A DNA stretch of 53,342 nucleotides from a virus. Lineage: Duplodnaviria; Caudoviricetes. Where the stretch lies: the IMG/VR virus record IMGVR_UViG_3300022895_000242, positions 1 to 53,342 of that record; one strand, given 5' to 3'. The notes under the pieces were generated by a model. That model made no database searches, had not been told where the DNA came from, and saw only the letters and a program-made list of their open reading frames with translations. Within the stretch, counting starts at the first letter, position 1. The number at the start of each line of letters is the position of its first letter. Made by a program: the position numbers and the translations under genes. This document shows, piece by piece, positions 1-53,342 of this stretch.

Positions 1-342
1 TTATTTGTTTAAGTAACCAAATATTAAATCTTCGACTTTAGTTTTTAGAGCTTGCTTTGCGTAACGTAGTACTACATCTTCTCCAGGTGTTTTTAAAACT
101 ACATCACTAAAATATTGGTCGATGTGAATCCACTTCACTACCTCAATTTTTTGTTTAGCCAGCATGCGCTTCTTGTTATAATAATCGGTTCTCAAGTGTT
201 TTAATAAATCATCTACAACACTAATATAGACCTTAGACATTTTTAGATTCTCCAGTGTATTGTAGTCGTGCTGTAAGGATTTAACGGCCATTTCTAATAG
301 AATAAATTGATGTACATTTCTTCGCTCATCGGGCTTAATCAT
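1..342 (-). CDS. Hypothetical protein, third gene of the SOS-boxed yolD-like operon
   Basis: 113 aa ORF overlapping the stop of the upstream YolD-like gene. Confidence 0.75.
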   Translation of the reverse strand: MIKPDERRNVHQFILLEMAVKSLQHDYNTLENLKMSKVYISVVDDLLKHLRTDYYNKKRMLAKQKIEVVKWIHIDQYFSDVVLKTPGEDVVLRYAKQALKTKVEDLIFGYLNK

Positions 343-688
343 CTGTGTCTACCAACGATGCTTTTTGTATCTGATCAAAGTTTATACGTTTTATCGATAA
401 ATCAGCATCTAATAGTAGTTCTTTCTTATATAAATTTGTCCCAGTTATTCTCCCGATTTCATCATGAAATTTGTTATGGTCCCACAGTGTTAATTTGATT
501 AGTTTTCGCATCTTAAAAGCTCGCTGGATGGTTTGCTCGATTTCTTCAAGCTCCCATTCAGTTAAATCACGCTTTTTATCGTAAAATTGCTCTCTTTTCC
601 ACTCCTTCAATTGAACCAAATGTTCCGGCAGCATCATCGCTGTCCATTTCATATTGCCACGGTCATGAATCATAAAATCACTCTCCAC
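335..688 (-). CDS. YolD-like protein
   Basis: DRGNMKWTAMMLPEH motif typical of the YolD family; the true start may be the later Met (MIHDRG). Confidence 0.88.
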   Translation of the reverse strand: MESDFMIHDRGNMKWTAMMLPEHLVQLKEWKREQFYDKKRDLTEWELEEIEQTIQRAFKMRKLIKLTLWDHNKFHDEIGRITGTNLYKKELLLDADLSIKRINFDQIQKASLVDTDD

Positions 689-966
689 TAATCAACATCA
701 GAAATACTTAAAATATCAAGGAAATGTACCTTATGGATAATCCTATATTTATCCTTAATGTGAATTAATTTAGTGTTTGCATCCATTTTAGTGACTATAC
801 CTAATAAGAGCTCCTCCTTCTTATAGATAGAAAAAGCTTTGTACTTTGATTCATTCATTGCTTCAGTTAATGCGTATGCGATTTCTTCTAAATCAAACTC
901 GTCTCGGTCTAAGTGCTTTGGTTCTTTTTTCTTTGCTGGTGTTGGTGTTTTTGTTTTAGCTGCCAT
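688..966 (-). CDS. Second, shorter YolD-like protein
   Basis: Motifs LDRDEFDLEEIAYALTEA, GIVTKMD and VHFLDILSI resemble YolD; GAGGAGG RBS. Confidence 0.65.
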   Translation of the reverse strand: MAAKTKTPTPAKKKEPKHLDRDEFDLEEIAYALTEAMNESKYKAFSIYKKEELLLGIVTKMDANTKLIHIKDKYRIIHKVHFLDILSISDVD

Positions 967-987
967 CTTTACGCCTCCTCAAAGTAA

Positions 988-1024
988 GAACATTCGTTTG
1001 TGTATATTATAGAACAAACGTTCT
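988..1024. promoter_or_regulatory. LexA/SOS boxes upstream of the yolD-like operon
   Basis: AGAACAAACGTTCT at 1011-1024 is a perfect GAAC-N4-GTTC; imperfect GAACATTCGTTT at 988-999. Confidence 0.85.
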
Positions 1025-1034
1025 TGTTTTAGCA

Positions 1035-1080
1035 ATAAAAAAATGACCAGGCTCACAAATTTTTGTGATTACCTGGTCAA
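1035..1080. repeat. Hairpin repeat A, copy 1 (terminator-like)
   Basis: AAAAATGACCAGGCTCA...TGATTACCTGGTCA, related to 4284-4330. Confidence 0.75.
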
Positions 1081-1259
1081 GTTAATTCATGAATTTATAT
1101 ACCATCACATAACTTTATACAGAATTTGAACATATAATGAATGGTGCGTTACATTCAGAATATTCCATCTTTTTTGAAATAAGACGCAATTTTTATATAT
1201 TCTTTAACATTTAAGTTAAAAATGTGGAAAAAAATTTAAATACATGTTAAGATAAGATA

Positions 1260-1273
1260 AGAACAAATGTTCT
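1260..1273. promoter_or_regulatory. LexA/SOS box upstream of the Panacea TA operon
   Basis: AGAACAAATGTTCT, perfect GAAC-N4-GTTC. Confidence 0.65.
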
Positions 1274-1377
1274 ATATATGTAATCATATTCTTGGTATTT
1301 TGAGACACATTCTCAATAATTTCACCTAAAATAGTTTACATATATGTACCATTGAGGTAATTTAATGATATTACATA

Positions 1378-1400
1378 GTTTGTATACATTGTATACAAAC
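1378..1400. promoter_or_regulatory. Perfect inverted repeat, possible TA operator or leader hairpin
   Basis: GTTTGTATACA-T-TGTATACAAAC about 30 bp before the ATG at 1430. Confidence 0.5.
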
Positions 1401-1429
1401 ATATCATCCTTAAGAAAGGAGGAGTTTTT

Positions 1430-1876
1430 ATGGCAGGTATGAGACATTTAGCAGATCATATTATTGCTGTCGCCAATCGTCATAATTTACCTGTAACTAA
1501 CTTACAAGTCCAAAAAATAATGTTTTTTGCTTTAGGATTACACATTAGGCAGCGAGGACACATTGATAAACTAGCATCAGACACATATGATGTACCATTC
1601 GAGAAGTGGCAATATGGACCTGTAGTGGAATCAATTTACTATCGTTTAAATCATATGAAAGATAAAGATGTCACTACACAATTAAAAGGGACATATCATT
1701 TAGAATACAGTGAGTGGGATCCTTTGATCAGAGGTTTGATTAATATTGATGTTTTTGATTTAGTTAAATTATCACATGCCTTGCCTTCTTGGGCAGAATA
1801 TGAAGATGATATTTTGGCGAGAAATTATGTTGAACCTTATTCTATAGAAGAAATTGCTGAGGAATTCATAGAATGA
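1430..1876 (+). CDS. Panacea (DUF4065/SocA/GepA-like) antitoxin-family protein
   Basis: TNLQVQKIMFFA and FEKWQYGPVV motifs plus SH..P.W; strong RBS. Confidence 0.88.
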   Translation: MAGMRHLADHIIAVANRHNLPVTNLQVQKIMFFALGLHIRQRGHIDKLASDTYDVPFEKWQYGPVVESIYYRLNHMKDKDVTTQLKGTYHLEYSEWDPLIRGLINIDVFDLVKLSHALPSWAEYEDDILARNYVEPYSIEEIAEEFIE

Positions 1877-2904
1877 ACTTTAAAGAACAAGAAGAAAAGT
1901 TTCTTACTGTACTTGAAGAGTTGATTGAAACTTTTTCAAAACATAAAATTCCCGACAATTCCAGTAACAAAACTATAAGTGATTTGGCCACCAATTTATA
2001 TCATATGATTTCTAATCAAGAAATCACTGCAACTGTTTCGGAGGCAAAGGATGTAAAATTGGATATGAAATTTTCTACATTTATGGAGCATGTAGAATCC
2101 ACAAATTTTTACCAAGAGATAATTCCTTATGATAAAATTACTGAGTGTGTTTTCGAAAAAACGCCTACTGAAATTCTATATTCGTTCACAAGTGAATTGC
2201 GTACTAGAGGAGAATATTACTTTAAATTAAAAAAAGACGAACCAATTGATCCAAAAACCTTGGATGAAGAAAGAACCTTTTTAAAAATAATGAGGCATAT
2301 TGATCTAGCTTTAATCCAAAAAAATAGTTTCGCTAATATAAAAATAAAAGAAATGGATATATTGAAGGAGAATTATAGGCAATTAGACGAACGTTACCAA
2401 GCCCTTAAAGATGAAGCTGATCATCAATATAAAAATATGTTAACTCAATACATTTCCATACTTGGTATTTTTGCGGCAATATTAATGGGGTCATTTGGGG
2501 CAATTCAAGGATTTTCTAACATCTTCGCAAACGCAAATTCTATACCATTAGGAGAATTGTTAATAATTAGTTCAGTTGGAGCTTCATCTGTTCTCCTGAT
2601 ATTGTTTTTCTTGTTAAATGGTATCGCAAAACTGACTAATAGAAGCTTATCCAGTACCAGAGATAAAAATTCAACAATATTAAGGAAGCATCCAACTTTA
2701 GTGCTTTCACATGGAATATTAATAAGTATAACTTTAATAGGTGCAGCTATAATATTAAGTAATGTTAAATTAAAATTTGCAGTGGAAGGACTTTGGTGGG
2801 GAGTTCCTATATTATGGATTATTTATTTTGTTACATCTGTATCTAAAAACGATTCTTTGTTTTTCTTAAGGATTTTCAAGAAAAAAGACCAAGACGGCAA
2901 TTAA
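1873..2904 (+). CDS. Coiled-coil plus about 4 TM protein, putative toxin/effector partner of the Panacea protein
   Basis: ATGA overlap with the antitoxin; soluble N-terminus, coiled coil, hydrophobic C-terminal helices; AT-rich. Confidence 0.6.
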   Translation: MNFKEQEEKFLTVLEELIETFSKHKIPDNSSNKTISDLATNLYHMISNQEITATVSEAKDVKLDMKFSTFMEHVESTNFYQEIIPYDKITECVFEKTPTEILYSFTSELRTRGEYYFKLKKDEPIDPKTLDEERTFLKIMRHIDLALIQKNSFANIKIKEMDILKENYRQLDERYQALKDEADHQYKNMLTQYISILGIFAAILMGSFGAIQGFSNIFANANSIPLGELLIISSVGASSVLLILFFLLNGIAKLTNRSLSSTRDKNSTILRKHPTLVLSHGILISITLIGAAIILSNVKLKFAVEGLWWGVPILWIIYFVTSVSKNDSLFFLRIFKKKDQDGN

Positions 2905-2919
2905 GCTATCTTGGTCTTT
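2887..2919. repeat. Hairpin repeat B, copy 1 (post-lysin bidirectional terminator)
   Basis: GACCAAGACGGCAATTAAGCTATCTTGGTCTTT, 32/33 identical to 4665-4697. Confidence 0.9.
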
Positions 2920-2926
2920 TTAGTAT

Positions 2927-3030
2927 CTATAATGTTCGTTTTATAATAGAAATAAGCAATCCTAACGCTTCACCATCAGACATACAATCCACTCGGTCAC
3001 TGTGGTCAATTTTCAAGATGCCGCGTTTGT
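2927..3030 (-). pseudogene. Remnant C-terminus of a second endolysin
   Basis: Translates KRGILKIDHSDRVDCMSDGEALGLLISIIKRTL*, aligning to the intact lysin tail KEGIVQESHLKDLQNGTMTTDRLMGLYITIQQRR and followed by the same hairpin B. Confidence 0.65.
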
Positions 3031-3233
3031 TCGTATATATTACGGTCATCATAGGTAAAGCAGCGTTTGAATAAGTTATTTATAAAGACTAACAATCCAA
3101 TACAGAACGTGGAACAGATAACTAACAAAGTTGTCTGTTTTTTATTATGGTAAATAAGTATATGTATGGTTAAAGTTGTTATTGTAGGTTATTAAAAGAA
3201 ATAACCTTAGACAATTTTAAGGAGGATACATAA

Positions 3234-4280
3234 GTGATTAGGTTTTTTAAAAATGGATTTCTTTATTTAGCATTAATTATGCTAACACTAGTAAGTTTTA
3301 ATATTGAAAGTGCACAAGCTGCAGAAGCTGTGGATTATGAAGAAGGGGTAACTAATTTAAATAATACTCCTGAAAATAGTGCTGTAGTAGGTGATCAACT
3401 ATTTAAACCTGAAATCGGTTGGAATAGATATGATGATAGACATCCTTCAATATTGTTTATGGGCAATTTCAGTAGACTTAATACTAAAGGAACTTATAAC
3501 ACAACTGAATCAGGATATACTGTAGTTGGCGATATAGATACCCAATATATTAAATTCGATTTTTATGGAACAAAATTAAGAATTATCGGTAACCATAGTA
3601 AACTGGATGGACCAGTTAATATTACTATAGATAACATTTCTTATGAGTATAATCCATATGCTTCAAACACAAAGAGACAACTTATATTATTTGAATTAAC
3701 AGATTTAAAAGAGGAAAGACATACCGTGATGATTAAAAGAAAGGTAGCTAATATCACTTTAGGCATAGATGCAATTGATGTTGATGGTCAATTATTAGCT
3801 CCAGGTGAAGTTCCTAATGTTCAATCCATCACATTAGACAAAATTAATCTAGAACTTTTAGAAGGTAGCCAAGATAAATTTACTGCCACAGTTTCTCCAG
3901 ACACAGCTAGAGTAATTTGGACAAGTAGTGATGAATCAATTGCTACTGTAGATCAGGATGGTAATGTAACTGCTATTCGTGAAGGTCAAGCTATTATTAC
4001 TGCTAAAGTTGAAAACACAGAACTAGTTGCGACTGCTACAGTTATTGTTAAGAAATCGATTAGTGAATCATCGAGTGCTATTCTAAGTATTACTCTGGTG
4101 AATGGTATTACAAAAGAATATGATGTTACGAATGCAGTTTTAAACAATTACTTAAATTGGTTTGATAGTGCACAAGGCACTTCTACATTCAAATTTTCAA
4201 AAACAATTTCACCTTATAAAAAAGTAACTGAATATGTCGTACATGATAAGATTGCTTCATTTGAAGTAAGAGAATACTAA
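3234..4280 (+). CDS. Secreted protein: signal peptide, beta-rich domain, Big_2 Ig-like domain, conserved C-terminal domain
   Basis: AQA signal cleavage; VQSITLDK...WTSSDESIATVDQDGNVTAIREG is Big_2; paralogue of 17223-18236. Confidence 0.85.
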   Translation: MIRFFKNGFLYLALIMLTLVSFNIESAQAAEAVDYEEGVTNLNNTPENSAVVGDQLFKPEIGWNRYDDRHPSILFMGNFSRLNTKGTYNTTESGYTVVGDIDTQYIKFDFYGTKLRIIGNHSKLDGPVNITIDNISYEYNPYASNTKRQLILFELTDLKEERHTVMIKRKVANITLGIDAIDVDGQLLAPGEVPNVQSITLDKINLELLEGSQDKFTATVSPDTARVIWTSSDESIATVDQDGNVTAIREGQAIITAKVENTELVATATVIVKKSISESSSAILSITLVNGITKEYDVTNAVLNNYLNWFDSAQGTSTFKFSKTISPYKKVTEYVVHDKIASFEVREY

Positions 4281-4283
4281 ACC

Positions 4284-4330
4284 ATAAAAAATGCCCAGGC
4301 TCAAAATTAATTGAGTACCTGGGTATTTTT
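4284..4330. repeat. Hairpin repeat A, copy 2 (terminator of the Ig gene)
   Basis: AAAAATGCCCAGGCTCA...TGAGTACCTGGGTATTTTT. Confidence 0.75.
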
Positions 4331-4401
4331 GTTATGTACATACATAATTAAATTTCTTAAAATGGTAAATAGTAGATATGAATAGACGGGGGAGAATATA
4401 A

Positions 4402-4650
4402 TTGAGTAGTTGCCCTAATTGTTTAGCCAATAATTCGATTAAGAAAGTATATAGAGATGGTTCAGTACTTAAGATGTGTGAGTATTGTAATACTATTGTA
4501 GAAGATACAACAGAGAGAGAGCCAACGGTGAGAGAAGAAAACGAAGTCCAAAATGATGAGCAAAAAGAAAAGTCTTCAGGTAAGGCTTTTGCAGTTGGTA
4601 TAGGACTTATGATACTTCTTTTTATTATAGATAATATATTAAAATTATAA
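4402..4650 (+). CDS. Zn-ribbon protein with C-terminal TM helix (moron)
   Basis: CPNC...CEYC; hydrophobic C-terminus; GGGGAG RBS with TTG start. Confidence 0.7.
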   Translation: MSSCPNCLANNSIKKVYRDGSVLKMCEYCNTIVEDTTEREPTVREENEVQNDEQKEKSSGKAFAVGIGLMILLFIIDNILKL

Positions 4651-4664
4651 AAAGATTGTTATAT

Positions 4665-4697
4665 GACCAAGACAGCAATTAAGCTATCTTGGTCTTT
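4665..4697. repeat. Hairpin repeat B, copy 2 (terminator after the endolysin)
   Basis: GACCAAGACAGCAATTAAGCTATCTTGGTCTTT. Confidence 0.9.
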
Positions 4698-4741
4698 AGT
4701 ATTTTTATGATTAAATACAACAGGTACCGTACTTGTTTCTA

Positions 4742-5413
4742 TTACTTTTTATCATTTCTACGCTGCTGAATAGTAATATACAACCCCATTAATCGATCAG
4801 TGGTCATTGTACCATTCTGTAAATCCTTTAAGTGCGATTCCTGAACTATCCCTTCCTTAACTGCCTGTGCAATAAAGTTTTCAGTTTCAGTTTTCATAGC
4901 TGGTGAACCTGGATTCCAATTTGTCACTTTGATATCCTCCTTTGGATTATCTTCCACAATTAATTGAACTTGCATTTTGCTGTTACTTGGTACGATTACT
5001 TGTCCTTCTAACTTATAGCCTTTAGGCATCTCCCAAGATGATTTAACTTCGAAATGTGGTCGGTCAATACTGCCTACCCAATCGCCTCCCCATGTAATAC
5101 CTAACTTTCTAGCAATAGCCCCTACTCGAGTAAGTGTCGTTACATCATATAAAGACTGTGGAGGACCTACAGCAATATCCCAAGCTAGACGAGATTTGTG
5201 ATTGCTATCTAATGTCCAAGTGACAATTTGACCAGGTCTAGTACGTCCCTGAGCATATAAATAATTTTGTCGTTCCTGTGAGCGATAAGTCTCCGTGATA
5301 AAGATGTTCTTAATGCCTGCCTTAAAACACTCCTGGAACAAAAGTCGGCAAGCTGTTTGTGCTGTAGGTAATAACTCTGAAAGATCTCGACATGTAGTTG
5401 TAACGTTCGTCAT
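4742..5413 (-). CDS. Endolysin, M15 family L-Ala-D-Glu peptidase
   Basis: ETYRSQERQNYLYAQGRT, SNH...AWD and WGGDW...DRPHFE motifs; follows the holins. Confidence 0.93.
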   Translation of the reverse strand: MTNVTTTCRDLSELLPTAQTACRLLFQECFKAGIKNIFITETYRSQERQNYLYAQGRTRPGQIVTWTLDSNHKSRLAWDIAVGPPQSLYDVTTLTRVGAIARKLGITWGGDWVGSIDRPHFEVKSSWEMPKGYKLEGQVIVPSNSKMQVQLIVEDNPKEDIKVTNWNPGSPAMKTETENFIAQAVKEGIVQESHLKDLQNGTMTTDRLMGLYITIQQRRNDKK

Positions 5414-5682
5414 TACTGCTCACCCTCTTTTTTAGCCGCCTTTAGTAAATCAAATGTGCCTGATGCTGTTAGTCCTGCAATAAATCCTGCCATCAGCATG
5501 ACATACACTGGATATTCGGATAACGGCCACAATACTAGACCAATAAAAATACCAATCACAACAGACGTGATTGGCATGTATTGTGTATTGAGATTAAATG
5601 TCTTTTTAAGTACCTCGGCTACTGATAAAACAATAGCCACCATCACCATTGCAATCATAAAAATGTTTGTTAAATCCATCAT
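5413..5682 (-). CDS. Holin (3 TM)
   Basis: Three hydrophobic helices, AGLTASGTFD motif, Met-Met start, position before the lysin. Confidence 0.88.
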   Translation of the reverse strand: MMDLTNIFMIAMVMVAIVLSVAEVLKKTFNLNTQYMPITSVVIGIFIGLVLWPLSEYPVYVMLMAGFIAGLTASGTFDLLKAAKKEGEQ

Positions 5683-5951
5683 TCATCATCCTTTTCGATT
5701 TTTTTGTAAGTATGTTTTTCCATACGGTCCATACGTCCTTCTAATGAAGTTAAATTTTCGCTAATAGATTGCATTGCAATTGCTTGTTCGCTTTGTGCCT
5801 TTGTTAATTCATCTAAATTATTAAGCAAACGTTCTTCTCGTTTATTTGAATGTTTTAATACATAAACGGCTAACCCGATACAAAGTATTGACCAAACTAC
5901 TTGTGAGTTGGCTACCTGACTCGCTGCCGTTACTGTGGATACTATATCCAT
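5679..5951 (-). CDS. BhlA/UviB-like holin-associated peptide
   Basis: Single TM followed by KREERL and a coiled coil; start placed at MDIVST. Confidence 0.75.
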   Translation of the reverse strand: MDIVSTVTAASQVANSQVVWSILCIGLAVYVLKHSNKREERLLNNLDELTKAQSEQAIAMQSISENLTSLEGRMDRMEKHTYKKIEKDDE

Positions 5952-6082
5952 ACCATCACCAATCCTTTGCCCTAAAATAAAAGCCACGAGAAGCATCGAG
6001 ATTCAGTGACGTGTACTGTTGCCCATCTCGATTGTTCTCATAGCGTATAATAAAAGCACCATCAACTGAGAGTGCTCTAAAT

Positions 6083-6685
6083 CTATTCACATTCTATTTT
6101 CTCAACATCAGATTTTACTTCGTTTATTAATCGTTCGCCAAATTTCATTTTTCTGCTCTCTTTGGTAGAACAAAAAATCACTACTTCAATCCATATTTGA
6201 GCTAGTAAAATTTTATATTTATTTTCGGTACTTAAACTACCATAAATAATTTCTTTCATTTTTATTTCTACTTTGTGATCTTTGTTAATACCATTACTTA
6301 AACTATCTGAAAGACTTTTATAAATATCACTTCTTTTAGAGAAATGTAATTCATGAGCCAATTTATTTCGGATATCATTTAGCTTCTTAATTACATCGAA
6401 TAATTCTTTGTCAATAATATTCAATTCATGAATTAGCTTTAATTTAGAGGCAAATTTCAAATCAATAAAAAATTTAGATTCACCTAAAAAATATTCATAT
6501 AATTGGTTTAATTCCCTTTCTATATACATGTGAGCTTTTAAAGTTGCTGATAACAAATCTGAAGATGATATTTCATCTATCATCTCCTTTTTTCTTTCTT
6601 CAATCTTTTTCAAATTGTCATTCGAAATTTCTGATAATCTATAACTTAACTCTAATTGTTCATTCATAAAAGTCCCACCTTTCAT
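6083..6685 (-). CDS. HEPN-like (MtlR-type) moron protein
   Basis: RNKLAH fits RX4H; H.YIE and F..KL.L motifs; AT-rich with own promoter and terminator. Confidence 0.6.
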   Translation of the reverse strand: MKGGTFMNEQLELSYRLSEISNDNLKKIEERKKEMIDEISSSDLLSATLKAHMYIERELNQLYEYFLGESKFFIDLKFASKLKLIHELNIIDKELFDVIKKLNDIRNKLAHELHFSKRSDIYKSLSDSLSNGINKDHKVEIKMKEIIYGSLSTENKYKILLAQIWIEVVIFCSTKESRKMKFGERLINEVKSDVEKIECE

Positions 6686-6691
6686 CTACTC

Positions 6692-6719
6692 ATTTCGACA
6701 AAAGGAAAGGATTTCCTGC
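6692..6719 (-). promoter_or_regulatory. Sigma-H-type promoter of the HEPN-like gene
   Basis: GCAGGAAAT-N11-GTCGAAAT on the - strand. Confidence 0.55.
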
Positions 6720-6748
6720 TATATTAGACAATAAAAATAACGCTAAGC

Positions 6749-6946
6749 CTATGCTTGCGTTTCTGTTTCATCTACTGGTAATACACTAATGATGATATGC
6801 TTATTAATGATTGCCCCACCAATATTAACAAAGTTTATTTTTTGATCATTTAATGTTGCCGTGAACACACCTGCATCAAACTCCGCATTTTTTAAATTAA
6901 TTACCTGTCCATTGTTTAATTGTACTTGATAATTCATAGTTATCAT
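6749..6946 (-). CDS. Small hypothetical tail-end protein
   Basis: 65 aa ORF directly after Tal. Confidence 0.7.
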   Translation of the reverse strand: MITMNYQVQLNNGQVINLKNAEFDAGVFTATLNDQKINFVNIGGAIINKHIIISVLPVDETETQA

Positions 6947-6954
6947 TCTCCTTT

Positions 6955-8745
6955 TTATTTAGATAAATCAATATATCCTACATTTGAACCGTTTATCCGG
7001 AAGTATATCCTTGGTGTTGTCGGATTGTTATTATAAGCTATCCCTATACCAGGTGTATGACCTCTTGCTACACCATTCAGAGAATCAGCTCTAGAAAAAT
7101 CGATAGCTCCATAAAAGGTTATATAATTGGCTTGTAAATCCATATTATGATTCGCATAAATACCAATGTTCCCCTGATTAGATGTGATGTTCGTCATATC
7201 AGCAAAATATATAGTGCTGGTGCCACTGCCTGACATTCTGATATTTTGTCCAACGGTTATTTCTTTGTTCACATTAATATTTGTAGCTCCACTAATATCA
7301 CCATCGACTACTACAGCACCATTAAGGTTTATCTTATTGGCATTAATTGTCGCAACACCTGGGCTCAAATTAATATCAGTAATAGAGCCGCCTTTGTCTA
7401 CTTTTAAATTGATACTATTTTGCATTACATTAATAGCAGATTTAGTGTCTCTATCTAAATTAGAAACAGCTATTTCAATTCTTCCAGCTCTCACATCAAT
7501 TGCTGCTACTTCATTTGTAATACGATTGTTGACGCTTAAATTAATGTTATCGGCTTTTAAATTGATAGCCGCCATTTCGTTTGTGATACGATTATTTACA
7601 GATAAATTAATGTTATCAGCTTTAATATCTATAGCAGCAATGGAAGTATTGAGATGTTCTACTTCTAACGTTATACGATCATCTGTTTTCTTGATTTCGC
7701 TTCTAAATTCACCTTGCAACTTTTCTTTGGTTTCTTCGATTTCTTCTTTTAATTCTTCTTTTGTGTCGTCAATATATTCATTGGTATCGCCTATTTTTTC
7801 TTCTTGGTCAGCGAGTGTATCTTCTATTGACTTCGGAAGTGAATTTCCAAAAACAACACTAGATGTTATTAATTTACCGTTATACAAAACTTTCGTTTGT
7901 TTTAATATTCGTGTTGACATTTCAACACCCAGTGGCTCATAGATAAGCCAAACACGTTCACCATTTTCTCTTGCAACAAGCTCTGGAATTGTTGTTTCAA
8001 TCGCTAGTTGTGGTTCGTCCTGTAGCTTGCTTTTGATGTAATTTAGCAAAGCTGTAGCATCAGTAAAACGCTCATCTTTAACAGGCTCCTCTTCCCTCCG
8101 ACCGAAAATATCGATGTTAGGTGATGTATAATCAACTGTTAAATCATCTTTACCAAAACCTTTAATATAAGTTGCGAGGTTCGTTGTATCTTCTTGTAAC
8201 ACAATTGACGATATATTGTGTTTATAACGATACTGGTAGTCGTTGTCGCCGCCAATTTCTTTTGCGAAATATAGTTGCTTATTCGGCAAGATTTGAAATT
8301 CGCACTCATGGTACTTGCATATTTTTTGTACTAATTTAATGACGTTATCATTACCAAATGATCGTATATAATTAGTGACATTTGCGATATTTGCATCTGC
8401 AGTAAACGTCCATCCTGTGCCTTGTAAAGCAAAATTAATGTGATTATTTAAAGTGTGACTACCCTCAAACGTGCCATGCCTATACGTTTTCAAATGGTCA
8501 TAAAAAATACTTAATGCCGTTACTGATTTGCTATAAACATTATCAGCAAAAACCTTCACACGAAAATCGTTGCCATCGACATTGATGATTGATTCAGACT
8601 TTAGTAGTTCGTAACCAGGATTATTTTCGCTAGGAAAACAAGAAAACGATACTGTAAAAGTACCGTCTACTATTTGTTCCATTTTAAAGTCTGTGCCGAT
8701 TTTTATTAAAGGCTCTACCTGTGATCCGTCTGTAACAGTAAGCAA
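6955..8745 (-). CDS. Tal / prophage endopeptidase-type tail hub protein with 22-aa internal repeats
   Basis: N-terminal hub motifs (YQYRYKHNISSI, TYIKGFGK, DERFTD); AAI.IKADNINLSVNNRITNE repeats. Confidence 0.85.
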   Translation of the reverse strand: MLTVTDGSQVEPLIKIGTDFKMEQIVDGTFTVSFSCFPSENNPGYELLKSESIINVDGNDFRVKVFADNVYSKSVTALSIFYDHLKTYRHGTFEGSHTLNNHINFALQGTGWTFTADANIANVTNYIRSFGNDNVIKLVQKICKYHECEFQILPNKQLYFAKEIGGDNDYQYRYKHNISSIVLQEDTTNLATYIKGFGKDDLTVDYTSPNIDIFGRREEEPVKDERFTDATALLNYIKSKLQDEPQLAIETTIPELVARENGERVWLIYEPLGVEMSTRILKQTKVLYNGKLITSSVVFGNSLPKSIEDTLADQEEKIGDTNEYIDDTKEELKEEIEETKEKLQGEFRSEIKKTDDRITLEVEHLNTSIAAIDIKADNINLSVNNRITNEMAAINLKADNINLSVNNRITNEVAAIDVRAGRIEIAVSNLDRDTKSAINVMQNSINLKVDKGGSITDINLSPGVATINANKINLNGAVVVDGDISGATNINVNKEITVGQNIRMSGSGTSTIYFADMTNITSNQGNIGIYANHNMDLQANYITFYGAIDFSRADSLNGVARGHTPGIGIAYNNNPTTPRIYFRINGSNVGYIDLSK

Positions 8746-8815
8746 GCAACCACCTTCTTTCTAATAAAAATACGCCACTCGTTTTTGAGTGACGTTACTG
8801 AACAATATGGAACGA

Positions 8816-8974
8816 TTACACACCTTCAGTATTTGTTAAGATGTAATCCTCTATTGCTTGTTTGTAATCCTTGTTTGTCACATCATCAATAACATACGTT
8901 TTCTCTGTCTTTGGATTTAAACCACCTGAAATAATGCGCTCTGCTGCAATTCTTACAACGATTTGATTAACCAT
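8816..8974 (-). CDS. 52 aa tail-fibre-associated small protein (not in the ORF track)
   Basis: MVNQIVVRIAAERIISGGLNPKTEKTYVIDDV...; GGAGG RBS, coupled to the upstream stop. Confidence 0.7.
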   Translation of the reverse strand: MVNQIVVRIAAERIISGGLNPKTEKTYVIDDVTNKDYKQAIEDYILTNTEGV

Positions 8975-9270
8975 TATAATATCCCTCCATTTTCTAAGTC
9001 CGTTTGCAATAATAAAGCATCCTCAAGTTCACGGATGCGACGTTGTTCTTCCGCCTCCTGGCTTGGGAACATTTTAATAATTGGTTTTTGTGTCGATACA
9101 TCAATTGATTCAATGTAACTATTCTTGTAATCTATCGAACCAAAAGGTACGTCAATAAAATCAATCTCTGTAATATCAGGATGTGGAGCCACTGCTCCTC
9201 GATGCTCTCCTGTTTGATAAATTATTACCCCAGTTGGTTTATCAAAAATTACTCTATTACATATTTGCAT
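8974..9270 (-). CDS. Putative tail fibre chaperone/accessory protein
   Basis: 98 aa, directly downstream of the fibre gene; C-terminal RIRELEDALLL. Confidence 0.65.
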   Translation of the reverse strand: MQICNRVIFDKPTGVIIYQTGEHRGAVAPHPDITEIDFIDVPFGSIDYKNSYIESIDVSTQKPIIKMFPSQEAEEQRRIRELEDALLLQTDLENGGIL

Positions 9271-9281
9271 ATAATACCTCC

Positions 9282-11006
9282 TTATAATTGCGATAAAAGT
9301 ATATATGGTATATTTCTTGCTGCGGAATTGTAATTTAACGCATTATAAAATCTAAAAGTAACTCTCCATTGACTCCCTACTTGCTCTGGTATTGCTCTTA
9401 GAGTATGAAATCCATCACTATATGATTGTGTCCCTTCCCAACGTTCAGTGCCATTAAAGATAATCGCACCATGCTCATCAGTTTCAACCATCATCGGTTG
9501 AAAATCTACTAGTGGTGTCACATAATTTTGGCTTGTTGCTTTAGGTGCAAGAGCAGGTACACTAAAACTGCCTTGAACTTCTTTCCTACCACCACTAGGT
9601 ATAGCTCTAATGTTAGCAGCAGTAGTCGCAAAAGGTGCGTCAGGCGCGGTATAAACACCCTTGTCAGTAACCGCCTGATTTACTACTGCTTTACCGTTAC
9701 TGACAGATTGAAAAAGCTTTCTAGGAGATGTCTCTATCCACTGACTCCACACACCACCGTTTGACTGTCTTTCAAATTCCCTGTTATCCGTTACGCATGA
9801 AACTTTTTGAATAATGTGAGCCGCATCATGGGCTATAACTTCACCCATCCACCATGCACTATCAGGAGCATTCGCTACGTTCGAACCCATATATAAACCG
9901 TTTTTCACGACATTATTCCAATCAGTTACAATTGCACATGTTTCGGGAAAACGGTTAATTAAGTTAGTAGCATTAGTAGATGCTGTATTCCAATTATTTT
10001 GTTTTGTTTGTGTCACATGAATTTGCTGATTGTTAGAGTGAGTATCAACTGTTTGTTCAATTTGTTCCAATTGTTCAGTAATTTCCGTAAGGTCAGCATC
10101 CTGCCCTGGTGGTCCCTGTGGTCCTTCTGGTCCTCTAGGTCCTGTCTCACCCTTTAGTGATTCAATCCATTCTTCCATCGTACCTTCAAAGCCGTTTTCT
10201 ACAGCTAGATCATAGGCTGATTTACCTTCTGGACCCCTAATTGGTCCAACGTTCTTCCACGTATTAGTGTTTTCCTGCCATACGTACAAATTACCAGCAA
10301 TCATATAAGCCTCACCAGGTTTTCCGGTTGTCGGCAACTCACTTTCATTGTTCAGTGAACCTAATATATTGACTCCCGTGCCATCTTTGCCATCCTTACC
10401 AGGTAATCCGCGCGGCCCTTCTGCTCCTTGTATACCTTTATCTGCAAATAAAGCCCATACACCTTTGTTTGTAACAGGTGTATTGATATTTTCTTTTAAA
10501 GCAATGTAAGTACGGCCATCAACCTCGACTAAATTATTTTTATAGTATTGTGTGGCCGAAGACCATGCTCCTCGATGACTAAAATTATCAATGAGCGACT
10601 GCATAGTATTGATAGCTTCTTGTGCATCCTGAGTTGCTTGAATAGTAGCGTTTTTAGCGTTAATTGTATCTGCAGTAGCCGTTTCTGTATTGCTAATAGC
10701 TATGTTAAGCTCATCTAATGTTTCAGATACGGTTTGTAAAGCTGATTGTAAAGCGTTGTTATTTTCATTAATAGCTTGCTGTACTGACTCATCAACTTGA
10801 ATAATGTAATTTTGTACATCGATTTCGGCAGCCCTAATAGCTTGCTCAAGTCGTGCGATTAATTCATCAACTTCCTGACCTCCGGCTAAAATATTGATTT
10901 GTCTTTGAAGATTAGCAAAACGACTTAAAATATCATCCCATGTCGCGTTAATATTATTACGTCTTTTTCGATCAATCGGGGATTCCGTATTATATAATTC
11001 TGTCAT
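9282..11006 (-). CDS. Tail fibre / receptor-binding protein (coiled coil, collagen-like GXY, knob-like domain)
   Basis: GXY runs, GKSAY motif, DWNNVVKNGLY...WSQW knob-like segment. Confidence 0.82.
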   Translation of the reverse strand: MTELYNTESPIDRKRRNNINATWDDILSRFANLQRQINILAGGQEVDELIARLEQAIRAAEIDVQNYIIQVDESVQQAINENNNALQSALQTVSETLDELNIAISNTETATADTINAKNATIQATQDAQEAINTMQSLIDNFSHRGAWSSATQYYKNNLVEVDGRTYIALKENINTPVTNKGVWALFADKGIQGAEGPRGLPGKDGKDGTGVNILGSLNNESELPTTGKPGEAYMIAGNLYVWQENTNTWKNVGPIRGPEGKSAYDLAVENGFEGTMEEWIESLKGETGPRGPEGPQGPPGQDADLTEITEQLEQIEQTVDTHSNNQQIHVTQTKQNNWNTASTNATNLINRFPETCAIVTDWNNVVKNGLYMGSNVANAPDSAWWMGEVIAHDAAHIIQKVSCVTDNREFERQSNGGVWSQWIETSPRKLFQSVSNGKAVVNQAVTDKGVYTAPDAPFATTAANIRAIPSGGRKEVQGSFSVPALAPKATSQNYVTPLVDFQPMMVETDEHGAIIFNGTERWEGTQSYSDGFHTLRAIPEQVGSQWRVTFRFYNALNYNSAARNIPYILLSQL

Positions 11007-11018
11007 TTTCTCACATCC

Positions 11019-11840
11019 TTACATGTATAAAAATTTAAAATTAAAAGCGATACTTTGAATAGTACCGCCTTCCACAGAAAAAGTATTTTCGCCCACTGCT
11101 AAAGTGAGTAGTTTTTTGTTTGTATTTTTAAAAACAGATGTGCCATTTTTAAGTGTACGAATGCCACTTAAAACGAGTGTGTCGCTAGTTGTTAGTGCAC
11201 CATCGTAACAATAAACGTCACCTGTTCTTTGATTTGTGATTTGTAGATATGTTGTAGCTGTCGCCTTAATGGTAATTTCTAAAAAATGTTCTCTTGGATC
11301 AATAGCTACATTACCGATATTGTCGATGACAAAAGCATTAGAATTGTGAATATATTTATATTCCTTATCCCAATCAAGTCCCATGCCCCAACTCCATAAA
11401 TCTACATCCCATTCCTTACGGTTTTGCAAATCAATGCAGCTACCTCTGGATTGTGCATATGGTAACTCACAAATAAATTTGACATTGCATACACCATTTT
11501 TTAATGTACGTTGCAAACTAAATTTTCCGTCGTTACGTACGTGCCACCACACACCACTTTCTCTTGTATCGATGATGTAGAAATCCTCACTACTACTGAA
11601 TAACGTAAACAATTCACGTCTAAACAGTGCGTAGTCATCTATATCATAACCCTTTATTTTAAAAGTAGCGTCAATGTAACGAGTGTTGTAACCATTGTTG
11701 GTGACAATATAGCTACCACCATCTAAATTATGCGATTCATTCATATTGTCCAAGGATTCAGGCTCAAACTCCATAACCCGAATCCCTGCATCACGTAAAT
11801 TGATTTGTGCCCCATCTTTTCTAACAAATATTAACGTCAT
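11019..11840 (-). CDS. Distal tail protein (Dit, Sipho_tail)
   Basis: Follows the TMP; PYAQS, NIGNVAIDP, L..GENTF...FKFLY motifs. Confidence 0.88.
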   Translation of the reverse strand: MTLIFVRKDGAQINLRDAGIRVMEFEPESLDNMNESHNLDGGSYIVTNNGYNTRYIDATFKIKGYDIDDYALFRRELFTLFSSSEDFYIIDTRESGVWWHVRNDGKFSLQRTLKNGVCNVKFICELPYAQSRGSCIDLQNRKEWDVDLWSWGMGLDWDKEYKYIHNSNAFVIDNIGNVAIDPREHFLEITIKATATTYLQITNQRTGDVYCYDGALTTSDTLVLSGIRTLKNGTSVFKNTNKKLLTLAVGENTFSVEGGTIQSIAFNFKFLYM

Positions 11841-14800
11841 AATGAGGCCACCCCTTTCACCATAGCTGCCATATTAGCGCCTCTGTATTGCTTTCCACTA
11901 ACGACTTTATACATGATTTCTCCAACTTTTTCACCATATAAAACCACGTCCGATGTTTCTACTTGGATGCTATTTTCTTCAGCATTGCCAGAAATATTAT
12001 TGGTAGTCGAATAGTTATTAATCATCGATGATGGCTTGTTTAAGCCGAGGTTAACTTTAGCACCACGCAACGGATTAACAATGGAAGGTTTGATAAAATC
12101 ACCGATTTTTTCAGATGCATTTGTTAAAAATGATTTTTGTCGATCAACACCAACATCAAAACCTCGTGCAAGATTACCAGCGACGAAATCACGCATCCAT
12201 CTTGAAGGACTATGAATATCTAAAGCATCTTGAATGGTCCATTTAATACTATTGGCAATCGATTTAGCCTGTTTCTGTAATTCTCCATCCATTGACTTTA
12301 ATCCATCTAATAAGCCTTGGGCAGCGTCAACACCGACCTGTTTTAGTGAACTCATTTCATTTTGAGTAGTGGTTGTAAGTGCCTTGATTTTTTCACGCCA
12401 CTCGGTTTGTAAAGTCGTTAATTGCTTCTTGGCTGTTTCCCGCAATTCTTTAATTTGCTTGTCAGCATCTTCACGCATAGTCTTTAATTCACGTTCAGTT
12501 TGATTACGTGCATCTGCTGATTTTTCTTTGTATAAATTGCTGTATTTCTCTAATTCAACTGCACTCAACTGGTTAAGAGCCTGCAACTCTCCGAGTGCTT
12601 TCGGGCCCATCTCACTAAGATCTTTTAATAGTTCTTCGCCTACGCCTCTCATAGCTAAATCATCCATAGCCCGGCGCCACTCACGGAACCCATAAACTTG
12701 ACCTTGTAGGTTGTCTAGTAGCTCTTTACCAGTAATTTCGGTGTTTCGCTTAAATTCATCAAATAGTCCAGTGGAATTGAATAATTTATCATATCGCTTG
12801 TTAAATGCATCTTCATACTCTTTGTTTAAAGCTTGTTCTTGCTTAATAAGATCATCATTGATTTTTTGCATTTCCTGTTGGTATGACTGATTAATCGAAA
12901 GAACTTCTTTATTAATCGCATCTACAGCTTTTTTATGCTCTTGCTGGGCTCGTACTCGTTCCTTACTACCATCAGCATATAACTTCAATGACTGTTCCCA
13001 AATCCTAGCTTCATCGATCAATGAGAGTTGATCTAATGACTTTTTATCATCGATGTACCTTTTAGTTTCCTCATACAAATCTTTGTACATTTTGTTATCT
13101 AAGGAAACGATATCTTTAGTCGATTTTTCTTTGATTTTTTTTATTTTGGTAGCTGCTTGCTCCTCAATTTTAGCGATCTTTTCATTTGTATCTCGAGAGT
13201 TTTTAGTACGCTTTGAGCTTGCTTCATTTCTAAGCTTTTGTACTTTGGCAATCTCATCTTTAGTTAGATTACGTTTTTTCTTTTTAGCTGCTGCATAAAT
13301 CGCGTTAATTTTCTGCGTTTCTGATTGTGCAGCTTTTTGATTTGACTCGGATGCATTTCTTTGCAGTTTCGCAATCGAATCATTTTTATCTTTTTCGATT
13401 TTCGCAATTTGATCAGCTGCATCTTTGCGTAGTTTTTTTTCTTCCGATGCATAGTGCTCGGCGATATCTTTCGCATTAAGCGCTATGTCACTTACAGCAT
13501 CGACTACTCTATCGCCAGTCTCTTCAATACCAATCGCCCAACCTTCGGAAGTCCAGTTACCGATTTGTTTGAAAACCCTAGAAGGTGAATGAATACCAAG
13601 TAATGATTTAGCTTTACTAATAACACCATCTACAACACCTGTAATCGCCTCAATCGCATTAGATGTCATATTTGTAATACCTTTGATTAGACCACTAACC
13701 AAGTCTTTACCGACATTGATCATATCGTTGACTTTACTGAGTACGCCATCTATTAGATTGCCTACTAGGTCCTTACCAGCAGTTAATATTTTTCCTAAAA
13801 AACTCAAGATTTTATCGATAAGACCTGTGATAAGTTTTGCTCCAGCGCTTATAATATCACCAAGCAATGATAATATCCCAGATATTAACTTACCTATTAG
13901 AGTTACACCAGCAGCAAGTAATTGACCAACAAAACTAAGGATTTTACCTAATAGACCAAGAATTAACTTGGCACCTGCAGCTAGAAGTTGTCCTAAGATG
14001 GATAAGACACCTTTTACAAGAGCAACAATCAATTCTGCTCCTGCTGATAATAGCTCTGGAAGAAGCTGAATAATCGCTTCTACTAATGCAACAACAAGAG
14101 TTATACCGGCCTCGATAAGTTGGGGTAAAACTTGTATTAATCCTTTTACAAGAGCCATAACAATCTGTACACCAGCATCAAGCAATTGGGGTAACAATTC
14201 AATAATCGCTTTTACCAATGACATAATCAAGGTTACTATTGCTTCTAAAATAGCTGGTAGAGCTTTTATCAACCCCTGTACCAAAGCCATAATAATTTGT
14301 ATGCCGGCCTCGATAAGTTGGGGTAAAAGTAAAATTAACGCTGCTACTAAGGCGATAACAATTGTAAGTGCTGCCTCGATTATTATAGGTAATGCTCCAA
14401 TAATTCCTTCTATCAATGTATTAAGTACCAACAAACCAACTTGAATTAGTTGAGGTAACGCAGCAGTTAAAGCATCCACAAGTGACATAACGATATTTAG
14501 GGCACTTTCAACAATTAGTGGCAATGCCGTTACTATGCCATTTAACAATGTTTCGACAATCGTTAAACCTGTCTCAATTAACAATGGCAACATCATAGTC
14601 AAAGAATTTATTATAGTATTTAGCAATTGTACGACCACTTCTATTAACATCGGTAGTGCTGTAATGATGCCGTTTATAATGGTTGTTAGCAAAGATACTC
14701 CGACTTCAACAAGTTGAGGTAATAACGTTCCTATGGTTGTTGTGACTAATTCTATTAAACTAACTATGGCTTTTACCACAATTGGCAAATTGGTCGTTAT

Positions 14801-16609
14801 GCCCTCCGCTAATTTTGTTACAATATCAGCAGCTAAAAGTATTATCTGTGGCACTATCATAACTAATGTATCAATGACAACAGGCAATATCTCTGCAAAT
14901 GCAGTTGCGAACTTTCCAATATTGCTACTTACCCCATTAATTAAACCGACAACTAGCTTGGCTCCTACTGTGACAAGTCGAGTCGATAGCTCTGTAATAT
15001 TCTCTATAACTCCACTTATAGATTCGGAGAAATTACTGGCAACCTCATCAAATGTCATTTCACCTTTGAGCATCTTAAAAGTATCTTGCAGTAAAGTAGT
15101 GTGAGTAAATACTTTTAGCAGAATATTAGCTAACATGCCCCACGGTCCTAATAACATCAATATCGATGATAAAACTGCTTCTGCGGCAAATTTGAGTAAG
15201 TTAAGTGCTTTTTCAACATCTATAATATCTTTGACGATACTTAGTTTTTCTTTAAGGCTAGACAATCCAGTTAACAATCCGTTTATTGCCGTAGTAAAGC
15301 CGCTGGATATACTAGACCATACAGCGCTCAAACTGGTACTAAGTGTTGTTGTTATTTCTGATACTACTTCGGACATCGATGTCGCGAATGATTGAATAGC
15401 CGTTAATGCAGTATTAAAAGTTTCCGTAACATCTGCCCATAAATCTTTGAAAAATTGGGTTATAGGTTCCCAATATTGGATAATTAGCAACACTGCTGTA
15501 ATTGCAGCTAATGCTACCCACGTCCATGGATTTGCCAAGACAGTTGCATTTAATGCAGTTATAGCTTTTCTAACATTACCAATTATTGTGATAGTTGTGT
15601 TAAATGCCGCAAAAGACAAAACCATGATTCCAACCGCACCTGCAATTGAGGTGATTAGTGGCATCCATGGTTCAAGATTGTGGTACAGATTCATTATCAT
15701 ATCTACTGCTGTCGGAATTCCTGCCGCGATTGCATTTAAAACGTTGCTAAAAGCCTTACCTATTAACCCTAGAATATTCTCAATTGATTGTAATGGGGTT
15801 TTAGCTAGTACATCTTGTAATGATTGTATGATGTTTGCTACACCACGTACAACAGCAGTTCTCATATTTGCAAAGGCTGTTGCGATACCAGCACTACTAG
15901 CTTTAGCAACTTCAGCAAAGCCGCCTACGCCATTGTTCAATTCGATCAATTTTGCGTTAAAATCTTCGAATGTAATTTTACCTTTTTGGAGCGCACTATA
16001 TAAATCTCGTTGTGCCGACTTCCCTGTGAAACCGAATGCCTCAGCCGTCTTATTAAGCGCAAAGCCCATCGTTTCTTGTAAGGTTTGCCATGAAACCATG
16101 TCAACTTTGCCCTTTGCCAGCATTTGTACGTATTGTACAAGACCACGTTCTGCATCAGCTGAACTTGAACCAGATGCTAAAAAAGCATTGTTAAGTGCAA
16201 GCGCTGTGTCAGTAGCAACATCTAAGTCACCAGTCATAAGCGCAATACTTTGCGTACTCTTAACAATGCCATCTAACGTTGTTGGTAGACCTGAAATACC
16301 TTCAGAAAGTTTGTCAATACTTGATTTAGCTTGGTCGCTGCTAAAGCCCATACGCTCCATAACGACTGGAAAACCACTTAATGTATCGACACGAGCTATA
16401 GCTCCACTGATAGAGCTAGTAACCATATCAATCCCTTTTCTAGCTGCTGCAACCAGTCCTAAAGCTGTTACAACTTTACCAATGGACAGCGCACTAGATT
16501 CACTCGTCCGGCCTAGTCCACCGAATAATCTACTTAAATCTGCCACACCATTTACGACACGGCCGTCATCCAATACAACGTCAATAACTATTCGACCATC
16601 ACTAGCCAT
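11837..16609 (-). CDS. Tail tape measure protein
   Basis: 1590 aa; MASDGRIVIDV start, tape-measure N domain, amphipathic repeats, two HSPSR motifs. Confidence 0.95.
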   Translation of the reverse strand: MASDGRIVIDVVLDDGRVVNGVADLSRLFGGLGRTSESSALSIGKVVTALGLVAAARKGIDMVTSSISGAIARVDTLSGFPVVMERMGFSSDQAKSSIDKLSEGISGLPTTLDGIVKSTQSIALMTGDLDVATDTALALNNAFLASGSSSADAERGLVQYVQMLAKGKVDMVSWQTLQETMGFALNKTAEAFGFTGKSAQRDLYSALQKGKITFEDFNAKLIELNNGVGGFAEVAKASSAGIATAFANMRTAVVRGVANIIQSLQDVLAKTPLQSIENILGLIGKAFSNVLNAIAAGIPTAVDMIMNLYHNLEPWMPLITSIAGAVGIMVLSFAAFNTTITIIGNVRKAITALNATVLANPWTWVALAAITAVLLIIQYWEPITQFFKDLWADVTETFNTALTAIQSFATSMSEVVSEITTTLSTSLSAVWSSISSGFTTAINGLLTGLSSLKEKLSIVKDIIDVEKALNLLKFAAEAVLSSILMLLGPWGMLANILLKVFTHTTLLQDTFKMLKGEMTFDEVASNFSESISGVIENITELSTRLVTVGAKLVVGLINGVSSNIGKFATAFAEILPVVIDTLVMIVPQIILLAADIVTKLAEGITTNLPIVVKAIVSLIELVTTTIGTLLPQLVEVGVSLLTTIINGIITALPMLIEVVVQLLNTIINSLTMMLPLLIETGLTIVETLLNGIVTALPLIVESALNIVMSLVDALTAALPQLIQVGLLVLNTLIEGIIGALPIIIEAALTIVIALVAALILLLPQLIEAGIQIIMALVQGLIKALPAILEAIVTLIMSLVKAIIELLPQLLDAGVQIVMALVKGLIQVLPQLIEAGITLVVALVEAIIQLLPELLSAGAELIVALVKGVLSILGQLLAAGAKLILGLLGKILSFVGQLLAAGVTLIGKLISGILSLLGDIISAGAKLITGLIDKILSFLGKILTAGKDLVGNLIDGVLSKVNDMINVGKDLVSGLIKGITNMTSNAIEAITGVVDGVISKAKSLLGIHSPSRVFKQIGNWTSEGWAIGIEETGDRVVDAVSDIALNAKDIAEHYASEEKKLRKDAADQIAKIEKDKNDSIAKLQRNASESNQKAAQSETQKINAIYAAAKKKKRNLTKDEIAKVQKLRNEASSKRTKNSRDTNEKIAKIEEQAATKIKKIKEKSTKDIVSLDNKMYKDLYEETKRYIDDKKSLDQLSLIDEARIWEQSLKLYADGSKERVRAQQEHKKAVDAINKEVLSINQSYQQEMQKINDDLIKQEQALNKEYEDAFNKRYDKLFNSTGLFDEFKRNTEITGKELLDNLQGQVYGFREWRRAMDDLAMRGVGEELLKDLSEMGPKALGELQALNQLSAVELEKYSNLYKEKSADARNQTERELKTMREDADKQIKELRETAKKQLTTLQTEWREKIKALTTTTQNEMSSLKQVGVDAAQGLLDGLKSMDGELQKQAKSIANSIKWTIQDALDIHSPSRWMRDFVAGNLARGFDVGVDRQKSFLTNASEKIGDFIKPSIVNPLRGAKVNLGLNKPSSMINNYSTTNNISGNAEENSIQVETSDVVLYGEKVGEIMYKVVSGKQYRGANMAAMVKGVASL

Positions 16610-16738
16610 TACATCACTCCTTTGGCCACATCAAAAAAAGAAGCCTGCTAACGTGGCTTCTAATTGCATGTTTCTTTCAATTTTTCATTCCTGTTCACCA
16701 CCTTTTTCGGCAAAAGAAAAAGCACTCAAATCGAGTGC

Positions 16739-17083
16739 TTAAAACATTTTTTGTATGAATGCTTTATAAATTTTTTGATCAATTTCTATTAAACTCTTTT
16801 TACCATCCATAAACTCGATTGCTACAACGTGAGTGCTTTTAGATTTTGCCGAAAGACCAGCGAGCCAACCAACTGGACCTAAGATAACTCCACCAACAAA
16901 GGCACGTCCTACAGCACTTGTTGCACTTTTACGTGATTCCTCATCTAGTACCTCGTATTCTTTAACTGTTGTTTTATTCAATTCAACAGTTTTTAAAAAT
17001 CCTATATTGATTGTTGTTATTCCAAATGCAGATGAAACCACCTTACCTTGGTAATCACCAGCAATTACTTTGTTTTTTGCCAT
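16739..17083 (-). CDS. Moron protein with Gly-rich hydrophobic hairpin
   Basis: AVGRAFVGGVILGPVGWLAGLS; own RBS and terminator. Confidence 0.75.
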   Translation of the reverse strand: MAKNKVIAGDYQGKVVSSAFGITTINIGFLKTVELNKTTVKEYEVLDEESRKSATSAVGRAFVGGVILGPVGWLAGLSAKSKSTHVVAIEFMDGKKSLIEIDQKIYKAFIQKMF

Positions 17084-17222
17084 TATCATCCCTCCTTATA
17101 CACAAATATACATAATATGGAGAGATTTCACTATACCCTTTACATAATCACCACCCCTTTCAATTTAAATTTTTCTTAATATTAAAAACCACTCCAGAAA
17201 TAGAGTGGCATGTTATGATAAT

Positions 17223-18236
17223 TTAATATTCTTTTACTTCAAACCACACAATTTTATCTTTAGCAATATATTCTTTAATTGATTTGAAAGGTGGCTCCGG
17301 TGACTTTATCGTGAATATATAAAAGTTTTCGGATTGAGTAGTATACCAATTAATAAAATTATTCATCTCACCATGTGTTAAATTATATTCTTTTATTTGA
17401 TTATTTAACAAATGAATTCTGAGTATTGTATTATTATTTACTTCAGGAATTTCAATGTTATGTTCTAAAGAAACTTCATTGGAATTTTCACTTTCTGTTC
17501 CATCAACAATTGCTGATATAACATAATAATATCTTTTTCCCTTTTCTATATCCTTATCTAAATAAGAATTCACCGTAATATTGTTATTAATAATAGTATA
17601 CGGACCGCCTGCAGTTGTAGCTCTTTTCACATTATATCCTATTGCATTTTCTACAGAGTTCCAAGTCAACAGATTACCCTCATCTACTGCTATTCCATTA
17701 AGTAATGGAGTGCTAATAACTTCTGATGAGACTAAATTACCTTCTTCATCTATATCAATGGCATCAACAGAAGTATAAACTCTATCTTGAGTTGATTCTA
17801 TTCTTACTTTATGTAACTCATTAGATAAATCTAGTTTTTCAAATACAATTGTTTGATTGCCATTCCCATTACCTTCAGAGTAATGATAAACCTCATCATC
17901 AATTGTGATTTTTACATTATTCGAATGATCTGCTGCTTTAGCAAAAGCTATAATTCTTATTTTACTTCCAGTAAAGTTAAAGCTATAATAGTCACCTTTT
18001 TTTGTTGTATGATGATTAGTGTTTTGATAAAAACCATGTTTAGAGCCTGCATCAGAACTAATAAAATTTGTTTTTACAAATTCATTTCTATCATCATACC
18101 TCTTCCATCCCTCATCAGGTTGTAAGGACTTCTCCCCTAAAGATGCTGCCTGAACATTATTTACACCAACTGATATAAATGATGTCGAAATTAGTATTGC
18201 CACAACTAAAACTATCTTTTTCAATATTTTGTTCAA
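17223..18236 (-). CDS. Secreted protein: signal peptide, beta-rich domain, FN3 domain, conserved C-terminal domain
   Basis: VQA signal; LTWNSVENAIGYNVKRATTAGGPY...YYYVISA is FN3; TTG start after AGGAGG. Confidence 0.85.
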   Translation of the reverse strand: MNKILKKIVLVVAILISTSFISVGVNNVQAASLGEKSLQPDEGWKRYDDRNEFVKTNFISSDAGSKHGFYQNTNHHTTKKGDYYSFNFTGSKIRIIAFAKAADHSNNVKITIDDEVYHYSEGNGNGNQTIVFEKLDLSNELHKVRIESTQDRVYTSVDAIDIDEEGNLVSSEVISTPLLNGIAVDEGNLLTWNSVENAIGYNVKRATTAGGPYTIINNNITVNSYLDKDIEKGKRYYYVISAIVDGTESENSNEVSLEHNIEIPEVNNNTILRIHLLNNQIKEYNLTHGEMNNFINWYTTQSENFYIFTIKSPEPPFKSIKEYIAKDKIVWFEVKEY

Positions 18237-18336
18237 TTTAATCCCTCCTATACTATAAATATACATGGATAATGAAGGAAGTACTATCACTATTTTCAAT
18301 TTACAAATCCTTCACGCCCTCAATTAAAAAACACCC

Positions 18337-18588
18337 TCATACGAGAGTGTTTAAAAGTTGCCTTTTTTCGATTTGTTTTATTAATAACTGGTTCATCCAC
18401 TTAAGATATGGCTGATTGCTTTTAGATAAGAAGCCAAAGTTTTTGAGATCTAATAACTGAAAGTCACTCATTTTTTCTACTGCCTCTTGCCACCAATATC
18501 CAACGTCAGTTGTTTTTGGCGGTGATACCCCAATACATTTTGAGAAGTCATTAATTAACATTAGTAACTTTTCTTCTTTTTCACTCAT
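18337..18588 (-). CDS. 83 aa hypothetical protein, paralogue of 20884-21054
   Basis: AGGAGG RBS; ungapped similarity over 47 aa. Confidence 0.75.
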   Translation of the reverse strand: MSEKEEKLLMLINDFSKCIGVSPPKTTDVGYWWQEAVEKMSDFQLLDLKNFGFLSKSNQPYLKWMNQLLIKQIEKRQLLNTLV

Positions 18589-18654
18589 AATTTTGTCCTC
18601 CTATTTTGAGGACATCCACTTTTAAAAATACTCTTTTTAGAGTATAATTAAGCT

Positions 18655-18728
18655 AATATTGTTTTGGGTGGATGTCACTCGACTGTTACCGCATTTCAAG
18701 CGCCAACTTGAAGTGTGGTTTTTTTATT
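18655..18728 (+). ncRNA. Putative cis-antisense RNA with CopA-like CGCCAA loop
   Basis: TATAAT at 18643-18648, then hairpin ACCGCATTTCAAG-CGCCAA-CTTGAAGTGTGGT plus T tract. Confidence 0.5.
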
Positions 18729-19347
18729 TTATAACTCTCAAATGCCCTACTTTATTCATCTTAATTTTCTGTGGTTTTCCATCATGTACATAATAAGCTT
18801 GTCCTTTCTCATCTTTGAAGGTATCAGGTGTGTCTTCTCCTTCTGCCGCCATAAATTCCTCGAATAAACTTAAATGCCCTTCGTAACGTCTTATCGCGCT
18901 CATAGTAGTCATACTTTTAACAAATAACATCCATATATCATGATTCTGATATTCACTTAAAAATTCTAAAGCATATTCACCAACAACATCGTCTGGTTTC
19001 AATTCAGTACTCTCAATATATTCTTTTGTGTAAAAATAATCCTTAGTACCCCATTTGTGTCCATCGAACTCTTTTGTGATAGGGAATACGTTCATAAATT
19101 GTCGAAGTGTCATAGTCGCTATAAGACCTTTGAGATTACTAATAGAATTGAAATAATTGATATTCATTTCATAATCTTCGTATTCTGGTGAAGTAATAAT
19201 ATTTTTAACACCATACCAAATGATTTTTTCTAAATTATTTTTGATAGCTTTCTTATCACCATCATCATTTTGTTCTATTGCCTTTTCTAACGTCCGTCTA
19301 AGTGCTGAACTATATAAATTATGTTTATCTTTTCTTTGTTTCACCAT
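18724..19347 (-). CDS. Phage hypothetical protein downstream of the second antirepressor
   Basis: 207 aa; FPITKEFDGHKWGTKDYF motif; function unknown. Confidence 0.75.
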   Translation of the reverse strand: MVKQRKDKHNLYSSALRRTLEKAIEQNDDGDKKAIKNNLEKIIWYGVKNIITSPEYEDYEMNINYFNSISNLKGLIATMTLRQFMNVFPITKEFDGHKWGTKDYFYTKEYIESTELKPDDVVGEYALEFLSEYQNHDIWMLFVKSMTTMSAIRRYEGHLSLFEEFMAAEGEDTPDTFKDEKGQAYYVHDGKPQKIKMNKVGHLRVIK

Positions 19348-19352
19348 AACTA

Positions 19353-20024
19353 TTAAGACCTCACCACTCTAGGAACCCATGATTCTACATACCTGATACA
19401 AGAAAGGAACTCATGGCGTTTCACATCTTTGTAACTCGTAACACCAAATCGATCTTTAATTTCACGATGCAATTCTGGATATAATAAACGCTTATGTTCA
19501 TCAGATGTAGCGTGTTCAAACACTTTAGAGCCAATTAACTTTTGCAACCTACGTTGTTCACCGTGGTCAAGCGTGATTTGATTATCTACTTTTTCTTTTA
19601 ATTCATGAACTTCCACTTTTAAAACCTCAACTTCTTCTGATGTTTCAAGCGATAATCTCATAGAAGCTTTAAGCTGTTCTTTTTCCGAAAGTGGTTTAGG
19701 ATTATTCTGTTGTTGTTCCATTTCATTAAATCGAGATACATATGTTGCGGTAAATAAAATGCCTTTTTCTCCAGTCATTTTGTTACCAACCATTTCACAG
19801 CCTTTTTTTGTAAGAAGATAACAAGGTCTTGATTTCCCTTGAGCATCTTGATATTCATGTTCTATGAAAAAATCAGCCAATCCAAAATTGGATTTACCTA
19901 AAATTCCCACATATCCTTGTATATCCCTCATTAAATGTGCATGATTTTTTCCTGTCATTTCTGCAACTTGACGACTTTCTGTCACTAATTGTCCTTCGAA
20001 TGAAATTATTTGTAATTGTTTCAT
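19353..20024 (-). CDS. Rha-family / ORF6C antirepressor-type regulator
   Basis: ESRQVAEMTGKNHAHLMRDI, CYLLTKKGC (Rha); FGVTSYKDVKR (ORF6C). Confidence 0.9.
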   Translation of the reverse strand: MKQLQIISFEGQLVTESRQVAEMTGKNHAHLMRDIQGYVGILGKSNFGLADFFIEHEYQDAQGKSRPCYLLTKKGCEMVGNKMTGEKGILFTATYVSRFNEMEQQQNNPKPLSEKEQLKASMRLSLETSEEVEVLKVEVHELKEKVDNQITLDHGEQRRLQKLIGSKVFEHATSDEHKRLLYPELHREIKDRFGVTSYKDVKRHEFLSCIRYVESWVPRVVRS

Positions 20025-20043
20025 GTAATACCTCCATTAATTG

Positions 20044-20265
20044 TTAAGTAGTTTTCACCTGTGCATTTTCAACACTGATTTCTGCAAAAAAAATGGTCCA
20101 TTCTATTCCTAAGACTCTCGAAATAGCTTGTGCAACTTTTACACTAGGTCGTAAACCATTTTCAATTCTGGTATAATATGAACGTTCTATACCTATCAAA
20201 CTAGCTACTTGTTCATGTGATAACTCTAAAGTCTTTCGTTTGTTCTTTAAAACTTCTGCAAACAT
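20044..20265 (-). CDS. Cro-like XRE HTH protein (second switch)
   Basis: LSHEQVASLIGIERSYYTRIENG.RPS; start at MFAEV after AAGGTGGTG. Confidence 0.88.
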   Translation of the reverse strand: MFAEVLKNKRKTLELSHEQVASLIGIERSYYTRIENGLRPSVKVAQAISRVLGIEWTIFFAEISVENAQVKTT

Positions 20266-20278
20266 TTCATCACCACCT

Positions 20279-20376
20279 TGTGCATTTATTACACATATTA
20301 TATCGTGCACTTTTTGCACAGTCAATCTGTTTTGTGTATTTTTTTCACAAAATATTTATTGTGCAAAAAATTCACA
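20279..20376. promoter_or_regulatory. Four 17-bp operators TGTG-N9-CACA with divergent promoters; fifth copy at 20060-20076
   Basis: Sites at 20279-20295, 20304-20320, 20333-20349 and 20360-20376. Confidence 0.8.
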
Positions 20377-20406
20377 TATAATACAGAATAGAAAGGGGCG
20401 TTCAAT

Positions 20407-20835
20407 ATGAAATATGGGGATATTTTAAAAAAACTCAGAACCGAAAAAGGGTTATCCCAAAAAGAATTAACTGACCAACTTGCAATTAATAGGTCAACAT
20501 ATGCGCGCTATGAAACATCATCTACTCAACCTGACTTCGATACTTTAGAAAAATTGGCTGATTATTTTAATGTATCGATTGACTATCTATTAGGCAGAAC
20601 TAATAATTCCGTTTCATATTTAGAAAAAACACAAGAAATTAATGTAAGTAACGAATTAAACGACCGTTTAACGCTTCTCCAGAACGAGCTTAAAACATCA
20701 AAACATCTTACTTTCAACGGCGAACCGATGTCTGAAGAAGCAAAGGAAGCGTTATTAGAAGCAATGCAGTTCGGCATCCGTTTAATAGAGAAACAGAAAA
20801 AGAAACAGGTAAAAGACGAGAGTGAAGAAATATAA
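20407..20835 (+). CDS. ImmR/CI-like XRE repressor (second switch)
   Basis: N-terminal HTH; C-terminal FNGEPMSEEAKEALLEAMQFGIRL nearly identical to 50346-50774. Confidence 0.9.
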   Translation: MKYGDILKKLRTEKGLSQKELTDQLAINRSTYARYETSSTQPDFDTLEKLADYFNVSIDYLLGRTNNSVSYLEKTQEINVSNELNDRLTLLQNELKTSKHLTFNGEPMSEEAKEALLEAMQFGIRLIEKQKKKQVKDESEEI

Positions 20836-20883
20836 CCTTCCCCAAAACTGGGGAAGGTTTCTTCATCCCACAATCCCCTAAGC

Positions 20884-21054
20884 TCATACACCTATTTTCA
20901 CTTCATCTAAACGAGCTAAGAGCATTCCGTTCATTTGCTGCACACACTTATTATCATTTCTATTAAAAACATTATTATCACTCAACCATTGCAAATCTTT
21001 TACATCTAGTTTTTTTAACATCTCTTTCCACGCTAACCCTAAATCATTGTTCAT
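20884..21054 (-). CDS. 56 aa hypothetical protein (not in the ORF track)
   Basis: MNNDLGLAWKEMLKKLDVKDLQWL...; AAAGGAGG RBS; similar to 18337-18588. Confidence 0.75.
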   Translation of the reverse strand: MNNDLGLAWKEMLKKLDVKDLQWLSDNNVFNRNDNKCVQQMNGMLLARLDEVKIGV

Positions 21055-21082
21055 ATTATTTTCCTCCTTTATTTAGAAAACG

Positions 21083-21143
21083 AAAAAACCCCAAATTTAA
21101 GCAGACTATCAATTGATAATCGTGCTAAAAATTTGGGGTTTTC
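21083..21143 (-). terminator. Long leader hairpin/terminator upstream of the 56 aa gene
   Basis: AAAACCCCAAATTT...AAATTTGGGGTTTT arms followed by a U tract on the - strand. Confidence 0.65.
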
Positions 21144-21455
21144 CCTTTTAATATGTATTTTTGAGTTAATTATCAAAAATCATATCATGCTTTAGCTTGA
21201 TTAGTCAATTATATTTTTGCATCTAAATAATTCCTAATTAATTTATAGATACCATTGTCTATATCTCTTTCATGTTGTAAGTTTTTTATTTTCCAACTTG
21301 ATATAACTTTTCATCCAGTCTCCATTTCATCATTCTACCTTTTCCTCTTACCGTTTCTTTTTGTTCATCGTTTCACTTCTAAACTAGATCAAAACATTAC
21401 TAAAGGCATTCCTCCTTTTCTGTCGAATATTGACATTATTGAGGAGGTGATACGT

Positions 21456-21689
21456 ATGGCTGATTTTAAAGATGTATTGCTTGAATACTTGCATGCAAAC
21501 AAAGACAATAAAAAATTTGAAGTTGATTTCACAGTATTTAAAGATTTCAGCTACGAAGATGTCGCAACCATGTTTGAAGAATTAATCTCTACTGGTAAAA
21601 TTGATGGATTTGTAGACTACCAACATTATCAACCTGAAGTTTTCATTGAAAAGATTAATTGGAATCACTTCCAACATCATCTGAAGTAA
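21456..21689 (+). CDS. 77 aa acidic moron protein with sigma-H-type promoter
   Basis: GAGGAGGTG RBS; AAAGGCATT-N11-GTCGAAT at about 21402-21428. Confidence 0.7.
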   Translation: MADFKDVLLEYLHANKDNKKFEVDFTVFKDFSYEDVATMFEELISTGKIDGFVDYQHYQPEVFIEKINWNHFQHHLK

Positions 21690-21885
21690 ATATGACATTC
21701 CGAATGTTGAGCGTTATTTGCACGTTATGACTCCCGTCAGATAACGTTTCAACATTTACATTTTTTACGCGATTCAACAACTGGCTCCCTAATTGCACTT
21801 TCAAATACCTATCCGCTGTGTAATGTAGGTTCAACGTTGTTGGACACTGGGCCGTTGTTAAAGGATATGCTTTTCCTATTTCCAT
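21655..21885 (-). CDS. Hypothetical protein
   Basis: 76 aa with AAAGGGGTG RBS. Confidence 0.55.
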   Translation of the reverse strand: MEIGKAYPLTTAQCPTTLNLHYTADRYLKVQLGSQLLNRVKNVNVETLSDGSHNVQITLNIRNVIFTSDDVGSDSN

Positions 21886-21922
21886 GTCTGCACCCCTTTC
21901 AATTAGGTGATAAGAACATTAT

Positions 21923-22507
21923 TCAGTCATCTACTTCCTGCTCACGAGGCTTCAACGCATATGCTTTCTTCAATTCCTCAACCTGTTTTCTTTGCTCGCC
22001 TGTACCTTTACCTTTTGGTAGTGGCATCTGACGTATTTCGAGGACCTTTTTAAACTTTGTATCATCTCGTAAACCAACTAAAAGGGCTTTGAATTTATCC
22101 CAATGTAAAATACCTTGTTGTTCAAATAGATCCATGCCGTAATCCTGCAAAAAGGAAGCATAAATATACTCTGCATCTTGTGCAATATCATATATGTCCA
22201 CTTCCTTTTCTTTTGATTGTACTGGCATTGGATTCCCTTCAATGTCGTACTCAACATCGTCCTCTTTATTACCATCAATCAAGGTTTCATATAGTTTAAA
22301 AAAGATTTCAGCCTTTTCCTCAATTGGACATTCTAAAGGCTCTGTTACTAGCATCTCAATGCCTGTAAGTATCTGAGTTACATCATCAAGCTCTTTGTCG
22401 TTTAACATGTCAATAAGGCTTAAAATATTGTCAAAAGACATGTCTAAACTGTACATACGACCATTTATCTCAATTTCATTAATCAATGTATCCGTCAATT
22501 TAAACAT
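21923..22507 (-). CDS. Tail assembly chaperone, A118 Gp15 family
   Basis: DAEYIYASFLQDYGMDL, LHWDKFKALL, T.F..V.EIR motifs. Confidence 0.9.
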   Translation of the reverse strand: MFKLTDTLINEIEINGRMYSLDMSFDNILSLIDMLNDKELDDVTQILTGIEMLVTEPLECPIEEKAEIFFKLYETLIDGNKEDDVEYDIEGNPMPVQSKEKEVDIYDIAQDAEYIYASFLQDYGMDLFEQQGILHWDKFKALLVGLRDDTKFKKVLEIRQMPLPKGKGTGEQRKQVEELKKAYALKPREQEVDD

Positions 22508-22516
22508 GGCAATAAC

Positions 22517-22906
22517 CTACTTTTTGTTTTTATGTTTAGGTTTTCTTTTTTGACGAATATATTGTTGTGCTTTGTCCTGTTGAGTAGCATTTAAATTCAT
22601 CTTTGATAACTCTTGATTTATCGATTTGCTTAGCTCACCAAAAATACGCATACATTCAATTAAACTTTTAACTTCGTTGTAAACTTGGTTAAAAGTACCT
22701 TCACCTAAAATTAAATCGTAACCTTGTTTTAAAAGGTCTTTAGCTGCATCGAAATCATCGTCATTTATCTTGTCAGCATTTTCTAAAAGTAATTCACCTG
22801 ATTTTTTTAAATTTTGAATCCCTTCATCAGATGTATCGAATGCGAATTTTAAATCACCAATTTGTACAGGTATTCCAGCTTTTTGCGTTTGAATTTTGAT
22901 TACCAT
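22517..22906 (-). CDS. Tail assembly chaperone (A118 Gp14-like)
   Basis: Position between the tail tube and Gp15; D.ILGEGTF..VY motif. Confidence 0.75.
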   Translation of the reverse strand: MVIKIQTQKAGIPVQIGDLKFAFDTSDEGIQNLKKSGELLLENADKINDDDFDAAKDLLKQGYDLILGEGTFNQVYNEVKSLIECMRIFGELSKSINQELSKMNLNATQQDKAQQYIRQKRKPKHKNKK

Positions 22907-22939
22907 TTATCCCACTCCTTTTAAATTAAAAGAGGACGA

Positions 22940-23018
22940 TTACTCGCCCTCTTCTTCGATCAGTTCTTTGGTTTCTTCCTCTTCTGTGCCTTTGCCCGAA
23001 TCATCGGGCTCATCAGGG
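22940..23018 (-). other. Predicted +1 frameshift site CCC-TGA and 24 aa acidic extension of the tail tube
   Basis: Gene ends ACA CCC TGA; the +1 frame reads DEPDDSGKGTEEEETKELIEEEGE*. Confidence 0.65.
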
Positions 23019-23456
23019 TGTAACTGGTAGTACTGTCATAGTTGGTTTAGCATCCCATGAAATACGGCAATTGAATGGCGCGTATTCCGATGCTTCGCCG
23101 CCAGTAATTTTAATTTCTGATACTGTAGCACGTCCTACAAACTCAGTGCCGTCTGTGCGAACTTGCTTAAACATAATTTTACGGGCTTCTCCTGTCTCAA
23201 ACTCAAGGTCTGCGATTAACTTTTGTGCTGCATCCTCAATATCGTGCATACCTTCGAATGTGTATGCCTTTTTCACCGAAATTACATCTGTTTCTTTCGT
23301 GCCATCACCATCATAAAACGCATATTCCTCTGTTTCTTCCTCACCATCATCTGTAACAGAAGATATCCATTTCGCTAACCGTAAATCTGCTTTGCTATTT
23401 TCGTCTTCATATTTGCCTATCCAGTACTCCGTTAAGGCGTTCTTTTTACGTGCCAT
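23013..23456 (-). CDS. Major tail tube protein
   Basis: RLAKWISSV...YDGDG...D.AQ motifs of A118-type tail tubes. Confidence 0.88.
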   Translation of the reverse strand: MARKKNALTEYWIGKYEDENSKADLRLAKWISSVTDDGEEETEEYAFYDGDGTKETDVISVKKAYTFEGMHDIEDAAQKLIADLEFETGEARKIMFKQVRTDGTEFVGRATVSEIKITGGEASEYAPFNCRISWDAKPTMTVLPVTP

Positions 23457-23855
23457 TTAAGCCACTCCTTTATGAATTGTTATTGTTGCACTAATTGATA
23501 ATTCGTAAATAAAAAAGCCCTGATCATCTATCATGATGAGTGAGGGCAATGAAGTTATTTTTGTTTGTTGGTAGTCGTAACTACCATTATCAGATGGTAA
23601 ATCAGTTAAGTTTTCGAGATTTTGAAATAGCGTGCTTAAAGTATTGATACAATTATCTTGTTTCTTGCTTTTCGCATTGATTTGAACTTGATAAGCTTTA
23701 TCCCTAGTACCATCAAAGAATATTTTTTCGGCTCCACCAGGCATTGCCATGACGGATAGGCTTTCTTCTTTCCCAAGGACACCTATAACACTTTTAGCAA
23801 AGAAACTTTGTTTATTAATATATCGATTGAGTTGTACTAAAAAATCTAATTCCAT
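23457..23855 (-). CDS. Tail terminator (Minor_capsid_3-like)
   Basis: LPSDNGSY motif; A118 synteny. Confidence 0.8.
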   Translation of the reverse strand: MELDFLVQLNRYINKQSFFAKSVIGVLGKEESLSVMAMPGGAEKIFFDGTRDKAYQVQINAKSKKQDNCINTLSTLFQNLENLTDLPSDNGSYDYQQTKITSLPSLIMIDDQGFFIYELSISATITIHKGVA

Positions 23856-24185
23856 TTACCTCATCGCCCTTTTTACGATATTCACCCAACTAGCACCGTG
23901 TATCGCTTGTGCTTTAACGTCCCATTTAGGACCGGTACCTGGCGTTGTGAATTTAGCACCATAATTGTAATACTGCTTTCTAGCATAAGGAGTATTCCAA
24001 ATGATAGATTTACCGTCTGCAGCGATAGTTGATTGGTTACGTAGATCACTAGAAAGCTTTGGTGCGTATATGTTGGAATCAGCGTGTACTTGGTTTACAA
24101 AAGCGATTTGCCCACGTCTTACTAATTCTTCAGCTCTCACACGCACACCATTAATTTCTGTACTTACTCTAATTCTCGCTGTCAT
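23856..24185 (-). CDS. Neck protein (Minor_capsid_2-like)
   Basis: WNTPYARKQYY...TTPGTGPKWD motif. Confidence 0.85.
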   Translation of the reverse strand: MTARIRVSTEINGVRVRAEELVRRGQIAFVNQVHADSNIYAPKLSSDLRNQSTIAADGKSIIWNTPYARKQYYNYGAKFTTPGTGPKWDVKAQAIHGASWVNIVKRAMR

Positions 24186-24529
24186 TAAATCACTTCCAAT
24201 TCATAGTGACGGATTTTGTTCTTGTTAGGATGATAGCAAGGCACAATCTTTTTAAGTATTAACTCTCTACCTTCAAAAATAATGATAGATTCCTCTTTAA
24301 AATCAGGAATCGGTGAGCTATTGACAGCATCCACAAAGATTACACCCTCGGCCACTATTTTTGTTTGAGTATTGTCACGACTAAACACTGTAGTAGGATC
24401 ATAACGCACAAATTCGATATCGATTGGTTCCTTATACATGGGATTCCCGTAATCGTCTTTTTCATCAAGGATTTCTTTATAGGTAATGTCGTGTATAAGC
24501 CAACTTTTCGGCAATGGCTTAATGTACAT
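24185..24529 (-). CDS. Head closure protein (Minor_capsid_1-like)
   Basis: DDYGNP..., FVDAVNS, HYELEV; synteny. Confidence 0.8.
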   Translation of the reverse strand: MYIKPLPKSWLIHDITYKEILDEKDDYGNPMYKEPIDIEFVRYDPTTVFSRDNTQTKIVAEGVIFVDAVNSSPIPDFKEESIIIFEGRELILKKIVPCYHPNKNKIRHYELEVI

Positions 24530-24912
24530 TAAATCACCTCGATTCCTCTATATAAAAGCCCTGTATTACGTAAATACATATAGACATCATCAGCAACGAT
24601 GTTATTAAGTTTTGCTTGGTTTCTCACGCCACTTGATATAGAAGTACGACCAATAGAAACAGACAAAGGATTATTTAATTCATGAGCACTTGTACCACCC
24701 ATATCATTAAAATACTCGATTTGAGCAGCGACAGCCTTTTTGAATTTATCTCGACGTAATTGATAATCAGACTCCAAATCATTAAGTTGATAAAAGTCAC
24801 GAGTGATACTATCTAAAACATCACTCGCTTTTTGTTCTAGTTTTGGAAAGTCAGCTGCTGTTACATCAGAAAATCCAAAGTTTTGGTATTCATCGTAAGA
24901 TAGGTATAGCAT
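24529..24912 (-). CDS. Head-tail adaptor
   Basis: YLSYDEY, KKAVAAQIEY, SIGRTS, L..TGLLYRG motifs. Confidence 0.82.
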   Translation of the reverse strand: MLYLSYDEYQNFGFSDVTAADFPKLEQKASDVLDSITRDFYQLNDLESDYQLRRDKFKKAVAAQIEYFNDMGGTSAHELNNPLSVSIGRTSISSGVRNQAKLNNIVADDVYMYLRNTGLLYRGIEVI

Positions 24913-24920
24913 ATTAACAC

Positions 24921-25232
24921 CTACTTTGCATTCGGATCTGGTTGTTTCATTTCTAGCTCTTTTTCGAGCTTCGTCACTTTTGCTTTAAGCACTTTATTTT
25001 CTTTGGTCAAATCTTCATTTTCTTTTGCTAGATCCACATTTTTTAAATTTTCTAACTCATCAACTACCGCATTGTGTTCAGCAAGTGATACGCTACGCCC
25101 ACCAGTTGCACGTTTAACAACTTTGCCTTCGCTGTCAATTTGGTCATAACCTTGTTGCAAATGTGCTGATAAACGACCTTCATCTATATCTAAAATGCGA
25201 TTACCTTTTCGTACTTTTACTACATTACCCAT
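24921..25232 (-). CDS. Hypothetical head-associated coiled-coil protein
   Basis: Directly after the major capsid gene. Confidence 0.7.
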   Translation of the reverse strand: MGNVVKVRKGNRILDIDEGRLSAHLQQGYDQIDSEGKVVKRATGGRSVSLAEHNAVVDELENLKNVDLAKENEDLTKENKVLKAKVTKLEKELEMKQPDPNAK

Positions 25233-25278
25233 GCTTGTTCCCTCCTAATAAAATTAAAAGAGGACTAAAAAAGTCCCT

Positions 25279-26244
25279 TTAGGCTTCAGTATTAATTTTT
25301 ATTCCATCAACTTTTTTAGCAATTACGAAAAGATCCCAGTACTTGCGTTCGAAGTATAAATATTTACCGCCTGTCGCTGCCGATGGATTATCCAATGAAA
25401 CGAATTCATATTTTTGCGGTGTAATAACTGTTAATGGATGAATTAAAATCATGTTAATTTGTTTAGCAGTCACATCTGCTACTGCGCCATCTGTAAAGTT
25501 ATAAACTGTTTTCATACGAGATGATGGGACAACTTTAATCGTTACATCGTCAAGTGAGTAAATGCTACGTTTTACATTACCAGCGTTCCCACTCGCTACA
25601 TCTAATTGACGTTGGAGACCTTGAGCAGTTTTTAATAACTTATTAACAGTTGGTGTCACATATAAAACTCGACCGGTTTGTGGCACTTCCGCATCGTCCA
25701 TAGCTGCCATAAAATCATCGAAAATGTCTAAGATATTTTCTGAAGTTAATGCTGTAGTATCTACAGTTCCACCATGAGCAGTAAATTCAGTGACTAATTT
25801 CGATGCTGCGTATTTGTCCATTTCAGGAATCTTCTGTTCATCGTTAAACACGCGTGTAATGTTCGCAATCGTTAGTGCCATGTTCGTTTCATCAACATCC
25901 ATTGGATCCACTAACGTTTTAAATTCACGATCGTGATCAATTGTTTTTGGCTCAAAATCGTTATCAGTACGACGAGTGAATGAACCAACTACATCACGGT
26001 CCACATCAACAAAGCCGCCTACTGTAATACGTGGGATTTGGATTGTTTTAGCGCTTGTCCACTTAATGTTTGCGTTGTTGGCTGTGCTGTATAGCTCGAC
26101 AAACATTAATCCAGTTGTGAATTTTTGTTGTAGTGCTTGGGTATACAGTTCTGCGTAGTTAGGTGCTGCAAAAAATTGAATATCTAATTTTAATAACATT
26201 TTCATACCTTGGTAATTTGGTAATGATTTAATAACATGTTTCAT
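25279..26244 (-). CDS. Major capsid protein
   Basis: 321 aa after the scaffold; HDR....VDPMDVDET and PEMDKY motifs; LDIQFFA leader. Confidence 0.9.
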   Translation of the reverse strand: MKHVIKSLPNYQGMKMLLKLDIQFFAAPNYAELYTQALQQKFTTGLMFVELYSTANNANIKWTSAKTIQIPRITVGGFVDVDRDVVGSFTRRTDNDFEPKTIDHDREFKTLVDPMDVDETNMALTIANITRVFNDEQKIPEMDKYAASKLVTEFTAHGGTVDTTALTSENILDIFDDFMAAMDDAEVPQTGRVLYVTPTVNKLLKTAQGLQRQLDVASGNAGNVKRSIYSLDDVTIKVVPSSRMKTVYNFTDGAVADVTAKQINMILIHPLTVITPQKYEFVSLDNPSAATGGKYLYFERKYWDLFVIAKKVDGIKINTEA

Positions 26245-26269
26245 AGCATTTGTTCCTCCTAATTTTTAA

Positions 26270-26902
26270 TTACTTAAATGCGTTTAACCATTGCTCTGCT
26301 TCTGTTGTTGATTGGGTACCATGTTTACCTTGGGAAAACTTTGGCTTTGATTGTTCTTGCTGTTGCGATTCTTCTTTTTGAGCAAAATGAGGATACTTTT
26401 CAACTATCTTAGAAATAGCTGTATCCATATCCACATCATCACTCACCATTGTTTTGGCAAGTGTTACAACATCAGTGACATAATCAGCAATTACACCTGC
26501 TTTCATTGCACTGATTTGAGCTTTAAGTACTGAGTTTTCATCTGACAATGTTGATTGATTTGTTTCTAATTCTTTCAAACGTTCAGCTTGCTTTTCTTGC
26601 TCAGTTTTTTGTGACTCTTCAAATTCCCTCAGCTTCAATATGCTTTCCTTTGCTTTTTCAACATTTTCGAATCCCAATTGTTTAAGTACTTTGTTTTGTG
26701 TGTCGTTCTTTTGTTTTGCAAGGAAACTATTCAGTTCATCCTGAGTAAATGTTTTAGCCTCATTTTGACTTTGAGTATCCCCAGCACTTTCCTGCTGGTT
26801 GGTTTCTTGTGTGTTATTTTCTTGTTGATTTGTTTCCCCTTCTGTCTCTTCTGCAAAAAACTGAAGGTCTAAAGGTAAGAAAAATGTTTGTTTATTGTTC
26901 AT
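26270..26902 (-). CDS. Capsid scaffolding protein
   Basis: LDLQFFA, KTFTQDELN, coiled coil, KYPHF. Confidence 0.88.
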   Translation of the reverse strand: MNNKQTFFLPLDLQFFAEETEGETNQQENNTQETNQQESAGDTQSQNEAKTFTQDELNSFLAKQKNDTQNKVLKQLGFENVEKAKESILKLREFEESQKTEQEKQAERLKELETNQSTLSDENSVLKAQISAMKAGVIADYVTDVVTLAKTMVSDDVDMDTAISKIVEKYPHFAQKEESQQQEQSKPKFSQGKHGTQSTTEAEQWLNAFK

Positions 26903-26986
26903 TCTTAAATCCCCCTAACAAAGGTTATTTGCCCATGTTTTGTTTAACGCCCACTTCATGGTAAACGGGCAATAAAAAAGCCCTCT

Positions 26987-27060
26987 TTATTTAGAGGACT
27001 TCCAATATTGTTCTTCTGCAATTTTTCTTGCTTCTATTGCTTCTTCTAAAGTGTCGACAA
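26987..27060 (-). pseudogene. Remnant C-terminus of an AP2-domain (HNH-AP2-like) protein
   Basis: Reads VDTLEEAIEARKIAEEQYWKSSK* with no start of its own. Confidence 0.55.
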
Positions 27061-27309
27061 AGAATGTTTCAATTCGCTAGCTTCACCGTAGCTTAGTCCT
27101 CTAATTTGTACTTTGCTGTTCATTACGTGTACCAGTTCATCGTTGTAAGCACTTTTGTAAAAATCTTCTTTTGCATCAAATGACTTTTTGGGAACAACAA
27201 TTACTTCCTCGATACCTTCAGCTACAATAGCTACAAATACAAATGGTGATTGCGTTTCTCTCGCTTTTGCAAACGTATTTGATAAATGCTGTTTAGTTAA
27301 TGACATCAA
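27046..27309 (-). CDS. Small phage protein of unknown function
   Basis: 87 aa; EVIVVPKKSFDAKEDFYKSAYNDEL; coupled to the DUF2829 gene. Confidence 0.75.
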   Translation of the reverse strand: MMSLTKQHLSNTFAKARETQSPFVFVAIVAEGIEEVIVVPKKSFDAKEDFYKSAYNDELVHVMNSKVQIRGLSYGEASELKHSLSTL

Positions 27310-27518
27310 TTAACTACCTCCCAATTCTCTGCAAATAGTTCAATCATCGTTTCCTTCCATGGAACACGTCCGAAACGACTTTCCACATACAAATATGGAG
27401 CTGTCATTTTGCTATGCTCATCTGGATATTGAGCACGAATAATAACATCTGTCTGCCATTGCGGTAAACGCATACCTTTGCCTTGCTTTACTTCTTCAAA
27501 TGCTTGACCAAAATTCAT
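27306..27518 (-). CDS. DUF2829 / Tad2-like protein
   Basis: MNFGQAFEEVKQGKGMRLPQW...PYLY...VPW......FAENWEVV pattern; GGAGG RBS. Confidence 0.72.
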   Translation of the reverse strand: MNFGQAFEEVKQGKGMRLPQWQTDVIIRAQYPDEHSKMTAPYLYVESRFGRVPWKETMIELFAENWEVVN

Positions 27519-27571
27519 TGTAATACCTCCATTTTTATAAAAATGCATAATAAAAAGCCGTATCTCTACGA

Positions 27572-27724
27572 CTACAAGACTTCTTTTTCTTTAACGAAAT
27601 ATGCGTTCCTTGATTTCTCTCCCTCTTCCTCAGCTTTTTTACGCTTTTTGTAAACATCTTTCAGTTCAAAGTTTTCTGCGAAACCACCAGACGTCATTAA
27701 ATAAAGCAAATATACTTTTTTCAT
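27572..27724 (-). CDS. 50 aa hypothetical protein (not in the ORF track)
   Basis: MKKVYLLYLMTSGGFAENFELKDVYKKRKKAEEEG...; ATGA coupling and AAGGAG RBS. Confidence 0.6.
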   Translation of the reverse strand: MKKVYLLYLMTSGGFAENFELKDVYKKRKKAEEEGEKSRNAYFVKEKEVL

Positions 27725-28845
27725 GTAATAACACGCTCCTTGTCATACCTACGAGCCAAATCATGCTCTGTAACAAACTCACGGACTTTAGTTTGTCGAT
27801 TACGGACCAACTGCTTGTACTTTTGCATTGCTTTTTCATCGCCGATTTCCTCAGCGAGATTAAGAGAACGCTTTGCCTTTCGGACTTGGCGCTCGTAGTA
27901 CCGTTGTTGTTGTGATAGCTTATACTGCTCTCGCATTTCTTCTTCATCATATTGAATCTGATTATTAGTGTTTAAGCCATCGATAAATGGATATAAAATG
28001 TGTCGACATGAAACTCCTCTAATCCCCCATGGTTCACCATATCCAAATTCATAGATTGACGGATATTTAGGATCACTAGAAGGATTACTCATTGAACAAA
28101 CTTTACCCTGTATCTTTGCGCATGCTGGTCTAGGGTCTGCATAGCTGTTAACTAGCACTAAATCAATACCGTATTCATCCATACGAGACAATCGCAACTC
28201 GTTGTAAGTATTGTTGACTGTATTCCGAATAACCATGTCAGCATATTGTTCTAATTGCCATACTCGACCACCTTTATCAATAAATCCTGTATCAATACCT
28301 TTGTTGGCCCATTTAATGACCGTATCAGCAACAGCCTGATTTATGGTCATATTGCCAGCTAAAACCTGTGCTGTGGTCTGCTCGACAATTTTACGATACA
28401 TAATAGCCACTGTACCTTGACCATAAGTAGTTGTGATAAGTGTTTGATTAACATAGTTGTCGAGTTCCAAATATGCTTGTTTTACATAGCTTTCTAAGGT
28501 TAAATCCATCTGAGTAGGTGGTGGTAATGGCTTATATCGCCCACTCACCTCATCGTCGATGCTCTGTATCGTTTTGTATCCAACATCTTCAATCATTTGT
28601 TTTATAGTTTCGGCTGCGATGCCTGTAGTTATTGAAAGTTCTCTGATAGTCTCAAGGTTAAACATTCGTAACTGCTGCATCTTTTCAACTTGCCACTGTA
28701 GTACATAGTCTTTATCATGCTCAGGATTCGTTTTAAGGCGATTTGCTATCTGCCTGAATAATTCATCCTCTAAAGCCACATAAATGTCTGTAATCTGTGA
28801 TGTGTACAGGTTAAATTGATATGGAGTGATGACTGGTCTTGGCAT
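27721..28845 (-). CDS. Minor capsid protein (Phage_min_cap2 type)
   Basis: FIDKGGRVW, RPACAKIQGK, GVSCRH..YPF, QRYYERQVRK motifs. Confidence 0.9.
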   Translation of the reverse strand: MPRPVITPYQFNLYTSQITDIYVALEDELFRQIANRLKTNPEHDKDYVLQWQVEKMQQLRMFNLETIRELSITTGIAAETIKQMIEDVGYKTIQSIDDEVSGRYKPLPPPTQMDLTLESYVKQAYLELDNYVNQTLITTTYGQGTVAIMYRKIVEQTTAQVLAGNMTINQAVADTVIKWANKGIDTGFIDKGGRVWQLEQYADMVIRNTVNNTYNELRLSRMDEYGIDLVLVNSYADPRPACAKIQGKVCSMSNPSSDPKYPSIYEFGYGEPWGIRGVSCRHILYPFIDGLNTNNQIQYDEEEMREQYKLSQQQRYYERQVRKAKRSLNLAEEIGDEKAMQKYKQLVRNRQTKVREFVTEHDLARRYDKERVIT

Positions 28846-28849
28846 TTAA

Positions 28850-30346
28850 TCACTCCTTTTGTCCAAAGAGACTAACTTCTTTCACAATTTCATCATGTTC
28901 AGGAGAAGATCTATTATTCTCCTCCCTAATTTCTTGCAATATCTTTATAGCTTCTTTTTCAGGTACTTTATGCACCTTCATAATCGCTCTTACTCTTGAT
29001 GTTAATTCAGCACCAACTAATTGGATTTGCTTATTCATTTCACTTGCGGCATCTTCTGCGATACTATCGTCAAAGCCAATCGTCGTTTCATAACCACCTA
29101 CTGGACGCTCGAATAATTCGTATAACTCACCTAAATCGATGATGATTTCAACTAGTTGTTTTAAAGCCTCACCGACTACAACCTCATGTGTCTGTTTAGT
29201 ACGGAATGTCTTACTATCCTGGCTAATAACTTCTGTCGCTGTTTTAACTGATTGACCATTAAAAGTGAAGGTACCACTTGAAAATCCTGTTTGCATCGAT
29301 AAGAGATTTAATAAAGCATTAATGCCATCGACATGCTCAATTACTCGCAAACCTACAGTGCTGTCATGAATTTTGTAATCATCCATGTCACCACCCATAG
29401 CTTCGTAAACTTCATCGTTTTCATCAAAGAAACGTCGCATTGTGTTGTTTCTTCTGTCCAAAACTGTGTTCACCATATTTTCAGGTACGATAATCCGTCG
29501 TTTACCAAGTTTAAATTCACGTTTAAAACTATCAAACGCAATATCTAGACTCTCTAATGTATCAAGTGCATTCGCATAAATTGGAACACCTAAAGGGCTG
29601 GTTAAATCAATGTTGTTAGCAATGTTGGGATGGATATAAACAAATAAGCTTCTTCGCACATTTTCCATCGGCACTTCTTCTTCTAAATCTTCATACAAAG
29701 TTGCTAAAGGTATCTTCTTACCTAGTTCATTTATGTTCTCGCTTACATAAAGCTCGTTTTTAACAACGTATCGTCCTTCTTCCCACAGGTGCCATTCAAG
29801 AAGGGTATATGTTTTCTTTCCTTCAATAGTAACGTTGGTAAATACACCTTCATATATGCCTTTACTATTCCAGGAGATTGGAATAAAAGAGTCTGCTTTT
29901 ACGTATGACAATTTGATCTTGTCATCATCAACATACGGTTTTACAACCATGCCACCCATGGCAAAACTATATTCTAGGAAACGTTGAAATTGCTTGTAGA
30001 AATTATTTTCTTCCAATACTTCGTGTACGAATTTAGAAGTACCTGTATCAGATATGTTTATTTCGCATTTCTCGTTAAAAATTATCTTGGCCATTTCTTC
30101 GCTGACAACTTTAGCCATGTTTAGCGTTGACATACGTCGCTTCTGTTGACCACTAGCAACCGTGTGATAAAACACGTCATGCCATTCACTGAAGTAGCCT
30201 TTATATATCTGTTGCCACTTTTCAATTTCTTTGTAGGTCTGGTCTGACATCGGTATCTTTTTAATATCTGAGACATCCTTTATTTTTTGCACTAACCCCA
30301 ATTTTACCATCACCCCTTTCATCCAGTTAACTACTTTGTTGAACAT
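28850..30346 (-). CDS. Portal protein (A118/SPP1 Gp6-like)
   Basis: YTLLEWH, SPLGVPIYANA, KTATEVIS motifs. Confidence 0.93.
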   Translation of the reverse strand: MFNKVVNWMKGVMVKLGLVQKIKDVSDIKKIPMSDQTYKEIEKWQQIYKGYFSEWHDVFYHTVASGQQKRRMSTLNMAKVVSEEMAKIIFNEKCEINISDTGTSKFVHEVLEENNFYKQFQRFLEYSFAMGGMVVKPYVDDDKIKLSYVKADSFIPISWNSKGIYEGVFTNVTIEGKKTYTLLEWHLWEEGRYVVKNELYVSENINELGKKIPLATLYEDLEEEVPMENVRRSLFVYIHPNIANNIDLTSPLGVPIYANALDTLESLDIAFDSFKREFKLGKRRIIVPENMVNTVLDRRNNTMRRFFDENDEVYEAMGGDMDDYKIHDSTVGLRVIEHVDGINALLNLLSMQTGFSSGTFTFNGQSVKTATEVISQDSKTFRTKQTHEVVVGEALKQLVEIIIDLGELYELFERPVGGYETTIGFDDSIAEDAASEMNKQIQLVGAELTSRVRAIMKVHKVPEKEAIKILQEIREENNRSSPEHDEIVKEVSLFGQKE

Positions 30347-30358
30347 GTCATCACCACC

Positions 30359-31678
30359 TTAATATTTCAGTCCAAGCTTACGAAGATTGTCCTTAACGTA
30401 ATATTGGAACATATCGCAAGTATGATCATCTTCTTTAATTACTTTTGGGTCGTCGCTTTCTAATGTATCTGGATCCCACTGATATTTTTTATGTTCATCA
30501 ATAAAGACCTCGTTACGTTTAGTACGCAATACATACATGCGCCCCTGTGCTAATAAATCGTATGTGTAATCAATCATATCGACCTTTTTACCTTTAGCGA
30601 CTGGATGCAATCGAATACCGTAATCTTTAAACACCTGATTACGTAAAGCACCCTCTGCTGAATCGATAGTTTGCACATCAAAATATTTATTGTACTGCCC
30701 TGTAATGCCATCTTGCCATTTTTTATAATCTGTCGATAACTCACTTGGTGCTTTCTTCGTAACCTTGTTAGCTGGGCTATAGTAGTACGTATCAAGCAAA
30801 ATAACATTCTGTTTATTAGTTAGTGCAAAAGCACCGTGAGTTGTTGCTGAAACTTGGTGTCCTGTATCAGTTGCTGCATCGATTAAAATAATGTGCTCAT
30901 CTTCTGGAATATCATCAATAAGCTTAAACAGATTGATGTTGTAGACATTTGTCCCTAAACCTACTGGTAATCCTTCATACAGATACAAATAATAATCAAG
31001 GTCATTCTCTTTAATACGTTCAATTTCGGATAACATTTGCTCTGTAACAAAACCCAACACATCATCTTTGTAGCTCGAATGATGTACTAAATGCAGTGGC
31101 GATGAAGCGAGCTCCTCTGACCACTCATTTATCCAATGATATGGGTTCCTTGGCGGATTATAAGACCAAAAAAATAGCACCATATTCACTAACGGATGTT
31201 TTTGGCGCATAAACGTTGTATTAGTTTGGTCAAATTCCTCTGAGCTTTTAAACTCTGCTGCTTCTTCATACCAAACAGCAATGATATTACCGATGTCATT
31301 AGATTTTAACTTTTGGAAGTCATCCTGTCCGTAAAAGCTAAATGATGATCCAGTAGCTCGATGCGTAATCCTAAACGGCGAAACGGTCATATCAAAATCA
31401 TCAGTCATATCGAATTTACGAATGGCCCATTGGATTTTTAAATACACGCTGTCTCGTATCGTATTGGCGACTTTACGAATGACAATAATATTAGCTTTCT
31501 CGCCTTTATTAAACATCTGAATCATTTTGTAAACGAGCAGTAATGCGATAACCGATGATTTGAATGAGTTACGACCACCACGCAAAATGTTGTAAGGCTT
31601 TTTCGTGGTCCATACTTCTTTAAAATGTGGATTGACGTTTTCTTGTATGTCGATGGTAGGCTTATTCATTAGTTTCAC
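30359..31678 (-). CDS. terL: Terminase large subunit, PBSX family
   Basis: GGRNSFKSS Walker A, WYEEAAEF, SYNPP, DDHTCD. Confidence 0.95.
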   Translation of the reverse strand: MKLMNKPTIDIQENVNPHFKEVWTTKKPYNILRGGRNSFKSSVIALLLVYKMIQMFNKGEKANIIVIRKVANTIRDSVYLKIQWAIRKFDMTDDFDMTVSPFRITHRATGSSFSFYGQDDFQKLKSNDIGNIIAVWYEEAAEFKSSEEFDQTNTTFMRQKHPLVNMVLFFWSYNPPRNPYHWINEWSEELASSPLHLVHHSSYKDDVLGFVTEQMLSEIERIKENDLDYYLYLYEGLPVGLGTNVYNINLFKLIDDIPEDEHIILIDAATDTGHQVSATTHGAFALTNKQNVILLDTYYYSPANKVTKKAPSELSTDYKKWQDGITGQYNKYFDVQTIDSAEGALRNQVFKDYGIRLHPVAKGKKVDMIDYTYDLLAQGRMYVLRTKRNEVFIDEHKKYQWDPDTLESDDPKVIKEDDHTCDMFQYYVKDNLRKLGLKY

Positions 31679-32507
31679 CAGCCCATGCGTCTACGATAGT
31701 GATAACAGAAGATTGCTTTTCGTTTGATTTACGAACTGTTTCAACTTCGATTCGCATTTTTTCAACTTGTAATTGATTCAACTCTCGTTCATTTAATAGA
31801 TCCATATGCTTCGATAGAAACTCAAGAGCTTTCATTTTGTCAGCGAGTTTAACACTAATGCCGTCTTTACCTTGCTTCACCTCTGTAATGAGCGAACCAT
31901 CTATTTCAGCAGACTCATTCAAATGCACATAGTTGAATGCATAGGTCTTAACATTGCCATTCATATCAAGTTCAGGTTGACCATCATCGTTGTACACAAC
32001 TTCCTCTTGCCTACCGAATTTCACATAGTCCGTAATATCAGCAAATGCTATGTCTATCCACTTTTGAATAAGCGTTCTTTTGTCGAGTAATGCATCCTCT
32101 GTTAATCCATCTCGCACCTTTATGATTTCCTCACGAATGTTAGGATTTGCAAGTAACCTTGAACCTTCTGTTCTAGCAGTTGTATAAGCACATCCATAAG
32201 CCTTTTGATAAGCCTTGGTAGCATTCCAACACTTCACATAGTAAGCAATAAATAGCCGTTGCTTATCGTTTAAGCCACTTTCATCATCGTCAGTAAAATA
32301 AACAACTTCATCCTTGGGTGCATCCTCTATTATGGTTGCAACCTTTTTATTATTAGTTGCAACCCTTATCCACTCTTCACCTTTTTCCGCATCTCTGCTT
32401 TTTCGGCTTTTTAATGTACCTAATTTAATATCATGTTTCTTAGCTAAATTAACTAAAGTTATGCTTGTGGTTTCCCACTCTTTTTTTATGTCGTCCCAAT
32501 TAGCCAT
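31662..32507 (-). CDS. terS: Terminase small subunit
   Basis: N-terminal HTH; KQRLF...NATKAY..AY; KLADKMKALEFL. Confidence 0.93.
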   Translation of the reverse strand: MANWDDIKKEWETTSITLVNLAKKHDIKLGTLKSRKSRDAEKGEEWIRVATNNKKVATIIEDAPKDEVVYFTDDDESGLNDKQRLFIAYYVKCWNATKAYQKAYGCAYTTARTEGSRLLANPNIREEIIKVRDGLTEDALLDKRTLIQKWIDIAFADITDYVKFGRQEEVVYNDDGQPELDMNGNVKTYAFNYVHLNESAEIDGSLITEVKQGKDGISVKLADKMKALEFLSKHMDLLNERELNQLQVEKMRIEVETVRKSNEKQSSVITIVDAWAGETNE

Positions 32508-32550
32508 ATCTCATAAACACCACCTCCAACAGTTGCAAATTTCAAATATG

Positions 32551-32670
32551 TTAATCTTCTAATTCATCTTCTTCCTCTATCTCATCCTTTGTTCTTTGAC
32601 AAGTAGGACAAAAAGAAACATCGCAACAAGGACATGTCGCTAACCATTCCATACATTCTTCACAACGCAT
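32551..32670 (-). CDS. 39 aa Cys-rich protein with acidic tail (not in the ORF track)
   Basis: MRCEECMEWLATCPCCDVSFCPTCQRTKDEIEEEDELED; GAGGTG RBS. Confidence 0.6.
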   Translation of the reverse strand: MRCEECMEWLATCPCCDVSFCPTCQRTKDEIEEEDELED

Positions 32671-32787
32671 TTTGTTCACCTCGCTTATGATTTTTGCTCT
32701 CAAAAGCAAGTACCGAATAGTCAAGGGAGGAGGAAACTCTGTTCGATACTCACTTTTCAGGGCAAAATAAAAACATCCAGAAGGATG

Positions 32788-33405
32788 TTATTTTGAAAGT
32801 TCTTTTTGGTAATACAACATTTTTTTCTCTAATAGTTTTTTATAATTTCTTAAATATTCTTTATATCCTTTGTCCAAAGTTTCTAGCCCTTCCTGTGATT
32901 TCAATAGGCTTCCTAAAGAATCAACTTTCTCATCTTCCATTTTTATACCGTTATTATCAATATCTTCGATGATATCTACTATTTTTAACAATTCGTTATA
33001 ACAGTCCGTATCTATATTTGAAGCATATTCAAATAAAGTATCTTTAGCTCTATTAAAATCATTGAAAATTTGTGTCGGCGAAAAAATAGTATTGTTAATT
33101 ACATTTTCCATTTTTAACACTGATTTTCTGATCAATTCAATTTTTTGCGGAATTTGATCTTTCCTTCTAATATCATTTTCATGTTTTATTGTTCGTTTTA
33201 CTCCCATTAATGTCATACCACCAGAGATAACGCCACCCAATACAGCACCACTTACACCAATTAAGGCAATAATTATATCATCACCTTCTTTGGAAAAGAA
33301 ATTCATAAATATAGCTACAAAAATTACAATCATCGTTAAAGAAAAGGTAATTAAGACTATGAATGTCATTCCATCCTCAAACTTTTTCACATCATCACCG
33401 CCCAA
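32788..33405 (-). CDS. Two-TM membrane moron protein
   Basis: Two N-terminal hydrophobic helices, G.VLGG.ISG motif, AT-rich, own terminator. Confidence 0.75.
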   Translation of the reverse strand: MGGDDVKKFEDGMTFIVLITFSLTMIVIFVAIFMNFFSKEGDDIIIALIGVSGAVLGGVISGGMTLMGVKRTIKHENDIRRKDQIPQKIELIRKSVLKMENVINNTIFSPTQIFNDFNRAKDTLFEYASNIDTDCYNELLKIVDIIEDIDNNGIKMEDEKVDSLGSLLKSQEGLETLDKGYKEYLRNYKKLLEKKMLYYQKELSK

Positions 33406-33607
33406 TATATCATAATAGGAAAGGCAATAAATTGGAACAAATTTCTACAGATTCCACTCTCAAAACCACACCAAACTCTGCCCTCTCAACTCAAAGTGTT
33501 TTGGCTGTTTGATGCAGTTTTCAAAGCAAAAGAAAAAAAGCACCATAACGCAATTATGCGATTACAATGCTTTTATAGTTCCTGTGACTGTCAGGAATAT
33601 TAAGTAA

Positions 33608-33802
33608 CGAAGTAGACAAGGATTTGCACCTTGTATGGTTAACATCTCATTCGGTTGCGCCTCTCCTGTGCTGTGTGTAAAGGTTTGTAAGCCTTTAAAG
33701 TCACATAAGATATTTGAATGGGCAATAGCAAAGTTAACCTTACCGAACTGTCGAGAGTGCTATGTTATCTCTCTAAGCGTCTACCTATTCCGCCACTACT
33801 TC
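33608..33802 (-). ncRNA. tRNA-like RNA (195 nt) with a large structured insertion
   Basis: Acceptor GAAGTAG/CTACTTC; Leu-type D arm TGGCGGAATAGGTAGACGC; T arm ACAAGG-TGCAAAT-CCTTGT; no canonical anticodon loop; no encoded CCA. Confidence 0.72.
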
Positions 33803-34214
33803 TTTACAAAAGCCTTACCGTGCTAGGGATAAGGCTCGTCTACTGCGGTAAAATAATATTTAATTGTCGAGTTAGCTCATTTCTCACACAGGTTGAGCTG
33901 GACGTGTTTATTGTGTAGGCAGAAAAGTGTTTTAGATTTATAGTGCATTTCTGTGCACTTTGTTACTGTAGTTAGTTTTGACTGAATTATGGAAAGTGGA
34001 CGAAGTTCACATAAAAACCACTCCTTTTTCCTGATTTTTAGCCTTTTATATTAATTAAGATACCTAATCTCTTAAAAAATATGGGCCGGCCGTGTTTGTC
34101 TTGCCTCGCTCACGTTTATGAGGCGCTGGTCGGTCGTCGGTCTGTCTGTCCCTAATATTTAGTAATTTATAAATACCAAAGGAAGAAAGATTTACCTGTC
34201 CGACCTCCCCTTTA

Positions 34215-34281
34215 GTATACAATTTTTATTTAACTCTCACGAAACATTGGACATTTCGGACATAACGGACATTTCGGACAT
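34215..34281 (-). promoter_or_regulatory. Late promoter: TATACT -10 plus four 9-bp-periodic ATGTCC repeats
   Basis: GGACAT (+) at 34249, 34258, 34267 and 34276; TGTATACT at 34214-34221 on the - strand. Confidence 0.65.
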
Positions 34282-34692
34282 TTTTTGTGCTATATCCATA
34301 AGGATGCGACGTATATGTCTGGCAGTAACACCTTCTAACTCTGCAATGTTTTTAGGTTTTAATCCAGCTAATCTCCAATGCAATATACTTTTCTCTCTTA
34401 ACTTCGTAATTTTCGGTACGCAATCATCAATGAATCGTATGTGTTCCATGTATTCTCTAGCCATACTTGCTGGTATAATACCTGTTTCTTGGAATGCTGC
34501 ATTATACGTCGGATCACTTACACCACCAATTCCTTTTGGCATTCCCAAACTGTCATACTTCGAAGTAAGACCACCTACATGCCCATGTACGCTTTCTGTT
34601 TCCATGCCCAGTACGATTTTCATTCGCAAGTACTGATTAATCATTTCGTAAACTTCTTCTGCATCATAATGTTTTTGCCCTTGTTTGCCCAT
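34237..34692 (-). CDS. Late transcriptional activator (RinA/ArpU/Ltr-like, sigma-R4-type HTH)
   Basis: SDPT motif, C-terminal IAELEGVTARHIRRI HTH, position before terS. Confidence 0.8.
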   Translation of the reverse strand: MGKQGQKHYDAEEVYEMINQYLRMKIVLGMETESVHGHVGGLTSKYDSLGMPKGIGGVSDPTYNAAFQETGIIPASMAREYMEHIRFIDDCVPKITKLREKSILHWRLAGLKPKNIAELEGVTARHIRRILMDIAQKMSEMSVMSEMSNVS

Positions 34693-34867
34693 TAGGTTTG
34701 CCCTCCTAAGTTGTGATATAATGACTTATCTGACTAGCCGAAGGGCATAAACCAATTCGAGCTGTAGCGTCTGATCACGCTGCGGCTTTTTTATTTCCGA
34801 ACATTTCATTGGATCCTAAGCATGTTTCAGGGATCCATTCACGAACATTACCTTTTCCTCATATTGT

Positions 34868-35110
34868 TCAGTAGAATGTTAAAACTTCTTCTACATTTCC
34901 AGACTTGAGATTTTCACTTTTACCAATTGATTTATGACAATTTGTACAGTATGCTATTTTCCCACCTGAATGTTTTAGATTGTCATACATGCTGTGCTGA
35001 TCTACCTTACAATCACCCGTATTTGTGTAGTACATTGTTGAAGTACCTACTACTCGCTCTCTTACATAGAACCCTTCACTCGCATTACAATGACGACATA
35101 CAATAGTCAT
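34868..35110 (-). CDS. Zn-finger hypothetical protein
   Basis: CRHC...CTNC; start at MTIVC after GAGGTG. Confidence 0.7.
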   Translation of the reverse strand: MTIVCRHCNASEGFYVRERVVGTSTMYYTNTGDCKVDQHSMYDNLKHSGGKIAYCTNCHKSIGKSENLKSGNVEEVLTFY

Positions 35111-35145
35111 TTTTTCACCTCGATTGCTATACACTTTCTTTCGAA

Positions 35146-35544
35146 TCAACCAATTGAGTTCAACATACCTTGAATTTGTTCTTTCGCATACCCAATCATT
35201 GTTTTATGATTTTTCAACTCATTTTCAGCAATTATTCGTTTACTCTTTTCACATTCATACATTTCAAGTATTTGTTCCTTTGTAAAAATAACGAATTTAC
35301 CTTGATGATAATAATCTGCATCAGCATACTGAAATGCTGCAATAGAAATATCAATACAATCTTTCGTTCCATCTGGATCACCAACATTTTTTAGATATTC
35401 ATTAACATCAGGTACAACCTTCGATATTTTTTCTATATTTTCATCGTTGTACTCAACATGTACATACACTAGTTCATTTCCTCTACCATCTTCGTCGATA
35501 ATTTCCATGCCGTTTAAAATATCCAATTTTTCTAGACTCGTCAT
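35146..35544 (-). CDS. Hypothetical protein
   Basis: 132 aa with GGAGG RBS, in operon orientation. Confidence 0.7.
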   Translation of the reverse strand: MTSLEKLDILNGMEIIDEDGRGNELVYVHVEYNDENIEKISKVVPDVNEYLKNVGDPDGTKDCIDISIAAFQYADADYYHQGKFVIFTKEQILEMYECEKSKRIIAENELKNHKTMIGYAKEQIQGMLNSIG

Positions 35545-35588
35545 AATACATATCCCTCCAAATGTCTATTTTTGTGAACAATATCTTT

Positions 35589-35951
35589 CTAAAACTCATC
35601 TAGTCCCTTACGCGCCACATTTTGCATACGTGCAATAATGCCTGGATAACCTGAATTAGTCTTTTTGAATGTTTTGTATGCTATTTCATGTAATGCTTCT
35701 CGAAGCTTGTTGATCTCATCGTGAGCAAGCTCTAATTCTGTTTTATTGATTTTCACACGTTCAACAATGTCTGCCTCACCAGGTTTAATACCTACCTTTA
35801 CACCGTGGTCACTTTTGACGATAGGAAGTTGCCATGCGTTTAAATCCACAATCTCATACTCTTTACCAAGAGTAATAAATTCGCTGCTTAATGGTTGCTT
35901 CAAAAAAATGATTGTATCGCCAATGCGATATTCAATTTTAGTCATCTTCAT
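35589..35951 (-). CDS. Hypothetical protein
   Basis: ORF in operon orientation; start approximate. Confidence 0.65.
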   Translation of the reverse strand: MKMTKIEYRIGDTIIFLKQPLSSEFITLGKEYEIVDLNAWQLPIVKSDHGVKVGIKPGEADIVERVKINKTELELAHDEINKLREALHEIAYKTFKKTNSGYPGIIARMQNVARKGLDEF

Positions 35952-35989
35952 TCCCCTTCCTTTTCTGCACACTTTTGTTCGATTATTTA

Positions 35990-36373
35990 TTAAGTTAAGC
36001 TACCATCTATCAAAACTACGCCACTCTTAATGCATTCAAACTCATCAATCAACTCACCAACAATTTCATTTTTAACATCAGCTGCAAGTAAGAATTTAAG
36101 TAAAGCTTCCGATTTTGAAATTTCGTTAGGCTCACCTTCGAATACAACACTTTCTATCGAATCGCCTGCGACAGTTTCGTAATAGATTTCAAACGCTTGG
36201 TCTCTATGACTTTTGGCGCTAGTTTTTATTTCTTCCTTTTCTCGATGTGTTGCCACCAAACCGTAGTATTCATGCTTATTGAATTCGAAATATCTTACTG
36301 GACATCCAGCTTCGATGTAATCTTTATTAAAAGTGAATTTCGGCACTTCAAAATTAACGTCTTTTATCTTCAT
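35990..36373 (-). CDS. Hypothetical protein
   Basis: RYFEFNKHEYYGLV...VLIDGSL; start approximate. Confidence 0.65.
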   Translation of the reverse strand: MKIKDVNFEVPKFTFNKDYIEAGCPVRYFEFNKHEYYGLVATHREKEEIKTSAKSHRDQAFEIYYETVAGDSIESVVFEGEPNEISKSEALLKFLLAADVKNEIVGELIDEFECIKSGVVLIDGSLT

Positions 36374-36414
36374 TTTTTTTACATCCCCTTTTTTGAACAA
36401 TATCTTTCTAACGC

Positions 36415-36660
36415 TCAATACTTTTCGCTATATTCTCCGCAATCGCACATTTTGTAGCCATCATCTGTCCATTCTTTACACTGTTCACATTGTTCCTCTA
36501 TAAGCCAACCTTCAAATTTATATTGAGGTTTTACAACATATACTTTTCCGCAAGAGTCACACGTTACTTCTTCATCCGCCTCATAATCCCAAACTGCACG
36601 ACAATCTTCAACTTCATTTTTGCAATAGGGACATGTTTGTGTTTTTAATAGTTCAACCAT
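36415..36660 (-). CDS. Zn-finger hypothetical protein
   Basis: CPYC, CDSC, CEQC and CDC motifs. Confidence 0.7.
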   Translation of the reverse strand: MVELLKTQTCPYCKNEVEDCRAVWDYEADEEVTCDSCGKVYVVKPQYKFEGWLIEEQCEQCKEWTDDGYKMCDCGEYSEKY

Positions 36661-36711
36661 CTTTTCACCCTTCCTGAACAAAATCTTTCAAATGTTCATT
36701 AAATCAGTTTT

Positions 36712-36966
36712 TCAACTAACCACTTTCTGTTTCCCCATTAGTCCACCAGCCCTAGGCTCAATGCGTCCAGCCATCTCTAAATCCATAGCAATCAATGTAA
36801 CGCTCACCTTGCTAGTATTTAACCTGTCAGCTATTTTACTGATTGGATACCCTAGGTTCTAAAGAGTGATAAAAATTTCAATCTGCATTTTTGTAAAATC
36901 GAACTTTACCTTTTCATGAGCCTCACCAGTGAATAAAATGTATTTCTCTTTTGCTTTACCAGCCAT
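36712..36966 (-). pseudogene. 84-codon HTH-like gene broken by one in-frame TAG
   Basis: MAGKAKEK...IFITL*NLGYPISKIADRLNTS...; TAG at 36859-36861. Confidence 0.7.
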
Positions 36967-36977
36967 TTAAATTTCAC

Positions 36978-37409
36978 CTACCCATTAATTGTTTGTATCT
37001 TTTTTAGGTCTTTACGTGCCTTTCTAGCCTTTTTAAGATCATCATGAGTTATCCAACCACCATCAATCTTTGAATACGTTAGAAGCTTCAATTCGTGCGG
37101 ATAACGGTATTCAAATAACTTCTTCCTCAATTCAAATTGCTGTGTAACCATTCCTTTAATATCAACCACCTCAGTGTGACCATCTGCATAATGAACTGTG
37201 AAATCAGCGTTATAACCAATCTCGCGATATTTCTTGCCGTTCTTTTCGAACTTAGGCAGTAATACGAATCTTGGTTGTAATTCAAAGGAGGTCACAATAC
37301 CTTGCGATTGAAGATGTTTCAAGTGATCATAATATTTTGCTTCCATCGCTGAATCGAATGAAATTCCATCACGTACAACTTTTTTATTGCCGTATTTCGC
37401 TTTACTCAT
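36978..37409 (-). CDS. DUF1064 family PD-(D/E)XK-type nuclease
   Basis: KYGNKKV..DG..FDS..EA, LQPRF.L, Y.ADF, DIKG. Confidence 0.9.
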   Translation of the reverse strand: MSKAKYGNKKVVRDGISFDSAMEAKYYDHLKHLQSQGIVTSFELQPRFVLLPKFEKNGKKYREIGYNADFTVHYADGHTEVVDIKGMVTQQFELRKKLFEYRYPHELKLLTYSKIDGGWITHDDLKKARKARKDLKKIQTING

Positions 37410-37486
37410 TTTTACCTCCTGTTAGCACTCTTAGAAGTCTGCTGATAAAACAACCTAATGCCGTTCTACCAGCAGCGTGTATTGAC

Positions 37487-37885
37487 TTACTTAACTCGTT
37501 TGAAACTATCTATTTCAAAAGTATCGATAAATGAGTCTGTGTGACATTCTTTATTACTGTATAAATCAAATGTTCGAGTCCCATAATCTACATCATCAGC
37601 GAATCCAACAACCTCACCGTCAGTAACGATTTGTCCATCCTTAATGTCATTTTCTAAACGATATTGTTGTTGAATGATTGCTTGAATCACCTGAGTACGC
37701 CAAGCTGAATTTTTGTCTTTGTAAAGCTTTCGTATTTCATTTAGATTTTCGCCAAAGAAATCTGATGCCTTTCCATCACTAACTAATACTCTAATCAATA
37801 TACTTGCGTCTGAATGTCTTTCTAATAACCCTTTAGCCCATTCAACAATCGGACGTTGATCTTCTAAAATTAACGGTACCTCCAC
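37487..37885 (-). CDS. Hypothetical protein
   Basis: 132 aa, GGAGG RBS, GTG start. Confidence 0.65.
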   Translation of the reverse strand: MEVPLILEDQRPIVEWAKGLLERHSDASILIRVLVSDGKASDFFGENLNEIRKLYKDKNSAWRTQVIQAIIQQQYRLENDIKDGQIVTDGEVVGFADDVDYGTRTFDLYSNKECHTDSFIDTFEIDSFKRVK

Positions 37886-37889
37886 TTTG

Positions 37890-38141
37890 TTATTCCTCCC
37901 TGTTTTCGTACTTACTACAAGCTTTCCAATTCACTCTTTGGTCTGTAGCAGCACCAATTGTATTTTGTCGTAGACCACATTTGTAATAGGTCCCTGCATA
38001 TCTTCTAGCAAAAATATGTTTACAATGCTTACACCGTTTACCTTCTGGTCCATAACCGTATACATTCACCATTGGGTTAGGATTCAGTTTACTTTCATCG
38101 ATTGGAACACCTAAATCCAGTTCGATTTGTTCCATAAACAC
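37890..38141 (-). CDS. Cys-rich hypothetical protein
   Basis: CKHCKH...YYKC...W.AC. Confidence 0.7.
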   Translation of the reverse strand: MFMEQIELDLGVPIDESKLNPNPMVNVYGYGPEGKRCKHCKHIFARRYAGTYYKCGLRQNTIGAATDQRVNWKACSKYENREE

Positions 38142-38147
38142 ACCTCG

Positions 38148-38327
38148 CTAATCCTCAAGCTTAATGAGCTGTAGTCTATTATTGACCTCGCTTTTAGCAC
38201 GTCTTTGATAGACACCCGACATGTAAAATCGAATTGTTGCAGGCTTAACACCACGTTCCTCAGCAATTTCTTTTATCGTTCCCATGGCTACTACCTGCTC
38301 GCCTTTGTAAAGTGCATATTCTTTCAT
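38148..38327 (-). CDS. Small HTH-like phage protein
   Basis: KEYALYKGE....GTIKEIA...GVK..TI.FY motif. Confidence 0.78.
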   Translation of the reverse strand: MKEYALYKGEQVVAMGTIKEIAEERGVKPATIRFYMSGVYQRRAKSEVNNRLQLIKLED

Positions 38328-38335
38328 GTAGCACC

Positions 38336-38974
38336 TCAATAGCCATTTTCTTGTCGTTCATGGTTAATCTTATTCTTTTTAAAATAAGCAGCCTCTACCT
38401 CATCCCATGTGAAGCCTAACATCTTACCTAACAAATAAAATTCCTCAAAAAGTTCTTTCCAAGATTCAGTGTTTTCCCGATGATCCACTTCAAGGATTCT
38501 CGCTGTGATTTCTAAGAATTGATGTGTAATATCTGACTCGTCAGTTGTAATATCATCCCAATCCAATTCTTCTTCTACTCCAATTTCAAGACCTATCGTC
38601 AAAATAAAATGCATGCAGTCGACGTACTCTTCTAACAATGGATTTTTATCTACTACCAAGTAGCCTGCACAATCTGGACAGTAATACCAATGGTTCCCCA
38701 ATCCATGCCTACCTCTAACCTCGTCTACTGGTGGATTTCCTCTGTAATACCCTTTCTTTTCGCAACTTGGACAGTGAATTCTATCCCATGTTCTTGGCTT
38801 TTGATTTTTACTCCACTTCTTAAACCCACGCCATTCATTAGCACACTCAGCTAATTCAACTTGTAGTGCAAGTAACTTCCAGTCTAGATTGTTCTGCCCT
38901 CGTAGCTCTGGATGTTCCTGCATGATGTGCTCGTCCAACTTTGCCTGTGTTTCAAATAGTTTTGTTAAGTTCAT
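38336..38974 (-). CDS. dut: Dimeric dUTPase (dUTPase_2) with Zn-ribbon insertion
   Basis: ALQVELAECANEWRGFKKWS, LEEYVD.MHF, KNKINHERQENGY. Confidence 0.92.
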   Translation of the reverse strand: MNLTKLFETQAKLDEHIMQEHPELRGQNNLDWKLLALQVELAECANEWRGFKKWSKNQKPRTWDRIHCPSCEKKGYYRGNPPVDEVRGRHGLGNHWYYCPDCAGYLVVDKNPLLEEYVDCMHFILTIGLEIGVEEELDWDDITTDESDITHQFLEITARILEVDHRENTESWKELFEEFYLLGKMLGFTWDEVEAAYFKKNKINHERQENGY

Positions 38975-39133
38975 TTCTTGCTTTCCTCCTTCATTCGTTT
39001 TTTATTGCACCAGTAGCAAAAGTTAGGTCCTTCATGTGCCATGCTAGGTCTATATAACGTTTTCACTAATTTCCCGCACTTTGGACATTCCTGTTTCGAA
39101 TACTCCACTCTTCCTCACATCCTTCCTGTTCTA

Positions 39134-39640
39134 TTAATCAAAAGGGAGGTCATCTTCTGAAACCTCAATTGGCCCCTTACTATTAGCAAACGGATCTTTA
39201 TCAACCCTCGAATAATTTGGTTGATTATTACCGTAATTCTGCCCTTGTGGAGCGTTTTGAGTTGCTCCATGATAATTTGTACTAGATTCGTAGTTTGAAG
39301 TGCTCTGTGAGCCTCCTGTGCCGTTTTTAGTATCAAGAAACTGTACACTGTCAGCTACAACATTCGTAAAATAGATTCTTTGCCCGTCTCTCTCATACGA
39401 ACCAGATTGTAGCTTTCCGTCAATCCCGACCAGCGACCCTTTCTTGAGATAGTTAGCCGCATTCTCTGCAGCCTTACGCCAAACTTGGATATTGATAAAA
39501 TCTGCCTCTCTCTCACCACTTTGATTGGCGAATGCTCTGTTTACTGCTAATGTAAATTGAGCCTTTGCAACCCCTTGAGGCGTATATGAGAGGTCAACGT
39601 CTTTTGTTAATCGTCCAGTAAGACAAACTCGGTTGATCAT
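39134..39640 (-). CDS. ssb: Single-stranded DNA-binding protein
   Basis: MINRV.L.GRLTKD, EADFI, C-terminal DDLPF. Confidence 0.96.
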   Translation of the reverse strand: MINRVCLTGRLTKDVDLSYTPQGVAKAQFTLAVNRAFANQSGEREADFINIQVWRKAAENAANYLKKGSLVGIDGKLQSGSYERDGQRIYFTNVVADSVQFLDTKNGTGGSQSTSNYESSTNYHGATQNAPQGQNYGNNQPNYSRVDKDPFANSKGPIEVSEDDLPFD

Positions 39641-39915
39641 GTTGTTGCCTCCTCAATGAACTTTGATAAGTCTTGTTTCATCACATCGAAAGCGTTCGTG
39701 TGTCCAACAACTTGAAAGGCTGGCTCACCATCTAACATTTCGCTCATGGAACTTTTGTAATACTGACACTTTTTAATACCTTTACCTTCCCTTAGTTCAA
39801 GACCGTTTACGTATCTACCTGAAACACCTAAGTAAATGAAATACTTGATTGATGGATGGCCTGCATAACGATTGTGTATGATGTCGCCTTTATGAAACTT
39901 AATCTCTCTACTCAC
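39637..39915 (-). CDS. Hypothetical protein
   Basis: 92 aa coupled ORF. Confidence 0.65.
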   Translation of the reverse strand: MSREIKFHKGDIIHNRYAGHPSIKYFIYLGVSGRYVNGLELREGKGIKKCQYYKSSMSEMLDGEPAFQVVGHTNAFDVMKQDLSKFIEEATT

Positions 39916-40100
39916 GCAGCCTTCGCCCCTTCCAGTTTTTCAATCACATAATCCATAGCCTCATCCTGTGTATCAAACCCTTTGAGTTTTCGTAGGTCCT
40001 CTAGATTATGGTAAAACCCCATAGCATTTTCGTTATACTGATATTTCTTGTAGAGTCCTACATGTAGCACCATTTGATCGATTAGGTATTGTTCATCCAT
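39912..40100 (-). CDS. Hypothetical protein
   Basis: Coupled small ORF; start at MDEQY. Confidence 0.6.
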   Translation of the reverse strand: MDEQYLIDQMVLHVGLYKKYQYNENAMGFYHNLEDLRKLKGFDTQDEAMDYVIEKLEGAKAA

Positions 40101-40416
40101 GAGCTTCACCACCTAATGCTCGACTTGCATCTGTAACGATTTCCAACAAAGGTCTAGCATCATTGGTAGTAGCCCAATAATCTATAAATTCTTTTACTAC
40201 TTCACGTAATCGCTCAACCTCCTCAACTAGTGCTGGCACATCGTCGCGAGCGTGAGTTATAAATTCAGCATCAATGTGCGATAGTGTTACTGTGCCTAAA
40301 TAATTTAAAGCACCTTTATTCCAAATACCTCGATCTTCTTCGTCATACTCCCATGGTCCCGGTGTAGCCTTCGTCACACGTTCTTTAATGGCATTCAACT
40401 GTTTTTGATTCATCAC
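40093..40416 (-). CDS. Ead/Ea22-like phage protein
   Basis: KATPGPW...DAEFITHARDDVPALVEEVERLR. Confidence 0.75.
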   Translation of the reverse strand: MMNQKQLNAIKERVTKATPGPWEYDEEDRGIWNKGALNYLGTVTLSHIDAEFITHARDDVPALVEEVERLREVVKEFIDYWATTNDARPLLEIVTDASRALGGEAHG

Positions 40417-40760
40417 TCATTCACCCCTTTAACACCTAATTCAAACCACTTTGCTACTGCAAGCATTCCATTCAAGAAGTCTTTCTCAAATTGAATATCT
40501 GATTGTGAGTATTTATCATAAAAGTAATTAAATTTTTCTTCTGGTGTTTCCTTAACTTCATAGTTACCTAATAGTAGATTCATCAAGCCTTCGCCTTCAT
40601 CATTGTTTCCGTAATGCCAAACTCTTAAAGTTTTGATACTCTCTCTGTTTAAATCATAATCAGCAGTACAAATGTTAAAAACTTCTGTTAAAGTCCATGT
40701 TTTTAGTACGGATTCTCTTGCCTCTTTAACTTCACGACTAACCTTCAATTCCTCACCCAC
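40413..40760 (-). CDS. Hypothetical protein
   Basis: 115 aa coupled ORF; YEVKETPEE. Confidence 0.65.
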   Translation of the reverse strand: MGEELKVSREVKEARESVLKTWTLTEVFNICTADYDLNRESIKTLRVWHYGNNDEGEGLMNLLLGNYEVKETPEEKFNYFYDKYSQSDIQFEKDFLNGMLAVAKWFELGVKGVNE

Positions 40761-40966
40761 TCAACATCCCTCGCTTTGATTTGATTTTCCGAATACGTCA
40801 ACACACGCTTAGGCATGCCGTACATTTTGCCGACTTCATCCCTTGTCATGTCGTGTTCCAATCGGCAATGTAATTTTGTGATGATACTTCCGATATGGTT
40901 GCAACCAGGTACAGGACATTTAAGCAGCTCGCTACTTGGCGCGTACCAGTTAAATTTCTCAGCCAT
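40745..40966 (-). CDS. C2H2-type Zn-finger small protein
   Basis: CPVPGC...H...H...YG. Confidence 0.65.
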   Translation of the reverse strand: MAEKFNWYAPSSELLKCPVPGCNHIGSIITKLHCRLEHDMTRDEVGKMYGMPKRVLTYSENQIKARDVEWVRN

Positions 40967-41528
40967 TGGCTACACCTTCCTTCACTTGCACCGAATCCCA
41001 ATCGAACGACATCAGGATATTGATTAATCGTTCTACTTTCGGTGCTCGCAAAGCTGTCATGGCGTAAGTGTGTACTTTACTTGTGTAGTGATAATTGTTT
41101 AATTCAATATGGCGTTTAGCTTCTTCTTTGGTTAAAAACATTGTGTTAGGCACAATAAACGATTCTTCTTTTACTGGCACTTCGTCAAAGAAACCATCTT
41201 CGTTTAAATGGTCATTAACAAACTCCCATAAATCCTCAAAGCTTGTACCATCGTTGTTTAACAATTCTTCTAATTCATCTGTTTCATCATCATCTAAAAA
41301 ATAATCACTTAAAAAATTCTTTAATTCTTCAACATTTTTAAATTCTGTATGATCACCATCATTATGGAAATACATAGTACGGTCATAATCGTAATCCTCG
41401 TGTGTTGGAACTGTTCGATAGTCCATAATCACCCAGAAACGTGGTGATGCTTGGCAGTCATAATCATTTTCATCTTCCCATTGCATTGTTTGTTGTAGAT
41501 CCTTCAAAAACTGAATATCTTTGTTCAT
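40959..41528 (-). CDS. Acidic phage hypothetical protein
   Basis: QASPRFWVI...FLTKEEAKRHIELNNYHY...YAMTA. Confidence 0.75.
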   Translation of the reverse strand: MNKDIQFLKDLQQTMQWEDENDYDCQASPRFWVIMDYRTVPTHEDYDYDRTMYFHNDGDHTEFKNVEELKNFLSDYFLDDDETDELEELLNNDGTSFEDLWEFVNDHLNEDGFFDEVPVKEESFIVPNTMFLTKEEAKRHIELNNYHYTSKVHTYAMTALRAPKVERLINILMSFDWDSVQVKEGVANG

Positions 41529-41563
41529 CCATTCACCCTCCAATCAAGGGGCTGTGCGCCCCT

Positions 41564-42385
41564 CTAAAATCCGATATTTTTAATACGCTTGTCCGATGTT
41601 TCTGTAAAAAGAATTGTTTCTAAATTTTTCATCATGCGGCTAATTAACTTTGGATCATACATATTCATTAGCGCTTTACTTGATAGATTCGTAGTAACAA
41701 TTGTTGACTTGTCCTGCCGTCCATTAACAACAGCTCTTAATACTTTGCTAGTGAAATCTGTTGCTTGTTTGTTTGTATCAATATTTCCTGTTTCTGCTCC
41801 TAAATCGTCCAGCACCAAGTAATCAACATTCGTTAGTAGATCAATGAAATACTGTTCAGTAAATGGAGATTCTTTGTCGTTAAAACTAGATCTTATCTTT
41901 CTTAACATTTCATCGATGTCGATATATAAACACGAAACATGTAAGCTATTAAGTACTTTTAAAATACTCATAGACAAATGACTTTTTCCTACACCTGGTT
42001 TGCCGTTAAACCATAGATTGAATTGGTGTCCTTGTTGGTATCGTTCGACAAAACGCAATGCTTGTTGTTTATTTACCTGTTCCTCATTTGACTGTGCAAT
42101 ATAACTATCAAATGTGGCATCTAATAATGTTTTGTCCTGTATCAAACTTTTATTTGCGAGTGTATTAAACTTAACCTTAGCTTGTTGTTGCTGTATTTCA
42201 GCTTTAAATTCAACTTCGAATGCAGCATTTTCTTTCTCACAAAAGCATCTAGGACAAGATTCTTCGCCATTCAGAATCAACATTCGTATATCATGTTTTT
42301 CGCATTTATTAGAAGCCCACATTAACCCCGAATTCACTTTCTGTAGTACGTTGTCCTTTTGTAGTGCCGTGCTGATTGCCTGCAA
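41564..42385 (-). CDS. DnaC/IstB-like helicase loader ATPase
   Basis: GKPGVGKSHL, LVLDDLGAE, TTNL; N-terminal Zn site. Confidence 0.92.
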   Translation of the reverse strand: MQAISTALQKDNVLQKVNSGLMWASNKCEKHDIRMLILNGEESCPRCFCEKENAAFEVEFKAEIQQQQAKVKFNTLANKSLIQDKTLLDATFDSYIAQSNEEQVNKQQALRFVERYQQGHQFNLWFNGKPGVGKSHLSMSILKVLNSLHVSCLYIDIDEMLRKIRSSFNDKESPFTEQYFIDLLTNVDYLVLDDLGAETGNIDTNKQATDFTSKVLRAVVNGRQDKSTIVTTNLSSKALMNMYDPKLISRMMKNLETILFTETSDKRIKNIGF

Positions 42386-43187
42386 GTTGCTGCGCCTCCT
42401 TTTTAGCTAATAGTTCGATAGATGTTACGCCTTCATGTTTCCAGTTGCGTAGTGTGCCTAAAGCATACTTTTCTTTAGCTTTTACACGTCCATCAGCTAG
42501 TGATCTATTAAATGCTTCGATAATTAAATCAGCATCGTTGTAAGTTTCTAAGTAGAAATTAATATCCTCTCTTAGCTGTTCACTAGGAAATCTATTCAAT
42601 CTTGTTGTAAAGAAATTGTTTAACTTTTGAACATCGTTCGACTGACCGACTGTTTGTTGTATGTCTTTATCTATATCTAGTTCTAAGTCTTTATCTAAGT
42701 CTAAGTCTGTCTCTGTATCGTCACTTAACGTCATGCGTGACGTCACGCTAACATCACTTTTAGTATTTTCAGGTTCTTTAGGTGCTGCTAAAGCTTGTTG
42801 TTTCTTACGTTCACGGTACTCCCTGTTACGTTTAGCGTTAAGTTGTTTCACCCTATCCATGCCCTCAATGTTTTGGTGAACATCCCAATTTTTAATACGG
42901 ATTGAGTCGCCCTCATCCATCTCAATCATGCCGTAGCGTCGAAATGTTTCGATAGCTAACCGTACTGTATTCAATGGTCTATTGAAGATTGTTGCCATTT
43001 CTTCAATATTCATTGCAATATTCTCAGTCAGCATGATGTAGCCATTACAATTTGCCTTACCAGCTGCGGCTAATAATTTCACCCAAATAACGATGATTGC
43101 ATCTTTATCCGGCAACGCTTCAATTAGTTTAATTTTGTCGTTATCGAACATATCTGTTTTGAGCTTAATCCAAGTGATTTCAGCCAT
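42309..43187 (-). CDS. Replisome organiser / replication initiator
   Basis: WIKLKTDMFD..KIKLIE N domain, DnaD-like C domain; internal short repeats about 42660-42760 are the probable origin. Confidence 0.92.
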   Translation of the reverse strand: MAEITWIKLKTDMFDNDKIKLIEALPDKDAIIVIWVKLLAAAGKANCNGYIMLTENIAMNIEEMATIFNRPLNTVRLAIETFRRYGMIEMDEGDSIRIKNWDVHQNIEGMDRVKQLNAKRNREYRERKKQQALAAPKEPENTKSDVSVTSRMTLSDDTETDLDLDKDLELDIDKDIQQTVGQSNDVQKLNNFFTTRLNRFPSEQLREDINFYLETYNDADLIIEAFNRSLADGRVKAKEKYALGTLRNWKHEGVTSIELLAKKEAQQLAGNQHGTTKGQRTTESEFGVNVGF

Positions 43188-43203
43188 TTGCCCTGACCCC
43201 TCC

Positions 43204-43683
43204 TTAACTCACACCCAATAACTCCGAGATATCCTCTTTTGTAATGTCGAACCATTCACCATTTAAGCATTTATCCTTGAAATGCTCATGTAAATGATGT
43301 TCTACCGATTCTGGTTCACTAGTTTCGATATAAAACAGTAAATTCAATTTAAACGGTGATGCTATTTGCAACTGTTTTATTCTGCTAGTTAGATTTCTTG
43401 TAAAACCTATCTTCACTCCCTGACCTTCGTATTCGAGAAAATAAACAAACCCAGGTTTCTTTTTAGGTTCACCCTTATGATCTATTAGATGTTGCATTTC
43501 ACGCATTCTTTCGAATTGAGCCTGTTTATTTCTACGATCAATTTCATCATCTGAATGATGAGTGAAGTATGCATCCATAGTATTTTTAAGTTGATCCCAC
43601 TCATTTCTAGTAATAACCCTGCCACCGTTGTCAGTAAGAAGAGAGAAATTTTCGTACAAAACGGTGTGATATGCCTTATTCAT
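43204..43683 (-). CDS. GIY-YIG / T5orf172-domain protein
   Basis: GFVYFL...VKIGFT...RIKQLQ...E..LH..F.....GEWF. Confidence 0.88.
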   Translation of the reverse strand: MNKAYHTVLYENFSLLTDNGGRVITRNEWDQLKNTMDAYFTHHSDDEIDRRNKQAQFERMREMQHLIDHKGEPKKKPGFVYFLEYEGQGVKIGFTRNLTSRIKQLQIASPFKLNLLFYIETSEPESVEHHLHEHFKDKCLNGEWFDITKEDISELLGVS

Positions 43684-43750
43684 GATCACCCTCCATATTC
43701 GCAATATTCAAACTTTTATTCACGGACTTATTCACAGAATCCACGTTTGG

Positions 43751-44101
43751 TCATTGTTCTTCTGTCCAATACGCCAAACCTTTAGTAACCAATGTTTCGC
43801 ATAGCTCTTTGAATTGGGTTTCAATCTCTGGGTTTCTAAATCCGATACGACGGAACGAATCTCCCATTTCCCAATATTCCGGCCCACGCGTTAAAAATTG
43901 CACCAAAATTAAATCGCAATGTTCGTCTCCTTTATAAACCTCTAAATTAGTGGAGAAACGGAATGTATGCGGAATTCTCATAATTAAAGTTTCTGTCGAT
44001 TGGAAAAACCCTTTGTCCCTAATGAATGTAGCACCGTTAACACTTAATCCCTTTAAATCTAATAACGACGGTTCTTCCTTGAATCTCAAAATTTTGACCA
44101 T
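43751..44101 (-). CDS. Hypothetical protein
   Basis: 116 aa, AGGAGG RBS. Confidence 0.7.
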   Translation of the reverse strand: MVKILRFKEEPSLLDLKGLSVNGATFIRDKGFFQSTETLIMRIPHTFRFSTNLEVYKGDEHCDLILVQFLTRGPEYWEMGDSFRRIGFRNPEIETQFKELCETLVTKGLAYWTEEQ

Positions 44102-44128
44102 TTCAAAAAACCTCCTACGGAATAAAAA

Positions 44129-44428
44129 TTATCTTGCCTGTTGCTTATCCATTAGATAATACAAGCCATCTCTCGGGTCCCACACCATGCCAGATAACTT
44201 CAATTGGTTATAGGAACGTTTGAAAATATAGTCAATGTTCTCACCAACCTTCAATGTCCCATCAGCTTCAAGATGCTTGTTTGGTATCCATACATTTTGG
44301 TTTGTACCATTCAATGTGAATCTTTTTGCTTTAGCATGTTTATAAGCTCTTTGAATAACTTGCAATGGAATGCCTTTGTAATATTGAACTTTTAAATTTA
44401 ATTTTTGATCTTGTCTGTATCGATTCAC
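44129..44428 (-). CDS. Hypothetical protein
   Basis: GTG start after AGGAGG; AKRFTLNGTNQNVWIPNKHL. Confidence 0.7.
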   Translation of the reverse strand: MNRYRQDQKLNLKVQYYKGIPLQVIQRAYKHAKAKRFTLNGTNQNVWIPNKHLEADGTLKVGENIDYIFKRSYNQLKLSGMVWDPRDGLYYLMDKQQAR

Positions 44429-44438
44429 TGTTGCCCTC

Positions 44439-44615
44439 CTATAAAAGTCGTTGCTCCCTCTCACAAACCGCAAAGCTACCACTAACCTTGAGCACCCTAT
44501 AATTTGGGTAACGTTTCATGTAATCCAGCACAAATCGCCTGATTTCATCGTTATCCTTGGCCTGTTCAAATATCCATGCAGGCAAAAGGACTTTGTGTGG
44601 TACGTTACTGTTCAA
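44439..44615 (-). CDS. 58 aa hypothetical protein (not in the ORF track)
   Basis: MNSNVPHKVLLPAWIFEQA...YMKRYPNYRVLKV; fills the gap after recT. Confidence 0.6.
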   Translation of the reverse strand: MNSNVPHKVLLPAWIFEQAKDNDEIRRFVLDYMKRYPNYRVLKVSGSFAVCEREQRLL

Positions 44616-45411
44616 TGATCAATTCCTCTTGTGCTGATTCTTCCTCAACAACTGAGTATTCTGTGACATCAATAACATCGCTCATATCCTCTGAAACTTC
44701 GGTTTTAATCGTTTCATCAGCCTCTACAACCTTCTGCAACTCGATTGACTTAGGAGCATATTTCAATACTTCTTTGAGTACAGTTTTCTTAGCCATTGCG
44801 TCGTAGTTGGTTTTCCATGGACTTGTCCAACCTTTTTTAACAGCCTGAGAAAATTCATGAGCATGTTTATCGATACGTTCTCTTGTCCAGTAAACAAAAT
44901 CGTAGCCACCGTTTTTCAAATGGTACACAGCATAGTAGCCGATTGGTTCACCCTCTGGATTCGTTGAAGGAACATGTACTAAATCTTTGTGTAAGCCGTA
45001 TGCAAATGAAAATTCATCTTCCTTATATACTTCATGAGCATAGATAGCTTTGTACTGACCACTACGTACAGCGAGATCGATTAGACCTTTATAACCTAAC
45101 TGGAACTGTACCTGTTTGCCATAAGGGATTAGATATGCTTGTCCTAATCCTGTATTTGGTTCGACTCCTAGTTGAGCTGATTGCATAAGTGCTGCTACAA
45201 AACTCATTTGGTCACATTCCAGTAGCTTTGGTGTAGCGCGAACTGCTGTTAAGGCGATTCGAGCAATACGATCAGCATCCATGTGTTTAGGTAATGCTCG
45301 CTGAATTTGAGGACCCATACGTTTTAATAAGTTGTTTAACGATTGTTCTGGAGTAACACTTTGTTGCACTTGACCTTGTGATTTAGCTTTTAATTCATTT
45401 GTTGTAGCCAT
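44605..45411 (-). CDS. recT: RecT single-strand annealing recombinase
   Basis: ALPKHMDADR, QLGVEPNTGLGQAYLIPY, QLGYKGLIDLA.RSG, MAKKTV. Confidence 0.95.
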   Translation of the reverse strand: MATTNELKAKSQGQVQQSVTPEQSLNNLLKRMGPQIQRALPKHMDADRIARIALTAVRATPKLLECDQMSFVAALMQSAQLGVEPNTGLGQAYLIPYGKQVQFQLGYKGLIDLAVRSGQYKAIYAHEVYKEDEFSFAYGLHKDLVHVPSTNPEGEPIGYYAVYHLKNGGYDFVYWTRERIDKHAHEFSQAVKKGWTSPWKTNYDAMAKKTVLKEVLKYAPKSIELQKVVEADETIKTEVSEDMSDVIDVTEYSVVEEESAQEELIIEQ

Positions 45412-45413
45412 AA

Positions 45414-45593
45414 TTATTTTCCTCCTTTCTCAGTAGTAATTTCTATTTGAGTTTCGGATTCAAAATTTTGATAATCTGTAAGTTCACCTTTTTTAAAACG
45501 CAATCTTGCATCTCTTGCATCAAACGCAGTTACAATAGCAGTTGCAGTAGTAAGCACCGTTTCTTTAATAACAAATTGTTTTAATCGAGTCAT
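45414..45593 (-). CDS. 59 aa hypothetical protein (not in the ORF track)
   Basis: MTRLKQFVIKETV...EKGGK between yqaJ and recT. Confidence 0.55.
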   Translation of the reverse strand: MTRLKQFVIKETVLTTATAIVTAFDARDARLRFKKGELTDYQNFESETQIEITTEKGGK

Positions 45594-45595
45594 TA

Positions 45596-46537
45596 TTAAT
45601 TTGCCTCCAATTTTTTATAGTTGAATCGTCTGGATAAAGATGGCTTCGTGTATTTTTCGTAAATATCAGGTGCTTCTTTCTTCAAACGTTTACTATCTAT
45701 GCGGTTAGATTCAATCGTTTTAAACGTCACTTTATGGCGCGGTGAGTGCCCTTCTACAGCGTTTTCAAGCTTGAGCTTTAACTGATTCTCGTACTCTTGC
45801 TTTTGCTGCTCTAACGCTTTAATTTCGCTTGAAATGGAATCAATAGCATCCAACAGTACATCATCATCTTTTGTGAGCATGATGGCCGTACCATCATCTT
45901 GTGGGTACATTTTTTTGATTAAGTCATTAGTTGCATCTGAACCATCAATAGGTGGAGCAACATTCTTCAAAACATGATTTTCCCAAAAGTCTTTCTCTCG
46001 TTCGATAAGGATTTGAATAAACTCCTCGTCACGTTCGATTTCTTTCCAGACGAATTTATTACCTCCTAATAAAACGGCTATATATGCCTTCTCAAATCCT
46101 GTTACCGCAAGATAATGATGTACTTGGCATAAATAACTAGCTGGTATTTCTTCACCTTCCCATTCACCTTTCAAGTACTCATTAGCCGTTTTACATTCAA
46201 GTACAGCTCGCTCACCAACAACTACGCGATCAAGATTAGCAAGCATGAAATCATGTTCAGGATGGACCAACATTTTATTCATGCGACGCACTTTTTTACC
46301 TGTGCGCTCTGCAAATTCTTCTGCAACTAAATTCTCAAACTTATTACCGAAATATATTGCTTCATTTTCTACTTTTTCATGGAACTGACCTGTTTTTTCT
46401 AAAAACAACTGATAAGCACTTTTATATTGATTAAATCCCATAATTGCGCCAACATCTGACCCACCAATACCAGCGCGACGAGCGTCTAACCACTCGTCAC
46501 GACTCATATCAGTAGTCGTAATTTTTGCTAAAACCAT
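45596..46537 (-). CDS. YqaJ-like viral exonuclease
   Basis: WL..RR.GIGGSD, ANLDR, LECKT, YLCQVHHY. Confidence 0.94.
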   Translation of the reverse strand: MVLAKITTTDMSRDEWLDARRAGIGGSDVGAIMGFNQYKSAYQLFLEKTGQFHEKVENEAIYFGNKFENLVAEEFAERTGKKVRRMNKMLVHPEHDFMLANLDRVVVGERAVLECKTANEYLKGEWEGEEIPASYLCQVHHYLAVTGFEKAYIAVLLGGNKFVWKEIERDEEFIQILIEREKDFWENHVLKNVAPPIDGSDATNDLIKKMYPQDDGTAIMLTKDDDVLLDAIDSISSEIKALEQQKQEYENQLKLKLENAVEGHSPRHKVTFKTIESNRIDSKRLKKEAPDIYEKYTKPSLSRRFNYKKLEAN

Positions 46538-46604
46538 GCAAATTACTTCCTTTCGTGATATGATGGTAAAAATGATTTGTTAAGCCACTATTCCGAGTAG
46601 TGGT

Positions 46605-46835
46605 TTATTTTTTTGTGTAAAATTTGGCATTATAGTTATCCTCTAAATACGTATGGATGTTATCCAAATGAACGATATCTCCGTTTTGAAACTCCATATA
46701 ATCATCATTGAAAACTATTAAACTACCGTAGATATCACGAAAGTCCGTCTCTATATACCGAAATGTAGGTACACTATTTACAGCCTCAATTGTTACCAAA
46801 ACCATTGGATTCTCAACTTCGATAAGTTGTCTCAC
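46605..46835 (-). CDS. Hypothetical protein (YqaI-like)
   Basis: VENPMV motif; precedes yqaJ. Confidence 0.65.
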   Translation of the reverse strand: MRQLIEVENPMVLVTIEAVNSVPTFRYIETDFRDIYGSLIVFNDDYMEFQNGDIVHLDNIHTYLEDNYNAKFYTKK

Positions 46836-47050
46836 GCTATCGCCTCCTGTTGTTTTCTTAGGACTTCGGCATACGATGCCGTCACAAAGCTCACATAACG
46901 TACATTATCCTTAATAGCCTCTAACGTGTAGATGATTCCAGTGAATTCATTTAGAATGTTGTACTCAGCAAAACGTTCCTCAAAAACCTCTGTGTCTAGA
47001 AGTATCTCCTGCATTCTTTGCTTAAATGGTGCGGTACTCATGGTTTTCAC
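46832..47050 (-). CDS. Hypothetical protein
   Basis: 72 aa coupled ORF. Confidence 0.6.
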   Translation of the reverse strand: MKTMSTAPFKQRMQEILLDTEVFEERFAEYNILNEFTGIIYTLEAIKDNVRYVSFVTASYAEVLRKQQEAIA

Positions 47051-47219
47051 CTACTTTTACATTAAGATTCACATTATTGATTGCTCTTGTTAATAAAGCT
47101 GTATAAACCATCATGCGTTTAGCTCTATCCTCAGGATAGTTCGCTAACTTATAACGCCCTGCATGCTTGCGATAGATTGCTTTACTTCGCATGATTTGAT
47201 CCAGTGTGCGTTGTTTCAT
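47022..47219 (-). CDS. Hypothetical basic protein
   Basis: 65 aa, AAGGTGAG RBS. Confidence 0.6.
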   Translation of the reverse strand: MKQRTLDQIMRSKAIYRKHAGRYKLANYPEDRAKRMMVYTALLTRAINNVNLNVKVGENHEYRTI

Positions 47220-47446
47220 CCACTCACCTTCTTTCTGATGGCATAACCACCAATCTACCTACAAAACTGTCATCGCAACTGGGGCCCTTCGGCTGTCGCT
47301 CGCAAATGGTCATGGCGTACTGGCTCGGTTTATATAAGTAGATTGCTAGTTCCATCAAGCAGCCCATAATGTTTGGCTAACCAACCAAAGTATTGAGGAT
47401 TATGAACTGCTGGACGGAAGCGAGATTGTTCTCGCAAGCGTCTGGT

Positions 47447-47782
47447 TTATTTGAATGAATCCACTACAGATTTGAATAAAGAATCCTTTGTGCGTTGATA
47501 TTTTGGTAACTCGTCATATCTCATGATGCATGGATGAGTTTTTAGCTCTGGATTTTTTTCTTTTCCGTAAACCCAGCCTTCATCTAGTTTTTGCTGTAAC
47601 CAATTTTCATGGGACATTTCAGGTGTTACATTGTTTTCAAGGTGATACTGTACACCATTTAATGCTGATGATTTTTGCCATTCAGGTGCTTCTTCCCACG
47701 TAGGTTGAGAGAAATCATTTTGACTCTCACAGTAAGCTTTGTTAATGTTGTGACAAATTTTTGCAATTAGTTCTGTATTCAT
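47447..47782 (-). CDS. Stand-alone RyR-domain protein
   Basis: HENW...K..EGWVYG..K....KTHPCI..YDELP..Q..KD is the RyR repeat signature. Confidence 0.88.
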   Translation of the reverse strand: MNTELIAKICHNINKAYCESQNDFSQPTWEEAPEWQKSSALNGVQYHLENNVTPEMSHENWLQQKLDEGWVYGKEKNPELKTHPCIMRYDELPKYQRTKDSLFKSVVDSFK

Positions 47783-47968
47783 TTAATTACCTCCATGTGG
47801 TATAATAGATTTGTATATTAGTCGGCTGTTTAACCCCTCGCTAAAAAGGTTAAGCAGCTTTTTTATTTGCCAAAAACTTCGGATTAGCTTTCTTTTCTAG
47901 CATTAAACTACGAATCTTTTTGTTTAGGTGTAACCAATCCCCTGCTTTAATGTTCATGATTTTCCCTC

Positions 47969-48205
47969 CTATAAATTGATAACCTCACGATTATTTTTAC
48001 TGACTAAATCCACAGCGTATAAGTACAATTCCTTTTGGCGTTCCAATTGCTGGATACGAATAATCGAGTTTTGCATGTCACGACCACGATCAGCAGCTAG
48101 TTGATAACGTCCAACTTTTGTATGGAGTGCAACTTCTTTTACTAAGTCATCCACACACAATTTTTCTTTAGCGATTTGAGTTTCGATTTGTTTTAAAGGA
48201 TCCAT
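47969..48205 (-). CDS. Hypothetical helical protein
   Basis: 78 aa, AGGAGG RBS. Confidence 0.65.
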   Translation of the reverse strand: MDPLKQIETQIAKEKLCVDDLVKEVALHTKVGRYQLAADRGRDMQNSIIRIQQLERQKELYLYAVDLVSKNNREVINL

Positions 48206-48474
48206 GTGAACATACCTCCTATAAATGCTGGTACTAATTGAAGTAATTGAGATACTAGACTCATGTCAATGTTTAACATCATCGCAACCATTACATCCAT
48301 TGCGTTTGTACTTTGTGCTATTTGTAACAGTGTATTAACATCACAAGTGATTTTATTTTTCTCAAGACGACTTACAGTCGATTGTGACAAGTTATTGTTT
48401 AACGCTAGTTCCTCCTGTGACCAGCGCTTTTTCTTCCTACACTCTTTAATGATTTCGCCCACATCTATATTCAT
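48193..48474 (-). CDS. XRE-family HTH regulator
   Basis: WSQEELA....SQSTVSRLEKN. Confidence 0.88.
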   Translation of the reverse strand: MNIDVGEIIKECRKKKRWSQEELALNNNLSQSTVSRLEKNKITCDVNTLLQIAQSTNAMDVMVAMMLNIDMSLVSQLLQLVPAFIGGMFTWIL

Positions 48475-48630
48475 TTATTTCACCTTCCGATTATGCAGTT
48501 TTTGCATAATGCACACCCTGCATAGTAAGTAATTGTATAACTTAGTAATATATAGATAAGAGGTAGTTGCCCCTACCTCTTTTACTAGATTGGTAGTTTG
48601 ACTTGAGGCCATTTGCCCTGGCCTCTTCTA

Positions 48631-48972
48631 TTAAATCGCATTATTAAATCGCATTGCCTTGGGTGCATTTGCCCGCACCCAATTGGTATTTGCATAAATC
48701 CATTCAAACAATAACTCTCTAGGTACTCTAGGATGTCCAAATTCTCTGTTAACCGGAAAGTCTTGTCGATTAAATAATTCAGCGCACTTTGTTTCACCAA
48801 TGCCAGCAAAATCCATAAACTGTGATCTTGTTAATAAAGGCGGAAGGTCGTATTTTGATTGACCATCAGCAACGCCTTTTAAATATGCTCTCTCAGCTAC
48901 TAAAGTTAATTTTCGTTCATACAATTCAAATTCCAAAGATTCAATGTCTTGGGCTTGTTTTTTTATACTCAA
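48631..48972 (-). CDS. Excisionase-like DNA-binding protein
   Basis: PPLLT...GIG....ELF...DFP......RVPRE.L.EW. Confidence 0.65.
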   Translation of the reverse strand: MSIKKQAQDIESLEFELYERKLTLVAERAYLKGVADGQSKYDLPPLLTRSQFMDFAGIGETKCAELFNRQDFPVNREFGHPRVPRELLFEWIYANTNWVRANAPKAMRFNNAI

Positions 48973-49019
48973 TAGAGAACACTCCTTTAACAGTTTTTGT
49001 TTTCTCGGTAGCTATAGCA

Positions 49020-49862
49020 TTAAGCTCCTAATCCTTCTACTTTAATTTTGTGAGTAATAGCCATTTCTTTCACAATTGCTAAGTAGATTTCAACCAGTTT
49101 AGGATCATCAGCAATAACATCAATCTTTTTAAACTTTTCAATCTTTGCTTTAGAAATGATTCCGTTAGATAGAGCTTCTCTTTTACGATTTTCCAAACGA
49201 ATATTTAAACGACAATGACCGCGTTTTTCTAATAACTCATAACTTTCATTTCGCACTAAACGGTACTGTTCACCACCGCCGCGAGCTAAAGCGATTTTGT
49301 TTAGAATGACATTTACCTTGTCCTTCCATTCATTTGGATTTAGCGAAACAATTTGAGTAATGTTTTCTTGTTGTGCTTCTAATTGAGCAGTACGTTGTTC
49401 AACAGCATTTAAACGACGTTCTTGTTCCACACCTTGTTGAGCAATCATGGCGATGATTTCAGCTTGAGTTGGTTGTTGTTTTAACAAGAAAGCTCCTGCC
49501 AATACGTCTTTTGCTTTTAATTGATAGTTCACTAGATTTTTTACAGCTAGTGGATTTGATTCTTGCATTGATGGAGTGATAGAAATTTTTGCTAACCATA
49601 ATGGAAGGAAATCTAATTCGATACACAATACTTCTCTAACCTGACCGTCAAATATGACGGATAGCTTTTTACTACCTTTTGAAAGAACCAAGTCACTTTG
49701 TATGTTTTTGACCTGTCTATCTTTTTGATTTTCGTTAAGTTTAATCCCATTACATACCCAACTAACTGCTGCATGAATTTTACCATCGCCAGTTTTTACT
49801 GCAAGAATTTCATAATCACCGAATGGTACTAACTTTTGTTCAATTACTGCTAATTGATTCAC
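49020..49862 (-). CDS. Antirepressor (P22 Ant N-terminal type)
   Basis: VPFGDYEILAV...W.C.GI...LPLWLAKI...YQLKAKDVLA.AF. Confidence 0.88.
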   Translation of the reverse strand: MNQLAVIEQKLVPFGDYEILAVKTGDGKIHAAVSWVCNGIKLNENQKDRQVKNIQSDLVLSKGSKKLSVIFDGQVREVLCIELDFLPLWLAKISITPSMQESNPLAVKNLVNYQLKAKDVLAGAFLLKQQPTQAEIIAMIAQQGVEQERRLNAVEQRTAQLEAQQENITQIVSLNPNEWKDKVNVILNKIALARGGGEQYRLVRNESYELLEKRGHCRLNIRLENRKREALSNGIISKAKIEKFKKIDVIADDPKLVEIYLAIVKEMAITHKIKVEGLGA

Positions 49863-49933
49863 GGTAAAACCTCCTATGTTTTAAAATTTTCCAATTTTGC
49901 TTTGTATATAGGTTTGTTGGTTCAAAAGAGACA

Positions 49934-50173
49934 TTAAGCGAGTTTTTTTAATTTACAATTAAGCGTATCGCTTAATTTTTTATCAAAAAAATTTATAACA
50001 TCAACCTCCAAGATAGATGCAATAAGTTCTAACTTATTGACATCTAATACAATTTCACCTTTTGAGACTTTAGAATACCATTGAGGTGTATGGCCACAAG
50101 ATCTGGCTATATGAGATTTTGTTACACCTTTTCTTATACGAATTTCTTCAATTCTTAAATAAACAGTAGACAT
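49934..50173 (-). CDS. Cro-like XRE protein (primary switch)
   Basis: HTH, divergent from the repressor; start at MSTVY after AAGGAGGT. Confidence 0.85.
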   Translation of the reverse strand: MSTVYLRIEEIRIRKGVTKSHIARSCGHTPQWYSKVSKGEIVLDVNKLELIASILEVDVINFFDKKLSDTLNCKLKKLA

Positions 50174-50200
50174 AAAATGCACCTCCTTAAAACTATTGAA

Positions 50201-50312
50201 TTAAACGTTTCGTTTAACTTAAGTATAGTATAAATTAAACGAAACGTTAAAGTCAACACAAAATATAAAAATATTAAACTTATCGTTTAGTTTGGTTTAA
50301 CCATACGTTTAA
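50201..50312. promoter_or_regulatory. Four 17-bp operators TTAAACG-N3-CGTTTAA; fifth copy at 49959-49975
   Basis: Sites at 50201-50217, 50235-50251, 50274-50290 and 50296-50312. Confidence 0.82.
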
Positions 50313-50345
50313 TTACGCTATATTAAAGCAAAGAGGTGAGAGAAA

Positions 50346-50774
50346 ATGGCTTTAGGAGAAAGATTAAAAAAAGCTAGAAATGATAAAGGGCTTACTCAAA
50401 TGGAAGCAGCAAAAAAATTAGGTGTTACAAATGGCGCTTTATCTGGATACGAGAGAAATTACAGAGATCCTGATACTAATATGTTGAAAGAAATGGCTGA
50501 ATTGTATGAGGTTTCACTTGATTACCTTGTTGGGAATAAATTCTCCAACCATGAAGTAGGTTTGTCACAAAAAGATGAACGTGATATAGCTAAACGTATG
50601 GATGAACTTCGCAAAGATTTAACATCTGCATCAGGTTTACTATTCAACGGTGAACCAATGTCAGATGAAGCAAAAGAATCTTTATTAGAAGCGATGGAGT
50701 TCGGCATCAGACTTGCAAAGAAAAATAACAAAAAGTACATACCGAAAAAATATCGTGATAATAATGAAGAATAA
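50346..50774 (+). CDS. ImmR/CI-like prophage repressor
   Basis: XRE HTH; C-terminal FNGEPMSDEAKES...KKYIPKKYR; no S24 autoprotease domain. Confidence 0.92.
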   Translation: MALGERLKKARNDKGLTQMEAAKKLGVTNGALSGYERNYRDPDTNMLKEMAELYEVSLDYLVGNKFSNHEVGLSQKDERDIAKRMDELRKDLTSASGLLFNGEPMSDEAKESLLEAMEFGIRLAKKNNKKYIPKKYRDNNEE

Positions 50775-50885
50775 ATTATATCCAATTAAATGTTTGAGTG
50801 ACCATTTATAATATAGCTACCTTATATATTGTTCCAGTAAAACTAGTGGAGCCAAAATTTAAGGGGCTATTTTAATATCCCAAAA

Positions 50886-50899
50886 AGAACGTACATTCT
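50886..50899. promoter_or_regulatory. Imperfect SOS box upstream of the integrase
   Basis: AGAACGTACATTCT, one mismatch to GAAC-N4-GTTC. Confidence 0.5.
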
Positions 50900-50926
50900 T
50901 ATTTTATGTTGATAGGAGGAACATAA

Positions 50927-52141
50927 ATGTTTTGCGAAGAAATCAAACTAAAATCGGGACAAAAGCGTTGGGTTTGTGTAGCAGATGGACCAACTGACCC
51001 AGCTACAGGTAAAAGAAATCAAATTTCACGAAGAGGAAAAACTAAGAAAGAGGCAATGAATCGTGTAAACGAGGTTATAAATTCATTAAAAAAAGATGGA
51101 ATTGATCAAAGAATAGGAAAAAACATGACATTTGATGAATTAGCTACTGAATGGTTAACTACCTATTCATTAACTGGTGTTAAAAGAGCGACAATACGTA
51201 TTCGTGAAACAGAAATAAGAATATTAAACAGTTATATCGCAAAAACTCCGATTGTTAATATTTCCTATTCTGGGTATCAAAAAATAATAAATGAAGTAAC
51301 TTCAAAATATGCAAGAACCACAGTTATTGGAGTTAATACAACAGCTAATATGATTTTTAAATATGCCATTAGAGATAAATTGATTAAAGATAATCCAACA
51401 GTAGGTACAGTTATTCCTAAAAAGAGGAAAACAGTTGAAGAAATTGAATCAGTTCCACTCGAAAAGAAATATCTTGATAATTTAGAGTTAAGCGATTTTT
51501 TGAATGCTGTAACAGAGCATGGCTTAGAGTTAGATATAGAACGTTTCTACCTCCTTGCTTTTTCAGGAATGCGATCTGGAGAACTATGTGCTTTAAGATG
51601 GTCAGATATTGATTTTAAAAATAACACTATAAGGATTACTAAGACTCTCTATAATGAATCAAATAATATGAAGAAATATGAAATAACTCCACCAAAAACT
51701 GAAGGTTCAATCAGAACAATCCAAATGGAAAAAGAGATAATGAATCTTTTAAAATTTCATAGAAAACGGCAGCTGAAAATAACTTCACAATTTCGTATTT
51801 TGAATCCAGATGAATATAATGATGGAAATTTCGTGTTTTGTAGAGCGAATGGTTATCCCTTTGTCCAAAAAAATATAAATGAAAGAATGAATCGTTTGTT
51901 AACCCATACAAGTATCGAAAAATCTGCCACACCACACATATTTAGACACACGCATATTAGTATGATGACTGAGGCTGGTGTAGACTTAACAACTATTATG
52001 GAAAGAGTAGGGCATGATGACGCACAAACTACATTAAAGATTTATACTCATGTTACTAAAAAGATGAAAAATGATGCTTCCGAAAAAATGACAATAACAT
52101 TCGAAAAAGTCATGCAAAATATTAAGTATAATGTATTTTAG
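50927..52141 (+). CDS. int: Tyrosine integrase
   Basis: SGMRSGE, PKT, HIFRHTH, RVGH, IYTH catalytic motifs. Confidence 0.96.
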   Translation: MFCEEIKLKSGQKRWVCVADGPTDPATGKRNQISRRGKTKKEAMNRVNEVINSLKKDGIDQRIGKNMTFDELATEWLTTYSLTGVKRATIRIRETEIRILNSYIAKTPIVNISYSGYQKIINEVTSKYARTTVIGVNTTANMIFKYAIRDKLIKDNPTVGTVIPKKRKTVEEIESVPLEKKYLDNLELSDFLNAVTEHGLELDIERFYLLAFSGMRSGELCALRWSDIDFKNNTIRITKTLYNESNNMKKYEITPPKTEGSIRTIQMEKEIMNLLKFHRKRQLKITSQFRILNPDEYNDGNFVFCRANGYPFVQKNINERMNRLLTHTSIEKSATPHIFRHTHISMMTEAGVDLTTIMERVGHDDAQTTLKIYTHVTKKMKNDASEKMTITFEKVMQNIKYNVF

Positions 52142-52192
52142 AAAAAATGTTTGTTTTATGTTAGTTTTTTCGGTACAAACGTATAATCAACG

Positions 52193-52224
52193 CTTTAAAA
52201 CGTTGATATATCAACGTTTTAAAG
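52193..52224. repeat. 32-bp perfect palindrome next to the presumed att junction
   Basis: CTTTAAAACGTTGATATATCAACGTTTTAAAG, between int and the host gene stop. Confidence 0.8.
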
Positions 52225-52231
52225 TTTTTTA

Positions 52232-52858
52232 TTAAATCATATCCTCAATATTGCCAATACACTTCATTAAAAGCTTTCGACAATAAGGTAATGAATATTG
52301 CACAATATAGCCTGATGTTAAAGCAATCACCACTGTCCCTACACCAACAGGACCTCCAAGCAACCAGCCGAAAATGGTCACTAACACCTCTATACCCATT
52401 CTCGCCGTTTTAATGGTCCCGCCAAATTTTTCAACCAGAATCATCATCAATGTATCACGTGGCCCAGCTCCCATATTGGGTGCAATATACATGCCACAGC
52501 CAAAACTTAAAACAAATAAACCTATCACAAAATAAGTAACCTGTAAGCTATATATATTCGTTGATGGCAATAGCCAATTAAAAACATCTATAAATAATCC
52601 AATTAGTAGCATATTGAGCCATGTTCCTATCTTCGGCCATTGTCGTAAAACAATTGAGGTCGAAGCAACAATAAAAAGGCCTGTTAAAATAGACCACGTC
52701 CCAATCGATAAACCAAAGTTTTGGAATAAACCCACATGCAACACATCCCATGGGCTTGTCCCTACAATCTTCCCCTTAATAGACATAGTAATCCCAAGGG
52801 ACATAACTATTAAGCCGCCTATAAAAAATGCCCAACGCCACCCCATAACTTTTTGCAT
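52232..52858 (-). CDS. yczE: Host YczE/YitT-type membrane protein; probable integration target (3' end)
   Basis: G.SPWDVLH.GL, MGAGPRDTLM, LLGGPVGVGTV motifs; start approximate. Confidence 0.8.
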   Translation of the reverse strand: MQKVMGWRWAFFIGGLIVMSLGITMSIKGKIVGTSPWDVLHVGLFQNFGLSIGTWSILTGLFIVASTSIVLRQWPKIGTWLNMLLIGLFIDVFNWLLPSTNIYSLQVTYFVIGLFVLSFGCGMYIAPNMGAGPRDTLMMILVEKFGGTIKTARMGIEVLVTIFGWLLGGPVGVGTVVIALTSGYIVQYSLPYCRKLLMKCIGNIEDMI

Positions 52859-52959
52859 TTCATAACCCTCTCTATCTATGTATGATTGCTCTAACTGTAC
52901 CACAGTTTCTACAAAAAACGAGGGGATGTGTCTTGCCTTCTCTTATAAAAAAGCTTTGG

Positions 52960-53180
52960 TTACCTGAGCAGTTTTCCTTGCTGGCTGAGCGAATTCTTTG
53001 GCTTCCTGAGCGGTTTCCTTTGCTGGCCGAGCGAATTCTTTGGCTTCCTGAGCGGTTTCCTTTGCTGGCCGAGCAATTTGTTTCTATAGCTGAGCAGTTC
53101 TCCTCGCTAGCCGAGCGGATTTCTTCTCTTCCTGAGCGGTTCTCCCAGTTAGCCGAGCAATTTATTTGGCCTCCTGAGTG
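52960..53180. repeat. Host intergenic degenerate 21-bp tandem repeats (42-bp higher-order unit)
   Basis: (C/T)GAGC recurs every 21 bp; unit CCTGAGCGGTTTCCTTTGCTGGCCGAGCGAATTCTTTGGCTT. Confidence 0.85.
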
Positions 53181-53234
53181 GTTCTTTTTAACAAAGAAAT
53201 GGTTATTAAATTCAAATAAAAAACTACCCACCTT

Positions 53235-53342
53235 TCATTCATGGGTAGTTGTAATCGCTTCCAGCTTTGCTTTCGTGACAGCAATTAAATCAGCTAATTG
53301 TACATGGATTTGCATGCCAATTTTACCAGCGCTAACAATAAT
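53235..53342 (-). CDS. ybaK: C-terminus of host YbaK Cys-tRNA(Pro) deacylase (partial)
   Basis: IIVSAGKIGMQIHVQLADLI...THE*. Confidence 0.8.
   Translation of the reverse strand: MIVSAGKIGMQIHVQLADLIAVTKAKLEAITTTHE

Follow-up and report, generated by a model that had tools for sequence, protein, structure and literature searches.

A second genetic switch between the tail chaperone and tape-measure genes of a prophage: a candidate portable immunity cassette

Background

Why should a prophage that already possesses one complete genetic switch hold another among its tail genes? The question is raised by the window analysed here, a stretch of 53,342 nt from the prophage of a soil bacterium (IMG/VR record IMGVR_UViG_3300022895_000242). 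A sequence-only reading of this DNA had placed a second complete switch in its tail module, inside a 5.3 kb insertion between the Gp15 and tape-measure genes, and had likened it to the immI region of phage P22. It proposed either a bipartite immunity, with one inducer for both repressors or mixed oligomers of the two, or a sentinel that detects or represses a heteroimmune phage. A second immunity region of the immI type among tail genes is already known from P22. What is new here is that the switch belongs to the type serving as primary switch in other Planococcaceae proviruses, that such cassettes recur at the same junction in three contractile-tail proviruses, and that a conserved antisense RNA candidate and a small gene in AimX position, g56, accompany it.

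Results

The genes and operators of the second switch were confirmed by ORFs, Pfam, PHROGs and operator statistics (Table 1). The repressor gene rep2 diverges from cro2, ant2 and g207, with TGTG-N9-CACA operators between them. Exact copies of this pattern number three in 53,342 bp, all within 20279-20376 (expected 0.73; 2/100 shuffles reach three). With one mismatch allowed, which is needed to count the sites at 20304, 20060 and 20129, the record exhibits 18 sites, six of them in 20060-20376 (binomial P = 8e-10). Four operators between the genes and one at the cro2 3' end had been noticed before; the further site at 20129, inside cro2, had not. The primary switch exhibits a multi-operator layout as well, of different specificity as claimed, with five TTAAACG-N3-CGTTTAA sites (at most two mismatches) in 49959-50312 (expected 0.40; 0/100 shuffles).

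The primary switch possesses its own antirepressor-type gene, ant1, and Pfam identifies a P22_AR_N domain in ant1, not in ant2. The putative antirepressor role of ant2 comes from annotation only of the Rha/ORF6C type, a role termed speculative in a passage of the phiCDKH01 paper (PMC11172241). The AlphaFold2 (AF2) model of g207 is helical (pLDDT 79), and comparison with PDB folds gave nothing at E <= 0.001; in the Atlas, g207 matches unnamed clusters only, with scores of 0.80 or less.

Table 1. Coordinates of the second switch and of the other parts of the insert
Feature	Position	Strand	Description
rep2	20407-20835	+	142 aa; HTH_3, E 9e-16 (Pfam); predicted AimC/phi105-type repressor
cro2	20044-20265 (ORF 20044-20325, probable ATG 20265)	-	HTH_3, E 4e-13 (Pfam)
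ant2	19353-20024	-	Rha + ORF6C, antirepressor-type; Phage_pRha E 1e-25, ORF6C E 7e-14 (Pfam)
g207	18724-19347	-	207 aa, helical; phrog_6329 (PHROGs); no Pfam family
Switch region	20266-20406		Operators 20279-20295, 20304-20320, 20333-20349, 20360-20376 (operator and promoter scan)
cro2 promoter	-35 at 20325-20320, -10 at 20302-20297	-	Predicted from sequence
Operator-like sites in cro2	20060-20076, 20129-20145		cro2 3' end and within cro2; at most one mismatch
Left junction	21921-21975	-	Gp15 3' end, one copy of an imperfect ~40-nt direct repeat
76-aa gene	21655-21885	-	First in insert; no family (Pfam, PHROGs)
Leader and 77-aa gene	21380-21689	+	Conserved ~80-nt leader (21380-21465), ATG 21456; opposes tail genes
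Promoter-like site and leader hairpin	21078-21208	-	TTGACT-18-TATGAT (10/12 matches), long hairpin (inverted repeat I5), ahead of g56
g56	20884-21054	-	56 aa, candidate small antirepressor; convergent with rep2, AimX position, strong RBS
Two-way terminator hairpin	20834-20859		Between rep2 and g56
Antisense small RNA, candidate	RNA ~18650-18730, promoter 18621-18648	+	Two hairpins and U-tail
g83	18337-18588	-	Small gene after payload; terminator 18329-18352
g358	17223-18299	-	Predicted secreted protein, moron; phrog_10059; terminator 17188-17209
g116	16739-17089	-	Moron; phrog_20920; terminator 16720-16740
Right junction	16628-16690	-	Degenerate Gp15 3'-end copy, hairpin and T-run, just before tape-measure start 16609

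These genes lie in an insert of 5,313 bp (16610-21922) whose neighbours are the genes for the Gp15 tail chaperone (PF06854, E 2.5e-47) and the tape measure. Ten of 14 related Gp15 loci have 54-676 nt between Gp15 and the beginning of the tape-measure N-terminus, and baseline relatives carry no insert at this junction. Both junctions are bridged by contigs from other runs with zero differences, so the insert is not an assembly chimera, and the insertion described earlier is real. The left-junction repeat can be aligned both to the stretch just ahead of the tape-measure start and to locus L034, where the sequence is uninterrupted; the left junction is common to L033 and L100. The alignments indicate that the insert arose by recombination duplicating the Gp15 3' end. 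Of a decayed independent element with att ends we found the imperfect flanking repeats, but neither an integrase nor any other recombinase in 16610-21922 (ORFs, Pfam, PHROGs), and the genes are intact. A 14-nt exact repeat, CACCCCTTTCAATT (17152 and 21891), was rejected as an att site: both copies are RBS-like, and the copy at 17152 precedes an ATG-TAA stub.

Several other parts of the insert have counterparts elsewhere. The 76-aa gene is replaced by other DNA in L100, though the L100 Gp15 is 97% identical, while the conserved leader is ~90% identical in L100, L082 and L033, each time before different genes. Relatives of g83 follow ant in L082 (31%) and L003 (42%), a g116 homologue (59%) directly precedes the tape-measure gene in L081, and g358 has a paralogue at 3234-4280. 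At least four intrinsic-terminator-like hairpins occur on the coding strand from Gp15 to the tape-measure gene, and tape-measure expression would have to survive them, which counts against reading the insert as a cassette. Four soil metatranscriptome runs contain the stretch and cover 30, 30, 29 and 28 of the 30 bins of 10001-30000 at low depth, head and tail genes included; their contigs give neither strand nor level, and DNA carry-over or lytic growth could explain them.

A search for TGTG-N9-CACA switches in other elements was fruitful. Two to three exact sites occur at the rep-cro region of six primary loci (L004, L005, L006, L042, L043 and L044). In the primary switch of provirus G002 (L004), the repressor HTH is 85% identical to that of Rep2 and an integrase gene lies 0.6 kb past the repressor gene; cro2 and the cro of this primary switch exhibit 76-78% identity. 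When the control region is aligned with three primary switches, every operator and the -35 and -10 elements are kept, with a mean column identity of 82%. These comparisons show that TGTG-N9-CACA operators characterize a primary, integrase-linked immunity type of other Planococcaceae proviruses. Since operators, promoter and HTH type match those primary switches, Rep2 should repress phages of the TGTG immunity group, in support of the earlier suggestion that it represses a heteroimmune phage. The gene order, rep diverging from cro-ant-g207, matches the primary early regions of Wbeta-like phages and of L075-L078, and g207 homologues precede the replisome organiser in Wbeta-like phages. Judged by sequence, the Rep2 cassette is an early-operon head of foreign origin with nothing broken.

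This kind of module is not unique to the strain. Cassettes of rep, cro and ant occupy the chaperone/tape-measure junction in three contractile-tail proviruses besides the window. In G002 (L073), rep, cro, ant (84% identical to ant2) and g207 (76%) lie between the XkdN chaperone and the tape-measure gene, with rep, cro and operators (GAAAC-N5-GTTTC) different from those of the window; further cassettes were found in L081 and L082. In all four cassettes cro and ant are co-directional with the tail genes. The window and G002 share 1,437 nt at 82% identity with short homologous flanks, rep, cro and operators having been exchanged. In each provirus examined, the immunity type of the second switch is one that other phages use for their primary switch. 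Against the cassette reading, none of the 49 loci retrieved with Rep2 itself exhibits a tail context, although close relatives may lie outside what the search covered. The phage collection contained no near-identical DNA, with a distant search giving ant-type pieces only. We found no literature description of an HTH-type rep/cro/ant cassette between chaperone and tape-measure genes in Gram-positive phages, although the supplements of bioRxiv 10.1101/2025.11.23.689978 may list AimC/AimL pairs outside arbitrium.

Rep2 exhibits 31% identity to the phi105 immunity repressor over 94% of its length. Its AF2 model consists of an HTH, a linker, and then a helix, a beta-hairpin and a helix. The best Foldseek matches in the PDB are 9sf2_A and 9iaq (among them AimX in complex with the phi106 repressor, and an entry for an antirepressor of arbitrium), and a profile match to 9sf2_A has E 3e-15. 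By this model Rep2 is an AimC/phi105-type repressor with an HTH, a flexible linker and a C-terminal oligomerisation domain.

Two small elements are associated with the cassettes. An antisense RNA candidate (~80 nt) follows ant in 5/5 second cassettes and here lies 3' of ant2 and g207. In the alignment 90/90 cells are paired, with four compensatory pairs and a fold z of -3.8. No Rfam family reached gathering score anywhere in the window, 18300-21700 giving only chance-level microRNA-type matches (E <= 1), and a search for trans targets of the RNA core gave four matches (at most three mismatches) against 2.2 expected. The other element is g56, one of the 56-, 77- and 76-aa ORFs which are the only ones between rep2 and Gp15, all without families. 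It exhibits no similarity to Pfam or PHROGs families and had no match in a viral-contig search, but is 78.6% identical to a gene adjoining the repressor of the second switch in L003; that repressor has the same C-terminal subtype as Rep2, with a different HTH, cro and operators. A small ORF with a convincing RBS lies beside the repressor in three of five cassettes, none being seen in L081 and L082. By analogy g56 is a candidate AimX-like small antirepressor, and no AimR or AimP that could drive it was found in the record (ORFs, Pfam, PHROGs).

Discussion

We give somewhat better than an even chance to the following reading: the window carries a portable cassette for secondary immunity, the HTH-based equivalent in Gram-positive bacteria of the "ant moron" of P22 immI, derived from the early-operon head of a heteroimmune AimC/phi105-type phage and lodged in a cargo hotspot at the chaperone/tape-measure junction. 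In alignment with primary switches of a working type, all switch parts are intact, and the payload genes exhibit purifying selection. In a lysogen, Rep2 expressed from its own weak promoter would bind the TGTG operators and shut the strong cro2 promoter, keeping cro2, ant2 and g207 off, and would also repress any incoming phage of the TGTG group. The cassette would flip once Rep2 is removed via its C-terminal oligomerisation domain, by g56 or by whatever inactivates the related Rep1, and the payload would then be expressed. Late read-through could express it too, because cro2, ant2 and g207 share the direction of the tail genes. The candidate small RNA that follows g207 in antisense may limit or insulate the payload transcript.

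Strict bipartite immunity in the manner of P22 appears unlikely. Ant2 or g56 would then inactivate Rep1, so that Rep2 would be needed for dormancy like Mnt in P22, and the two repressors might also oligomerise with each other or answer to a common antirepressor. The layout does match immI. Rep1 and Rep2, both of 142 aa, belong to one C-terminal domain family (39% identity, E 4e-33; DNA 86% identical over 72 nt) with a near-identical FNGEPMS..LEAM.FGIRL core. According to passages of bioRxiv 10.1101/2025.11.23.689978, this domain in AimC-type repressors is both dimer interface and antirepressor dock. By that precedent, the shared motif would be the domain through which AimC/phi105-type repressors oligomerise and on which antirepressors dock, which would make hetero-oligomers or a shared antirepressor possible. 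A protein antirepressor is moreover a plausible inducer, because neither repressor has an S24 self-cleavage peptidase domain (Pfam) and the record has no match to an ImmA/IrrE metalloprotease (Peptidase_M78, PF06114), which control genomes do match.

The near-identical C-termini noticed in the sequence are thus genuine but not special to this pair: the motif is family-wide, occurring in many repressors with unrelated HTHs, and for that reason cannot show a single inducer, as had been proposed. The C-terminal tails differ in subtype (KKKQ..DESEEI in Rep2, NKKYIPKKYR in Rep1), and an ant gene, ant1, is already part of the primary switch. The two repressors of G002, the closest parallel provirus, have C-termini unrelated to those of Rep1 and Rep2 although an 84%-identical ant accompanies them, which makes a fixed pairing of Ant with its own repressor unlikely. 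The preprint passages also indicate that AimX-AimC pairs may be specific (bioRxiv 10.1101/2025.11.23.689978). Co-adapted C-termini of two resident repressors were discarded as a rule, the two of G002 being unrelated there.

It is distinctly improbable that only Rep2 matters, as a gene for immunity to the TGTG group, with cro2, ant2, g207 and the small RNA as permanently silent passengers of recombination. The operators and HTH that match a primary immunity group, and an insert made by duplicating the Gp15 3' end, would suit such a history. However, ant2, g207, cro2, the rep2 N-terminus and g56 exhibit dN/dS of 0.12-0.20, indicating purifying selection on all of them, and the values for ant2 (0.15) and g207 (0.12) were obtained against the tail-embedded G002 copy. 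The payload and small RNA are retained in cassettes with exchanged rep and cro, and the promoter and operator parts on the cro2 side are all intact.

The sentinel idea, that a TGTG-group phage, whether infecting or co-resident, flips the switch through its Cro or antirepressor and so fires ant2 and g207 to induce the prophage or hinder the rival, seems very improbable. The similarity of cro2 to the Cro of the primary switch in G002-type phages, with the same operators, speaks for it, as does the second switch, primary in other phages, in every provirus examined; but an intruder's cro should be shut off by Rep2 before any Cro is synthesized, and nothing ties ant2 or g207, the latter without a fold match, to abortive infection or induction. 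That the insert is a functionless mosaic scar or the remnant of a separate integrated element is scarcely credible despite the imperfect flanking repeats, the several terminators interrupting the tail operon and the CheckV completeness of 84% for the record, since it has no recombinase, its genes are all open and under purifying selection, its control region is intact, the design recurs in four proviruses and the remaining prophage appears complete.

The portable-cassette reading may be extended, tentatively and with considerable doubt, to a whole family of second-immunity cassettes exchanged by Bacillota phages. Each would combine a rival-derived Xre-type set of rep, cro and operators with a swappable antirepressor-type payload, a conserved antisense RNA and sometimes an AimX-like antirepressor, and would settle at the chaperone/tape-measure junction of long- or contractile-tailed phages. 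They would serve phage conflict, the resident copy repressing rivals of its group and, after flipping, releasing proteins that act on the rivals' or its own phage's repressors. Similar cassettes do occur at one spot in unrelated phages, and therefore a role in rivalry between phages is probable.

If the portable-cassette reading is true, Gram-positive phages have independently acquired an HTH-based parallel to the tail-embedded second immunity of P22, by copying a rival's primary switch. This would be a simple, testable route to prophage cross-immunity in soil Bacillota, with parts defined for testing: two types of operator, three of ant, one new small-RNA candidate, and a protein that has the AimX position but no AimR. 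It would also link up with the recent finding that small proteins docking on the oligomerisation domain switch off AimC-type repressors. For annotation, a repressor/cro pair among tail genes does not necessarily mean a chimeric or broken prophage.

Comparison with known systems

The analogy to P22 immI holds in layout, not in repressor type or Ant homology. Mnt and Arc of P22 are ribbon-helix-helix proteins, whereas Rep2 and Cro2 are of the Xre-type HTH (HTH_3), and ant2 is a Rha + ORF6C gene rather than a homologue of P22 Ant. The antisense RNA candidate lies after ant and g207 instead of over the ant start, unlike sar, the antisense RNA that controls ant in P22. The site differs also, being the chaperone/tape-measure junction in sipho- and myoviruses of Bacillota here, and between genes 16 and 9 of a podovirus in P22; and the present switch has been copied from the primary one of another phage. 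Common to both, as far as passages on immI describe it (PMC2629481), are a variable, independently regulated insert within a virion-gene operon, a repressor for maintenance that diverges from a small repressor and then an ant-type gene in tail-gene direction, and a content in rapid flux among related phages. An antisense small RNA is part of the P22 module, as the candidate RNA may be of the present one.

Control of the ImmR/ImmA type differs, no ImmA/IrrE (PF06114) being encoded in the record. The phi105 immunity repressor is likewise a short HTH repressor, although in phi105 it is the single, primary one. The extended arbitrium module aimR-aimP-aimX/aimC/aimL (phi106, BMBtp14, Wbeta-like phages) differs by its AimR and AimP, encoded upstream of the small antirepressor gene, which the window module lacks, and the latter is a second copy in a tail operon, cut before the replication genes. 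The predicted repressor architecture, two antiparallel C-terminal helices joined by a beta-hairpin, is the same as that described in passages of bioRxiv 10.1101/2025.11.23.689978, as is a small ORF convergent with the repressor in AimX position. In both modules a cro-like gene divergent from the repressor heads the early operon, and in Wbeta-like phages homologues of ant and g207 lie downstream.

The insert and its site

The provirus record is 53,342 bp long, and its prophage looks complete because integrase, primary switch, recombination and replication genes, terminase, portal, capsid, tail, holin and endolysin were all found. A gap of 5,313 bp separates its Gp15-family tail chaperone from the tape-measure gene. 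Among 14 related Gp15 loci, the corresponding distance, from Gp15 to the tape-measure N-terminus, is 54-676 nt for ten (L034, L035, L037-L041, L101-L103); among the remaining four, L036 matched later tape-measure parts only, L104 was too short, and L033 and L100 end within a different insert. Contigs from other runs span both junctions with 0 differences, and the uninterrupted form is seen in L034. The 5,313-bp stretch is an insertion and no artefact. A second copy of the Gp15 3' end, hairpin and T-run included, stands immediately ahead of the tape-measure gene. The sequence-only reading had named a decayed independent element with its own att ends as the finding that would count against it: an imperfect direct repeat of ~40 nt, derived from this Gp15 3' end, does lie on both sides of the insert, and no integrase was found in it. 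The left junction and a conserved leader are common to the window, L033 (Gp15 88% identical) and L100 (Gp15 97%), and the small genes that follow in the latter two differ from those of the window, which marks the site as a hotspot with changing cargo.

Positions of features in the window and in compared loci (insert items numbered along the minus strand, the direction of the tail genes)
Feature	Record	Position	Strand
Gp15-family tail chaperone	window	21923-22507	
1, 76-aa gene	window		
2, 77-aa gene with conserved leader	window		opposite to tail genes
3, promoter-like site and long hairpin	window		
4, g56, 56-aa gene	window		
5, two-way terminator	window		
6, rep2 (second repressor)	window		opposite to tail genes
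7, operator region	window		
8-10, cro2, ant2 (Rha + ORF6C), g207	window		
11, conserved non-coding stretch after g207	window		
12, g83	window		
13, g358 (predicted secreted; phrog_10059 copy 2), then terminator-like hairpin	window	17223-18299	-
14, g116, then terminator-like hairpin	window		
Tape-measure gene	window	11837-16609	
phrog_10059 copy 1, beyond lysis genes	window	3234-4280	+
Terminator-like hairpins	window	16720-21149	-
RBS with ATG-TAA	window	17140-17165	-
~80-nt leader	window	21380-21465	+
~80-nt leader	L100	2093-2175	
~80-nt leader	L082	11653-11725	
~80-nt leader	L033	6341-6400	
CxxC...CxxC gene	L034	9588-9716	
Repeated-DNA arrays	L082	7735-8344, 10765-11352	
HTH-S24 fusion and following genes	L086	9980-12937	
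Repressor-type locus of G001	L071	1609-3658	
Repressor-type locus of G001	L003	3124-3912	
Repressor-type locus of G001	L072	8397-14994	

The ~80-nt leader, ~90% conserved, precedes different small genes oriented against the tail genes; its CCTCC...GGAGG hairpin, spotted by eye, would mask the ribosome-binding site. At least four intrinsic-terminator-like hairpins occur on the coding strand between chaperone and tape-measure gene; their presence points to either antitermination or a promoter inside the interval. The insert-free relative L034 has a small zinc-ribbon-like gene in this interval. In the window, an RBS resembling that of the L034 tape-measure gene, followed by ATG-TAA, looks like the stub of an older junction within the insert. 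The two phrog_10059 paralogues are predicted to be secreted, with CE2_N-like and Ig/FN3-like parts.

Operators and origin of the second switch

Three exact TGTG-N9-CACA sites occur in the whole window, all within 98 bp, in agreement with the operator cluster proposed earlier; with one mismatch allowed there are 18, six of them inside 317 bp (P = 8e-10). The five TTAAACG-N3-CGTTTAA sites ascribed to the primary switch are present, and the proposed kinship of the primary repressor Rep1 with Rep2 holds (39% identity, the C-terminal core nearly identical).

The Rep2 HTH is 85%, and cro2 76-78%, identical to its counterpart in the primary switch of provirus G002 (locus L004), an integrase-linked switch which all operators and the cro-promoter -35/-10 of the second switch also match. 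The suggested search of other elements for such switches gave further matches in L005, L006, L042, L043 and L044. Rep2 and the G002 repressor share an identical third HTH helix, from which Rep2 should bind phages of the G002 primary immunity group. Homologues of g207 in Wbeta-type phages and L075-L078 lie after ant, ahead of the replication genes. The match to primary switches and this early-region position of g207 indicate that the cassette is the head of a foreign early operon, truncated ahead of the replication genes.

Recurrence of second cassettes

This kind of module is not strain-specific, further cassettes being found at the chaperone/tape-measure junction of other proviruses. In G002, a contractile-tail provirus, the cassette lies between an XkdN-type chaperone and the tape-measure gene; in the isolated myovirus PVJ1 the latter directly follows XkdN. 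The G002 tail cassette contains rep and cro with GAAAC-N5-GTTTC operators, ant (84% identical to ant2, and coexisting with repressors different from those of the window), g207 (76%), small genes and a DUF4352 secreted protein. It is 82% identical to the window across 1,437 nt, and short flanks match too. A search with its repressor gave 20 loci: G002 and provirus G001 themselves, two further tail-embedded cassettes (L081, L082), eight with an integrase-adjacent switch, and eight that could not be placed. None of 49 loci fetched with Rep2 itself had a tail context. L081 and L082 are myoviruses with ORF6N+ORF6C ants; repeated-DNA arrays with recurring 'SINYVECKF'- and 'WIEI'-type reading frames lie on both sides of the L082 cassette. 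In G001 (locus L003), a GAAAC-type second cassette follows DnaC; it encodes a Bro-N/ANT protein and also a homologue of g56. The 50-kb record of G001, with its three repressor-type loci and two integrase-type genes, may be two adjoining elements. Every cassette gene tested has dN/dS = 0.12-0.20.

The repressor C-terminus and g56

Many repressors whose HTHs are unrelated carry the FNGEPMS..LEAM motif, and the same HTH types are also fused to other C-termini, S24 peptidase among them. L086 encodes a GAAAC-type HTH fused to an S24 self-cleaving domain (followed by a DUF4352/phrog_806 gene and a serine integrase), so HTH and C-terminal domains are freely shuffled in these repressors. No ImmA-type protease was found encoded in the window record. 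The Rep2 structure model consists of HTH, linker and helix / beta-hairpin / helix, and its closest PDB relatives are the phi106 repressor-AimX complex and an arbitrium antirepressor entry. The g56 product is 79% identical in L003, and g56 co-occurs with the Rep2 C-terminal subtype (window, L003) despite differing HTH, cro and operators. At the equivalent position a 39-aa ORF with a strong RBS lies in G002, and no convincing small ORF was found in L081 or L082.

A candidate antisense RNA

The ~140 nt 3' of g207 are ~92% identical between the window and G002 (mean column identity 91% in a 200-nt alignment; blastn 92% over 128 nt), more conserved than coding DNA (82%). This conserved element, a candidate RNA, follows ant in all five second cassettes, independently of ant type. 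A conserved -35/-10 lies on the opposite strand from ant; the element further comprises a small hairpin whose core is invariant and a terminator hairpin with U-tail. Pairing is kept in 90/90 cells, four pairs being altered on both sides; 11 cells are G-U, which read as A-C mismatches on the opposite strand. The fold z is -3.8. No Rfam family matched, and a covariance model run on 75 sources gave one further match, a weak one (L085, 33.8 bits).

Proposed working and known systems

The best-supported reading is that the module would act as a secondary immunity cassette, functioning in the manner of the P22 'ant moron' and built of AimC/AimL-type parts. Rep2 would shut off cro2-ant2-g207 and would be expected to give immunity to TGTG-group phages; release would come through its C-terminal domain. 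In the accessible literature we found no description of an HTH-type cassette of this kind in Gram-positive phages. According to bioRxiv 10.1101/2025.11.23.689978, AimC repressors dimerise via this C-terminal domain, the small protein AimX binds it and blocks DNA binding, and the gene order is aimX, convergent aimC, divergent aimL. The window order g56, rep2, cro2 is exactly the same as described there; unlike the arbitrium module, the window cassette is without aimR and aimP. The candidate antisense RNA would resemble P22 sar as an antisense RNA inside the module and differs in its location 3' of ant.
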